Shown: positions 1 through 49,954 of the stretch, piece by piece
Numbering within the stretch: the stretch's first letter is position 1
Layout of the letters: each line of letters opens with the position of its first letter
Made by a program: the position numbers and the translations under genes
Assembly: GCA_902767155.1 (NCBI GenBank)
Contig: CACXGC010000118.1
Coordinates: 1 to 49,954 of the forward strand
Length of the DNA stretch: 49,954 nucleotides
Source: an uncultured Ruminococcus sp.
Lineage (GTDB): Bacteria > Bacillota > Clostridia > Oscillospirales > Acutalibacteraceae
Direction: 5' to 3'
Notes under the pieces: generated by a model
What the model was told of the DNA's origin: nothing
Databases searched by the model: none
The model's input: the letters and a program-made list of their open reading frames with translations, nothing else

Positions 1-132
1 CCATACTTTTCTCACTTTTCGTTAATTTTATCATGTATTTCAAAATGAAAAACATAAGTATGGTTGAGTCTCTCAAATCTATAGAATAAAATGCTGCTTA
101 TCACACTGGTAGAAAATACCTGCTAAAGAAAT

Positions 133-161
133 TTGCAAAATTACCGTGATTTCTTTAAACT
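133..161 (+). promoter_or_regulatory. possible sigma-A promoter upstream of the ABC ATPase gene
   Basis: TTGCAA (133-138), 17 bp spacer, TAAACT (156-161). The -10 is weak. It lies ~70 nt upstream of the chosen start codon. Confidence 0.25.
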
Positions 162-233
162 TTCTCTTGTGCTGTAATAATTGTGTATCATGCGGAAAAA
201 CTATTATTACCTATCGACATGAGGAGAGTTTTT

Positions 234-932
234 ATGACGCATATAATATCGTTGGAAAATATTTCAAGAAATTATGTAACAAAGGGAGAAAAAATCTGTG
301 CTCTCAAAAATATAAATCTTACAGTAGATAAAGGCGAATTCGTTGCTATTGTTGGTCAATCGGGTTCGGGAAAATCCACATTGATGAACATTCTCGGCTG
401 TCTTGACGTTCCATCAAAAGGAAAATATTATCTTGATGGTATGGAGCTTACCTCATTCAACGAAAAAAAACTTGCTTTTGTCCGAAGCAGAATTATAGGA
501 TTTATTTTTCAGAGCTTTAATCTCATTCCTACTCTCAATGCTGTAGAAAATGTGGAACTTCCGCTATTGTACCGAAAAATACCTAAATCAAAACGTCTTT
601 ATGCTGCCGAAAAAGCACTCGATACAGTGGGCCTTTCAGCAAGAAAACAACACCTTCCGAGCGAACTTTCCGGCGGTCAACAGCAGCGTGTTGCAATTGC
701 AAGAGCTATTGCCGCAGAACCTGAAATTCTTTTAGCTGACGAACCTACAGGAAGTTTGGATAAAAAATCCGGCAGTGATGTACTCTCTATTATTCGTGAC
801 ATGAATAAAAACGGTGTTACAATTATAATGATAACACATGATGAATCTGTTGCTGATATGGCACAAAGAAAGATACGAATTTCCGATGGGGAAATTATTT
901 CTCAGTGCGCTCCGTCCTGCTCGGCATATTAA
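234..932 (+). CDS. ABC transporter ATP-binding protein (MacB/LolD-like ATPase)
   Basis: From ORF 183..932. Start moved to ATG 234 (MTHIISLENI), which is preceded by GAGGAGAG at 221-228. Walker A GQSGSGKST, ABC signature LSGGQQQRVAIARA, Walker B ILLADEPTGSLD, H-loop ITHD. Confidence 0.9.
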   Translation: MTHIISLENISRNYVTKGEKICALKNINLTVDKGEFVAIVGQSGSGKSTLMNILGCLDVPSKGKYYLDGMELTSFNEKKLAFVRSRIIGFIFQSFNLIPTLNAVENVELPLLYRKIPKSKRLYAAEKALDTVGLSARKQHLPSELSGGQQQRVAIARAIAAEPEILLADEPTGSLDKKSGSDVLSIIRDMNKNGVTIIMITHDESVADMAQRKIRISDGEIISQCAPSCSAY

Positions 933-999
933 ATAAAAATTAACACTTTATTTACAGCAAGTTTAATAAAAAAATAGCGGCTTTTCTGTAAAAAATAGG

Positions 1000-1027
1000 T
1001 TGACATCTGACCGAAATGTGATATAAT
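1000..1027 (+). promoter_or_regulatory. near-consensus sigma-A promoter with extended -10
   Basis: TTGACA (1000-1005), 16 bp spacer, TGaTATAAT (1019-1027). Located ~57 nt upstream of the ATG at 1085. Confidence 0.7.
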
Positions 1028-1084
1028 AAGCTTAGCAGGAACAAAAAACCTGTATATTCATTTTAGTTCAGGAGGTAATATATT

Positions 1085-1330
1085 ATGGCATCAATCGAAT
1101 TACATGACGTAGACGTTCAGGCTTTCCTTGCGGAAATTGATACTTGTGAGGGTGACGTATTTCTCGTAACCGACGAAGGCGACCGTCTTAACCTTAAAAG
1201 CAAACTCTGCCAGCTTATCGGTCTCACAAAGCTTATCGAAGGCGGCAAAATATCCGATGCACACATCGAGTGCCAGAAGCCCGGAGATGAAACAAAACTC
1301 TACCGTTTTAACATTTTTGGCAAGAAGTGA
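1085..1330 (+). CDS. small HPr-like protein (degenerate PTS-HPr fold), function unknown
   Basis: 81 aa. AGGAGG lies 8 nt upstream. By-eye alignment to HPr: LH7 matches the position of LH15, NLKS36-39 matches the NLKS46 region, and PGDE lies near the C-terminus. The HARP loop is replaced by HDVD. Confidence 0.5.
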   Translation: MASIELHDVDVQAFLAEIDTCEGDVFLVTDEGDRLNLKSKLCQLIGLTKLIEGGKISDAHIECQKPGDETKLYRFNIFGKK

Positions 1331-1345
1331 TTTATCCGTCATTTG

Positions 1346-1377
1346 CGCATACCGTTTCACAGCGGTATGCGTTTTTT
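1346..1377 (+). terminator. rho-independent terminator of the HPr-like gene
   Basis: 9-bp stem CGCATACCG / CGGTATGCG (1346-1354 / 1363-1371) followed by TTTTTT. Confidence 0.8.
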
Positions 1378-1420
1378 GGTTATTTGCGTATAGTATCGGA
1401 AAGTCTACAAATAATAAATA

Positions 1421-1447
1421 CAGACCGCTCTATGAAACTGCGGTCTG
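1421..1447 (-). terminator. probable terminator hairpin downstream of parC
   Basis: Stem CAGACCGC / GCGGTCTG with an 11-nt loop. On the minus strand it is followed by a T-rich tract (TATTTATTATTTG). Confidence 0.5.
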
Positions 1448-1467
1448 TAAAATAATAATTCTGTCTT

Positions 1468-1497
1468 CTCCGCTGTCCAAATCAGCGGAGTTTTTTT
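1468..1497 (+). terminator. plus-strand intrinsic terminator-like hairpin overlapping the parC stop codon
   Basis: Stem CTCCGCTG / CAGCGGAG plus T7 on the + strand. There is no U-tract on the minus strand. Confidence 0.55.
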
Positions 1498-3733
1498 ATG
1501 ATATCGGTATCTGTTCCGCTTCGAGACTTTTTGGAAACTGTCCCATAGACGGCAAAGTTTTTGCTCTGTATCTTTCCGGATCGCTGAGTATATCTTCTTT
1601 GAGAAGTCTTGCGGAAATCACCCTATGACCTTTCTTTTGCTTCATAACAGCAACACCTTGTGTTGTTCGTGAAGTTTTTGTAAGAATGTCACAAGCTCTG
1701 AACACTAATGCCCTTCCGGATGTAGAAATCAATACCACATCCGAATCATCGTCAGGTACATAACATACAGCTGCAAGTCTTTCTTTTTCGCAATAAGCAC
1801 CTGTCAGCTTTTTACGGTTTGTTTTTGTCGCATATGACTCAAGCGGCACTTTTGCAACTTTTCCGCTTTCAAAAACAAAGAAAACAAAGCCGGAATAATC
1901 TTTTGTCGGTATCATATATATAGCGTTTTCGCCTTCGTCAAAGCCAAGTTTCGACGGAATATAATCGCCAAGTACGCTTGTTTTGGTATCTGCAAAGTCA
2001 GACGCTTTGCTTTTGAATGCCTTTGCCCTGTCCGTGAAAAATATCAGGTCTGTGTTATTTGTCGTCTCAAAATGTTGTGTTATCTCGTCCCCGTCTTTGA
2101 GCTTATGTTCTCCGCTCATACGAAGTGAAAGCGGTGTTATTTTCTTGAAGTAGCCTTCCCTGGTAAAGAAAATGTTTACAGCATAATCCGGAACTTCCTC
2201 TTTTATTTCGTCATCAGCAATATCTTCTGCATAAATTATCATACTGCGGCGTGGCTGCCCGTATTTTTCAGCTATTTCCGAAAGCTCACGGATTATTATA
2301 TTCTTAATTTTGGTCTTGCTGTTAAGAATCGCTTCAAGCTCTGAGATTTCTTTTTCAAGCTGAGATATATCCTGTGTTCTTTTCAGAATATATTCCCTGT
2401 TAAGTTGTCTGAGTTTTATCTCCGCAACATATTCCGCCTGAACTTCGTCTATATCAAATCCGCTCATCAGATTCGGCACTACCATATTTTCCTCTTCCGT
2501 ACTACGGATAATATTTATTGCCTTGTCAATGTCAAGCAGTATTTTTTCAAGACCTCGAAGAAGATGAAGTTTCTCCTGTTTTTTATGCAGATCGTAGTAA
2601 GTTCTTCGCCTTACACATTCAATGCGGAAAGCTGCCCATTCGCTGAGCAATTCTCTTATGCCCATTACTTTCGGAGTTCCGGCTATCAGAACATTGAAAT
2701 TGCACGAAAAAGTATCTTCAAGCGGTGTCAGCTTATAAAGCTTAGCCATAAGTTTTTCAGGGTCTGTGCTGCGTTTAAGATCTATTGTTATCTTGAGACC
2801 ATCTATTCCAGTTTCGTCACGGATATCTGATATTTCCTTAACTTTTCCACTTTTTACAAGTTCTATTACTTTTTCTATTATAGCCTCTGAGGTGGTTGTT
2901 TGGGGTATAGAAAGAATGTCTATGCAATTTGAAAATTTATCGTATACATATCGTCCACGCAGACGTATGCTTCCTCTGCCTGTTTCATACACATTTTCCA
3001 GTGCTTTTCTGTCATAAATTATCTGCGCACCACCCGTAAAATCAGGTGCAACCAGTGTTGACATTATGTCGAATTCAGGATCACGAAGCAATCCTATTGT
3101 TGTCTGACACACTTCCGATAAATTGAAAGAACAGATTGAGCTTGCCATACCTACTGCAATACCTGTATTTGCGTTCACAAGTACAGAAGGAAATGCTGCC
3201 GGAAGTAAAGTTGGTTCTTTCATCGTATTATCATAGTTATCAACAAAATCGACAGTATCTTTGTCTATATCCCTGAACAGTTCATTACATATCGGGTCAA
3301 GCTTTGCTTCCGTATATCTTGACGCTGCCCACGCCATATCACGGCTGTAAAATTTACCGAAATTTCCTTTAGAGTCAACAAACGGATGTAAAAGTGCCTC
3401 ATATCCCCGGCTCAGTCTTACCATTGTATCATATATTGCCGCATCACCGTGGGGATTCAGTTTCATTGTCTGTCCAACTATGTTTGCCGATTTCGTTCTC
3501 GCCGAACCAAGCAGACCCATCTTGTACATAGTATAAAGCAGTTTTCGGTGTGACGGTTTAAATCCGTCTATCTCAGGTATAGCACGGCTCAGTATAATAC
3601 TCATCGCATACGGCATAAAATTCCCTTGGAGCGTAGAAATTATATTTTCTTCCACTATTTCGCCCGCACCGGCTATATATCCCTGCATTTTCGGCTCGGC
3701 AGCAGCCTTTTTCGATGTTTTTTTTCTTGCCAT
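1496..3733 (-). CDS. parC: type IIA topoisomerase subunit A (topoisomerase IV ParC-like / GyrA family)
   Basis: 745 aa. Motifs RAIPEIDGFKPSHRKLLY and NPHGDAAIYDTMVRLS; catalytic Tyr region AASRYTEAKL. It is shorter than a typical GyrA and lies directly downstream of the B subunit gene. Gyrase versus topo IV cannot be settled by eye. Confidence 0.8.
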   Translation of the reverse strand: MARKKTSKKAAAEPKMQGYIAGAGEIVEENIISTLQGNFMPYAMSIILSRAIPEIDGFKPSHRKLLYTMYKMGLLGSARTKSANIVGQTMKLNPHGDAAIYDTMVRLSRGYEALLHPFVDSKGNFGKFYSRDMAWAASRYTEAKLDPICNELFRDIDKDTVDFVDNYDNTMKEPTLLPAAFPSVLVNANTGIAVGMASSICSFNLSEVCQTTIGLLRDPEFDIMSTLVAPDFTGGAQIIYDRKALENVYETGRGSIRLRGRYVYDKFSNCIDILSIPQTTTSEAIIEKVIELVKSGKVKEISDIRDETGIDGLKITIDLKRSTDPEKLMAKLYKLTPLEDTFSCNFNVLIAGTPKVMGIRELLSEWAAFRIECVRRRTYYDLHKKQEKLHLLRGLEKILLDIDKAINIIRSTEEENMVVPNLMSGFDIDEVQAEYVAEIKLRQLNREYILKRTQDISQLEKEISELEAILNSKTKIKNIIIRELSEIAEKYGQPRRSMIIYAEDIADDEIKEEVPDYAVNIFFTREGYFKKITPLSLRMSGEHKLKDGDEITQHFETTNNTDLIFFTDRAKAFKSKASDFADTKTSVLGDYIPSKLGFDEGENAIYMIPTKDYSGFVFFVFESGKVAKVPLESYATKTNRKKLTGAYCEKERLAAVCYVPDDDSDVVLISTSGRALVFRACDILTKTSRTTQGVAVMKQKKGHRVISARLLKEDILSDPERYRAKTLPSMGQFPKSLEAEQIPIS

Positions 3734-3827
3734 AAAGTTCCTTCTCCTAATGTCTTTTTCTGTAAATCGACCCGCCCTGATTTTTTAGCTTATGCTCAAA
3801 TCATGGTATTTTACTGTTGAAAATGTA

Positions 3828-5819
3828 TTACGATACATCAAGGTCATCAATATATTTCGCACCGTTTTCTATAATATAATCACGGCGAACTGCTAAATTA
3901 TCTCCGAGAAGAATATCAAACATTTCCGATGTCTTTGCAGCATCATCAGGCATTACCTTTATGAGTCTGCGTGTTAAAGGATTCATCGTTGTCAGGCTCA
4001 TCATCTCCGGCTCATTTTCACCAAGTCCTTTTGAACGCTGTATAGTGAATTTTCGATCGCCTATTTTCTTTATGAACTGTTCTTTTTCCGATTCCGTGTA
4101 GGCAAAATATACTTTATCCTTTGCAGTTATTTCATACAGCGGCGACTCTGCTATATACACTTTTCCTTCTTTTATCAAAGTCGGCGCAAGTCTGTATATC
4201 ATTGTCAACAGTAATGTACGAATGTGAAATCCGTCAACATCCGCATCCGTACAGAATATTATCTTATTCCAGCGCAAAAGTTCCATATCAAATGTAGCTA
4301 ATTCTTTATTAGCCTTTGATTTGACTTCTACACCACAGCCAAGAACTTTAAGAAGATCTGTTATTATCTCGCTTTTGAATATCTTGTTATAATCGGCTTT
4401 AAGACAGTTCAGTATTTTTCCCCTGATAGGCATTATTGCCTGAAAATCAGGATTTCTTGCCTGCTTACACGCTCCGAGCGCAGAATCTCCCTCAACAATA
4501 AAAAGTTCTCTCTCAGATTTATCTTTGCTGCGGCAATCGACAAACTTTGCAACACGTCCTGTCATATCCATATTACCGGCAAGCGTCTTTTTTATATTCA
4601 GTCTTGTCTTTTCTGCACTCTCACGGCTGCGCTTATTTATAAGAACCTGTGCTGCTATCTTTTCAGCATCAAGCTTATTCTCAATAAAATATACTTCAAG
4701 TTGGTGACGAAGATATTCTGTCATTGCATCTTGTATACCCTTATTGTTTATAGCCTTTTTCGTCTGGTTCTCATATGAAGTAACACTGGAAAATGATGAT
4801 ATAACTATAACAAGGCAGTCTTTCACATCATCAATATTTATTTTTGCCTCATTTTTTGTATATTTTCCATTAGCTTTCAGATAATTGTCGATAGAATAGA
4901 CAAAAGCATTTTTTACCGCTTTTTCAGGTGCGCCGCCGTATTCGAGCCATGATGAATTATGATAGTATTCCGCTGTGCTGACCTTATTTGAAAATGCAAG
5001 CGAGATATTTATCTTTGTTTTATACTCCGGCTTATCCTCACGGTCACGAACCATTCGCTCTGTCTGCCAGAATTGTACAGATGAAAGAGCATCTTCTCCA
5101 ACCAGTTCTCTAACATGATCTTCTATGCCGTTCTGATAAAGAAATTCCTTTTCGTCAAACTTACCCTCAGCATTTTCCGAACGATACAGAAAACGTATTC
5201 CGGCATTGACTATTGCCTGTCGCCTGATGGTATCTTCAAAATAGTCATCCGTGATATTTATATCAGTAAAAACGTCTATGTCAGGCTTCCATTTTATTTT
5301 TGTACCGGTTTTTTTACCTCTGTACTCTTCACGCAAAAGACCTCCGACATTTTCCCCGTGCTCAAAATGCAGTTTGAACAAAGTCCCATCTCTTTTTATT
5401 TCGACATCCATATACTCGGAAGAATACTGTGTAGAACAAAGTCCCAAACCGTTAAGACCAAGCGAAAATTCATAATTTTCCGCTTCGTTATTATTATATT
5501 TGCCGCCGGCATAAAGTTCGCAGAATACCAATTCCCAGTTATAACGCTCTTCATTCTTGTTATAATCAACCGGTATACCACGCCCGAAATCTTCTATTTC
5601 AATAGAATGGTCTAAAAATTTTGTGATTATTATTTCCTTTCCATATCCTTCTCGCGCCTCATCTATTGAATTGGAAAGTATTTCAAAGGCTGAGTGCTGA
5701 CAGCCCTCGATACCATCCGAACCGAATATTACTGCCGGACGTTTTCTTACTCTGTCGGCACCCTTCAATGTAACAATACTTTCATTGCCGTAAACTTGTG
5801 TTTCCTTTTTACCCGCCAA
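3828..5819 (-). CDS. parE: type IIA topoisomerase subunit B (ParE/GyrB family)
   Basis: 663 aa. TTG start at 5819 with GAGGGA 5 nt upstream. GHKL ATPase motifs (EILSNSIDEA, GLNGLG) and Toprim motifs (ELFIVEGDSA, CTDADVDG). Confidence 0.85.
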   Translation of the reverse strand: MAGKKETQVYGNESIVTLKGADRVRKRPAVIFGSDGIEGCQHSAFEILSNSIDEAREGYGKEIIITKFLDHSIEIEDFGRGIPVDYNKNEERYNWELVFCELYAGGKYNNNEAENYEFSLGLNGLGLCSTQYSSEYMDVEIKRDGTLFKLHFEHGENVGGLLREEYRGKKTGTKIKWKPDIDVFTDINITDDYFEDTIRRQAIVNAGIRFLYRSENAEGKFDEKEFLYQNGIEDHVRELVGEDALSSVQFWQTERMVRDREDKPEYKTKINISLAFSNKVSTAEYYHNSSWLEYGGAPEKAVKNAFVYSIDNYLKANGKYTKNEAKINIDDVKDCLVIVISSFSSVTSYENQTKKAINNKGIQDAMTEYLRHQLEVYFIENKLDAEKIAAQVLINKRSRESAEKTRLNIKKTLAGNMDMTGRVAKFVDCRSKDKSERELFIVEGDSALGACKQARNPDFQAIMPIRGKILNCLKADYNKIFKSEIITDLLKVLGCGVEVKSKANKELATFDMELLRWNKIIFCTDADVDGFHIRTLLLTMIYRLAPTLIKEGKVYIAESPLYEITAKDKVYFAYTESEKEQFIKKIGDRKFTIQRSKGLGENEPEMMSLTTMNPLTRRLIKVMPDDAAKTSEMFDILLGDNLAVRRDYIIENGAKYIDDLDVS

Positions 5820-5839
5820 ACTATTCCCTCTTTTCGATA

Positions 5840-6196
5840 TTAATCATCATGGTGTACTGTGATGCCAATATCACTGAATTCTAATTGTCTGATATTTTCA
5901 AGACCTTCCGGTGAAGCTGTTCCCACATTTTCACCCTCACGGCTGATAAAATCAAGACCTGTAACATTTGAATCACCGTCAGAAAATGTATTTTTCTTTC
6001 TAACAAATTCAAGTCCGGTAACACCATGATCTTCACTGTCTGAAATATCATTGCTTAGTTTTCTGATAAAACCAAAGTCAGGCATTTCAGCTATCGGAAC
6101 TTCTTTTTTCTTATTGAAGTCAAGACCTGTTACTCTGATTTCTTCACTGTCATTATTATCCTTTTTTTTAATTTTGTCAAGACCTGTGATTTCCAT
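5840..6196 (-). CDS. hypothetical acidic repeat protein with about five [VI]TGL[DE] motifs
   Basis: 118 aa counted from ATG 6196, with GGAGAG 6 nt upstream; the track ORF starts at 6241. Sequence MEITGLDKIKKK..VTGLDFNKKK..VTGLEFVRKK..VTGLDFISRE..EGLENIRQLE. Sits 48 nt after uvrB and 20 nt before parE. Confidence 0.65.
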   Translation of the reverse strand: MEITGLDKIKKKDNNDSEEIRVTGLDFNKKKEVPIAEMPDFGFIRKLSNDISDSEDHGVTGLEFVRKKNTFSDGDSNVTGLDFISREGENVGTASPEGLENIRQLEFSDIGITVHHDD

Positions 6197-6244
6197 TTTT
6201 TGCTCTCCTTTCAAAATAATGTACAATAATTTGTGCAGCATGAC

Positions 6245-8200
6245 TCATTCCTGTAATTCTTTTATTTTGTCTCTCAGATATGCAGCGTGTTCAAATTCCA
6301 GAAGTTTGGCAGCTGTTTTCATTTCCTTAGTAAGCTGAGTAATAAGTTTTTCTCTTTCCGCCTTGCTCATTTTTGTTTTATTTCTCATCTTCTCATCAGT
6401 TTTTGAAGATATCTCTATTATATCATTAACCCTTTTGGTTATAGTTTTCGGAATGATTCCATGTTCAGCATTATACTCCATTTGTATCTTGCGGCGGCGT
6501 TCTGTCTCACTGATAGCTTTTTCCATTGAATCCGTCACCGAATCGGCATACATTATAACTTTTCCTTCGGCATTTCGTGCTGCTCGTCCTATTGTCTGTA
6601 TCAAAGAGCGATCACTTCTCAGAAATCCTTCTTTATCCGCATCCAAAATGGCGACTAACGAAACTTCCGGAATATCAAGACCTTCACGCAGAAGGTTTAT
6701 ACCGACAAGAACATCAAATTCCCCAAGACGGAGATCTCTGATTATTTCCATTCGCTCAACTGTATCAATATCGTGATGCATATAGCGTACTTTTATTCCC
6801 ATTGTGATAAAATAATCTGTCAGATCCTCAGCCATCTTTTTTGTAAGTGTTGTTACAAGTACACGCTGTTTTTTCTCCACACAGGTATTTATCTCCGATA
6901 TCAGGTCGTCAAGCTGTCCTTCAACCGGACGTACACTTATTTCCGGATCAAGCAAACCTGTAGGGCGTATTACCTGCTCGGCAATGACCGCACTGTTTTT
7001 CAGTTCTAATTCTCCCGGAGTAGCACTAACAAAAACCGCCTGATTTATATGACTATAGAATTCATCAAAATTCAGGGGACGATTATCAAATGCCGACGGC
7101 AGACGAAATCCAAATTCTACGAGATTCTCTTTTCTTCCTCTGTCACCGCCACACATTCCCTTGACCTGCGGAAGCATTACATGAGATTCATCTACAAACA
7201 AAAGATAATCTTCCGGAAAATAATCAAGCAGAGTATAAGGAACTGAACCGGGCTTTCTTCCCGAAAGTACACGAGAATAATTTTCTATGCCGCGACAGAA
7301 ACCTATTTCTGTAAGCATTTCGATATCGTAATTCGTCCTTTCCTGAATACGCTGTGCTTCGATAAGTTTTCCCTTTGACTTGAAAAACTCCACTCTCTCC
7401 TGCATTTCTGCCTCGATTTCCTTTACAGCAATATCAATTTTCTCTTTCGGAACAATATAATGTGATGCCGGATAAATTGCCGCATGACGAAGAACTGCTT
7501 TTACTTCTCCGTTCAGCGGATTGACCTCGCTTATTCTATCTATCTCATCTCCGAAAAATTCCACACGAATTACAGATTCAGACGAATATGCAGGAAATAT
7601 TTCCACCACATCGCCACGTACACGGAATTTATTTCGTGAAAAGTCAACGTCATTCCGGTCATATTGCAATTCTACGAGTTTTTTGAGCAATTCATCACGG
7701 TTTTTTTCCATTCCGGGGCGAAGTGATATAACCATATTGCGGTAATCAATAGGATTTCCTAAAGTATAAATACATGATACGCTTGCAACTATGATAACAT
7801 CGCGGCGTTCCGAAAGTGCGAGTGTTGCGGAATGGCGGAGCTTGTCAATTTCGTCATTGATAGAGCTGTCCTTTTCGATATAAGTATCAGTTGTAGGAAC
7901 ATATGCTTCCGGCTGGTAATAGTCATAGTATGAAACAAAGTATTCCACCGCATTATCCGGAAAGAATGCACGAAATTCCTCACAAAGCTGTGCTGCCAGT
8001 GTTTTATTATGTGCCAAAACAAGAGTTGGACGGTTTAATTCAGCAATAACATTTGCCATAGTAAAAGTTTTTCCTGAACCTGTCACACCGAGCAATGTCT
8101 GTTCCTTGTTGCCTGCATTTATGCTGTCAATTAGCATTTTGATAGCTTTTGGCTGATCTCCTGTAGGCTTATAATCTGATATCAGTTTAAACTTATCCAT
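6245..8200 (-). CDS. uvrB: excinuclease ABC subunit B
   Basis: Motifs [15 protein letters not shown] and VDESH, helicase C motifs, and a C-terminal UVR motif ([15 protein letters not shown]). ATG 8200 (MDKFKL) matches homologue N-termini and has GGTGA 5 nt upstream. The alternative ATG 8212 overlaps the upstream stop (ATGGTGA). Confidence 0.95.
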
Positions 8201-8205
8201 TTCTA

Positions 8206-8910
8206 TCACCATACTTTGAGCATATTTTCCGGCAAACCGTCTTCTGCCAAAACATTTCGCACAAGGTTGTACCAGCTTTTACAGTAATCAAGAATTATTG
8301 CATCACCCGAAATAACATTTTCATGTTTCTTCAATTCGTGGTCAACCTCATTAATAACTACTGTTTCTGTTTGAAACTGCATGTCCTCAAACAGATCTTT
8401 TATCATTTGCGCAAGCCTTCCGGAATTCGATACAGGTTTGTCAAGATAAAATATCGCTCTGCCAATTTTCTGACGGCATAATTCCCTGCCGATTGCTTTA
8501 AGAGCAATTTCTGTTTTATCTACAATGCGGTATGTCCCACGCAATCCTGCAAGATCACGCACACAACCATCCATACAGTCAAAAACCGGACTGCCTGAAT
8601 ACGCAACTTCAAGAGTAATTATTGTATTAAAACCGTCAATATGTACTGTACAGCCATCACTCAAAGAAGAAAGTTCTCTATTTTTGCGCTGTTCCAGCAT
8701 TTCTGAACATGATACACTGCGAACAAGTGCGAGACGCTGACGTTCAGACAAAAGATAGTGATCTCCAACAAAAACAGATGCTGATTTTATCGGATAACCG
8801 TTATCTATCAGATATTTTATATCATTTGCTGCTTTTTTAAGCATAACAACAGAATTATAAGAAAAATTTTTTTCGTCTTCGGGAACATAACCACGTTTTA
8901 CTGTCTTCAT
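8206..8910 (-). CDS. DUF434-like protein with C-terminal NYN/PIN-like putative nuclease domain
   Basis: 234 aa from ATG 8910, with GGTGGGG 6 nt upstream. The N-terminal pattern [30 protein letters not shown] recalls DUF434. The C-terminal half has VHIDGFNTI and VISGDAII, like the DGYN / TSD motifs of YacP/Rae1-type NYN domains. Confidence 0.55.
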
Positions 8911-8952
8911 TTCACGCCCCACCTACAGAATCGTCTGCCATCTCTATAAAAG

Positions 8953-9498
8953 TCATATTTCACCAAAAAAGCTTTCTATGTGATCTCTGAAAATATCATT
9001 CAATGGCATAGTTGAGCCGCTATGTTTTCCATCCGGAACTACTATATATCTCTCATTCTGAAATATTTGCCTTGTAAAATCATGAGTATCTATAAGCTCA
9101 TCCTGTCCGCCGACTATAGTTGAAACAAGCTGACTGTCAACATCTGCTATTCCGGAAAATAAACGGATATACTCAAGAACTCCGTCATCGTTGCGATAGC
9201 CGAGTCTTGGCAAATGCAAAAACGGCATAAGACACGGATTTACAAGAACACACGGACATTCGTTCTTTACACTTATAAGAGCCGCAAAAAATCCACCAAG
9301 ACTCGTTCCTACAACTGCATTGCAAAAATTATTCGTAAACTGGCTGTTTAGCAGCTGCATAACAGTTTCAGGCGAAGTTCTGTCATAATCTATTTGCAGT
9401 GAAATTATATCAAAGTTACACTGCTGCAAAGCTTCATAAGAACTGTTTGCAGCATTTCCATGATATCCATGAATATTGAGTACCTTCAATTGGAACAC
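8953..9498 (-). CDS. YqiA/UPF0227-type alpha/beta hydrolase (esterase)
   Basis: LNIHGYHG near the N-terminus, nucleophile elbow GTSLGG, and DGKHS near the C-terminus. Start is GTG 9498, or TTG 9489, which overlaps the upstream TGA (TTGA). Confidence 0.7.
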   Translation of the reverse strand: MFQLKVLNIHGYHGNAANSSYEALQQCNFDIISLQIDYDRTSPETVMQLLNSQFTNNFCNAVVGTSLGGFFAALISVKNECPCVLVNPCLMPFLHLPRLGYRNDDGVLEYIRLFSGIADVDSQLVSTIVGGQDELIDTHDFTRQIFQNERYIVVPDGKHSGSTMPLNDIFRDHIESFFGEI

Positions 9499-10706
9499 CT
9501 TTCCTTTCTTAAAACCGAGCCTGCCGGAATTTCCGTATCACACGGCAAAATAACTTTCTGCATTGCATGAGGAGCAACTTCTATCTGTTCGCCTTTGTCA
9601 TTCATCATACGCTCAACTGTTATCTCGAACGGAATTCCGCTGGGTGGAAGAACATCGAGCTTGTCTCCTGCAAAAAAGCGGTTTCTCTGAGTAAGATATG
9701 CTGTATTGTCCTTATAATCATCACATACAGCAACCACATCGTAATGTCTGATATATCCGCCGTTATCAGTAACTTGTCCGGGTTCTCCGCCAAAAAAGAA
9801 ACCTGTGCTGTATTCACGATGACTGACTTTTTCCAGTTCTTCTCTTATCCATGGAGAAAGCGGCTGTTTTCCCTCGTTTTCGTAGTACTCGTTGATAGCA
9901 TGACGATATGCGTTAGTTATGACCGATACATAGTAAGCAGATTTTGCCCTGCCTTCAATCTTGAGACTATTAACACCGGCATTTACAAGTTCCGGAATAT
10001 GCTCTATCATGCAAAGGTCACGGGAATTATACAGAAATGTTCCGTTTTCGGCCTCTTCGACTGGAAAATACTGACCTTCTCTGTGTTCCTCGTACAAATG
10101 GTACTTCCACCTGCAAGGCTGAGCACAATCACCTCTGTTTGCATCACGTCCCGTCATATAGCTGGAAATAAGACAGCGTCCCGAAAAAGACACACACATA
10201 GAACCATGCACAAAAGTTTCTATTTCCAGTTCAGAAGGAACTTTCGCTCTTAATGCAGCTATTTCTTCGAGCGGCAGTTCACGTGCAAGCACAACTCTTG
10301 ACGCACCCATTTCATAAAGTACTCTTGCGGTCTGATAATTCACAACACCAGCTTGTGTCGATACATGACGCTGCACTTTAGGTGCATATTTTGCTGCAAG
10401 ACTCATAACTCCGAGGTCAGCAATTATAAAGGCATCAACGCCGCAAGCCTGAACTGTTTCCAAAAATTCCGGCAGCCTTTCAATTTCGTCATTTCTTGGT
10501 AGTGTATTACAGGTAACATGTACAGTAACGCCTTTTGAATGTGCAGCTTCAACAGCTTTTTTCAAATCATCCGGCGAAAAGTTTTTTGATGCGGTTCTCA
10601 TCCCGAATTCAGTACCGGCAAGATAAATAGCATCTGCGCCAAATTTCAAAGCACTGTCAAAACATTCAGGATCACCGGCAGGAGCAAGCAATTCAATCTT
10701 TCTCAT
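9486..10706 (-). CDS. U32 family peptidase
   Basis: MRKIELLAPAGD...GADAIYLAG is a typical U32 N-terminus, followed by a Cys-rich central region. Start set at ATG 10706. The track start at 10820 sits only 5 nt downstream of a -10 element and lacks an SD. Confidence 0.85.
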   Translation of the reverse strand: MRKIELLAPAGDPECFDSALKFGADAIYLAGTEFGMRTASKNFSPDDLKKAVEAAHSKGVTVHVTCNTLPRNDEIERLPEFLETVQACGVDAFIIADLGVMSLAAKYAPKVQRHVSTQAGVVNYQTARVLYEMGASRVVLARELPLEEIAALRAKVPSELEIETFVHGSMCVSFSGRCLISSYMTGRDANRGDCAQPCRWKYHLYEEHREGQYFPVEEAENGTFLYNSRDLCMIEHIPELVNAGVNSLKIEGRAKSAYYVSVITNAYRHAINEYYENEGKQPLSPWIREELEKVSHREYSTGFFFGGEPGQVTDNGGYIRHYDVVAVCDDYKDNTAYLTQRNRFFAGDKLDVLPPSGIPFEITVERMMNDKGEQIEVAPHAMQKVILPCDTEIPAGSVLRKERCSN

Positions 10707-10825
10707 TATATTCACACACATAGTGGAAACATGAAAGACATTTCCACAAAGTCCCCTTTCCTGAAAAATACTGATATTATTGGAAACATATTTTTCCACA
10801 AAAAATACATCCCCACCCATTCTAT

Positions 10826-10834
10826 ATTATAACA
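10826..10834 (-). promoter_or_regulatory. extended -10 element (TGTTATAAT) for the U32-led gene array
   Basis: The reverse complement of 10826-10834 reads TGTTATAAT. No good -35 was seen. Confidence 0.4.
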
Positions 10835-10877
10835 TTTTGCTCTGTCTCGAAAATTCTATAAAAGAACAATAAATCTT

Positions 10878-10907
10878 TGATATGCTAAATATTGATATGC
10901 TAAATAT
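10878..10907. repeat. perfect tandem direct repeat, 2 x 15 bp (TGATATGCTAAATAT)
   Basis: Read directly from the sequence: copies at 10878-10892 and 10893-10907. Located ~45-80 bp upstream of the -10 element at 10826-10834. Confidence 0.9.
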
Positions 10908-10933
10908 TGTACAATTCCAATATATTGTATGCA

Positions 10934-10968
10934 ATAAAAAAACCGGAACAAATAAAACTCTGTTCCGG
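10934..10968 (-). terminator. rho-independent terminator of the Na/Pi cotransporter gene
   Basis: Stem CCGGAACA / TGTTCCGG (10943-10950 / 10961-10968), followed on the minus strand by T8. Confidence 0.8.
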
Positions 10969-10977
10969 CAAAATAAT

Positions 10978-12642
10978 TTATTTTGATTTGGTGGCAACAA
11001 CCGCCCTCGATTTCTTGGGATACATTGAAAATGCAATATTAGTACTGTGGTCAGCGATTCTTTCAAGGTTTGTCAAAAGTTCCATAAACAGTGTTCCTAC
11101 AGTTGCGTTACAAGTTCCTTCACTCAGTCTTTCGATATGATTTTCCTTATACTCTGCCGTCTTATCATCAATTTCCTGTTCAGTATTGCTGACGATATCA
11201 ACCATTTTTGAGTCAATATGACTTGCTTTGAACATAGTTAATGAATCATCAATGATTTTATTGACAAGCTCTTCCATTTTTTTAGTTTCCTCAACAGCAT
11301 TCTCGCTGAGAGTTTCTTCTTTTCTTATAAGGTTCTGTGCAAGTTCGCATATATTCTCAGCATGGTCGCCTATACGCTCCATATCGCTGACAACATGGTA
11401 GTAAGAACCTACTTTCAAACGGTCACTGTCCTCAAGATTAAGACCGTTAAGCTTTACAAGATAGTTTGTTATCGCCATGTTGAGATAGTCTATCACTTCC
11501 TCATTAGCTTCAACTTCCGCAATAAGCTTTTCATCCTGTTCAAAAAATGCCTGCATGGATTTCATAAAATTCTTTTTTGCAAGCTTGCCCATTCTCTCGA
11601 TCTCTTTTGTTATCTGAGATACGGCAAACGGCGGAGTTTTAAGCATACGCTCGTCTACATACTTGAGACGGCTTGCTTCCATTTCTGCTTCTTCATCACC
11701 TGGAATTATTATGCAGGCAAGCTTTATTATAGCTCCCTCCAATGGAAGAAGTATAAGCGTTGCAACGATACTTGAGACTATATGAACAAGTGATATCCGG
11801 AAAGGAACGCTTTCTGTTAGTGATTCTATATAGCTGTTGAACGGTGTCAGAATTGACAGCAGTGTAAATATAAGTGTGCCGAATGTCGTAAACAGTACAT
11901 ATGATACTGCGGTACGTTTTGCCGCTTTTGTAGCGCCTATGGATGAAATGACCGATGTAACACAAGCACCTATATGTATTCCGTACACCATATAAACCGC
12001 ATTAGGCAATGCAAGAGCACTCGCAGCACCTAACGCCTGCAATACACCTACTGCCGCAGATGAACTTTGAATAAAAGCCGCAAATGCCACACCGAAAATT
12101 ATACCCACAAAAGGATCTCCGACAGAGGTTATTATTTTTGCAAATCCCTCAGAAGACGCAAGCGGTTTAAGATTGTCACTCATAGTAGTCATGCCAAAGA
12201 AAAGAGTTCCGAATCCGGCAATAATCTGACCTACGTACTTTGTATTGTTCTTCTTGCTCAGCACCACCATAAATGCACCGATAAATATTGCAAGCGGCGC
12301 ATAGTCAGATATCTGAATAGACAGCAACACACTTGTAACAGTCGTTCCTATTGTAGCACCCATTATTACGCCCATAGCCTGACTCAATGTCATTATAGAC
12401 GCATTTACAAAACCTACACACATAACTGATACCGCAGTAGAACTTTGTATTATCGCGGTCACAACAACACCGACAATTGCTCCGAGAAAACGGTTTGTTG
12501 TAAGTTTTTCAAGCAGGTTTCTCAGATTTGCACCTGCCGCCAGTTCAAGTCCCTCACCCATGAGTCTCATACCGTAAAGAAACAGCCCGAGTCCGCCAAG
12601 TGCAAGGATTATCTGCATAATAATTTCTCGATCGAAGGTCAT
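10978..12642 (-). CDS. Na/Pi cotransporter family protein with PhoU-like C-terminal domains
   Basis: Duplicated QSSTA / QSSSA transporter motifs in a polytopic N-terminal half and a PhoU-like helical C-terminal half. ATG 12642 (MTFDREII) has GGAGGA 7 nt upstream. Confidence 0.85.
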   Translation of the reverse strand: MTFDREIIMQIILALGGLGLFLYGMRLMGEGLELAAGANLRNLLEKLTTNRFLGAIVGVVVTAIIQSSTAVSVMCVGFVNASIMTLSQAMGVIMGATIGTTVTSVLLSIQISDYAPLAIFIGAFMVVLSKKNNTKYVGQIIAGFGTLFFGMTTMSDNLKPLASSEGFAKIITSVGDPFVGIIFGVAFAAFIQSSSAAVGVLQALGAASALALPNAVYMVYGIHIGACVTSVISSIGATKAAKRTAVSYVLFTTFGTLIFTLLSILTPFNSYIESLTESVPFRISLVHIVSSIVATLILLPLEGAIIKLACIIIPGDEEAEMEASRLKYVDERMLKTPPFAVSQITKEIERMGKLAKKNFMKSMQAFFEQDEKLIAEVEANEEVIDYLNMAITNYLVKLNGLNLEDSDRLKVGSYYHVVSDMERIGDHAENICELAQNLIRKEETLSENAVEETKKMEELVNKIIDDSLTMFKASHIDSKMVDIVSNTEQEIDDKTAEYKENHIERLSEGTCNATVGTLFMELLTNLERIADHSTNIAFSMYPKKSRAVVATKSK

Positions 12643-12829
12643 ACCAAAGTCCTCCATATTTTTACATTTTCTTTAATTTGTCTATCCCTAATATATTACA
12701 TCATCCGCCACTTAATATTCTTAAAAAGAATTATTTTTATTTCTATCTTTGATACAAAAACGATTCAATATATTTGTAACTTTTGGTCAGGTTTTTGCAT
12801 CAGATTTTAGTGCAGTTTCCATAAATTTA

Positions 12830-12855
12830 CCCTGTGAAAAATATGATTCACAGGG
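12830..12855 (-). terminator. probable terminator hairpin after the secreted transglutaminase-like gene
   Basis: Stem CCCTGTGAA / TTCACAGGG with an 8-nt loop. The downstream T tract on the minus strand is weak. Confidence 0.45.
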
Positions 12856-12865
12856 TAATCTTAAC

Positions 12866-14977
12866 TTATTTCACTGCTTTGACAGTAAATGTTTTTGCAA
12901 CTTTTGTACCGGCAGAATCCTTTACAACTACTTTGAGATCATAGTCTGTAGCACTTCCGGGACGCAGTGCTGCTGATTTTGTAGTATATGCCGTACCTAT
13001 AACCACCCAATCGGAATTTTTGCTCTTTTTATAATAAAATGCATATTTATACGGGGATGTTCCTCCTTCGGCAGCACCTTTGAGTACAACTTTTTCTCCA
13101 ACAGTCACAACACTTGTACTGATAGTGGAATTATTGATCAATTCTTTGACAGCCTTGACTGTGAAAGTTTTCGTCGAAGTATTATTGTTGCTGTCTTTTA
13201 CAACAACTTTTACATCATATGTTGTTGCTGTTCCGGGCTTGAAAGCTGCACTTTTTGTTGTGTATGCCGGCTGCATTTCATTCCATTCTGTCTTGCTGCT
13301 CTTTTTGTAATAGAAAGCATACTTATAAGAGCCGCTGCCTCCCGATGCTGAACCTTTCAGAACAACTTTTTCACCGACATTTACTTCTTTCGTACTTATT
13401 GTAGATGTATTTTTTAGTTCTTTTGCAAGAACATCAACAACAAATGTTTTTTCGCTCTTGCTTCCTGCTGAATCAGTAACCGTTACTTTAACGTCATACT
13501 TGACAGCCGCACTGGGCTTAAAAGAAGCCCAATCATCTGTATCTGTGCTTATGGTTTGCCATGTTGAACTTGTACTCTTCTTGTATTGGTAAGTGTACGA
13601 GTACGGAACTTTTCCACCTTCTGCATAACCTTCTATTTCAACAGGCGAACCGGCATAAACTGACTCTGCTGAAATTTCGGAAAGATTTTCAAGCGGCGGC
13701 TGTTGATTTTGTATTTCCGGAAGTTCTTTTATAAACTTCTTTGTTCCTACATTGTTTACATCGTCGGACAAAATAGCATAGAGCTTTCTTCCGTTGATTC
13801 TAAGTCCGTAGAAAGACTTGCCGGAAGTATCTGTATTGCTTGCAATTTTGGTTACAGCCTTTGTAACAGGGTCAAGAGAATAAATTGCAGTCTGGGTATT
13901 ATAATAAAGAAGTCCGTCATATTCCTCAAGTCCTGTAAAAGCTTCTTCGTAGTAGTAACCGTTTCCTACGTACCATTTTTCTTTGATATCCAAAACCGTA
14001 ACGGCAGTGTCTTTTACATAGTTGTACTTGACTATTCTCGCATTATCACAATCTACAGCATATACAGCTGTTTCTCCGTCAACCTTGCAGAATTTCGAGC
14101 TATATGAATGGAACTTATAGTTATCATACGTTGAAGCAGAGGGATAAACTGTTTCGTAAGACGGAGTACCTGTATAGCGTTCCATAATATATGCTTTTCT
14201 TGCGCTGTCACTGAGAAGGAAATTATCATGCTGTATAAGCGTCTGACTGTAACCTGTCGGGTCATCCCATGTAACATCGACGTTATAGTATTTGCCGTTC
14301 AGACATACTTTCAGCCATTCATGGTTGATTGCTTCACAGTCAATTATTTCGCTTTTTATTCCGACCTGTCCGAGAAGATATGCATATACACGTGAATAGT
14401 TCTCACAAAGTCCGTATTTATTGACCATCATTGTATAAGAAGATGTGTTATTTAATTGGTATGTTGCATCAAGAGCCAGTTCGTCATGCAGTAATACAGC
14501 CTTTGAAAAGTCATCATCATATCTTGAAAGTTTGTCGTTTATCTGATTCAGATAATGATCTGCTTCCTCGTAAAACTCTTCGAGCATTGCGTCAGACTCA
14601 TCTTTTTCGATGTCATACTTAGGAAACAGCGAATAAATGTACTTTGTTCCCTGATTGGAATAGTAGTTGTATGACATTCCATTTTTGACATAGAAAAGTT
14701 CCGGATATTTGGCGAGTACTGTATAGTAGATATCTGCCGAGTTGAGCGGAATATTGTACTGGCTTACATCAATTTCTGACTCATGCGCCAAAAGAGCCTC
14801 ACCTATCACCTCTATTACTTCGTCATAACCCTCGTATGAACCTTCACCATAGCTGATGTACGACGGGTCTGACTGTACTGCTGCTGAAGCACTAAACGGC
14901 ATTGAGCCGGCAATTGTCAGCATACCCATAAATAATGCCAATCCGACTGTAAAACCTTTTCGTAACTTTTTGCCCAC
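12866..14977 (-). CDS. secreted transglutaminase-like cysteine protease-fold protein with three C-terminal Y_Y_Y-type Ig-like repeats
   Basis: GTG start with AAGGAGGG 6 nt upstream. Signal peptide MGKKLRKGFTVGLALFMGMLTIAGSMPFSASA. Cys/His/Asp core YGLCENYS...NHEWL...DVTWDD. Three ~92-aa repeats contain YKYAFYYKK. Confidence 0.75.
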   Translation of the reverse strand: MGKKLRKGFTVGLALFMGMLTIAGSMPFSASAAVQSDPSYISYGEGSYEGYDEVIEVIGEALLAHESEIDVSQYNIPLNSADIYYTVLAKYPELFYVKNGMSYNYYSNQGTKYIYSLFPKYDIEKDESDAMLEEFYEEADHYLNQINDKLSRYDDDFSKAVLLHDELALDATYQLNNTSSYTMMVNKYGLCENYSRVYAYLLGQVGIKSEIIDCEAINHEWLKVCLNGKYYNVDVTWDDPTGYSQTLIQHDNFLLSDSARKAYIMERYTGTPSYETVYPSASTYDNYKFHSYSSKFCKVDGETAVYAVDCDNARIVKYNYVKDTAVTVLDIKEKWYVGNGYYYEEAFTGLEEYDGLLYYNTQTAIYSLDPVTKAVTKIASNTDTSGKSFYGLRINGRKLYAILSDDVNNVGTKKFIKELPEIQNQQPPLENLSEISAESVYAGSPVEIEGYAEGGKVPYSYTYQYKKSTSSTWQTISTDTDDWASFKPSAAVKYDVKVTVTDSAGSKSEKTFVVDVLAKELKNTSTISTKEVNVGEKVVLKGSASGGSGSYKYAFYYKKSSKTEWNEMQPAYTTKSAAFKPGTATTYDVKVVVKDSNNNTSTKTFTVKAVKELINNSTISTSVVTVGEKVVLKGAAEGGTSPYKYAFYYKKSKNSDWVVIGTAYTTKSAALRPGSATDYDLKVVVKDSAGTKVAKTFTVKAVK
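12869..13696 (-). repeat. three tandem ~276-nt coding repeats (Ig-like modules)
   Basis: Units at about 12869-13144, 13145-13420 and 13421-13696. Units 2 and 3 are very similar (VGEKVVLKG.A.GG...YKYAFYYKKS...TTKSAA..PG.AT.YD.KVVVKDS). Confidence 0.85.
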
Positions 14978-15019
14978 GTTAAACCCTCCTTAGTTATTTT
15001 GTTGCCAAAGTATTGCTAT

Positions 15020-15436
15020 TTAATACTGGCGAGGACCGTCCTGACCGTTCAGATTGAATATATCTACCGGAACGCCAAGAAGTGTCATTATGTCAATGTA
15101 TCCGTCGAATACCTCCTCTCTTGAAAATCCGCCCAATTCAAGTTCTTCATCACTCAGGCGATTTAGTCTCTGATAAAAATCAGTTGACAGAAGAATATAC
15201 TTATCAGAATATTCGAGACAGTCAAACAACATATCTTCTGCTTCACTGATTTTTCCTTCTCTTATCATACGGCACAAAACAAGATGCAATTGGTCTATGG
15301 AAGTGAGTTCTTCTTCATTCTGTACATCTCCGGAAATTTCGTATATAACTTCCGATTCTTTTTTGAAAACAACTTTTGCAACAAATTTTGCAACCATCTC
15401 TATTTGTCTCATTATCCAATCATCCTGAAAACCCAT
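15020..15436 (-). CDS. hypothetical cytoplasmic protein (DUF6483-like, from memory)
   Basis: 138 aa with AAGGGGTGA SD. N-terminal sequence DWIMRQIEMVAKFVAKVVF. No TM segment. Starts 4 nt after the upstream stop. Confidence 0.6.
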   Translation of the reverse strand: MGFQDDWIMRQIEMVAKFVAKVVFKKESEVIYEISGDVQNEEELTSIDQLHLVLCRMIREGKISEAEDMLFDCLEYSDKYILLSTDFYQRLNRLSDEELELGGFSREEVFDGYIDIMTLLGVPVDIFNLNGQDGPRQY

Positions 15437-15440
15437 ATCA

Positions 15441-16670
15441 TCACCCCTTAGACGCCAGAACAGCTGTAGAAAACGCCGACTGTATATTAAATCCTCCGGT
15501 ATAACAGTCTATGTCTATAACTTCACCTGCAAAGTATAATCCCTTTACAAGCTTTGACTGCATTGTTTTCGGATCAATCTCTTTTACAGAAACACCACCC
15601 GATGTTACTATAGCCTCTTCCAGAGGACGAAAATCTGTTACTGTCCTTGTCAGACATTTCATAAGTCCGAGTATTTTTTTTCTTTCCGCCTTGTTTATTT
15701 CACTGCATCGCTTTTCCGGCGAAATTCCGGAAAGTTTTACAAAATCCTCAATCAACGCTGTCGGAAGCAAAGTTTTAAGCATAACATAGTACGTTCCCGC
15801 ATTGGCAAGAGATAACTCCCTTACAAGCCGATGGTCGAGAACTTCCTCAGAAAGAGCCGGTTTCAAATCAATTTTTACAATATAACGACCACGCTCCATA
15901 TTCTTCATATGAGCAGAGGCACTTCTGATAATTGCTCCCGAAAGTCCGTAACGCTTAAGTTCTAATTCTCCGAAATCAGTATACACACACTTGTTTTTTA
16001 TTGTGTCCGTCACCTGTATTGCAACATTTTTCAGCAAAAGGCCGTCCGCATCATAACCGAAATGTTCCTCAGTTTCCAACGGTACAAGAGACGGACGCAA
16101 AGGTATTATTGTATGTCCTAAACTTTCCGCAAAACGATAGCCATCACCGTCCGAACCTGTCAAGGGATAGGACTTGCCACCTGTCGCAACTATAATTTTA
16201 TCACATAAAACCATCTCACCAGTTGTAAATGTTACTCCCTTAACAGTACCATTTTCAGCAACTATACTACTGACAGTTTCATTAATAACCTTGCAGCCGG
16301 ATTTTTTTACCATACGGTATAAAGTATCAACTATATCCGCTGCTTTGTCTGAAACAGGAAAAACTCTGCCGCCACGCTCGGTTTTCAGCGGACAACCATT
16401 CTTTTCAAAAAAATATATAGTATCTGCCGGTGAAAAAGCACTCAACGCACTATAAAGGAATTTGCCATTTGTAGGTGTATTTGCGATTACTGTCTTTACA
16501 TCACAATTGTTCGTGACATTGCATCTTCCTTTGCCGGAGATATAAAGTTTTCGTCCAACTTTGGAATTTTTTTCTATTATGTATGTATCATCGCCGTTTT
16601 GTGCTGAAAAAATTCCTGCCATCAGTCCGGCTGCACCGCCGCCGATTATCAAAGTTTTCCTTGAACTCAA
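15441..16670 (-). CDS. HI0933/YhiN (BaiN-like) family NAD(P)/FAD-dependent flavoprotein
   Basis: IIGGGAAGLMAG dinucleotide-binding motif and GKGRCNVTN. 409 aa. Confidence 0.85.
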   Translation of the reverse strand: MSSRKTLIIGGGAAGLMAGIFSAQNGDDTYIIEKNSKVGRKLYISGKGRCNVTNNCDVKTVIANTPTNGKFLYSALSAFSPADTIYFFEKNGCPLKTERGGRVFPVSDKAADIVDTLYRMVKKSGCKVINETVSSIVAENGTVKGVTFTTGEMVLCDKIIVATGGKSYPLTGSDGDGYRFAESLGHTIIPLRPSLVPLETEEHFGYDADGLLLKNVAIQVTDTIKNKCVYTDFGELELKRYGLSGAIIRSASAHMKNMERGRYIVKIDLKPALSEEVLDHRLVRELSLANAGTYYVMLKTLLPTALIEDFVKLSGISPEKRCSEINKAERKKILGLMKCLTRTVTDFRPLEEAIVTSGGVSVKEIDPKTMQSKLVKGLYFAGEVIDIDCYTGGFNIQSAFSTAVLASKG

Positions 16671-17536
16671 GTATTTTCCCCCTCGCTTTTGCTGCGGTAA
16701 ACGTCATATTCTTCCCATATATGTTCCAATGAACCGAACGTTTTCTCGACTTCATCATCAAGTTCGACAACAGTAGCAACTATAAGTGCATTTATCATGC
16801 TCAGTGGTGCTACGAGTGAATCAACTACAGATGCCATATCACTTTTGGCGATAAGAATATGATCTGAAAGTGAACAAAGCGGACTTGTCATACTATCCGT
16901 CAAAGCAATTACTGTAGCTCCCCGACGATGTGCAAAGGTCATTGCCTTTACAGCTGCATTTGAATATCTTGGAAAGCTTATTCCGATTATAACATCGCCT
17001 TTATCAATACGAAAAAGCTTTTCATATATCTCTGTTTCACCGTAATTGCTGATAATCTTAACATTTTCAAAAATCAACGAATAATAGTACCCTAAAAACG
17101 ATGCAAGTGCTGCACTGCTTCTTACTGCGAAAATATAAATTGTATTAGCTTTTGAAATAGCTTTTACAGCGGCGTTGAAATCACCACGTGAAGTTTCTTC
17201 AATTGTGCGGCGTATTTTTTCTATATCCTGATTCAGAACATTTGTCAGAACGTCAGCACCTTCCATACGGCTTTTTGTAACCTGTATACGCTGTACTGAT
17301 GTCAGTTTATCCCGTATCATTTCCTGCATAGCCTTCTGCATTTTCGGATAACCGTCATAACCAAGCTCAGATGCAAATCTTACAACGGTAGACTCGCTGA
17401 CACCAACAGTAGCTCCAAGTTTCAAAGCGGTCATAAAAGCCGCCTTATCATAATGCTCAGTTATAAAATTCGCAATAAGTTTCTGTCCCTTTGAAAAATG
17501 GGGCATATTGTCATTTATCCTTGTTAATAAATTCAT
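16667..17536 (-). CDS. MurR/RpiR family transcriptional regulator
   Basis: HTH region LKLGATVGVSESTVVRFASELGYDGY followed by a SIS domain. ATG 17536 (MNLLTRIN). The stop overlaps the downstream start by 4 nt. Confidence 0.85.
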   Translation of the reverse strand: MNLLTRINDNMPHFSKGQKLIANFITEHYDKAAFMTALKLGATVGVSESTVVRFASELGYDGYPKMQKAMQEMIRDKLTSVQRIQVTKSRMEGADVLTNVLNQDIEKIRRTIEETSRGDFNAAVKAISKANTIYIFAVRSSAALASFLGYYYSLIFENVKIISNYGETEIYEKLFRIDKGDVIIGISFPRYSNAAVKAMTFAHRRGATVIALTDSMTSPLCSLSDHILIAKSDMASVVDSLVAPLSMINALIVATVVELDDEVEKTFGSLEHIWEEYDVYRSKSEGENT

Positions 17537-17558
17537 GTCCAACCTTCTCTGTAAAAAA

Positions 17559-17660
17559 TCAGAAATCAAGTGATGACATCAGAATAGAAAACACGCTAAG
17601 TACCATAATAGCACAAAGGATTATTGCTGTTATTCTGATTATAAGCTTTTTTTTCTTCAT
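17559..17660 (-). CDS. possible 33-aa hydrophobic peptide upstream of the RpiR gene
   Basis: MKKKKLIIRITAIILCAIMVLSVFSILMSSLDF. GGAAAGGA lies ~9 nt upstream. Not in the ORF track because it is under 60 aa. Confidence 0.3.
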   Translation of the reverse strand: MKKKKLIIRITAIILCAIMVLSVFSILMSSLDF

Positions 17661-17788
17661 AAAACCATTCCTTTCCCAAAAATACACCCACTATAATCTT
17701 ATAACAATCATGCAAAAAAAGCAAGTGAAAGGCAAAAATATTTTATTTCCAAACCAACATAAAATGTTATGAAAAATAAAAAATTGAC

Positions 17789-17817
17789 TTGAAGTGGAGT
17801 AGAAAAAATGGTATACT
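17789..17817 (+). promoter_or_regulatory. probable sigma-A promoter of tepA
   Basis: TTGAAG (17789-17794), 17 bp spacer, TGgTATACT (17809-17817). Confidence 0.45.
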
Positions 17818-17869
17818 GAAATGTATGCTGTAATGCCGAAATGCAAATAATAAGCATGGAGGGATTATT

Positions 17870-18649
17870 ATGAGCATAAAAAAAGAGGATAATACCGTAC
17901 AGGATCCGTCTGTTGATACAGATATTTCCGAATATATAAGAGAAGATGAAATAGATCGGGCAGAAAAGCTTAATGAAATAATCACAGAGAGTGGTTCTGT
18001 CATATCTTCCTGCGGAAAATATACGGTACAATGCCTTACGATTATAGGACAAATTGAGGGACATTATATTTTGTCTGCTCAGAACAAAACAACAAAATAT
18101 GAGCATATTATTCCGCAATTGGTGGCAGCAGAGCAAAATGACAATATCGACGGACTCCTTATTCTTCTGAATACAGTAGGCGGAGATGTTGAAGCAGGAC
18201 TTGCAATTGCCGAACTTGTTGCAGGAATGACTAAACCTGTTGTTTCACTTGTTTTAGGCGGCGGACATTCAATAGGTGTTCCAATCGCAGTAGCAGCAAA
18301 AAAGTCATTTATAGCAAGGTCTGCTACAATGACAATACATCCTGTGCGTATGAACGGCCTGATGTTGGGAGTGCCTCAGGCATTTGAATATTTTCAGCGT
18401 ATGCAGCAGAGAATAACAGGATTTGTGACAGATCATTCGTCAATTTCTCCGGAAAGATATAATGAGCTTGCACTTAATACAGATGAGCTTGTAATGGATA
18501 TTGGTTCAATACTTGACGGTACTGATGCAGTTGAAGAGGGCCTGATAGACAGTATAGGTTCATTGAGCGATGCTGTTTCAACATTGTATACTATGATAGG
18601 TAAGGCAAAAGCAAAACAAAAGAAGAAGATGGCAAGAAAAACAAAATGA
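17870..18649 (+). CDS. tepA: TepA-like ClpP-fold protease family protein
   Basis: GGAGGGA SD. Motifs [21 protein letters not shown] and [11 protein letters not shown], typical of TepA/ClpP-class proteins. Confidence 0.75.
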
Positions 18650-18722
18650 CGGAAAGATCATAAATTTCCGTGCGGCAGAATAGAATTTAATATTCTGCCG
18701 TAAAGAAACAGGAGGGTACATA

Positions 18723-19706
18723 ATGACAGTATGGGATGCGATTATTCAGGGAATTGTTCAGGGGCTTACGGAATTTCTTCCGGTATCAAGCAGCGGTCAT
18801 TTGACTATAGCACAGCATATGATATCAAACAACGGTGCATCTTCGGACGATAATCTGTTTTTTTCGGTAATGCTCCACATAGGTACGCTTGCAGCTGTAG
18901 TTGGAGTTTATATCAAAACTATCGCTGAACTTTTGGGAGAGTTCGGTCTTATGGTCAAGGACATCGTCACAGGTAAATTCAAGTGGAAAGAAATGAATCC
19001 TAAGAGAAACATGGTAATGATGATTATAATAGGATTGCTGCCATTGTTTCTGTTATTTATCCCTATACCGGGAACTGACATGAAAATAAAAGATCTTGCG
19101 GATATGTTTTCAAAAAGCGGATTTTTTATTGTTGTAGGAATTTCACTTATGATAACAAGCTGTCTTTTGTTTTTGGGTGACAGGAAAAACAAAAAGACCA
19201 TACTCGAATATGAGGGAAAGGATATTGATACCGCAAAAAAGGGAGCAGGACGCAGAAAATATAATGTAAAAGATGCTCTTACGGTAGGTATAACACAGTG
19301 TTTTGCGGCATTATTCCCCGGAATATCACGTTCAGGTTCAACACTTGTTGCAAGTGAAATGAGAGGAATCAATAAACAGTCCGCACTTGATTATTCTTTC
19401 ATCCTCGGAACACCTGCAATAGTAGCTGCTGCAATTCTTGAGGGAAAAGACGCACTGTTTCCGGATGACGGAAAAGCGGTAACGATAGAATATCTTCCTG
19501 TCATAGTAGGAATGATAGTAGCGGCAGTAGTAGGCTTTTTTGCTATCAAGCTTTTCAAGTGGCTGCTCAAAACAGACAGAATGTATATCTTTATCGCTTA
19601 CACAGCTATAGTTGGCGTGATTGTAACGGTTATCAGCATTATAGAACTTAAAACCGGAACGAATATATTTACAAAAGAAGCACTTGAGTTTGCTTTCAGT
19701 AAGTAA
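18723..19706 (+). CDS. uppP: undecaprenyl-diphosphate phosphatase
   Basis: EFLPVSSSGHL and PGISRSGST motifs, polytopic. At 327 aa it has longer loops than a typical BacA. Confidence 0.9.
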   Translation: MTVWDAIIQGIVQGLTEFLPVSSSGHLTIAQHMISNNGASSDDNLFFSVMLHIGTLAAVVGVYIKTIAELLGEFGLMVKDIVTGKFKWKEMNPKRNMVMMIIIGLLPLFLLFIPIPGTDMKIKDLADMFSKSGFFIVVGISLMITSCLLFLGDRKNKKTILEYEGKDIDTAKKGAGRRKYNVKDALTVGITQCFAALFPGISRSGSTLVASEMRGINKQSALDYSFILGTPAIVAAAILEGKDALFPDDGKAVTIEYLPVIVGMIVAAVVGFFAIKLFKWLLKTDRMYIFIAYTAIVGVIVTVISIIELKTGTNIFTKEALEFAFSK

Positions 19707-19842
19707 GTTAAAACCGAGTTTGTGATTTTGAGTAAAAAATAATTTTGGTACAGGAGTTTCGTGATTGTAATGTTGCCGTAAATTTAGGGCAAAGCAGACA
19801 GTCCGGAACTCTGTTAGCATTGTTAAAGAAAGAGGTGTGAAA

Positions 19843-22647
19843 ATGCCTTCTGAAAGTGCAAAGAGAAAATCCGGAAAAACATCAGGCAGAACATCTGCTA
19901 AAAAAAAATCCGGCGTAGGCGGCAATAAAACAAAATCCGGTACAAAAACAAAGACCGCAAGGAAAAAAACACACTCAGAGCCGGCTGCAATGAGCCGAAA
20001 GGAAGAATGGGAATATCAAAGAAAGCGATTTATAATAGCGATCGTTCAGTTTCTTCTTTCAATTCTTTCGGTGTTCATATATTTCATGCCTGGCGAAAAT
20101 TTATGGAATGCTATGCATTTGATATACAGAGGATTATTTGGTCTTTTTGGTTTCATGGTTCCTGTCATTCTCATATATTGTGGGATTCAGAATGTCAAAG
20201 ACCGTCCTGTATACAGGTTCAAACTGAAAACACTTTTTATTTCCCTGCTTGTCATTTTATTGGCATCAGGCATTTTCTGTTTTCAGTCGGTCGGCGCAAA
20301 ACTGAGCGGATATTTTTCGGAATTGCAGAATACTTTCCGTTATTCAACAGAAAATGTAGGCATGGGTATTATCGGTGCTTTGGCCGGCATACCTTTTACA
20401 AAGCTATTAGGCGGAGTAGGCGGAGGAATAGTATCTCTTATTCTTTTCCTCATAATTCTTGCAATAACACTTGATGCGCTTATCATTGATTTCTTTGAAT
20501 TTCTGAAAAAACCTGCTGTCAGGGTAGAAGAACATTTTTCGGATCGCCGAAAAATACGTCAGGAAGTCAAGAAAAGAGAAAAAATAATACAGGATGAGAA
20601 CAGGAAAATAGAGAGAGGGGAATATGTTCGTCAGCAGGTCGATAAGAAGATGAAGAAAAAACGTCGTCCGACAAGTGATGACCTGATGAAAATAAAGAAT
20701 AAGCCGTTTTACCAGCCTACAAATATTGATGAGGATGTTTTGGAAGAAGAGGAACAAACGGTTGAAAAACCTCAGAAAAATAAAAAAACACGCAAGCAGA
20801 AAAAGCCAGAACCACAGGTTGAAGAGTTCAAAGAATCTGATTATTTTGCTGAAAATATGCCGCCGGATACAGATACAGTACCTGTTTTTGAAAAAGAACC
20901 GGAGACAGATGTAATGCCTGTTTTTGAGGAAGAACCCGAGATAGACGATGATGTTCCTGAGGTTTATGAAGAACCTGTTGCTGTGAAGAAAAAGAATAAA
21001 AACAGTAAAGAACCTATTCCGGATTTTGAAGTAGATTATGACAATAGTATAATCAAGGGGCAGTACATAAAACCGCCATTTAATCTTCTTGAGCCTCAGC
21101 CAAAAGAAGAAGAGGGTAATATTTCTCAAGAACTTAACCAGCGTGGTACAATGCTTGTAGATACTCTGAAAAGTTTTGGTGTACAGACAACTATTGTAAA
21201 TATCTGTCGAGGACCGTCTGTAACGAGGTATGAATTACAGCCGGCATCCGGCGTAAAAATAAGCAAGATAACAAATCTTGCAGACGATATTGCAATGAAT
21301 CTTGCGGCAATGGGTGTAAGAATAGAAGCACCTATACCCGGGAAATCTGCGGTAGGTATAGAAGTACCTAACAAGACAGTTTCAATTGTGAAAATGCGTA
21401 ATCTTGTTGAGTCGAGAGATTTTCAGAATGCAAAAAGTAATCTGACAGTTGCACTCGGAAAAGATATAACCGGACGAATAACATTGGCAGACCTTAGTAG
21501 AATGCCGCATTTGCTGATTGCCGGTTCTACAGGTTCGGGTAAATCCGTATGCATAAATTCAATGCTTGTTAGTTTGTTGTACAAATCCAGTCCGGACGAT
21601 GTGAAGCTGCTTCTGATAGACCCGAAAGTTGTAGAACTGGGAGTTTACAACGGAATACCACATTTACTTGTTCCGGTTGTAACAGACCCACGCAAGGCAG
21701 CCAGTGCACTGAACTGGGCAGTAAATGAAATGCTGAACCGATATAAAACTTTCGCAGAGTACAATGTCAGAGATATACACAGCTATAACAGATTTGTAGA
21801 CAAGCAGAATGCTAAGGTTGGCGACAGTTTCTTTGACAGTCATACAGATGATAATGACCGTTCATTTGAAGAAGACGAAATGCTTGCGCAGGCTCAGGCA
21901 GAAGTAAACAGCAGGAACGAAAAAGTAAGTACAGATGAGCCGAAAATGCTCAAGAAAATGTGTCAGATAGTGATTGTTATAGACGAGTTGGCTGACCTTA
22001 TGATGGCAGCATCAAAAGAGGTAGAAGAATCTATTTGTCGTCTTGCACAAATGGCTCGTGCAGCAGGAATGCATCTTGTTATAGCAACACAGAGACCGTC
22101 TGTTGACGTTATTACCGGACTTATAAAAGCAAATGTGCCAAGCAGAATTGCATTTGCAGTAAAATCCGTAGTGGATTCGAGAACAATACTCGATATAGGC
22201 GGTGCAGAAAAGCTTCTTGGACGTGGAGATATGCTGTTTTCTCCAATAGGAACGACAAAGCCGATACGTGTTCAGGGTTGTTTTGTTGATGATCCGGAAA
22301 TCGAAAATATAATTGAGTTCATCAAGAAAAACAAAGTAGTCGAATACGATGAGCAAGTTATTGAAGAAATCGAGAGAAATTCTATTGCGGATAATAGTGC
22401 TGCGAGTGGTGAAAATTCCGACGGCGATATGGATCCTATGATGGAAGAGGCGATAAAGTGTGTTGTAGAAGCTGGTCAGGCATCTACTTCAATGCTTCAG
22501 CGCCGTTTCAGACTTGGATATGCGAGAGCCGGACGCCTGATTGACGAAATGGAACAGTTGGGGATTGTCGGACCTCACGAAGGTGCAAAGCCGCGTAAGG
22601 TACTTATGACATATCAGCAGTGGTTGGAAAGAAGTGTGAGTCAGTAA
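19843..22647 (+). CDS. ftsK: DNA translocase FtsK/SpoIIIE
   Basis: ATG 19843 with AGAGGTG 5 nt upstream; the track start is GTG 19837. Basic N-terminal tail, TM block, E/K/P-rich linker, Walker [21 protein letters not shown], and a gamma wHTH domain ([21 protein letters not shown]). Confidence 0.95.
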
Positions 22648-22741
22648 TGAAACTCTCACAAGATTTTTATGCTGTTTGAAATTATGGATAGAATCCGGTT
22701 TGCCGGTTTTCTATATATAAAGAAACATTGGAGGGTTAAAA

Positions 22742-24574
22742 TTGAAAAAAGAAGGACAAATTAGAGTTGATTCGGAAAATTTGTTTCCGATCATCAAAAA
22801 GTGGCTGTACTCTGACAAGGACATATTTCTTAGAGAAATAGTTGCCAATGGCTGTGATGCTATCAAGAAGTATTCAAGTCTCTGCACAATTGGAGAAGTA
22901 GATGATAGTGAGTTTCGTCCGAGAATTGATGTTATTCTTGATAAAGACGCCAAAACGCTCACTGTAAAGGATAATGGTCTTGGCATGACAGAAGAAGAAG
23001 TCGAAAAGTATATAACACAGGTAGCTTTTTCCGGTGCTCAGGAATTTATCGAGAAATACAGTGACAAAACTGATGCCGAAGGTGGAATTATAGGTCATTT
23101 CGGACTTGGATTCTATTCCTCGTATATGGTATCTGATACTGTAGAGATAAACACACTTTCATACCAGAAAGATGCTCAAGCGGTTCATTGGTCGAGTGAT
23201 GGCAGCAGAACGTATGAAATTACCGACTGTGAAAAGACTGACAGAGGAACAGAAATAGTAATGCATTTTTCAGAGGATGGAATGGAATTCTGTGACAGTC
23301 TGAAACTTCGTTCAACACTCAAAAAGTATTGTCATTTCATGCCTTATGAGATATTTTTCAGCTGTGTTCAGGAAAAAGGTCAGGAAGGTGACGAAGATAA
23401 GCCGGAAGAAAAGCCCGTTAACATCACGAATCCGCTTTGGCTGAAAGCACCGAAAGATTGTACAACAGAGGAGTATGAAGATTTTTACAGAGAAGTATTT
23501 CCTGATATAAATTTGCCGCTGTTTTGGATTCATTTGAATGTAGACTATCCGTTCAATCTTAAAGGAATTCTGTATTTCCCGAAACAGACCGATAAATTGC
23601 AGGTAATGCCCGGAGAAATAAAGCTTTTCTCAAATCAGGTATATATTGCGGATAATATCAAGGAAGTTGTTCCGGAGTTTCTTATGCTCCTTAAAGGCGT
23701 TATAGACTGTCCTGATCTGCCGCTGAACGTATCACGTTCTTTCCTTCAGAACGATGGTGAGGTAGCAAAGATTTCACGCCATATTACAAAGAAAGTTGCA
23801 GACAAGCTGGTTTCTGTTTTCAAGAATGAGCGCAAGGATTATGAAAGCTACTGGGATGATATTTCACCGTTTATCAAATTTGGATGCATAAAAGATGATA
23901 AGTTCTATGAGAGAATGAAAGATATTATTCTTTACAAGACTATCAATGGAGAGTTCAAAACATTTTCCGAGATTCCGAAAATAAGCAACAAGGTATACTA
24001 TGCTTCCGATACAGATGTTCAGGCACAGTATATCAAGATATTCAAGGATAACGGACTTGATGCTATCATACTTGAACATAACATAGACACACATTACGTT
24101 ACTTATCTGGAATATAAAGAGCATGATCTGAAATTTGTCAGAATCGACTCAGAGATTGATGAGGTTCTGCATAGTGAAAGTACGGATGACGAGAAACCTG
24201 TTGATGAGGAAAAGCTTATTGAAATATTCAAAAATTCTCTTGAAATCGAAAAGTTGGAGATAAAAGCACAATCTCTCAAGACAAAAGGAACACCGGCTAT
24301 TATTACTATAAATGAGTATCAAAGAAGAATCAATGATATGAATAGAATTTATGGCGATATGTTTGGTATGAGCAACGAAAAGGCGCAGGAAACATTGATT
24401 ATCAATACAGCAAATGACATTGTAAGATCATTGATCGATTTTGAAACAGAAGATCAGAAACTTCTGTGCCGCCATATTTACGACCTCGCACTTATAAGCC
24501 AAAGAAGACTTACAGCATCTGAATTGGAAGGCTTTATCGAAAGAAGTGTCGCTGTTATGGGACTTATTGAATGA
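22742..24574 (+). CDS. htpG: molecular chaperone HtpG (Hsp90)
   Basis: TTG start with GGAGGG 6 nt upstream. Motifs FLREIVANGCDAIKK, KDNGLGMT and GHFGLGFYS. Confidence 0.95.
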   Translation: MKKEGQIRVDSENLFPIIKKWLYSDKDIFLREIVANGCDAIKKYSSLCTIGEVDDSEFRPRIDVILDKDAKTLTVKDNGLGMTEEEVEKYITQVAFSGAQEFIEKYSDKTDAEGGIIGHFGLGFYSSYMVSDTVEINTLSYQKDAQAVHWSSDGSRTYEITDCEKTDRGTEIVMHFSEDGMEFCDSLKLRSTLKKYCHFMPYEIFFSCVQEKGQEGDEDKPEEKPVNITNPLWLKAPKDCTTEEYEDFYREVFPDINLPLFWIHLNVDYPFNLKGILYFPKQTDKLQVMPGEIKLFSNQVYIADNIKEVVPEFLMLLKGVIDCPDLPLNVSRSFLQNDGEVAKISRHITKKVADKLVSVFKNERKDYESYWDDISPFIKFGCIKDDKFYERMKDIILYKTINGEFKTFSEIPKISNKVYYASDTDVQAQYIKIFKDNGLDAIILEHNIDTHYVTYLEYKEHDLKFVRIDSEIDEVLHSESTDDEKPVDEEKLIEIFKNSLEIEKLEIKAQSLKTKGTPAIITINEYQRRINDMNRIYGDMFGMSNEKAQETLIINTANDIVRSLIDFETEDQKLLCRHIYDLALISQRRLTASELEGFIERSVAVMGLIE

Positions 24575-24594
24575 CCGGTATTATAAATATTTTT

Positions 24595-24640
24595 GCCGCA
24601 GTTGGTATTTATTATCATCTGCGGCATTTGAATTTTTTTT
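24595..24640 (+). terminator. rho-independent terminator of htpG
   Basis: Stem GCCGCAG / CTGCGGC (24595-24601 / 24619-24625), then ATTTGAATTTTTTTT. Confidence 0.7.
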
Positions 24641-24649
24641 AAAATGCTA

Positions 24650-24678
24650 TTTTATAATGGTGAAAAGTATGGTATAAT
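24650..24678 (+). promoter_or_regulatory. probable promoter of the MotA/ExbB-like operon
   Basis: Extended -10 TGgTATAAT at 24670-24678, with a second TATAAT at 24653-24658. The -35 is only weak (TTTTAT). Confidence 0.4.
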
Positions 24679-24697
24679 GTAGCAAGAGGTGTGTAAA

Positions 24698-25189
24698 ATG
24701 AGCTTTATGTCAAAACTTGCCGGCAGTATTTTTTCTTCTGACTGGTATATACTTATGTTTGCGGTTTTTACGGTCGCGGCGCTTGTTGTTGTCTTGCTCG
24801 CAAACAGAAGAGTATCGGGTGAGTTTGAAAACTGGAAAAGAGAAATATACTATTCGGTGCTTATTTATCGTGTTCTGACTATCGGATATACGCTTTTTGT
24901 TACTTTTATATCTATTTTTCCCATTCTCGGTATGCTCGGAACAGTAACTGCTTTGCTCGGACTTGACCTTTCCGGAGAATCAGCGGCTGCCAGTGCAAGA
25001 ACCGGTTTTTTCAATGCTTTGACTTCTACAGCATGGGGCATTATTTTTGCAGTGATATTCAAAATAGTGAATGCTGTGATTTCTCAGTCGGTTGAGAATA
25101 ATATTCAGCAGGTCACGGATCTTATAAATCAAAATCGTGAGAATATACGTAAGAAAAAAGGAAAACTGTCTGATCTTATAAAAAGGTGA
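24698..25189 (+). CDS. minimal MotA/TolQ/ExbB-family proton channel protein
   Basis: 163 aa from ATG 24698, with AGAGGTG 6 nt upstream. Three predicted TM segments. Family signature FPILGMLGTVTALLG ... FFNALTSTAWGIIFAVIF. Confidence 0.7.
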   Translation: MSFMSKLAGSIFSSDWYILMFAVFTVAALVVVLLANRRVSGEFENWKREIYYSVLIYRVLTIGYTLFVTFISIFPILGMLGTVTALLGLDLSGESAAASARTGFFNALTSTAWGIIFAVIFKIVNAVISQSVENNIQQVTDLINQNRENIRKKKGKLSDLIKR

Positions 25190-25193
25190 TGAA

Positions 25194-25769
25194 ATGAAAG
25201 TAAGGGAAGTTATTCTGGATTTTACATCCTTGCTTGATATTATCATGATAATACTTTTCTTTTTCATACTGTTCAGCAATCTTGATGCAGAAACTGCTGT
25301 CGAAAAATCTGAGGAAATACAGGAACAATACAGCAGTATGATTGAAGAGGCTGAGAGTGAGCAAAGCAAATGGCGTGAGGAAGCTGCGGCTGAATGGGAA
25401 AGAATTGAAAGAACTGACAAGAATGCTGTGATAAATCAGCAGGCACTTATAGATTTCGACAAGGGCTCTATGATTTCCATGAATTTGCAGCAGATAAATT
25501 CCGGAGAAGATTTTGTTATCAGTATTACGAACAATAATAAGAAAGTTTCGGATGTATCTTTCAGATCGGAAACGAGTATAACAGAGGATATCCTCAAAGC
25601 ATTGAAATTATGTGGTCTGAAAACGGATAATGTGACTATAGGCGTTCTTACATATGACGGTTATGCTTATGGTACAGAAAAAGCTGTGCCAATGATAGAA
25701 GATGCTGTCAAGGATATTCAGAAAGAGTACATGAATTTTTATTTTACCACCATAAATATTTCAAAGTGA
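25194..25769 (+). CDS. ExbD/TolR-like membrane-anchored protein
   Basis: 191 aa. AAAGGTGA SD overlaps the upstream stop. N-terminal helix ILDFTSLLDIIMIILFFFILF carries an Asp, as in ExbD/TolR. It is followed by an E/K-rich helix and a C-terminal alpha/beta-like domain. Confidence 0.6.
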   Translation: MKVREVILDFTSLLDIIMIILFFFILFSNLDAETAVEKSEEIQEQYSSMIEEAESEQSKWREEAAAEWERIERTDKNAVINQQALIDFDKGSMISMNLQQINSGEDFVISITNNNKKVSDVSFRSETSITEDILKALKLCGLKTDNVTIGVLTYDGYAYGTEKAVPMIEDAVKDIQKEYMNFYFTTINISK

Positions 25770-25779
25770 GGGAAATGTT

Positions 25780-26238
25780 ATGAAAAAAATCATAGGTGTT
25801 ATTGTAGTTATTTTTACAGTTGTTGTCGCAGGCTTTTTCCTTTTGGGAGGCTGTGAGGGATTTGGTCTTGGAGGCGGAAAAGGTGACGGAGACGGAAATA
25901 ATAAAACGGAAACTCCTTCACAGACAGTGAGCAGTAAATTGGAAGAAAATTCTGATGTTTCGACAGAGGTTAGCAGCAAAGAATCAGTTGTTTCTGAGGA
26001 AGAGTCCGAGCAGAGTGAGCCTAAAAAAGTGGAAATAACCGTATCGGGAAGAGATTATCTCTATCAGAATAATAAGATCACGCTGGACGATTTTATGAAA
26101 GAATTGGAGAAGTATGAAAAAGATACCGAGATTGTTATAACTTCCGATAATACAGCAGCTAAAAATACTATGGATGACCTTACAGACAAGCTTGACAGTG
26201 CAGGATATAAGAATTATCATAAATCCGCTGTTGAATGA
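25780..26238 (+). CDS. predicted lipoprotein with ExbD/TolR-like C-terminal domain
   Basis: 152 aa with GAGGGAA SD. Signal and lipobox MKKIIGVIVVIFTVVVAGFFLLGGC, then a G/D/S/E-rich linker. C-terminal sequence KKVEITVSGRDYLYQNNKITLDDFMKELEKYEKDTEIVITSDNTAAKNTMDDLTDKLDSAGY. Confidence 0.55.
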   Translation: MKKIIGVIVVIFTVVVAGFFLLGGCEGFGLGGGKGDGDGNNKTETPSQTVSSKLEENSDVSTEVSSKESVVSEEESEQSEPKKVEITVSGRDYLYQNNKITLDDFMKELEKYEKDTEIVITSDNTAAKNTMDDLTDKLDSAGYKNYHKSAVE

Positions 26239-26260
26239 TACAAATATGTGAAAGATGAAA

Positions 26261-26306
26261 AATCAGCAATTGTTGAATTTTGTTTCATACAATTGCTGAT
26301 TTTTTG
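26261..26306. terminator. bidirectional rho-independent terminator
   Basis: 12-bp stem AATCAGCAATTG / CAATTGCTGATT with T-rich tracts on both strands. Lies between convergent genes. Confidence 0.75.
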
Positions 26307-26331
26307 TTTACTGATATTTCATATTTTCGGT

Positions 26332-27543
26332 TCAGATCAAAGCTGAAAGACGTTTGTTTATTTCGTCAAGGAAAGTTTCACTGTCAACTTTCTGCTTATT
26401 TTCAAGAGATGAAAGGAGATAGAGATCGCCGGTCATGATACCGTCTTCAATCGTGTCGATAGTAGCCTTTTCGAGTTTATCAGCATAGTCAGAAAGTGTG
26501 GTATTGCCGTCGAGTTCGCCTCTTTTGCGAAGTGCGCCGGACCATGCAAACAAAGTCGCAACAGAGTTTGTTGAAGTTGATTCTCCTTTGAGGTACTTGT
26601 AGTAATGACGCTGAACAGTACCGTGAGCAGCTTCATACTCATAAATTCCGTCGGGAGAAACAAGTACAGAAGTCATCATTGCAAGAGAGCCAAAAGCTGT
26701 TGCTACCATATCTGACATAACATCGCCATCGTAATTTTTACAAGCCCATATGTAACCGCCTTCACTGCGTACAACTCTTGCTACAGCGTCGTCTATAAGG
26801 GTGTAGAAATAGGTTATGCCTGCTTTTTCAAACTTTTCTTTGTATTCGGAAGCAAATATTTCATTAAAAATATCTTTGAAACGGTGGTCATATTTTTTTG
26901 AAATAGTGTCTTTTGTAGCGAACCAGAGATCTTCTTTTTTGTCAAGTGCAAAGTTGAAGCAGGCTCTTGCAAAGCTGCCTATACTTTTGTCTATGTTGTG
27001 AAGACCCTGTATAATACCATCTGAGCCGCTGAATTCGTGTATAAGCTGTCTTGTTTCATTACCGTCCTTATCGGTGACAATCAATTCAGCTTTACAGCCT
27101 TCCTTTACAACCATTTCGGTATTTTTGTAAACATCGCCGTATGCGTGACGGGCGATGGTTATAGGCTTTTTCCAGTTGGAAATATAGGGAGTGATACCCT
27201 TTACGAGAATAGGAGTACGGAATACAGTACCATCAAGTATTGCACGAATAGTTCCGTTAGGGGATTTCCACATCTGTGTAAGGTTATATTCCTTTACACG
27301 CTCAGCGTTCGGTGTTATAGTGGCACATTTTACGGCAACGCCGTATTTTTTTGTAGCCTCTGCACTGTCTATTGTTACCTGATCTTTAGTTTTTTCTCTG
27401 TTTTCAAGACCAAGATCGTAGTATTCGCTTTTAAGGTCGATATATGGAAGAATAAGTTTGTCTTTTATCATTTTCCAGAGAACTCTGGTCATTTCGTCGC
27501 CGTCCATTTCAACTATCGGCGTTGTCATTTGTATTTTAGCCAT
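26332..27543 (-). CDS. icd: NADP-dependent isocitrate dehydrogenase (eukaryotic-like homodimeric type)
   Basis: Strong by-eye match to IDH1-type enzymes: [39 protein letters not shown]. Confidence 0.95.
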
Positions 27544-27579
27544 TGGATTGACATCCTTTCGTGGAAAAATTTGTTCGGA

Positions 27580-29514
27580 TTATCCGTTGTTTCTTGTATA
27601 GTCAAGCAAACCTCCGGCAAGAATAATATCTCTTGTTCTGTCGGAAAGCTCGCAAAGTACAGGAATTTCCTTGCCGCTTGTCTTGTTGATAAGAGTAAGT
27701 TGTTCATTGCCGTTTGCAATAAGCTTGCGCACATCTGGCAGAGAGAGTTCGTCGCCTTCGCTGATACTGTTGTAATCAGATTCATTTACGAAAGTAAGTG
27801 GAAGTATACCGGCGTTGATAAGATTTGCACGGTGGATTCTTGCAAAGGATTTTACAACAACAGCCTTTACGCCAAGATAAAGCGGAGCAAGAGCAGCGTG
27901 TTCACGTGAAGAACCCTGACCGTAGTTTACACCTCCGACAATAATGCTTGAGCCGAGTTTCTTTGCTCTTTCAGGGAAATCTTTATCACAGACTGTAAAG
28001 CAGTGCTGAGAAATTGCAGGTATATTTGAACGAAGCGGAAGAATTTTTGCACCGGCAGGCATTATGTGGTCAGTTGTAATATTGTCGCCTACTTTGAGGG
28101 AACAGGGAACATCAATATTTTCGGAAAGAGGAGCAGTGTCCGGATATGGCTTTATGTTAGGACCACGAAGTATTTCAACACTGTCCATTTCTTCAACAGG
28201 AGCAGGGGCAATGACCATATTATCATTGAAATCGAATTTTTCAGGAAGAGGGATATTAACAGCATCTCCAAGTGTTCTCGGATCGGTAAATACGCCTGTA
28301 AGAGCTGATGCAGCGGCAGTTTCGGGACTTACAAGATATATCTGACCGTCACGTGTACCGCTTCTGCCTTCAAAGTTGCGGTTAAAAGTACGCAGGGAAA
28401 CACCTTTGCTGTTAGGTGACTGACCCATGCCTATGCACGGACCGCAGGCACATTCAAGGATTCTTGCACCGGCTTCGATAATATCAGCGAGAGCGCCGTT
28501 TCTTGCGAGCATATTGTATACTTGCTTTGAACCGGGGGCAATAGCAAGACTTACATTAGGAGCAACGTTTTTTCCCTTGAGAATAGAGGCAACACGCATA
28601 AGATCAAGGTAAGAAGAGTTAGTACATGAGCCGATACAAACCTGATCTACTGTTTTAGCACCGATTTCCTCGATAGTTTTGATATTATCAGGGCTGTGAG
28701 GGCAGGCAGCCATAGGAACGAGTGAAGAAAGGTCAATGTTTATAACTTCGTCGTAAACAGCATCGGAATCGGCAGAAAGTTCTGTCCAGTCTTCTTCACG
28801 ACCCTGAGCCTTCATGAATTCCTTAGTTATTTCGTCAGATGGGAAAACGGAAGTAGTAGCACCAAGTTCAGCGCCCATGTTTGTAATGGTTGCTCTTTCG
28901 GGAACGGTGAGAGTTTCGACACCTTCGCCGCCATATTCTATAATCTTGCCTACACCGCCTTTAACAGACATGATGCGCAGTACTTCAAGAATAATATCTT
29001 TAGCAGAAACCCATGGCTGGAGCTTGCCGAAAAGATTTATGCGTACCATTTTAGGCATAGAAATATAGTAAGCGCCGCCGCCCATTGCAACAGCAACATC
29101 AAGACCGCCTGCACCGATTGCAAGCATACCTATACCGCCGCCTGTAGGAGTATGACTGTCAGAGCCTATAAGAGTTTTTCCGGGCTTGCCGAAACGTTCA
29201 AGGTGTACCTGATGGCATATACCGTTACCGGGACGAGAAAAATATATACCGTGTTTTTTGCAGACAGACTGTATGAAACGATGATCGTCAGCATTTTCAA
29301 ATCCTGTCTGTAATGTATTATGGTCGATATAAGCGACACTTTTTTCTGTTTTGACTCTCGGAACACCGATAGCCTCAAATTCAAGATAAGCCATCGTTCC
29401 GGTAGCGTCCTGTGTCAGAGTCTGGTCAATTTTAAGACCTACCTCACTGCCTACGGTCATTTCGCCGCTGAGAAGATGTGCTTTGATAATTTTCTGAGCA
29501 ATAGTATAACCCAT
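27580..29514 (-). CDS. aconitate hydratase (644-aa clostridial type)
   Basis: AAGGAGGA SD. Fe-S ligand regions IGSCTNSS and CGPCIGMG, and a swivel domain with NYGQGSSREHAA. Sits 36 nt upstream of icd. Confidence 0.9.
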   Translation of the reverse strand: MGYTIAQKIIKAHLLSGEMTVGSEVGLKIDQTLTQDATGTMAYLEFEAIGVPRVKTEKSVAYIDHNTLQTGFENADDHRFIQSVCKKHGIYFSRPGNGICHQVHLERFGKPGKTLIGSDSHTPTGGGIGMLAIGAGGLDVAVAMGGGAYYISMPKMVRINLFGKLQPWVSAKDIILEVLRIMSVKGGVGKIIEYGGEGVETLTVPERATITNMGAELGATTSVFPSDEITKEFMKAQGREEDWTELSADSDAVYDEVINIDLSSLVPMAACPHSPDNIKTIEEIGAKTVDQVCIGSCTNSSYLDLMRVASILKGKNVAPNVSLAIAPGSKQVYNMLARNGALADIIEAGARILECACGPCIGMGQSPNSKGVSLRTFNRNFEGRSGTRDGQIYLVSPETAAASALTGVFTDPRTLGDAVNIPLPEKFDFNDNMVIAPAPVEEMDSVEILRGPNIKPYPDTAPLSENIDVPCSLKVGDNITTDHIMPAGAKILPLRSNIPAISQHCFTVCDKDFPERAKKLGSSIIVGGVNYGQGSSREHAALAPLYLGVKAVVVKSFARIHRANLINAGILPLTFVNESDYNSISEGDELSLPDVRKLIANGNEQLTLINKTSGKEIPVLCELSDRTRDIILAGGLLDYTRNNG

Positions 29515-29562
29515 TGTCTTTCCTCCTTAGTTTGGATATGCGTATATAAACAATACACTACT

Positions 29563-29591
29563 ATTATCCTTCAAAACATTCGATTTGTCAA
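29563..29591 (-). promoter_or_regulatory. probable sigma-A promoter of the aconitase-icd operon
   Basis: On the minus strand: TTGACA (29586-29591), 17 bp spacer, GATAAT (29563-29568). Confidence 0.55.
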
Positions 29592-29690
29592 TCTTTTTTC
29601 CCATTTTAGATACATTTTTCATAACATAAAATTACAAATATGCTAAATAAGCAATTACGCTGATTTTTTAGTTATTTTCGGCTCATGTTA

Positions 29691-29719
29691 TTGAATATCT
29701 TCTGCAAATATATTATAAT
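29691..29719 (+). promoter_or_regulatory. probable sigma-A promoter of the small wHTH-like gene
   Basis: TTGAAT (29691-29696), 17 bp spacer, TATAAT (29714-29719). Confidence 0.5.
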
Positions 29720-29756
29720 CTAAGCTATTGATACTATTTGCTTGGAGGAAATTACT

Positions 29757-30020
29757 ATGCAACTCAACGACTCTCTTGTAACAAATGTTCTGCTTTACCT
29801 TAACAGCGCACTGAAAGTAAAATCTTCTGTCACCTTTGATGACGTTATAGCCGCACCAAAGTGCAAAAAGTATTCTGTCAGTGATATCGGTAAAGCTCTC
29901 GAACTACTGAGGAGAAATAATCTTGTGAAAGCGAATTCACGTTTCGGATGCAGTGAATTATTGGAATTTACTGCAACAGCAATAACTGACAAGGGAAAAG
30001 ATTACATATCAAAACTATGA
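29757..30020 (+). CDS. small YjcQ-like winged-helix protein (putative)
   Basis: 87 aa from ATG 29757, with GGAGGA 7 nt upstream. The C-terminal pattern LLRRNNLVKA...ITDKGKDYISKL resembles YjcQ/DUF2513-type wHTH proteins. Unverified. Confidence 0.5.
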   Translation: MQLNDSLVTNVLLYLNSALKVKSSVTFDDVIAAPKCKKYSVSDIGKALELLRRNNLVKANSRFGCSELLEFTATAITDKGKDYISKL

Positions 30021-30048
30021 TTGAAAAGGAGCTCCTCACTTTAAATGA

Positions 30049-30831
30049 ATAGCTGCTGTTGCAACAATAATCGGAAATGCTGCCGGAATGTCTATCACTT
30101 ATTTTCTATCTCACAATAAAACTATACTCAAACCGCATATGAAATATTTGCTGCCTACAAAAGAAATACTGAAAGAAATCTACTGGGTTGGTATTCCGGC
30201 ATCTTTAGAAACATTTCTCACGTCGGTTGCATTCATTGTAAACAATAATCTTGCTGTAAGCTATGGCGAACTAACAGTAGCTTCTATGGGAATCTCTCAG
30301 AAAATAATGTCTCTCGGCAGTTATGTATATCAAGGATTTGCTGCCGGAACTCAGCCAATAATGGGCTATAATTACGGCTCAAAAAATTTCTCACGTATGC
30401 TTGATGTTCTTAAAGCAGGCGTATTTGTCGTCACAGGAACCGAAATTGCACTTATGCTTGTATACGGTATCTTTGCTCCTCAATTCATCGGAATTTTTAC
30501 CGATTCATCTGAAGTTATTGAAATCGGTACAAAAGTACTAAGAACTCTTATGTTCATACTGCCATTTGTCGGCACTGTATCAATGTGTCGTATGGCTTTT
30601 CAGGCAATAGGAAAACCACAGTATGCTTTTAGTATTACTCTTGTGCGTCAGTTGTTCTTATATGTGCCGCTGTTAATTTTGTTCAACAATATTTTCTCGT
30701 TCGGCGGTATGCTCTGGGCTCAGCCTGTAACGGAATTTATTATGATGATATCATCTTTAGCATTGCTTTATCATGTTATCAAAACGGAAGAACGTAAACA
30801 GCTGCACTATACCGCTAACCAACAAACTTAA
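30049..30831 (+). pseudogene. 5'-truncated MATE family efflux transporter (C-terminal half only)
   Basis: The frame opens at 30049 (IAAVATIIGNAAGMSITYF...). The sequence matches the second six-TM lobe of MATE transporters (VGIPASLE..., GISQKIMSL, GTQPIMGYNYG). The N-terminal lobe is absent and there is no SD before ATG 30088. Confidence 0.7.
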
Positions 30832-30838
30832 ATAAAGT

Positions 30839-30900
30839 AACATACCCTGAACTGCTTTATCAGATATCTGTCTAAATATAACAGTCAGGGTATGTTTTTC
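30839..30900. terminator. long-loop hairpin between convergent genes (possible bidirectional terminator)
   Basis: 12-bp stem AACATACCCTGA / TCAGGGTATGTT (30839-30850 / 30885-30896), followed by TTTTC. Confidence 0.45.
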
Positions 30901-30920
30901 TTTTACATCTGTACTACTTG

Positions 30921-33900
30921 TTACAGGTAAACTTCTTCATTGAGGGTAAGAGAATATATAACGCAGTCTTTAACTTTCTTTCCGAAAATTTTCTTGGCTG
31001 CTTCCTTATAAAGGCTGAGTTGTAATCCATAAGATTTTGTCAACTTTTCAGGATCAGTATTTCTGTCTGTTTTGTAATCGACAATAGTAAGTCCGTCTTC
31101 TTCCTCGATTATACAGTCTATCGCACCTTGTAAAACTGTCTCAGCCTCGCTAAGATCTTTTCCGGCGAAATCTTCACTTCCGGCAAAAGCAAGCTCGGCA
31201 GGTATTTTTACCGTAAACTGATACTCTCTGTAAATTGCAGCAGCTTTAAGCATTTTATCAAAAATCTTGCTCCTTGTGAACGCCTTTATATCCTCGTCAG
31301 AAATCATATCAAATTCTTTCTCGGTCATACGCTTTTCGCTTATAATACGTTCTTTTTCTTTCTCAAACGAACCTTTCACGCTTATCTCGTCATACAATTT
31401 GCCAAAATCGACATTTTGTAAAAATGCGTGAGTCGCAGTACCTTTTTCTGTTGGAGAAACATCATCAAATTTCGGACTTGAAACCGCAATTATATACTGT
31501 CCTGCTTTTTGATGGGCAAGTGTTGATGCCGAAACCTTTGATGGTATAAGAGTCGTAACATCATTTTTATTGCGTTCGAATATTTTATCCATGTTTGAAA
31601 GAGTTTTTTCATCAGGTTCCTCAAATTTTTCCTGAGGTTTGTCTTCTTTCAAAATTTGTACTCCATCTATGCGAACATACTTCCATTTCGTACTGCATGA
31701 TAGCTTTGGAAGAACTATATCATATTTCTTCTCTATACTATCACTATCTGCAACAACATAGGCCTCCCTACGCATTTCATCCATATCACTATTCAGCAAA
31801 GCACACATAATTACCATATCTGAAAGTGTTTTGCATGATAATACAGACTCTCCGTTTATCTTTCCATTACTTTCATCAAAATCTATCATGGATGCGACTC
31901 TATTAAGATACCCTTCCCTGCCGTGCAGCCTGTCCTGTTTTTTCTTATTTTTACTGCTCTCATCTTTTGAATTTGTGCTGTCATCTTGCTTATTTTCAAC
32001 TGTTGAAAGAATTATCAGCTTTTCTTTTGCACGTGTCAAAGCAACATATAAAACTCGAAGCTCTTCACGCTTTTCGTCAAGTAAAGCTGCCTGTTTAACG
32101 GCTGCAAACTGAAATGTATCAAATCGGAGAAGCTTTTCTGTATCTATTGTTCTCAAACCTATGCCCAATTCGCTGTGGTAACATATCCTTTGATTATCTG
32201 ATGCTCCCTTGCTATTGGTCGATGCAAGTATACATATCGGAAATTCAAGTCCCTTTGAATGATGTATCGTCATTATCTTTACAGCGTTCAGTGGTGCACT
32301 GTCAGATACCTTTATTCCATTTTGTGTTTCCTCAAGATATTTCACTCTGCGTACAAATCCGGTAAGCCCTCCGGAAGTGCCTTGTTCATACTCTGCAACA
32401 AAGTTAATTAACCTTCTGAGATTCTGTACACGAAATTCTCCACCAGACATCGCATTCATAACAGACATATAGCCTGTTCTTTCAAAAAATTCCTGCAATA
32501 CTCCATCCGTCGGCATTGTTACAGCAAGTTGGCGGAGTTGTCTCATCATATTTACAAATTTCTGAACTTTTTCAGAAAAAGCTCCGTATATCTTTAAGGA
32601 TTCTTTTCTGGAAAGATAAAGCAGTTTCTTATAGTAACTTTTTCCTCTGACGCTCTTTATCAAAACAAGTTCATCAGGAGTAAATCCGAATACCGGACAC
32701 ATCAGAGCCGCCGCCATATCAACATCTGATAATGGATTGCTCAAAATCTTAAGATATGAAATAGCTGCTTTTACCTCATAGCGCTCCAATAAATCAAATT
32801 CTGCATCTGCATATGATGGTATACCGACTTTTTCCAACTCTTCAGCATAAATATTTGCACGATTTTTTGCCGTTCTTGTCATTATGCAAAAATCACTGTA
32901 AATTGCCTTACGCTTTTGTTTTCTCTTACTATCGTATACTTCTTCCCCGTTATCAATCATAGAGCGAATCAAACCGGCACAATAAATAGCTTCTTTTCGT
33001 GTTTTGCCTGCGTCCTCTTCATTTGAGTCACTGTCATCATTATCTTCTTCATCAGTTGTTGACGATTTTTTATATTCTACTATGTGTATCTCTGTTGTAG
33101 CTTTGTCAGGCTCATCGTATGCTGCTCCTGTTGTCAGACTCTGTGTTTTATCATATTCTATCTCTCCTGACATTTCCGACATAAGCAAATTAAAAATGTA
33201 ATTAACGCTTTCTATAATACCCTTACGGCTTCGGAAGTTTTTGTCAAGAACTATAAGTGCCGGAAAAACTGCCTCTTCTTCTTCATCAGAGTATAAGTTT
33301 CCAATACTGCATCTGTCTTTGAACAAAAGCGGCTTTGCCTCTCTGAAACGATAAATACTCTGCTTTATATCTCCGACAACAAAAAGATTTTCATCATTAC
33401 GCGAAAGAGCTTTGAAAATATTTTCCTGAATATCATTTGTATCCTGATATTCATCTATCATTATCTCATGATATTTTTCTGCCATTTCCTTTGAAAAATT
33501 GCTGCGGACATATTTACCTGTACTCTCATCATAATCATACAAAAGCTTTAATACAAGACTTTCAAGGTCATGAAAATCAAGAATTCCTCTTTCTTTTTTC
33601 GCCTCAAAAAAGCTGTTGTCAAATTCTTTGAGAATATCTCTCAGACATTTCATTACCGGATAAAGCTGCTCATTATTCTGTATAAAAATCTCACTATCAA
33701 AAACAGCATAGGGAAACATTTTTTCTTCTACTATGTCAGCAAATCTTTTCAACGTTTTAACAGCAGTAATAAGTGTCCTATCTTTTGAAGAACCATATTT
33801 TACAGTAATCTTTTCAAATCCGCATACAATTTCCGTAATTTTATCAAAATCCGGTTTTCCGCCTGAAAACAATTTTTCTATCTTGTCAAGAAAAGAGCCA

Positions 33901-34763
33901 TAACTGTCATATACATCCATAGTATTTTCATAAGAATTTTTCTTGTCTGCATCTTTAGACTTTTTCTTTGGCTTCTTCTCCTCCATAGTTTTTATCAAAA
34001 CGCCACGATAAGTCAAAGCTTTATCATATACGTTTCTGAGCAATTTAACTGTCGAAGCAAGATGACCAATTATAAAAATACCGACTTTGCTTTCTTCAAT
34101 CATTAAAGAAGGGTTATACTGCCTTACACATTCATCCATCCATTGCTCCGGAAAAGCGTGTGATGTGTACTTATTATAAATTTCAAGCAATTCATATTCA
34201 AGATCAGTATCAAGTTTATCAGATGTTATAAGCATACTCAAAATGTTAAAAGAGTCGTATCTTTCTTTCATCATCTCATAGTTGTCACTGTCTTTTTTAG
34301 GTGGAATATAGTATTTTTCTATCAGTCCTGACATAATTTTTCTACGCAATTCGTAAAGTTCTGATGCTGTTCCAATACGATAATCACGGCTGACTCCAAG
34401 GCGGAAAAAATTATCCCTGACAACTTTACTGCAAAAACTGTCAATAGTACATATATCAGCACTTGCAAGTAAAAGCTGCTGCTGACGGTAAAAATCGTTA
34501 TCCGGGTCTTCTGAGATCAGTTCGTCTATTGCTCTTGAAATTCTGCTGCGCATTTCTCCTGCTGCAAGATTTGTAAATGTCAGAATAAGCAAACGATCAG
34601 CCGGTACAGCATTTTCTCCGGTCAAAAGCCTTATTACTCTCTGTACGAGAACCCATGTTTTTCCGGAACCTGCTGCTGCCGAAACAGTTATTCCTCCACC
34701 GGTTGTATTGATCGCTTTTTCTTGTGCAGAAGTAAGTTCTACTTCACTCGCCTTGCCACTCAT
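30921..34763 (-). CDS. addA: helicase-exonuclease AddAB subunit A
   Basis: 1280 aa. UvrD-type helicase motifs (AAAGSGKT, DEYQDTN) and a C-terminal PD-(D/E)XK nuclease domain (GAIDCIIEE...IVDYKTD). Confidence 0.95.
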   Translation of the reverse strand: MSGKASEVELTSAQEKAINTTGGGITVSAAAGSGKTWVLVQRVIRLLTGENAVPADRLLILTFTNLAAGEMRSRISRAIDELISEDPDNDFYRQQQLLLASADICTIDSFCSKVVRDNFFRLGVSRDYRIGTASELYELRRKIMSGLIEKYYIPPKKDSDNYEMMKERYDSFNILSMLITSDKLDTDLEYELLEIYNKYTSHAFPEQWMDECVRQYNPSLMIEESKVGIFIIGHLASTVKLLRNVYDKALTYRGVLIKTMEEKKPKKKSKDADKKNSYENTMDVYDSYGSFLDKIEKLFSGGKPDFDKITEIVCGFEKITVKYGSSKDRTLITAVKTLKRFADIVEEKMFPYAVFDSEIFIQNNEQLYPVMKCLRDILKEFDNSFFEAKKERGILDFHDLESLVLKLLYDYDESTGKYVRSNFSKEMAEKYHEIMIDEYQDTNDIQENIFKALSRNDENLFVVGDIKQSIYRFREAKPLLFKDRCSIGNLYSDEEEEAVFPALIVLDKNFRSRKGIIESVNYIFNLLMSEMSGEIEYDKTQSLTTGAAYDEPDKATTEIHIVEYKKSSTTDEEDNDDSDSNEEDAGKTRKEAIYCAGLIRSMIDNGEEVYDSKRKQKRKAIYSDFCIMTRTAKNRANIYAEELEKVGIPSYADAEFDLLERYEVKAAISYLKILSNPLSDVDMAAALMCPVFGFTPDELVLIKSVRGKSYYKKLLYLSRKESLKIYGAFSEKVQKFVNMMRQLRQLAVTMPTDGVLQEFFERTGYMSVMNAMSGGEFRVQNLRRLINFVAEYEQGTSGGLTGFVRRVKYLEETQNGIKVSDSAPLNAVKIMTIHHSKGLEFPICILASTNSKGASDNQRICYHSELGIGLRTIDTEKLLRFDTFQFAAVKQAALLDEKREELRVLYVALTRAKEKLIILSTVENKQDDSTNSKDESSKNKKKQDRLHGREGYLNRVASMIDFDESNGKINGESVLSCKTLSDMVIMCALLNSDMDEMRREAYVVADSDSIEKKYDIVLPKLSCSTKWKYVRIDGVQILKEDKPQEKFEEPDEKTLSNMDKIFERNKNDVTTLIPSKVSASTLAHQKAGQYIIAVSSPKFDDVSPTEKGTATHAFLQNVDFGKLYDEISVKGSFEKEKERIISEKRMTEKEFDMISDEDIKAFTRSKIFDKMLKAAAIYREYQFTVKIPAELAFAGSEDFAGKDLSEAETVLQGAIDCIIEEEDGLTIVDYKTDRNTDPEKLTKSYGLQLSLYKEAAKKIFGKKVKDCVIYSLTLNEEVYL

Positions 34764-37700
34764 TTTTCAGAGCCTCCTTTATCTTCTCTAATTCCTCTCC
34801 CTTTTTGTATGACGGAAAAACAGCTTTTCGACCGCCTTTTTCAAAACGACACACCGAGCTGTACTGACAATAATCACAAGCATCCTTTGTCGGTAAAACA
34901 TCAATATTTCCGGAAAACAGCTCTACTCCCATTGACTTTATGCATACATCTATATAGTCGAATATCATTTTAAACTCCTCTTTAGAAACAACACTTCCCA
35001 CAATCTCATTATCCTTAAGATTTGCCGGAATGAAATTTCCGCTAAGATCCTCCTCCATGGAAGTAAGCACGGTTTTGTCATTGATAAGCAATCCCTGCAT
35101 TTTGAGTTTCCTATTTTGCTCCTTAACCTTTTCTTCTACTATTTCGCTGTCAGTAGATAAACCCGCATCTGTTTTTGCGGTTGATGGAACATACAGTACT
35201 CCGGCCGGAAGCAATACTTTTCCATCATCGGTGTATTTTTTTACGCCATTTTTCAGAATTATCGAAAGATATAACAACATCTGAATTTTTATACCGTTTG
35301 CAATATTTTTCAGCTTAAAATCATCATTTCCCGTTTTATAGTCAACAACACGTATATAATCATTACCATCTATTCTATTTGTATCCACACGATCCACATA
35401 ACCGCTTATAATCAGATTATCTCCGGTTGGAAGTTGCAGTTTATATGCCGGTATAGAATTTTCTTCTTTTTCCTTTCCTCCGATGTGCAGCTCATAATCT
35501 ACCGGATGAAATTTATCTGTCTGAAATTGACGGCACATTCTCGACAATACACGAAAAGCTTGTTTCTTTATTCTTCTGCATGATGCATCAAATCTATATC
35601 CTCTCTCTTCTGCATCACCGATCTCTGCAAGATAACCGTCAAAAGCCGTACTTATCTGAACTTTGAGTTCGTTTTCTGACATCTTTTTAAGTTCATCTAT
35701 TCCGACATTTTTCAGAAGTTTTTCAAATATATAATGCATCGCACTGCCATAAAGTCCATTATCCATTTCCGCCTTTCTAAGCGGTTTGAGAGCAAGTCCG
35801 TATTTACAGAAATAGGAAAACTTACACTTTGCAAAATCATCAATTTTAGAACTTGATAATCTCACACCCGAATAACGCACCGGCTTTATTCCTGTAATTT
35901 TTCTCGATTTAAAGTGCTCTGTTTTTGAAATTTTTCCGGATGCTTTACAAGTATATTTCATGGGACTGCAATATGTTTTTCTTGCAAGATGAAGATTTTT
36001 CAATCTGAACCCTGCTCTGTCCGCCGCTTTCTGAATTGCCTCTGCACGGTCATGATAATTTTCATTGCAAAGATAATAACTTCTTAATGCTGCCGCACGT
36101 GAAGAAGTACTGTTCCACATAGATGCACATAAATCAAAACTCTGACGTTCTGTAAAAAACATTTCTTTATCTGAGAGACTATCCTCTGTCATTCCTATAT
36201 TCCTGTGAATTGGAAACTCTTTTCCTAATATTTTTTTGACTTCACTTTTTATAACAGACGGCTCACAGCTTTTTCCTGAAGAATCCTGAGTATACCAACT
36301 TATAAACAATTTTTCGGATGGTGCTGAAAGAACCATATAAACATTGAATCGTTCCTTAAGCGATGCACCGTAAATAGAATCATACAGCGGCAAATATATA
36401 CCGCCTTTATTTTCTTTTCTGAGAAAACGGCGTTCGGCATCAGTAAATATTCCCCTCGCAGAAACTTGCGCCGGAAAAACACCTTCTGTCGCACCTATCG
36501 CAAAAACTATTTTAGGCGCTGCACTCCTCATATTTCCTGCTTTGCCTATTGTTACACTGTTAATCGTTCTGGGAATATCAGATATCGGACTTTTGTGTAC
36601 ATATATTTTCAGCAAATCAATATAAGCATGGCTGTCGATATTTTTTCCTTTCAGCACATGATACATTTTTCCGAGAATATCCATAGCAATATCCCAGACA
36701 GATTTTTCTCGTTCAACACGTTTCTCATCTGTGCTATGCATTATAGACTTGATAAAATCTCTGAATTTCTCTCTACATCCTATTTCTTCCATCAACTCAT
36801 ACAAAACTTTGGTTATTTCATCACCGCTGCATGAATTTTTTATTTTTTCTTCAAACACAGTAAGAGGTTCAATAAGTTTTTTACGAATTTCCTCTATATT
36901 TTTAATTCTCTCACCAAGATTTTCCGAATCACTATCACGATTTCCGTCCGGTGACATTGTAAACTGGCTTTTCCATCTTTTTCCACGTATGCTCCAAACA
37001 TAACAATAATTTTCCAACTGAAAAATTTCTTCTTCTTCAAGCTGTGTTAAACCTGTTTTTGCATAGCGAAGGACAGATTCTGTATCATATCCCGAATGAA
37101 TTATTTCAAAAGCTGAAAACATAAGCCTTATAATAGGCTTTATTTCAAGCGGTTCAGGATTTGACAAAAAATACGGAATATTGTATTTAGGAAATTCCAA
37201 TGCAATTATACTTTTATAATTTTCCGGCACAGAACCTATTACTTCTATATCACTGTAAGAATAACCGCAGTCATGTACAAGACGATATATTGTTCTTGCA
37301 ACATATTGTATCTCGTCATAAAGATCTGATGCTTCGTACATCTGAACGCTATCATCAGGATGAATTTCAGATTTCACAGAATCCGAACCTCTTCTGTAAC
37401 CAGCAAAAATCTTATTTTCAAGCAGGCGAATACTTCTTCCTTTATAACGTATGCCCTCTGTCGCAAGCTGTTCTACCGCACATTGTTTTCCCGTTCTCTG
37501 CGAAAGCTTGAGGAAAGACTTGTATGTATCATCAGTTTCAGCAAAAATAGTGCTTTTGGTTGCAATTGTCTTCTTATCTGTACAAAGTGTAACGTAAACT
37601 TCATCTGCCTGAACTACTATTCTTTCAATTATTTTAATTTCCTGAGCCGAAAATCCGTTGAAAGAGTCAATATAAACATTCTTGCCTGTAAAATAATCAT

Positions 37701-38277
37701 GTTTCAACAAAATTTCATAGAGACGATTGAGATCATCATCCGGGTCTGCATATGTATTTTCCAGCAATGCATTATATGCGGCATATATTTTTGCGCTATC
37801 TCTAAGCTTTGACGCAAGGATTTTGTCATCTACCAAGCCTGCCATTTCATAAAGCATTTCCGGAGTTATGAGACACATTTTGTACTCATTTACCGCTGTC
37901 AGCATTGGTTCAACAAGATCAAGCACTTTCTTAGTTTTTCCGGCTGACATTTTGTAAAGTTCAAGTTCGCCGCCCTCGGACGGAGCTTTTCCGATTGCCA
38001 TGCTCATCAATACAGCTTTTACACCATCATTTATTCGCTCCTCCGTCAATCCGTGAAATTCACTGAACAAATAGTTGCATAGCCTTTTGAAACTGAATAT
38101 TTTGATATTTCGTGACGCTGCCGGACCAACATGGTCAAGAATTTTTGTTTCATGATAAAACGATATCTGCTCCGGAACAATAACAACAGCTTCTTTATCA
38201 CATGGAAGTTCGCTCAGCAAATCATGTATTTTCTCTGTTTTTCCGCTGCCGCTTCTGCCCAATATTATATGTATCAT
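34744..38277 (-). CDS. addB: helicase-exonuclease AddAB subunit B
   Basis: 1177 aa. Motifs GRSGSGKT and VVDYKTG, with Fe-S cysteines CKFSYFC...CDYCQYSSVC. Overlaps addA by 20 nt. Confidence 0.95.
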   Translation of the reverse strand: MIHIILGRSGSGKTEKIHDLLSELPCDKEAVVIVPEQISFYHETKILDHVGPAASRNIKIFSFKRLCNYLFSEFHGLTEERINDGVKAVLMSMAIGKAPSEGGELELYKMSAGKTKKVLDLVEPMLTAVNEYKMCLITPEMLYEMAGLVDDKILASKLRDSAKIYAAYNALLENTYADPDDDLNRLYEILLKHDYFTGKNVYIDSFNGFSAQEIKIIERIVVQADEVYVTLCTDKKTIATKSTIFAETDDTYKSFLKLSQRTGKQCAVEQLATEGIRYKGRSIRLLENKIFAGYRRGSDSVKSEIHPDDSVQMYEASDLYDEIQYVARTIYRLVHDCGYSYSDIEVIGSVPENYKSIIALEFPKYNIPYFLSNPEPLEIKPIIRLMFSAFEIIHSGYDTESVLRYAKTGLTQLEEEEIFQLENYCYVWSIRGKRWKSQFTMSPDGNRDSDSENLGERIKNIEEIRKKLIEPLTVFEEKIKNSCSGDEITKVLYELMEEIGCREKFRDFIKSIMHSTDEKRVEREKSVWDIAMDILGKMYHVLKGKNIDSHAYIDLLKIYVHKSPISDIPRTINSVTIGKAGNMRSAAPKIVFAIGATEGVFPAQVSARGIFTDAERRFLRKENKGGIYLPLYDSIYGASLKERFNVYMVLSAPSEKLFISWYTQDSSGKSCEPSVIKSEVKKILGKEFPIHRNIGMTEDSLSDKEMFFTERQSFDLCASMWNSTSSRAAALRSYYLCNENYHDRAEAIQKAADRAGFRLKNLHLARKTYCSPMKYTCKASGKISKTEHFKSRKITGIKPVRYSGVRLSSSKIDDFAKCKFSYFCKYGLALKPLRKAEMDNGLYGSAMHYIFEKLLKNVGIDELKKMSENELKVQISTAFDGYLAEIGDAEERGYRFDASCRRIKKQAFRVLSRMCRQFQTDKFHPVDYELHIGGKEKEENSIPAYKLQLPTGDNLIISGYVDRVDTNRIDGNDYIRVVDYKTGNDDFKLKNIANGIKIQMLLYLSIILKNGVKKYTDDGKVLLPAGVLYVPSTAKTDAGLSTDSEIVEEKVKEQNRKLKMQGLLINDKTVLTSMEEDLSGNFIPANLKDNEIVGSVVSKEEFKMIFDYIDVCIKSMGVELFSGNIDVLPTKDACDYCQYSSVCRFEKGGRKAVFPSYKKGEELEKIKEALKNEWQGE

Positions 38278-38333
38278 TTTGCATCCTCCTCATTTCCTAT
38301 ATTCATCAAGCTGCCATTTTTTAATTACGCATT

Positions 38334-38762
38334 TCAGCTTTGCAATCTTCTCATAGCTTCTTTATACTTTTCATTTCTTTTGAGATCGAAATCTGTTATT
38401 TTATCAAATCTCGACAAATCACTGTTATGAGTAAGATCAGCGATTTTAACAGCTTTTGCAATAGGATTAGTCTTTATAAGTTCGACATAATCCATGTAAG
38501 GTACTGCCGGGTCATGTGTAAGCAATTTCAGAGCACTTATAATATCCTCACTAAACCCTTCTTTCCTGAGATCATCAAAAGTTATGTGAGTGTCTTCTAT
38601 AACATCATGGAGAAGCGCAACAATTGTTGTTACCTCATCATGCATTTGTTCAGCAAGATGAAAAGGGTGAAAAACATACGGCAAACCCGTTTTATCTTTT
38701 TGATTTTTATGAGCCTCAAAGCAAATTTTTAGCGCTTTTTTAGTCATTTCCGTATAGATCAC
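38334..38762 (-). CDS. HD-domain (p)ppGpp hydrolase-like protein (small alarmone hydrolase type)
   Basis: 142 aa. GTG start with AGGAG upstream. RelA/SpoT-type HD motif HKNQKDKTGLPYVFHPFHLA...ALLHDVIEDT. Confidence 0.7.
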   Translation of the reverse strand: MIYTEMTKKALKICFEAHKNQKDKTGLPYVFHPFHLAEQMHDEVTTIVALLHDVIEDTHITFDDLRKEGFSEDIISALKLLTHDPAVPYMDYVELIKTNPIAKAVKIADLTHNSDLSRFDKITDFDLKRNEKYKEAMRRLQS

Positions 38763-38849
38763 TTTTTACCACTCCTAAAAAATAAATATATCCCAAAAGA
38801 TAACACAAACAACAAATTAAAATTCTCCGTACATCTATTGCACGTATTA

Positions 38850-38878
38850 ATTTTATAATATTCATTTTTGTTTGTCAA
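38850..38878 (-). promoter_or_regulatory. probable sigma-A promoter for the HD-domain gene and addBA
   Basis: On the minus strand: TTGACA (38873-38878), 17 bp spacer, TAAAAT (38850-38855). Confidence 0.5.
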
Positions 38879-38965
38879 CAATATTTGTGCACCTTAAATT
38901 CATGCTATACAATAAAATGTATAGATTCAAAACATAAAAACCATCATAAATATTAACAAAATATC

Positions 38966-38994
38966 GTGACAATTATCTCATGTCATGTTATAAT
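38966..38994 (+). promoter_or_regulatory. sigma-A promoter with extended -10
   Basis: GTGACA (38966-38971), 17 bp spacer, TATAAT (38989-38994) preceded by TGT. Confidence 0.6.
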
Positions 38995-39022
38995 GGTATA
39001 AAAAATACAGGTGGTGTTTTGT

Positions 39023-39082
39023 ATGAAAATCAGAAAATCTATCTTTCTTATATTTATCACAATTTTCTTTTGTTTATCATAA
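39023..39082 (+). other. 19-codon signal-peptide-like mini-ORF ending in TAA, in frame with the downstream CDS
   Basis: MKIRKSIFLIFITIFFCLS-TAA-GC NQEEE M... GGTGGTG SD lies 6 nt upstream. 39023 and 39104 are 81 nt apart, so they share a frame. Confidence 0.6.
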
Positions 39083-39103
39083 GGATGCAATCAGGAGGAA
39101 GAA

Positions 39104-39673
39104 ATGCCCGATTTGCGCAGTTTTATCGAAAGTATAATTTTTCTTGAGGAAATACCTGAATTTGATTATGAAGATTATCAGTCAATAGTATGGACTGACG
39201 GTTCTGTTGAATCTTTCGCAGCAGTAAAGTTTACAGGTGTAAATGCTGCTGAAATGCGTGAACAAATCAACGGCAGATGGATGGATGTTCCTGTTTCGAC
39301 GACTTACGGAAATTTTTATGATTATACAAATGTTATCCCTGATACAAAACTTGACGATGCCGGACAAAAACTTACCGCTCTTTGCAAAAGTCATAACGCA
39401 AAATACACTTTCACTGATAGAAGTGATGATTTCTTTCGTATTTATGCAGAACAGATAAAAAGTGACAGAAAAGAAATACGTGAAAAGCGTAACATGATGC
39501 CGGAAAATAAGCAGTCTTCAAACAATTCTGATCCTATCACCGATAATACAGACCCTCGTATACCTGACTATGCTTTTGGCTTTACGTGCGGTTTTTATGA
39601 CCTTAGTCAGAATATTCTCTATGTCTATATATTTACTCCCGAATACAATACATACTATTTACGATATATGTGA
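39104..39673 (+). CDS. hypothetical protein (probably the body of a disrupted lipoprotein gene)
   Basis: 189 aa with AGGAGGA 5 nt upstream. No recognisable family. Confidence 0.6.
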   Translation: MPDLRSFIESIIFLEEIPEFDYEDYQSIVWTDGSVESFAAVKFTGVNAAEMREQINGRWMDVPVSTTYGNFYDYTNVIPDTKLDDAGQKLTALCKSHNAKYTFTDRSDDFFRIYAEQIKSDRKEIREKRNMMPENKQSSNNSDPITDNTDPRIPDYAFGFTCGFYDLSQNILYVYIFTPEYNTYYLRYM

Positions 39674-39740
39674 CGTATTGAGTATGTAACACTTGTTTTG
39701 AAACAGAATAATTGATTTTTCCCATATATATGCTATACAA

Positions 39741-39795
39741 AAAAAACAACCAACTTTCAAGATTAACTCGGAAGTTGGTTGTCTCTTTTCTTTAG
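39741..39795. terminator. bidirectional rho-independent terminator
   Basis: A8, then stem CAACCAACTT / AAGTTGGTTG, then TCTCTTTTCTTT. On the minus strand the stem is followed by T8. Confidence 0.75.
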
Positions 39796-39821
39796 GCTTT
39801 TTTCACAGCCACTGTCTTCTT

Positions 39822-42800
39822 TTAATTCAACCTTTTGGCTGTTGAATTTGAATCATCAAAAATAACATCACTGCTCAGACTATGCTTTGCAAAATACAAT
39901 GCTTTAAGACCTGATGAATAAAGTTCTTCATACGAACGTCCGCCGGAAGGATAAATACTTATTCCAACTTTTCCGAAAATAGCAACATTACCTTCATGTG
40001 CTTCGTAACTATTGCTTATTACTGATATTATCTGATTAGCCTTTTCCTGAAGTGTTGTGTGAGCACTCAGACCCTTCACGAATATTACAAACTGTGCCCC
40101 GCTTATTCGTCCTATTATATCAGAATCACGGAATAATTCCTTTACATTTGATGCTGTTTCCTTCAAAACCGCATTTGCAAAGTTCTTTCCCAGCGACTTT
40201 TCCAAAACCTCAAAATTGCACACTTCGGCAACTATAAGTGCATGTGAACCGGAAGCTCCCTCTTCGTAAAGATAATTTTTTATCTTATTCTCAGTTGCAT
40301 TACGGTTATACAGATTTGTTATAAAATCTGTTCTGTCTTTTCTTGCCTCTTCCTCATCCATGTTAGAACTGTCTCTTGAAACATCTGCACAAACCGCTAT
40401 TATTTTTGCCGGAACGCCTGCCGCATTGCGGACTGTGACAAAATGAACCCTGTTCCACACATATTCGTCTTTCTTCATATTATAGATACGAACAAGACAC
40501 TCCGCATCTGTTCCGTCAGAACGTGAGAAGTTCATTTTTTCAAGGAATTTATTTACATCATCCGAATGTATCAAAGATGTGGACTTTATATTTTTCACAA
40601 AGTCATACATTGCCGGTGTATATCCGTACATTTTCTCAAAAGACCCCGAAAACTTTGCGCTGTCAAGTCTTGGAATCCACTCAAGAATAAACGATTTTGT
40701 CTGCTCAAGAATTTCATCATATATTTTATCGTTCAAAACAAGCGCCGTACTCTGATAATCAAATATCGGCAATTCCGTCTTTGTACTGTTTGCAATGATA
40801 TTTTCACGGAATGTTTCTATATCAATAATCTCGTTGGAATGAATGCCGAAAACAACATCCGTCTTAACTTTAAGCTGATGTATAACTTCCTCGTCCGCAT
40901 TCATAGGCATATAGCAAGTTGCACCCAATCTGTTGAAACAGTCAAGAAGATATACAAGTATTTCTATAGGAATCAGATCATCTCTTATCTCGTCAATAAA
41001 ATCATTCGCAAAGGTGATTCTTTCAAAAAGTTTGTTGGTGAAGCATTTTGTATTAATGCTGTCTATACCGACGTTGTACACACCGACCTCGAAACCTAAC
41101 TTTTTAAGAAAATCCGTAAATTCCGTAACCTGGCGCATATCCATTTCCTTAATCATATCCTGAGTAACATTCAAACATATATTTTCACAATCCACAGGAT
41201 AATAAACAAGTATTTCGTCAATCGCCTTCATTACGATTTCACTGTCAAAACCTTTGAACATTGTAGCAATAGACAGCTTAGGCAATGCAAGATGCTCTTG
41301 TTCAAGTGCATATATAACCGAAAAAATTCTCCTCAAGCTGTTCAGACTGAATGCTGTAATATTTTCCGTATGGTAAAGTGCCGCATAGATTTCATCAAAA
41401 TCAAATCTTTTGCCAAACTCTGCGGAACTTTCTACCATTTCATAAGAAACTACTTTTTCATTAATAGAATCCATGAGCGGAGCAAAGAAACTTTCAAAAT
41501 TTATTACCTTCTGACTATTCTCGCTCAGTTCCTGCTTTTCATAGGGTTTTATTTCCCAACTGGTACGCATATTTTCATTGTAGAAAAGATACATATTCTT
41601 TCCGTTTACTTTAGCTACGTCAACCGCTTTTGAAGCATTAAGGAAAAGATCTTCAAATTTTGAGCCGGTTTCGGGATAGTTTGAAACACCTATGCAAGCA
41701 GATATTTCCGGATATGTGATATTGTCGAATGTGTATGTCTTGTGTAAACTGCGGAATATTGTATCTACAATTGTAAAACTTTCCTCTTTGTTAGGAGTAT
41801 CTTTAACAAATACTATAAAATTATCATCTTCCACACGTCCGACAATGTTTCTGTCATTAAATTGATTTTTCAGAATATTTGCAATATCTTTAAGTATATC
41901 ATTGCCGAAACGATAACCCGTTTTGCGGTTAATAGTACGAAAACCGTCAACGTCAATAAGCATTAGCATATGTTTTCCGCTTTTTCCCGTATGGGTAAGA
42001 TAATCATCAATTTCATTGCGAAGACCATTAAAATTCAAAAGTCCTGTTATGCTATCTCTGTTTGCTCCAAGTTCATCTTCGCCGTCTCTCACTGAGTTAT
42101 ATGTCAGGCGCTGTATGCTAAGAAACAGATCAACAATAGTATCTTTTTCCACCACGGGAACAACAGTCAGTCTTACGGCTGAATAGATATTTCCATCAAG
42201 TCTCATCGGACATTCTATAACAGTCCTGTTAAGATCTTTTTTCACATCACTGTAGATATTATCGACACGCAGTGTGCGTGACACTTTGCTGTGAAATTCG
42301 TCCGGACAAAGTTCTGTAAACAGCATGACCGCTTCTGAATAATTCTTAGGCGTATATGAAAAAATGGAACTAAATTTGCCTTTTCTTTCCTCAGCGATAT
42401 CTTTTTCAAGATTAAATTCAAACACAAAGTCGGAAACCTTGTTCAATATCTCACTGTCACGTCTTTTGGTTTCCTGAATTTCAAGTTTCTGATCTTCTAT
42501 AGTTTTGATAAGCTCATCACGACCCATTTTCTTATACAGATCGTTTGCTGTATCCTGTACATTATCAGAAAGTTTGCGTTCACTGCCGTCATTGACAGAA
42601 TGATCCACATGATTTATATCAGCATATTCCTCTGCCAATGATTTAAATTCAGAAAGAACCTCTCCAAAGCAATCCATCATTTCATCAGAAAATGCCCCGC
42701 AAGCTCCTGTTCTTATCATTTCGACAGCCTGATCGTGTGTAAACGCTGCTTTATACGGACGTTCACTTGTCAAAGCATCATAGCAGTCCGCAATAGAAAC

Positions 42801-43706
42801 AACCTGCGCCCATATAGGTATCTGATTACCTACAAGCCCGTCCGGATAGCCTTTACCATCAAATTTCTCGTGATGATAGCGGCATATGTCATAGCAATAT
42901 GTGAAATATTCATTTCTCTCTACTGAATCAAGTTGATTAAGCAAATCGCAGCCTTTTAAAGTATGCTCTTTCATTATCTTGAATTCATCATACGTTAATC
43001 TTCTTGGACTGAGCAAAATAGAATCCGGTATTGCTATTTTTCCTATATCATGCAGGGCCGATGCGGATGATATAAGGTTTATCCTTTCCTCCGTCATATT
43101 ATATTTTGGATATTTTACTGCCAGCACCCTGAGCATTACTTCCGTGAATTTTTTAATACGATGTATATGTCTGCCAGATTCAACATCACGGTATTCTATT
43201 ACTGTACTGAGCGTATCAAGCATATCGTTATTAATAGTATTAATTTTCCTTTGCTGAATTTTCAGAGCTTTATTTTGAGAAAGTATCTTAGCTGTTTGTC
43301 TTTCCACAAGCTCTTCCAATTCATTTTTGTGCGAATACAATTCCACAAGATTTGCGACACGTTTCATTATCACGTGTGGATTTACCGGAGAAGCAATAAC
43401 ATCGCTGTAAGGCATTTCCATATTAAGGTGCTTTACTCTGTGATCGGTATCACCATTCAAAAGCAGTATTATTGGTATATTTTCAAATATCTTGAGATTC
43501 GCAAGTGTTTGGACAGTTTCTTTGCTCATTTTTTCCGCAATACTCTCATTTACCAATACAATAGAAATACTTGTTTTGTACTGCATGATAAAGCGAAATA
43601 CCAATTCTGCACTATCTGTTTCTACAATTTCATATTGTGAAGAAAACATCTCGTGTATGATTGATTTATTCATTTCTATATTATCTGCTACGAGCATTTT
43701 TTTCAT
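39822..43706 (-). CDS. multidomain c-di-GMP signalling protein: pseudo-receiver, HD-GYP, degenerate GGDEF, degenerate EAL, degenerate GGDEF
   Basis: 1294 aa. REC-like N-terminus with Asn where the phospho-Asp is expected (IVLVNESI). Intact HD-GYP motifs (HDIGKIAIP, HHEKFDGKGYPDGL). GGDEF-type folds with VEDDNF and ISGAQF at the active-site position. EAL-like fold with EMV / LNVTQ / YNVGID in place of the canonical motifs. Confidence 0.8.
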   Translation of the reverse strand: MKKMLVADNIEMNKSIIHEMFSSQYEIVETDSAELVFRFIMQYKTSISIVLVNESIAEKMSKETVQTLANLKIFENIPIILLLNGDTDHRVKHLNMEMPYSDVIASPVNPHVIMKRVANLVELYSHKNELEELVERQTAKILSQNKALKIQQRKINTINNDMLDTLSTVIEYRDVESGRHIHRIKKFTEVMLRVLAVKYPKYNMTEERINLISSASALHDIGKIAIPDSILLSPRRLTYDEFKIMKEHTLKGCDLLNQLDSVERNEYFTYCYDICRYHHEKFDGKGYPDGLVGNQIPIWAQVVSIADCYDALTSERPYKAAFTHDQAVEMIRTGACGAFSDEMMDCFGEVLSEFKSLAEEYADINHVDHSVNDGSERKLSDNVQDTANDLYKKMGRDELIKTIEDQKLEIQETKRRDSEILNKVSDFVFEFNLEKDIAEERKGKFSSIFSYTPKNYSEAVMLFTELCPDEFHSKVSRTLRVDNIYSDVKKDLNRTVIECPMRLDGNIYSAVRLTVVPVVEKDTIVDLFLSIQRLTYNSVRDGEDELGANRDSITGLLNFNGLRNEIDDYLTHTGKSGKHMLMLIDVDGFRTINRKTGYRFGNDILKDIANILKNQFNDRNIVGRVEDDNFIVFVKDTPNKEESFTIVDTIFRSLHKTYTFDNITYPEISACIGVSNYPETGSKFEDLFLNASKAVDVAKVNGKNMYLFYNENMRTSWEIKPYEKQELSENSQKVINFESFFAPLMDSINEKVVSYEMVESSAEFGKRFDFDEIYAALYHTENITAFSLNSLRRIFSVIYALEQEHLALPKLSIATMFKGFDSEIVMKAIDEILVYYPVDCENICLNVTQDMIKEMDMRQVTEFTDFLKKLGFEVGVYNVGIDSINTKCFTNKLFERITFANDFIDEIRDDLIPIEILVYLLDCFNRLGATCYMPMNADEEVIHQLKVKTDVVFGIHSNEIIDIETFRENIIANSTKTELPIFDYQSTALVLNDKIYDEILEQTKSFILEWIPRLDSAKFSGSFEKMYGYTPAMYDFVKNIKSTSLIHSDDVNKFLEKMNFSRSDGTDAECLVRIYNMKKDEYVWNRVHFVTVRNAAGVPAKIIAVCADVSRDSSNMDEEEARKDRTDFITNLYNRNATENKIKNYLYEEGASGSHALIVAEVCNFEVLEKSLGKNFANAVLKETASNVKELFRDSDIIGRISGAQFVIFVKGLSAHTTLQEKANQIISVISNSYEAHEGNVAIFGKVGISIYPSGGRSYEELYSSGLKALYFAKHSLSSDVIFDDSNSTAKRLN

Positions 43707-43876
43707 AAATTACACCTCTGATAACACACAAATTTCCCTACCCTACATTATACACGAACTACTATTTTTTGTACAGATACTTTTTATATTTTCATAAATA
43801 ATCTTTAAATCTCCCCCATATTATTTAGTCATATTAACCAAATACAAATTTACTCAAAAGTGGTAAATTTTTATTA

Positions 43877-43905
43877 TTGCAAAAATAGGCTGTTTTTAAT
43901 ATTAT
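43877..43905 (+). promoter_or_regulatory. possible promoter of the mecA-like gene
   Basis: TTGCAA (43877-43882), 17 bp spacer, TATTAT (43900-43905). Confidence 0.35.
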
Positions 43906-43956
43906 GTAATACAGAGAACTGTACATGAACGTACCAATCAATATGGAGGCTTGTTA

Positions 43957-44526
43957 ATGAATATTCAACAGCTTAATCCTTCAAGGATAATGATATCGCT
44001 TTGTAACAAGGAATTAGAAAAATTTGATCTCACTTTTGAAAAGCTGAACATGAATGATTATAACTCAAAAATTATGATAGAACAAATTCTTAATTATGCA
44101 GAAAGTAAAACAGGAATAGTTCTAAAAGACAAAAGACTTGTAATCGAGACAATGAAATATGAGCAGGGATGTCTTATGCTTATAACTATAGTGAAAAAGC
44201 ACAGACATAAGCAATACAAGGTCAAGGCACGAAGCAATAGTTACGCTTTCTATTTCGGCAATGCTGAAAATATGCTTAAATGCATTGAACGGCTTTATGT
44301 TCAAAATGAGAAAAACGTCCGTTCCTGCATACTCTATGACGGCAAAGGTTATTATCTTGTTCTTATCAATACAATACCGCACGACAACTTTATTTTTATT
44401 GTCAAAGAATACTGTTTATCATGCCGCAAGGGAAAATTTTATTGTATGGGACTGAAAGAAAAATACAAATTACTTGTATCTTTTGACGCAATAAATAAAG
44501 TGGGGGAAATTCTTTCCCAAAAATAA
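43957..44526 (+). CDS. mecA: MecA-like adaptor protein
   Basis: ATG 43957 with GGAGG 7 nt upstream. The N-terminal pattern MNIQQLNPSRIMISLCNKELEKFDLTFEKLNMND...IMIEQILNYAE resembles MecA (MKIERLNDNTIKIFL..DLEERGI...). Confidence 0.6.
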   Translation: MNIQQLNPSRIMISLCNKELEKFDLTFEKLNMNDYNSKIMIEQILNYAESKTGIVLKDKRLVIETMKYEQGCLMLITIVKKHRHKQYKVKARSNSYAFYFGNAENMLKCIERLYVQNEKNVRSCILYDGKGYYLVLINTIPHDNFIFIVKEYCLSCRKGKFYCMGLKEKYKLLVSFDAINKVGEILSQK

Positions 44527-44529
44527 AAA

Positions 44530-44562
44530 TTCAGGCACAGAAGTAATTATTCCGTGCCTGAA
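44530..44562. terminator. bidirectional rho-independent terminator
   Basis: Stem TTCAGGCAC / GTGCCTGAA. A/T tracts flank it on both sides. Confidence 0.75.
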
Positions 44563-44568
44563 TGATTT

Positions 44569-45213
44569 TTATGCATTTTTGAGAATCTCAATTGCTTTAG
44601 CTGTATCTTTAGCCTTAAAAACTCCCGTACCCGAAACAGCAACATCTACTCCCGCATTTGATGCAATTGATGCTGTCTTTTCTGATATGCCTCCATCTGC
44701 TTCGATCAGAACATCAAATCCACGGCTCTGTATTTCCTTTTTTATCGCTTGTACCTTCGGCATCATATTCTCCATAAAAGACTGACCTCCAAAACCCGGC
44801 TCAACGGTCATAACCAAAACCATGTATACTTTATCAAGATAAGGAAATACTGCTTCCGCCGGAGTTGCCGGTTTAAGAACCAAACCGGGCTTTACGCCGC
44901 AGCTTTTAATCTTATTAATAGTTTCATCAATATCCGAATTTGCTTCAAGATGAAATGTAATTATATCTGCGCCGGCATCTGCAAAAGCATCAATATAATT
45001 TATGGGATCTGTTATCATAAGATGAACATCAAACGGCAGTTCTGTATACTGGCGCACTGCCTTTATAATAGCAGGACCTATAGTAAGATTGGGTACAAAA
45101 TGACCATCCATTATATCAAGGTGTATCATATCTGCACCTGCCTTATCTACTTTTATAATCTCCTCACCTATTTTTGAAAAATCGCAGCTCAACAGTGAAG
45201 GTGCTACTTTCAT
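44569..45213 (-). CDS. rpe: ribulose-phosphate 3-epimerase
   Basis: Motifs PSLLSCDF, HLDIMDGHFVPN, DVHLM and EADGG. ATG 45213 (MKVAPS) has GGAAAGGA upstream. Confidence 0.95.
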   Translation of the reverse strand: MKVAPSLLSCDFSKIGEEIIKVDKAGADMIHLDIMDGHFVPNLTIGPAIIKAVRQYTELPFDVHLMITDPINYIDAFADAGADIITFHLEANSDIDETINKIKSCGVKPGLVLKPATPAEAVFPYLDKVYMVLVMTVEPGFGGQSFMENMMPKVQAIKKEIQSRGFDVLIEADGGISEKTASIASNAGVDVAVSGTGVFKAKDTAKAIEILKNA

Positions 45214-45243
45214 TTTTTTCAATCCTTTCCCTTTTCCTTATTA

Positions 45244-48200
45244 TTATACCGATAATTTTCTTAATAAAACAGAAATTATCATAAGCACAAGACAACAGAA
45301 CAATGTATATATCAAAACCGGAATATTGCTCAAAAGAATGAATCCTGAACCGAAAGACAGTACCATTACAAGCAAAAATCCTATAATGACCGAAAGCGAC
45401 TGTATAACTATCGAAATAGTTATAGTTGATTTCAATGCTATACATCCTGAAACTGCTGCGGCAAATGCACTCAGCTTTCCGTTGGTTACCATATATGCAC
45501 GAGATGTCTTCTCCGTACCGGATATTTCTTCCTGACAGATTGTTCCCAGACCTGTAGGAAGTATTTTTATACTGCGCTGATACAGATTAAACTTCTCTGC
45601 AACGTGTTCCTGTGTAACATTTTGATCTATGGTTCTGATAATGATATTTACTCCATGACTGGATAGTTCACGCAATGACTCGGCGATTTCATTATCTACC
45701 CTATATGTCAGACTGAACATAACTACAAGTTCACCCGCTAATGAAATATAGACAAGTTCGTTTTTCATCTTTCTGTATCTTGTTTCAATTGATTCATCGG
45801 GAATTTTGATATTATGTTTCTGCATAAGTTTACGGTTGCCCATCAGTATCCTGTTGCCGCCTATCCATCCCGTAAGTCCAAGTCCGTCATCGTAAGATAC
45901 ACTGTCAACTTTAGGAACCATATATTTTCTATCCTGAATTATAGTTTCAAAAATATGTGTCATAGGTCCGTCAACTGCATACGATACTGCTGCTGCATAA
46001 CGAAATGCATCTTTCAATTTACTCTGGTCAAACGGGCGCATACCGCTAAGAAAAATATTTCCTTTCGGATAAATCTGTGATGAATCTATCATGATCGCAT
46101 TTGTATCACTGAATTGTCTTACGGCATCGTAACCTGATATCATAGCGCCCTTATTCAAAATCAAATTGCAAAGGTTCTTCAGCGGCAAATTTATTGCAAG
46201 CAAACAACATATTGGTATTGTAATAAATGATGTAAGTGAAAATGTTGAAACACCGCCGATAAAATCTTTTGTAGTAATACCATAAAAGAAACTGTACAGT
46301 ACACAAAGCGCTACTGTAAACGGTGCGGAAAATGATGCATTATCCTCCACAGGATCAGGAGCGTAGGAAAGCTGCAAAAAGTTGCTCATGAATTTTGATT
46401 GTTTTGTATACGCAACAATTGGTCTCTGTACTGGAAGTCCGGAAACCATTCTTTCAGCATTATTTGATTTGGTGTATATTTTTCCAACAAACTTTGCTGA
46501 CTTGCTGCGCAGAAAACGAAAATTATCAGCTGTTCTCTTAACAATAACAAGCTTTCCCAAACAATTAAACAACAATGCAAGAATTATTGGAAGTGTGTAC
46601 AAGTTATACGTTCCGTCAAGATAAATATTCGGCAAGAACAATGCAGTAATAGACTGTATTACACCGGCTAATGATGCGGTAGCAATTGCTGTATCACTGT
46701 TACCTCTCAAATGGAACAAAGCAACAAACCCGTTTGTTATATAATCTCTTGCGACGAAAACGGACACGGCCATAACAATGAAATTGATTATGCCATAAAC
46801 CAGCCAACCATTGTGTATCATATTGAGAAAAAGAGATGGCATCAACTCCGCTAAAAATACAGTACAAAGTGCTATTACTGTTGTTACTGTAAGTATTATC
46901 GTTTTGATAAAAACTTTGCTGAAACTTTCGTTTATCTCATTTTTTATATCAGATTCGTCTTCTTTGCTATTATAATCATTCAATTCGGTTTTTTCTTCGA
47001 TAAAATCTTCCTCAAAATCAAATTTGTTTTCTTCTACAGCAAAAAGATCCTTTATTTTCAAACCAAGCTTTTTCTTTTCCTTGGCAACTTTTGGTTTTTT
47101 ATCTTTTCCCAAAATGTCTTTTGATTGTTCATCAGCTTCAAAAGCAACAGATTCCTCTTTTTTATTTTCCGAAACATTCTTTCCAACTGTCTCTTTTGAC
47201 TCTGTGGTTGATTTTTCAGGTAGTTTTACTGTAACGTCCGATATTGGCGGAACTGAATTTTTTTCGGCATCTGCATATTTTCTTGCTTTTTCATATTCCG
47301 TTCTTACTGTTTTTGTAAACTTTCCTGCCATAACGACAAACGGCGTACTGTCACTGTAATGATACACCATTGCCGACCTTTTTACTTCGGAAAAATTTGT
47401 ATTAGGAATTTTGGGAGTACTTTCATGTTTTTTCTCCTCATTAACAGACACTGTTTTTTCAGTATCATGAGAAAGTTCATTCTTTCCGGTAGGCACAGCA
47501 AATTTATTTTCTGCCGCGTTATTAATCTGAGAATATGATTTATCTTCTGCAACATCGTGTGACAGTTCGTTATTTATATTCCTCGCTTGAACGGTAGTGT
47601 TGCCTATTGGTACATCATGTGATAATTCATTTATAGCCGGCTGTTTGGGAACTACAGGATTACTTTCAAACATATCATGTGATAACTCATCATTTTCTTT
47701 AACTGTATCATCCTTTGCTGACTCGTTATTTTTACCAACAGATACAGTACTATTTTCTTCGCTATTAACCGTTTCATTTTCCTTTACAAGTCTGTCACTG
47801 CTATCTGAAAAATCTTTCACTGTGGAAACAGAAACGGTAACAGGCTTTTTTTGTTTTGCGGATTCTTTTACCTGAAAAACTGTATCCACTGAAATTTCCA
47901 TTTTTCCGGAATTATTTTTTTGTCCAGACTGTTTGTTTTTATTTTCCTGAATTTTCTCATTTTTCTTTTCCCGTCCCGTTTGCACAGGAGCTCTTTGTGA
48001 AGAAACAAATTCTTTTCCTGCCTCAAAATAATCTTGCTGATTCTCCGACCTGTAGACAGGATATTCTTCAATAGCTTTTTCATTTTGCTGAGCAACGTAA
48101 GTTATGTCATTTTCCTCATCATCAGACGAAGCAGAAAATAAAACCGTCTCTGTTTCCTCAAATGCTTCCTGCTCTTCATTATTTTTTACTCGAGCAGGCT

Positions 48201-48513
48201 CATCATACATATTTATCGGTGCAGGCTTTTCATTTGAAAAAATATCATTAAAGTCGTCTGTTTCATCAGAAAAAGTCATACTGTCTTCCGGCTGAGTTAC
48301 AATATCTGCAAGTTTTGAAAACAACTCTTTACATTTTTTCATAAACGGTGATATATCTTTTTTTCCATCAGTGTCTTTCCCGTTATTTTCTTGAAAGTCG
48401 TTTTCTTCCCCATTTTCCGCATGATACGTTTGATGATCTTTTTCATTTTTATGAAATAGTCCTCGGATAGGTGAAATATCCTGCTTACTTGAAACCTTAT
48501 GATTTTCATCCAT
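45244..48513 (-). CDS. membrane protein with a degenerate P1B-type ATPase-like C-terminal half and a long low-complexity N-terminal extension
   Basis: ATG 48513 (MDENHK) with GGAGGG 10 nt upstream. About 540 aa of E/K/N/S-rich sequence carry 4 x ELSHD. They are followed by TM helices and P-type ATPase-like blocks: PICC in place of CPC, IDSSQI in place of DKTGT, TIDQN in place of TGDN, and TNGKLS in place of GDGxND. Confidence 0.75.
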   Translation of the reverse strand: MDENHKVSSKQDISPIRGLFHKNEKDHQTYHAENGEENDFQENNGKDTDGKKDISPFMKKCKELFSKLADIVTQPEDSMTFSDETDDFNDIFSNEKPAPINMYDEPARVKNNEEQEAFEETETVLFSASSDDEENDITYVAQQNEKAIEEYPVYRSENQQDYFEAGKEFVSSQRAPVQTGREKKNEKIQENKNKQSGQKNNSGKMEISVDTVFQVKESAKQKKPVTVSVSTVKDFSDSSDRLVKENETVNSEENSTVSVGKNNESAKDDTVKENDELSHDMFESNPVVPKQPAINELSHDVPIGNTTVQARNINNELSHDVAEDKSYSQINNAAENKFAVPTGKNELSHDTEKTVSVNEEKKHESTPKIPNTNFSEVKRSAMVYHYSDSTPFVVMAGKFTKTVRTEYEKARKYADAEKNSVPPISDVTVKLPEKSTTESKETVGKNVSENKKEESVAFEADEQSKDILGKDKKPKVAKEKKKLGLKIKDLFAVEENKFDFEEDFIEEKTELNDYNSKEDESDIKNEINESFSKVFIKTIILTVTTVIALCTVFLAELMPSLFLNMIHNGWLVYGIINFIVMAVSVFVARDYITNGFVALFHLRGNSDTAIATASLAGVIQSITALFLPNIYLDGTYNLYTLPIILALLFNCLGKLVIVKRTADNFRFLRSKSAKFVGKIYTKSNNAERMVSGLPVQRPIVAYTKQSKFMSNFLQLSYAPDPVEDNASFSAPFTVALCVLYSFFYGITTKDFIGGVSTFSLTSFITIPICCLLAINLPLKNLCNLILNKGAMISGYDAVRQFSDTNAIMIDSSQIYPKGNIFLSGMRPFDQSKLKDAFRYAAAVSYAVDGPMTHIFETIIQDRKYMVPKVDSVSYDDGLGLTGWIGGNRILMGNRKLMQKHNIKIPDESIETRYRKMKNELVYISLAGELVVMFSLTYRVDNEIAESLRELSSHGVNIIIRTIDQNVTQEHVAEKFNLYQRSIKILPTGLGTICQEEISGTEKTSRAYMVTNGKLSAFAAAVSGCIALKSTITISIVIQSLSVIIGFLLVMVLSFGSGFILLSNIPVLIYTLFCCLVLMIISVLLRKLSV

Positions 48514-48531
48514 ATTCCAACAACCCTCCAA

Positions 48532-49299
48532 TTATTTTGCCTTTATATCAAGACGCTGACGTGTAAATTCATACATCAGAATTCCTGCTGCAACAGACGC
48601 ATTAAGAGAATTTATTCTGCCGGTCATAGGCAAGGATAATATAACATCACATTTTTCACGAAGAAGTTTTCCAAGCCCTTTACCTTCTGATCCTATTATC
48701 AACGCTGCAGCACCTTTGAGATCATTTTCACAATATGTTTGTCCGTCCATATCGGCGCCGTATATCCAGCATCCTCTGTCTTTAAGCTCATCTATTGTAC
48801 TTGCAAGATTTGTAACACGAGCTACAGGTATATATTCATAAGCGCCTGCACTTGATTTCGCTACTATACCGCTTAATCCGGCAGCACGTCTTTTTGGAAT
48901 TATCACACCATGTGCGCCGGCACACTCTGCTGTACGAATTATTGCACCAAGGTTATGTGGATCTTCTATTTCATCCAACATTATTATGAAAGGTTTTTCT
49001 CCTCGGCTTTCTGCCAATGCAAAAATGTCATCAATGCTGCTGTAATCCTTTATTGCTGCTATCACTGCCACACCTTGATGTGATGCATGATTTGTCATAA
49101 GATCAAACTTTTTTCTGTCAATTTCTTTTATAGGAATATTTTTTTCCTTTGCAAGCGCAATTATCATTTTGACAGATCCGCTCAGTTCGCCCTTAGCAAT
49201 CAAAAGGCTGTCTATTGCCCTGCCGGAGCGCAATGCTTCCATAACAGGATTTCGCCCACATATGATATCATTATTTTCTTTTGTTTCATTACGATTCAT
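48532..49299 (-). CDS. rlmB: 23S rRNA (guanosine-2'-O-)-methyltransferase RlmB (SpoU/TrmH family)
   Basis: Motifs GRNPVMEAL, DEIEDPHNLGAIIRTAE, LIIGSEGKGL and LNASVAAGI. Confidence 0.9.
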   Translation of the reverse strand: MNRNETKENNDIICGRNPVMEALRSGRAIDSLLIAKGELSGSVKMIIALAKEKNIPIKEIDRKKFDLMTNHASHQGVAVIAAIKDYSSIDDIFALAESRGEKPFIIMLDEIEDPHNLGAIIRTAECAGAHGVIIPKRRAAGLSGIVAKSSAGAYEYIPVARVTNLASTIDELKDRGCWIYGADMDGQTYCENDLKGAAALIIGSEGKGLGKLLREKCDVILSLPMTGRINSLNASVAAGILMYEFTRQRLDIKAK

Positions 49300-49333
49300 T
49301 GTCTCACCCTATTATCACCAAAAATACAACTAC

Positions 49334-49342
49334 ATTATAGCA
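49334..49342 (-). promoter_or_regulatory. extended -10 element (TGCTATAAT) upstream of rlmB
   Basis: The reverse complement of 49334-49342 reads TGCTATAAT. The -35 is weak. Confidence 0.4.
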
Positions 49343-49391
49343 TATATTTCATGCAAATAGAAGAGAAAATTAAAATAATTCAAAAAACGAC

Positions 49392-49428
49392 AAAAAAACA
49401 GACCGCACAGAAATTTCTGCACGGTCTG
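49392..49428 (-). terminator. rho-independent terminator of the partial repeat-protein gene
   Basis: Hairpin CAGACCG..CAGAAA/TTTCTG..CGGTCTG (49399-49428), followed on the minus strand by T7. Confidence 0.75.
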
Positions 49429-49447
49429 CCAGCGGATTCAATTCACA

Positions 49448-49954
49448 TCATTTAACTGTGATAGTATATTCCTTTGTGGTTGTCTCGCCTGTCTTGTCCA
49501 TAATCTTAATCATTACGTTGTACTTAACTGCTGATTTAGGAGTAAATGTAGCAGTTGTGGATGTACCAAATTCTGTACCTGCAACTGACCATGTTGTTGC
49601 GGACTGCTTCTTGTAATAATATGCATAGTAGTACGGTGCTGTGCCGCCGCTTGCAACGCCTGTCAATGTGATTTTAGTACCGGTTGATACAGAAGATGCA
49701 CTGATCTTGGAGCTGTTTGTAAGAGAACCGGAAACAACTTCCGTCTTTGGATTTACTTTTACTGTCCAACTCTTTGCAGCTGTCTTGCCGTCCTTATCCT
49801 TTACTGTTACACGAACATCATAGCTTGTTGCACTGCCCGGTGTGAATGAACCTGAATTTGTTGTGCTGTACTTTGTGCCGATTGTTGACCATGTTGAAGC
49901 AGAAGACTTCTTATACTGGAGAGCATAATAGTACGGTGATGTACCGCCTGTTGC
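49448..49954 (-). CDS. C-terminal fragment (cut by the window edge) of a protein with Y_Y_Y-type Ig-like repeats
   Basis: The frame stays open from 49954 to stop 49448 (169 codons). Two repeats are present: GGTSPYYYALQYKKSSASTW... and GGTAPYYYAYYYKKQSATTW.... They belong to the same module family as 12869-13696. Confidence 0.8.
   Translation of the reverse strand, partial: ATGGTSPYYYALQYKKSSASTWSTIGTKYSTTNSGSFTPGSATSYDVRVTVKDKDGKTAAKSWTVKVNPKTEVVSGSLTNSSKISASSVSTGTKITLTGVASGGTAPYYYAYYYKKQSATTWSVAGTEFGTSTTATFTPKSAVKYNVMIKIMDKTGETTTKEYTITVK

Follow-up and report, generated by a model that had tools for sequence, protein, structure and literature searches.

Organization of the locus

The window, that is, the whole stretch of 49,954 nucleotides of DNA that was analysed, from a Gram-positive Ruminococcus of the rumen, contains on its + strand three tightly packed genes, here called g1 (24698-25189; 163 aa counted from the ATG), g2 (25194-25769; 191 aa), and g3 (25780-26238; 152 aa); together they encode 506 residues. 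Inspection of the open reading frames found this triad where the first-pass annotation had placed it, and the spacing described there was confirmed as well: g1 and g2 are separated by 4 nt, g2 and g3 by 10 nt, and each of the three genes is preceded by a Shine-Dalgarno site of its own. An alternative GTG start of g1, at 24689, would overlap with the Shine-Dalgarno sequence AGAGGTG (24685-24691). Gene calls of the same lengths (163, 191, and 152 aa) have also been made in public assemblies.

The triad had been proposed to be insulated on both sides, by the htpG terminator and an extended -10 element on the one and by a bidirectional terminator on the other, which is borne out. Upstream lies the intrinsic terminator of htpG (24594-24641, + strand), formed by a hairpin (24594-24626) and the U-run behind it; its RNA fold (-20.9 kcal/mol, z -4.5) was equalled by none of 200 shuffles. 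It is followed by a promoter of the sigma-A type (24651-24678, + strand) with the -35 element TTTATA at 24651-24656, a 16-nt spacer, and the extended -10 element TGGTATAAT at 24670-24678; a consensus scan gave 10 matches out of 12, with TG preceding the -10 element. Downstream, a bidirectional intrinsic terminator (26253-26309) common to the triad and the convergent icd gene folds on both strands, with -27.1 kcal/mol on the + strand (z -6.3) and -21.8 kcal/mol on the - strand (z -6.5), the stem being flanked by an A-run and a U-run. In most of about 20 homologous loci inspected, a promoter of the form TTGCA-N17-TGnTATAAT is located 15-30 nt 5′ of the Shine-Dalgarno site. A strong promoter of this extended -10, sigma-A type suggests that the triad is expressed constitutively, in the manner of housekeeping genes. 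An Rfam scan of the whole window detected neither a riboswitch nor any other RNA family, and no recognisable operator is present upstream of the triad.

The A-type subunit g1

The product of g1 matches the MotA_ExbB family PF01618 with 35.0 bits (E 1.4e-8, residues 63-139), above the gathering score of 22.9, and all g1 homologues among the matches listed carry this domain; the MotA/TolQ/ExbB signature that had been noticed by eye is thus supported by a significant family match. Hydropathy and charge indicate three membrane helices, a cytoplasmic loop of 23 aa, and a basic tail of 33 aa; the charge distribution obeys the positive-inside rule and leaves the loop and the tail as the only cytoplasmic parts. 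Aligned to chains in the PDB, g1 lacks about 60 residues N-terminal to TM2, that is, the cytoplasmic domain, as had been predicted along with the number of helices. g1 is a MotA/TolQ/ExbB-family protein cut down to three membrane helices.

Retained in g1 is the Pro/Gly/Thr signature that lines the channel in TM2 and TM3. The TM2 signature FPILGMLGTVTALLG (residues 74-88; 24917-24961, + strand) includes Pro75 and Thr82, and F74, P75, G78, G81, T82, and V83 are invariant in the family alignment and at least 95% conserved among 70 genome homologues. For the TM3 signature FFNALTSTAWGIIFAVIFK (residues 104-122; 25007-25063, + strand), which includes Thr111, conservation of at least 95% among the 70 genome homologues was found for F104, A107, L108, T111, G114, and K122. 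In alignment coordinates, Thr82 corresponds to residue 145 of TolQ and residue 148 of ExbB, and Thr111 falls no more than one residue from TolQ 178 and ExbB 181; these positions are functionally important in the known motors. Searching the PDB with a g1 profile returned weak matches to MotA, ExbB, and TolQ (E 0.008-0.3), the best being MotA 8gqy (E 0.008). As its distances to MotA, ExbB, TolQ, and PomA are roughly the same, g1 is regarded as a separate branch and not as an ExbB or TolQ orthologue.

The B-type subunit g2

g2 is a bitopic B-type subunit with an ExbD/TolR-type helix bearing a conserved Asp. This membrane helix comprises residues 8-28 (25215-25277, + strand), Asp15 being encoded by GAT at 25236-25238. 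Against the ExbD profile PF02472, g2 scores 20.5 bits, below the cutoff of 25.4, and the match covers the helix only (residues 8-36, profile positions 8-36); all 32 of 32 aligned members of the g2 family match the profile at E<=0.01 through this helix (best 1.3e-7), and some relatives of g2 and g3 pass the gathering threshold. Among 73 species-level homologues, at least 95% share each of the residues T11, L13, L14, and D15, and D15 is invariant in the family alignment, in agreement with the protonatable position assigned by the first-pass annotation.

The helix continues into an extracytoplasmic helical stalk (residues 29-89; 25278-25460, + strand), as judged from an AlphaFold2 model and the alignment. 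The stalk is acidic (7 K/R versus 18 D/E), varies in length and sequence, with indels in the family alignment, and ends in the conserved motif EW.RI...D.NA..NQQAL; in the model, which has a mean pLDDT of 82, one continuous helix spans residues 3-76 and is followed by another at 78-89. The head domain (residues 94-188; 25473-25757, + strand; pLDDT 82-90) belongs to no assigned family and is modelled as an alpha/beta fold, beta-beta-beta-alpha-beta-alpha-beta, the same order of secondary structure elements as in the periplasmic domain of ExbD/TolR. Nevertheless, the head has no detectable sequence similarity to ExbD, and at this level the likeness of g2 to ExbD is apparently limited to the membrane helix: a Foldseek search with the g2 model returned no ExbD among the top 50 but only weak, generic RNase-H-like or uS11 matches (TM ~0.4), from which no function is deduced, and the g2 profile retrieved no ExbD or TolR chain from the PDB. 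Profile-profile comparison of g2 with g3, performed for the whole families and then for the C-terminal domains (65-77 sequences each), was not significant either (probability <=17%). A PDB query with the 45 N-terminal residues of g2 gave chance matches only.

The g2 family forms 386 clusters among 1.84 billion representatives, all of about 180-220 aa. One homologue carries the JGI name "cell division protein FtsL", an assignment that was rejected, as no Pfam match to FtsL or DivIC was found.

The tethered ExbD-type domain g3

Three parts can be distinguished in g3. The N-terminal hydrophobic anchor (residues 1-25; 25780-25854, + strand, from hydropathy, with a peak at residues 4-22) ends in LLGGC, a possible lipobox whose Cys25 comes after a hydrophobic stretch of 21 residues. 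It is followed by a Gly-rich juxtamembrane stretch and an acidic, Ser-rich linker (residues 26-82; 25855-26025, + strand), which is disordered in the model (pLDDT <50 for residues 27-80) and contains 5 K/R versus 14 D/E; the Gly-rich stretch is present in 56 of 76 homologues, and the linker has a median length of 47 aa. The C-terminal part (residues 83-150; 26026-26229, + strand) is a globular domain of the ExbD/TolR type, modelled with pLDDT >90. The top Foldseek matches of this domain are the periplasmic domain of E. coli ExbD in 8p9r and 8vgd (TM 0.79-0.81, rmsd 1.9 Å, 25% identity), the next being TolR 5by4. At the sequence level, g3 reaches 21.1 bits against PF02472, again below the cutoff of 25.4 (residues 71-146, profile positions 47-121); 14 of 16 g3 relatives match this profile (best 3.6e-7), and g3 matches TIGR02804 with E 1.8e-5. 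PF02472 is thus matched consistently across both families, with g2 and g3 covering half of the profile each (8-36 and 47-121). No ExbD or TolR chain was found in the PDB with a g3 sequence profile. A weak PDB match to TatA (E 0.013) was dismissed as driven by composition; it stems from the anchor and the Gly-rich stretch.

As modelled, g3 consists of a globular ExbD-type domain held by a flexible tether, and the earlier claim of an ExbD-like C-terminal domain stands. The second part of that claim, that g3 is a lipoprotein, does not hold for the family: about half of its close relatives share the Cys, a lipobox-like motif was detected in just 7 of 77 homologues, and lipidation is therefore not a family feature. 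Given the rarity of the motif and its position after the 21-residue hydrophobic stretch, a lipoprotein is plausible for g3 of the window's own clade only. What is common to the family is an N-terminal tether, not a lipid; the anchor is not conserved among the homologues, and g3 has no conserved, protonatable Asp of the ExbD/TolR kind.

Distribution and genomic neighborhood

The triad was found in about 180 species (184 matching), and its carriers at 80 genome loci are mostly Ruminococcus and Oscillospiraceae. This is a monoderm lineage, without an outer membrane, and genes typical of Firmicutes, for AddAB and MecA, are present in the window; the host had been taken to be monoderm from the window alone, a view that the carriers at large support. 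In 80 genome loci drawn from the 184 matching species, the order g1-g2-g3 with tight spacing is kept in 70-73. Clustering of the neighborhoods (1343 ORFs, 85 loci) was used to look for conserved neighbors, and across 80 loci the triad is the sole conserved unit; any other neighbor is common to at most 18. The commonest of these, at 18 loci, reflects synteny inside the R. flavefaciens clade, and such neighbors, for example, peptidase U32, an MltG-like protein, and ThyX, are all housekeeping. In the window, the triad is flanked by htpG, icd, and acn, elsewhere by unrelated housekeeping genes; its site is the syntenic core between htpG and icd and not an island. A gene for a DUF1294 protein lies 3′ of the triad in two species only, and a secreted protein of 330-376 aa is encoded 3′ of it only in MAGs from rabbit gut.

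In a comparison with a relative whose synonymous sites are saturated, pN/pS amounts to 0.09 for g1, 0.18 for g2, and 0.24 for g3. The triad is inherited as one unit and is under purifying selection.

None of the usual partners of such motors had been noticed in the window, and the wider survey extends this: partners of the TonB, Tol-Pal, OmpA, Zorya, or flagellar kind are not conserved within +/-8 kb of the triad at the 80 loci. More generally, nothing turned up that the first-pass annotation had named as speaking against its reading; the family matches exist, the Asp helix is conserved, the host is not diderm, no Ton or Tol partners lie in conserved synteny, and no functional characterisation of the triad was found in the literature searched.

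Relation to known systems

ExbB-ExbD, which energises Ton systems, is one of the closest known systems. ExbB shares with g1 the PF01618 domain, the topology of three helices, and the two channel threonines, and its B subunit resembles g2 in the conserved Asp of the N-terminal helix. Where two ExbD genes are present (ExbB-ExbD1-ExbD2), the gene order A-B-B′ is that of the triad, and the third gene, g3, superposes on the periplasmic domain of ExbD (TM 0.8); ExbB-ExbD-ExbD is a typical gene set of Ton systems. There are also differences. Relative to ExbB, g1 is short of about 60 residues of cytoplasmic domain, and its profile does not favour ExbB over MotA or TolQ. In g2, unlike ExbD, the membrane helix is followed by a helical stalk about 60 residues long, and the head is without detectable similarity in sequence; g3, which is only tethered, no longer has the Asp helix. 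Neither TonB nor a TonB-dependent receptor is encoded in the window, and there is no outer membrane in the host. With TolQ-TolR the triad has the superfamily and the topology in common, and TolR 5by4 is among the structural matches of g3; the location in the chromosomal core is also shared, as apparently is the housekeeping type of expression. In contrast to Tol-Pal, TolA, TolB, Pal, and CpoB are lacking, g1 is far smaller, and the host has no outer membrane that could be tethered.

Stators of the MotAB/PomAB type also occur in monoderm Firmicutes; they belong to the same superfamily and, like the triad, conserve Pro and Thr in the final two helices as well as an Asp in the B helix. MotA, however, has four helices and a large cytoplasmic torque interface, whereas g1 has three and a loop of 23 aa; the plug and the OmpA-like peptidoglycan-binding domain of MotB are both lacking from the triad (g2 and g3 have no OmpA-family match in Pfam or NCBIfam), and no flagellar genes are nearby. 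GldL-GldM resembles the triad in its small A subunit and its bitopic B subunit with a long extracytoplasmic shaft, along which work would be carried away from the membrane, but no relation in sequence was detected; GldM, which is restricted to Bacteroidota, possesses four periplasmic domains (PMC9389320). GldL-GldM is the motor of type IX secretion and gliding. The "generic ion transporters" (GIT), a non-flagellar class with condensed cytoplasmic domains and plug-less B subunits (PMC12505986), are defined broadly enough that the triad would fall among them, although its cytoplasmic domain appears shorter still than in the two- and three-helix types of that class. No description of the triad, of its split-ExbD arrangement, or of its distribution in Oscillospiraceae was found in the main text of PMC12505986.

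A proposed motor for a cell without an outer membrane

With a probability of about 0.6, we consider the triad to be a self-contained motor of the MotAB/ExbBD/TolQR superfamily, driven by the ion motive force and suited to cells that lack an outer membrane. Five copies of g1 would form a ring around two g2 helices, and protonation and deprotonation of g2 Asp15 would bring about relative rotation or a power stroke. As g1 offers no cytoplasmic domain for contact with a partner, work would be done on the outer face; the force may pass along the helical stalk of g2, about 9 nm long, and then to the g2 head. By analogy to ExbD and TolR, which engage TonB, TolA, and peptidoglycan, the tethered ExbD-type domain of g3 could serve as an adaptor that pairs with the g2 ectodomain or captures a strand of the partner or the wall. 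g2 and g3 resemble a pair of ExbD paralogues after sub-functionalisation, with the ion-binding helix in g2 and the periplasmic domain in g3. The target of the motor would be encoded away from the triad; since no partner or target was found, the output step is pure inference. A constitutive task associated with the envelope or wall, comparable to maintenance by Tol, is favoured over regulated uptake of nutrients. A further-reaching version is put forward tentatively, the odds being somewhat against it: the triad would be the first non-flagellar motor of the 5:2 superfamily in a monoderm envelope, with the function of ExbD divided between an axle that bears the Asp and has a coiled-coil shaft, and a separately tethered domain; mechanical work would be delivered to the thick wall, or to the surface layer, in Ruminococcus and its relatives among the Clostridia of gut and rumen.

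The absence of a cytoplasmic interaction domain from g1, its divergence from every solved motor subunit, and the lack of an output partner at 80 loci would also suit a complex that is no motor at all but conducts protons or is gated, and that senses or regulates the state of the membrane or wall, as in stress signalling or the control of ion leaks. We judge this unlikely, for the conserved residues are those of the motor channel, no signalling domain was found in g1-g3 (Pfam, NCBIfam), and the long stalk and structured head of g2, together with the tethered domain of g3, are costly parts that have no role in a simple channel. An energiser of Ton-like uptake, pulling on wall or surface binding proteins or on a gated conduit through the wall, with g3 in the role of TonB, is suggested by the arrangement of the genes, which is usual in Ton systems, and by the nearest structural match of g3, which is ExbD bound to TonB. 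It is nonetheless quite unlikely: neither a TonB-like Pro-rich protein nor a receptor nor an ABC transporter is conserved near the triad at the 80 loci, the promoters look constitutive, with no riboswitch or recognisable operator upstream, and the g3 anchor is unconserved and lacks a helix motif of the TonB type.

Two more readings are disfavoured. ZorAB and MotAB are of the same superfamily, and the NCBIfam model ZorA_2 gives a faint match to g1 (E 0.02, 14 bits versus a cutoff of 100), which speaks for an anti-phage defence module similar to Zorya, or a flagellar or gliding stator; ZorA has a long cytoplasmic tail, and ZorB a peptidoglycan-binding domain. g1, with its three membrane helices, has no torque-generating cytoplasmic domain, an OmpA-type peptidoglycan-binding domain and flagellar genes are lacking, no ZorC/D effector genes are linked to the triad, and PADLOC, run on the motor proteins, reported no Zor match, assigned g1 and g3 to no defence family, and matched g2 to JetC at chance level. 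In addition, the triad sits in the htpG-icd core and not in an island, and no g2 relative was found in the viral contigs searched; this is the least probable explanation of all. Hardly better is a vestige that has lost its function, left over from the Ton or Tol system of a diderm ancestor, as has been suggested for Ton components seen in monoderms (PMC12204202). Occasional Ton systems of monoderms have been called "likely non-functional" in the same paper, and the triad has no partners near it; a vestige is, however, at odds with the purifying selection on g1-g3 at pN/pS 0.09-0.24, with catalytic-type residues at least 95% conserved across 70 or more species, and with the conserved gene order, translational signals, and strong promoters.

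Significance

The non-flagellar motors of this superfamily are understood to transmit energy from the inner membrane to the outer membrane or a surface apparatus of diderms. For thick-walled Gram-positives, whether and how Ton-type orthologues function "remains to be tested" according to a review of 2022, and ExbB-like genes of Gram-positives seem to come without ExbD (PMC9389320). The triad is a defined test case for a motor without an outer membrane, because an ExbD-type partner is present, though below the Pfam gathering threshold, because g1 is near the minimum needed for an ion path, because the unit is conserved and selected in about 180 species of abundant degraders of fibre and starch in rumen and gut, and because its 506 residues are few enough for structural work. 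If the further-reaching version of the motor interpretation is true, a monoderm motor with a split ExbD would perform a task of force transduction undescribed for any Gram-positive bacterium, and the target, once found, would show the role of a proton-driven motor in a cell without an outer membrane. In public records, some copies of the ExbD-type partner are labelled "hypothetical protein".

Organization of the operon

The operon consists of three consecutive plus-strand genes, here called g1 (24698-25189, 163 aa), g2 (25194-25769, 191 aa) and g3 (25780-26238, 152 aa), which are separated by 4 and 10 nt and each preceded by a purine-rich Shine-Dalgarno site; in public assemblies encoding the identical protein, the gene calls are likewise 163, 191 and 152 aa. 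Translation of g1 probably begins at the ATG at 24698, because a second candidate, GTG at 24689, falls within the Shine-Dalgarno sequence AGAGGTG (24685-24691) and homologs start with MSF or MNF at the same position. A hairpin with a U-run follows the htpG stop (24594-24626; -20.9 kcal/mol, z -4.5), and upstream of g1 lies a promoter with the -35 element TTTATA and the extended -10 element TGGTATAAT at 24670-24678. Downstream of g3, and shared with the convergent icd gene, is a long hairpin (26253-26309) that folds in either orientation (z about -6.3). Both flanking hairpins were missed by a simple terminator scan because they are A+T-rich. ORF listing, raw sequence and RNA folding together confirm the layout proposed in the first-pass annotation, that is, a three-gene operon with individual Shine-Dalgarno sites, short gaps, flanking terminators and an extended -10 element. 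A TTGCA-N17-TGnTATAAT promoter is found near the Shine-Dalgarno site in most of the approximately 20 upstream regions inspected; searching Rfam gave no match to a riboswitch or other RNA family.

The A subunit

The product of g1 matches the MotA_ExbB profile PF01618 with 35 bits (cutoff 22.9), and hydropathy predicts three membrane helices (approximately residues 17-35, 59-77 and 105-128). Loop 1 (23 residues, five K/R) and the tail (33 residues, eight K/R) would be cytoplasmic according to the positive-inside rule. Positions 63-122 of a profile built from 36 family members align to TolQ 122-186, and positions 72-135 to ExbB 134-202, coordinates from which g1 is about 60 residues short ahead of TM2; judged from sequence, its topology appears to be that of ExbB and TolQ with the cytoplasmic domain almost deleted. 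The MotA/TolQ/ExbB signature, the three helices and the missing large cytoplasmic domain, all noted at first pass, are thereby upheld. Matches of the same profile to known families are weak and roughly equal (MotA, E 0.008; ExbB, TolQ and PomA, E 0.1-0.3) and none of the NCBIfam subfamily models comes near its cutoff with g1, which thus forms a branch of its own within the superfamily. Conservation is seen at F74, P75, G78, G81, T82 and V83 in TM2 and F104, A107, L108, T111, G114 and K122 in TM3. In profile coordinates T82 aligns with TolQ 145 and ExbB 148, and T111 lies at most one residue from TolQ 178 and ExbB 181, the threonines required for function in TolQ and ExbB.

The two ExbD-like proteins

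The ExbD/TolR profile PF02472 matches g2 at residues 8-36 only (20.5 bits, under the cutoff); it is matched by all 32 aligned relatives (best E 1.3e-7). The motif L-D-F-T-S-L-L-D is nearly invariant, and D15, by motif alignment the equivalent of ExbD Asp25 and TolR Asp23, is invariant in the alignment of g2 relatives and at least 95% conserved among 73 species-level homologs, so that the ExbD/TolR-type helix with its Asp stands as first described. The AlphaFold2 model (pLDDT 82) has a single long helix that leads from the membrane up to residue 89; its acidic extramembrane portion varies in both sequence and length and terminates with the conserved motif EW.RI...D.NA..NQQAL. The head that follows (residues 94-188) is modeled as beta-beta-beta-alpha-beta-alpha-beta, for which fold searches gave only weak RNase-H-like or uS11 matches, and profile comparison detected no similarity between the head and the g3 domain. 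It is possible that the head is a much-diverged ExbD domain, since the order of secondary structure elements is the same and uS11 and RNase H occur in the fold hit lists of both the g2 and g3 models. An exhaustive profile search of 1.84 billion representatives returned 386 g2-family clusters (50% identity, E<=1e-3); among the 150 of these that were listed, nearly all are 180-220 aa long and match end to end. The g2 family is narrow and uniform, and its profile falls short of the much larger canonical ExbD/TolR families.

The g3 protein begins with a hydrophobic anchor, followed by a Gly-rich stretch, a linker that is acidic, Ser-rich and disordered in the model, and a C-terminal domain (residues 83-150, pLDDT above 90), whose model superimposes on the periplasmic domain of E. 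coli ExbD (8p9r, 8vgd) with a target-normalized TM of 0.79-0.81, an rmsd of 1.9 Å and 25% identity; TolR is the next entry in the list of structural matches. In agreement with this superposition, g3 gives a sub-threshold match to PF02472 at profile positions 47-121, the same profile is matched by 14 of 16 relatives, and TIGR02804 is hit with E 1.8e-5. The first-pass view of g3 as a lipoprotein with an ExbD-like C-terminal domain holds for the domain and not for the lipobox as a family trait: the LLGGC lipobox is retained in the closest relatives, a similar motif is present in only 7 of 77 homologs, and the remainder have a plain membrane anchor. As the anchor sequence is not conserved, its role is that of a tether, and a position inside the motor is unlikely. 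The linker of the homologs is net acidic with a median of 47 residues, and a GFGxG stretch immediately follows the anchor in 56 of 76 of them; the corresponding GFGxGGG stretch (25855-25900; g3 residues 26-40; homologous loci L006-L085) gives a weak, non-significant match to the TatA profile (E 0.013).

Distribution and conservation

When a single genome of each species was scanned, relatives of g2 were found in 184 species, and the best 80 of these loci were analyzed. As labeled, they belong mostly to Ruminococcus, Oscillospiraceae and unclassified Clostridia MAGs, with a few Lachnospiraceae MAGs; the Ruminococcus carriers include at least seven cultured strains of R. flavefaciens (Bacillota, Clostridia, Oscillospiraceae). 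The Oscillospiraceae lineage is monoderm. A full g1-g2-g3-g3 module also occurs in one MAG labeled Alistipes sp. (L072, Bacteroidota), all other carriers being Clostridia genomes; mis-binning or horizontal transfer is possible, and we suspect a binning error.

Of the 80 loci, 70-73 preserve the order g1-g2-g3, with adjacent genes overlapping or lying a few bases apart, and a few loci carry two g3 paralogs. When all flanking ORFs were clustered, no gene outside the triad occurred in more than 18 loci, and the most frequent ones were housekeeping genes syntenic within one clade; the order htpG-triad-icd-acn is found in the window and in rumen-type Ruminococcus contigs. Against one relative at 70-89% protein identity, pN is 0.06 for g1, 0.15 for g2 and 0.18 for g3, and with synonymous sites saturated (pS 0.71-0.80) pN/pS is 0.09-0.24 for the triad and 0.04-0.05 for icd and acn. 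The genes are functional, with no sign of decay, and the triad is an autonomous unit under selection. No member of the family was found on viral contigs or is represented in the PADLOC defense models.

A g1 homolog is found on more than 700 contigs in an abundant human-gut species (L001-L005, positions 6001-9735). The module of this species consists of four genes (152, 193, 180 and 145 aa), including two g3 paralogs, of which one is membrane-anchored and the other has a classical lipobox. Genes for DUF1294 and EcsC lie downstream of it, and DUF1294 is also downstream in L067. In related rabbit-gut Clostridia MAGs (L043, L044, L046, L047) a secreted protein of 330-376 aa with the conserved N-terminal region …SAASPK(L/I)NKS… is encoded downstream of g3 on the same strand.

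Relation to known motors and possible mechanism

In working principle the triad would resemble ExbBD and TolQR. A Ton or Tol system was rejected, as TonB, receptors, TolA, TolB and Pal were looked for and not found in cis and the hosts have no outer membrane, just as first noted. A flagellar stator would possess a torque interface and an OmpA domain; the triad has neither, and its A subunit has three helices. Zorya was likewise rejected. Public names go no further than "MotA/TolQ/ExbB proton channel family protein", "biopolymer transporter ExbD" and "hypothetical protein", and our literature search found no paper on the triad. Two recent surveys group non-flagellar "generic ion transporters" in a heterogeneous class, with many members whose function is unknown (PMC12505986), and regard Ton components of monoderms as probably non-functional (PMC12204202), and a 2022 review of 5:2 motors states that Gram-positive ExbB-like genes seem to lack ExbD, leaving their function open (PMC9389320). 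The original interpretation, a stand-alone motor operon in an apparently monoderm genome, is supported with refinements: the triad appears to be a stand-alone motor module, minimal and with a split ExbD, that belongs to monoderm Oscillospiraceae. It represents no new principle but offers a clean, abundant handle on what such motors do without an outer membrane.

The triad retains, in conserved form, all sequence elements that define the ion path in motors of the ExbBD/TolQR/MotAB type. A cytoplasmic domain is lacking in the A subunit, the B subunit has a long extracytoplasmic helix and a head, and the third, tethered protein has a genuine ExbD-type domain. By analogy, g1 and g2 would assemble 5:2, and ion flow via Asp15 of g2 would drive relative rotation. 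Output would be on the outer face, since the cytoplasmic side provides no part that could deliver it, and would pass through the g2 shaft, whose approximately 60 helical residues would span roughly 9 nm. The g3 domain, whose best structural matches (8p9r, 8vgd) are ExbD-TonB complexes, would act as an adaptor that heterodimerizes or captures a strand, in the manner of ExbD with TonB. Because one half of the ExbD profile is matched by g2 and the other by g3, duplication and sub-functionalization of an ExbD gene would be the simplest account of their origin. As to the target, we slightly prefer an envelope or wall task to regulated uptake, given the constitutive-looking promoters, the core chromosomal location and the lack of linked receptors or regulators.

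Other features of the window

The window also encodes FtsK, HtpG, ICDH, aconitase, AddAB and MecA. A 1095-aa ORF (45244-48531, minus strand) between genes for a SpoU-type methyltransferase and ribulose-phosphate 3-epimerase has no Pfam family at E<=1e-5, and the sole Pfam match of a 703-aa ORF (12866-14977, minus strand) is a sub-threshold, C-terminal FN3-like one. A 247-aa MatE-family ORF (30088-30831, plus strand) with one MatE domain (profile 1-158) may be a truncated efflux gene, as it has about half the usual length and stops just before the convergent addA. Lastly, a multidomain cyclic-di-GMP protein of 1294 aa (39822-43706, minus strand) combines an HD-GYP-type HD domain with GGDEF, EAL and PAS domains.
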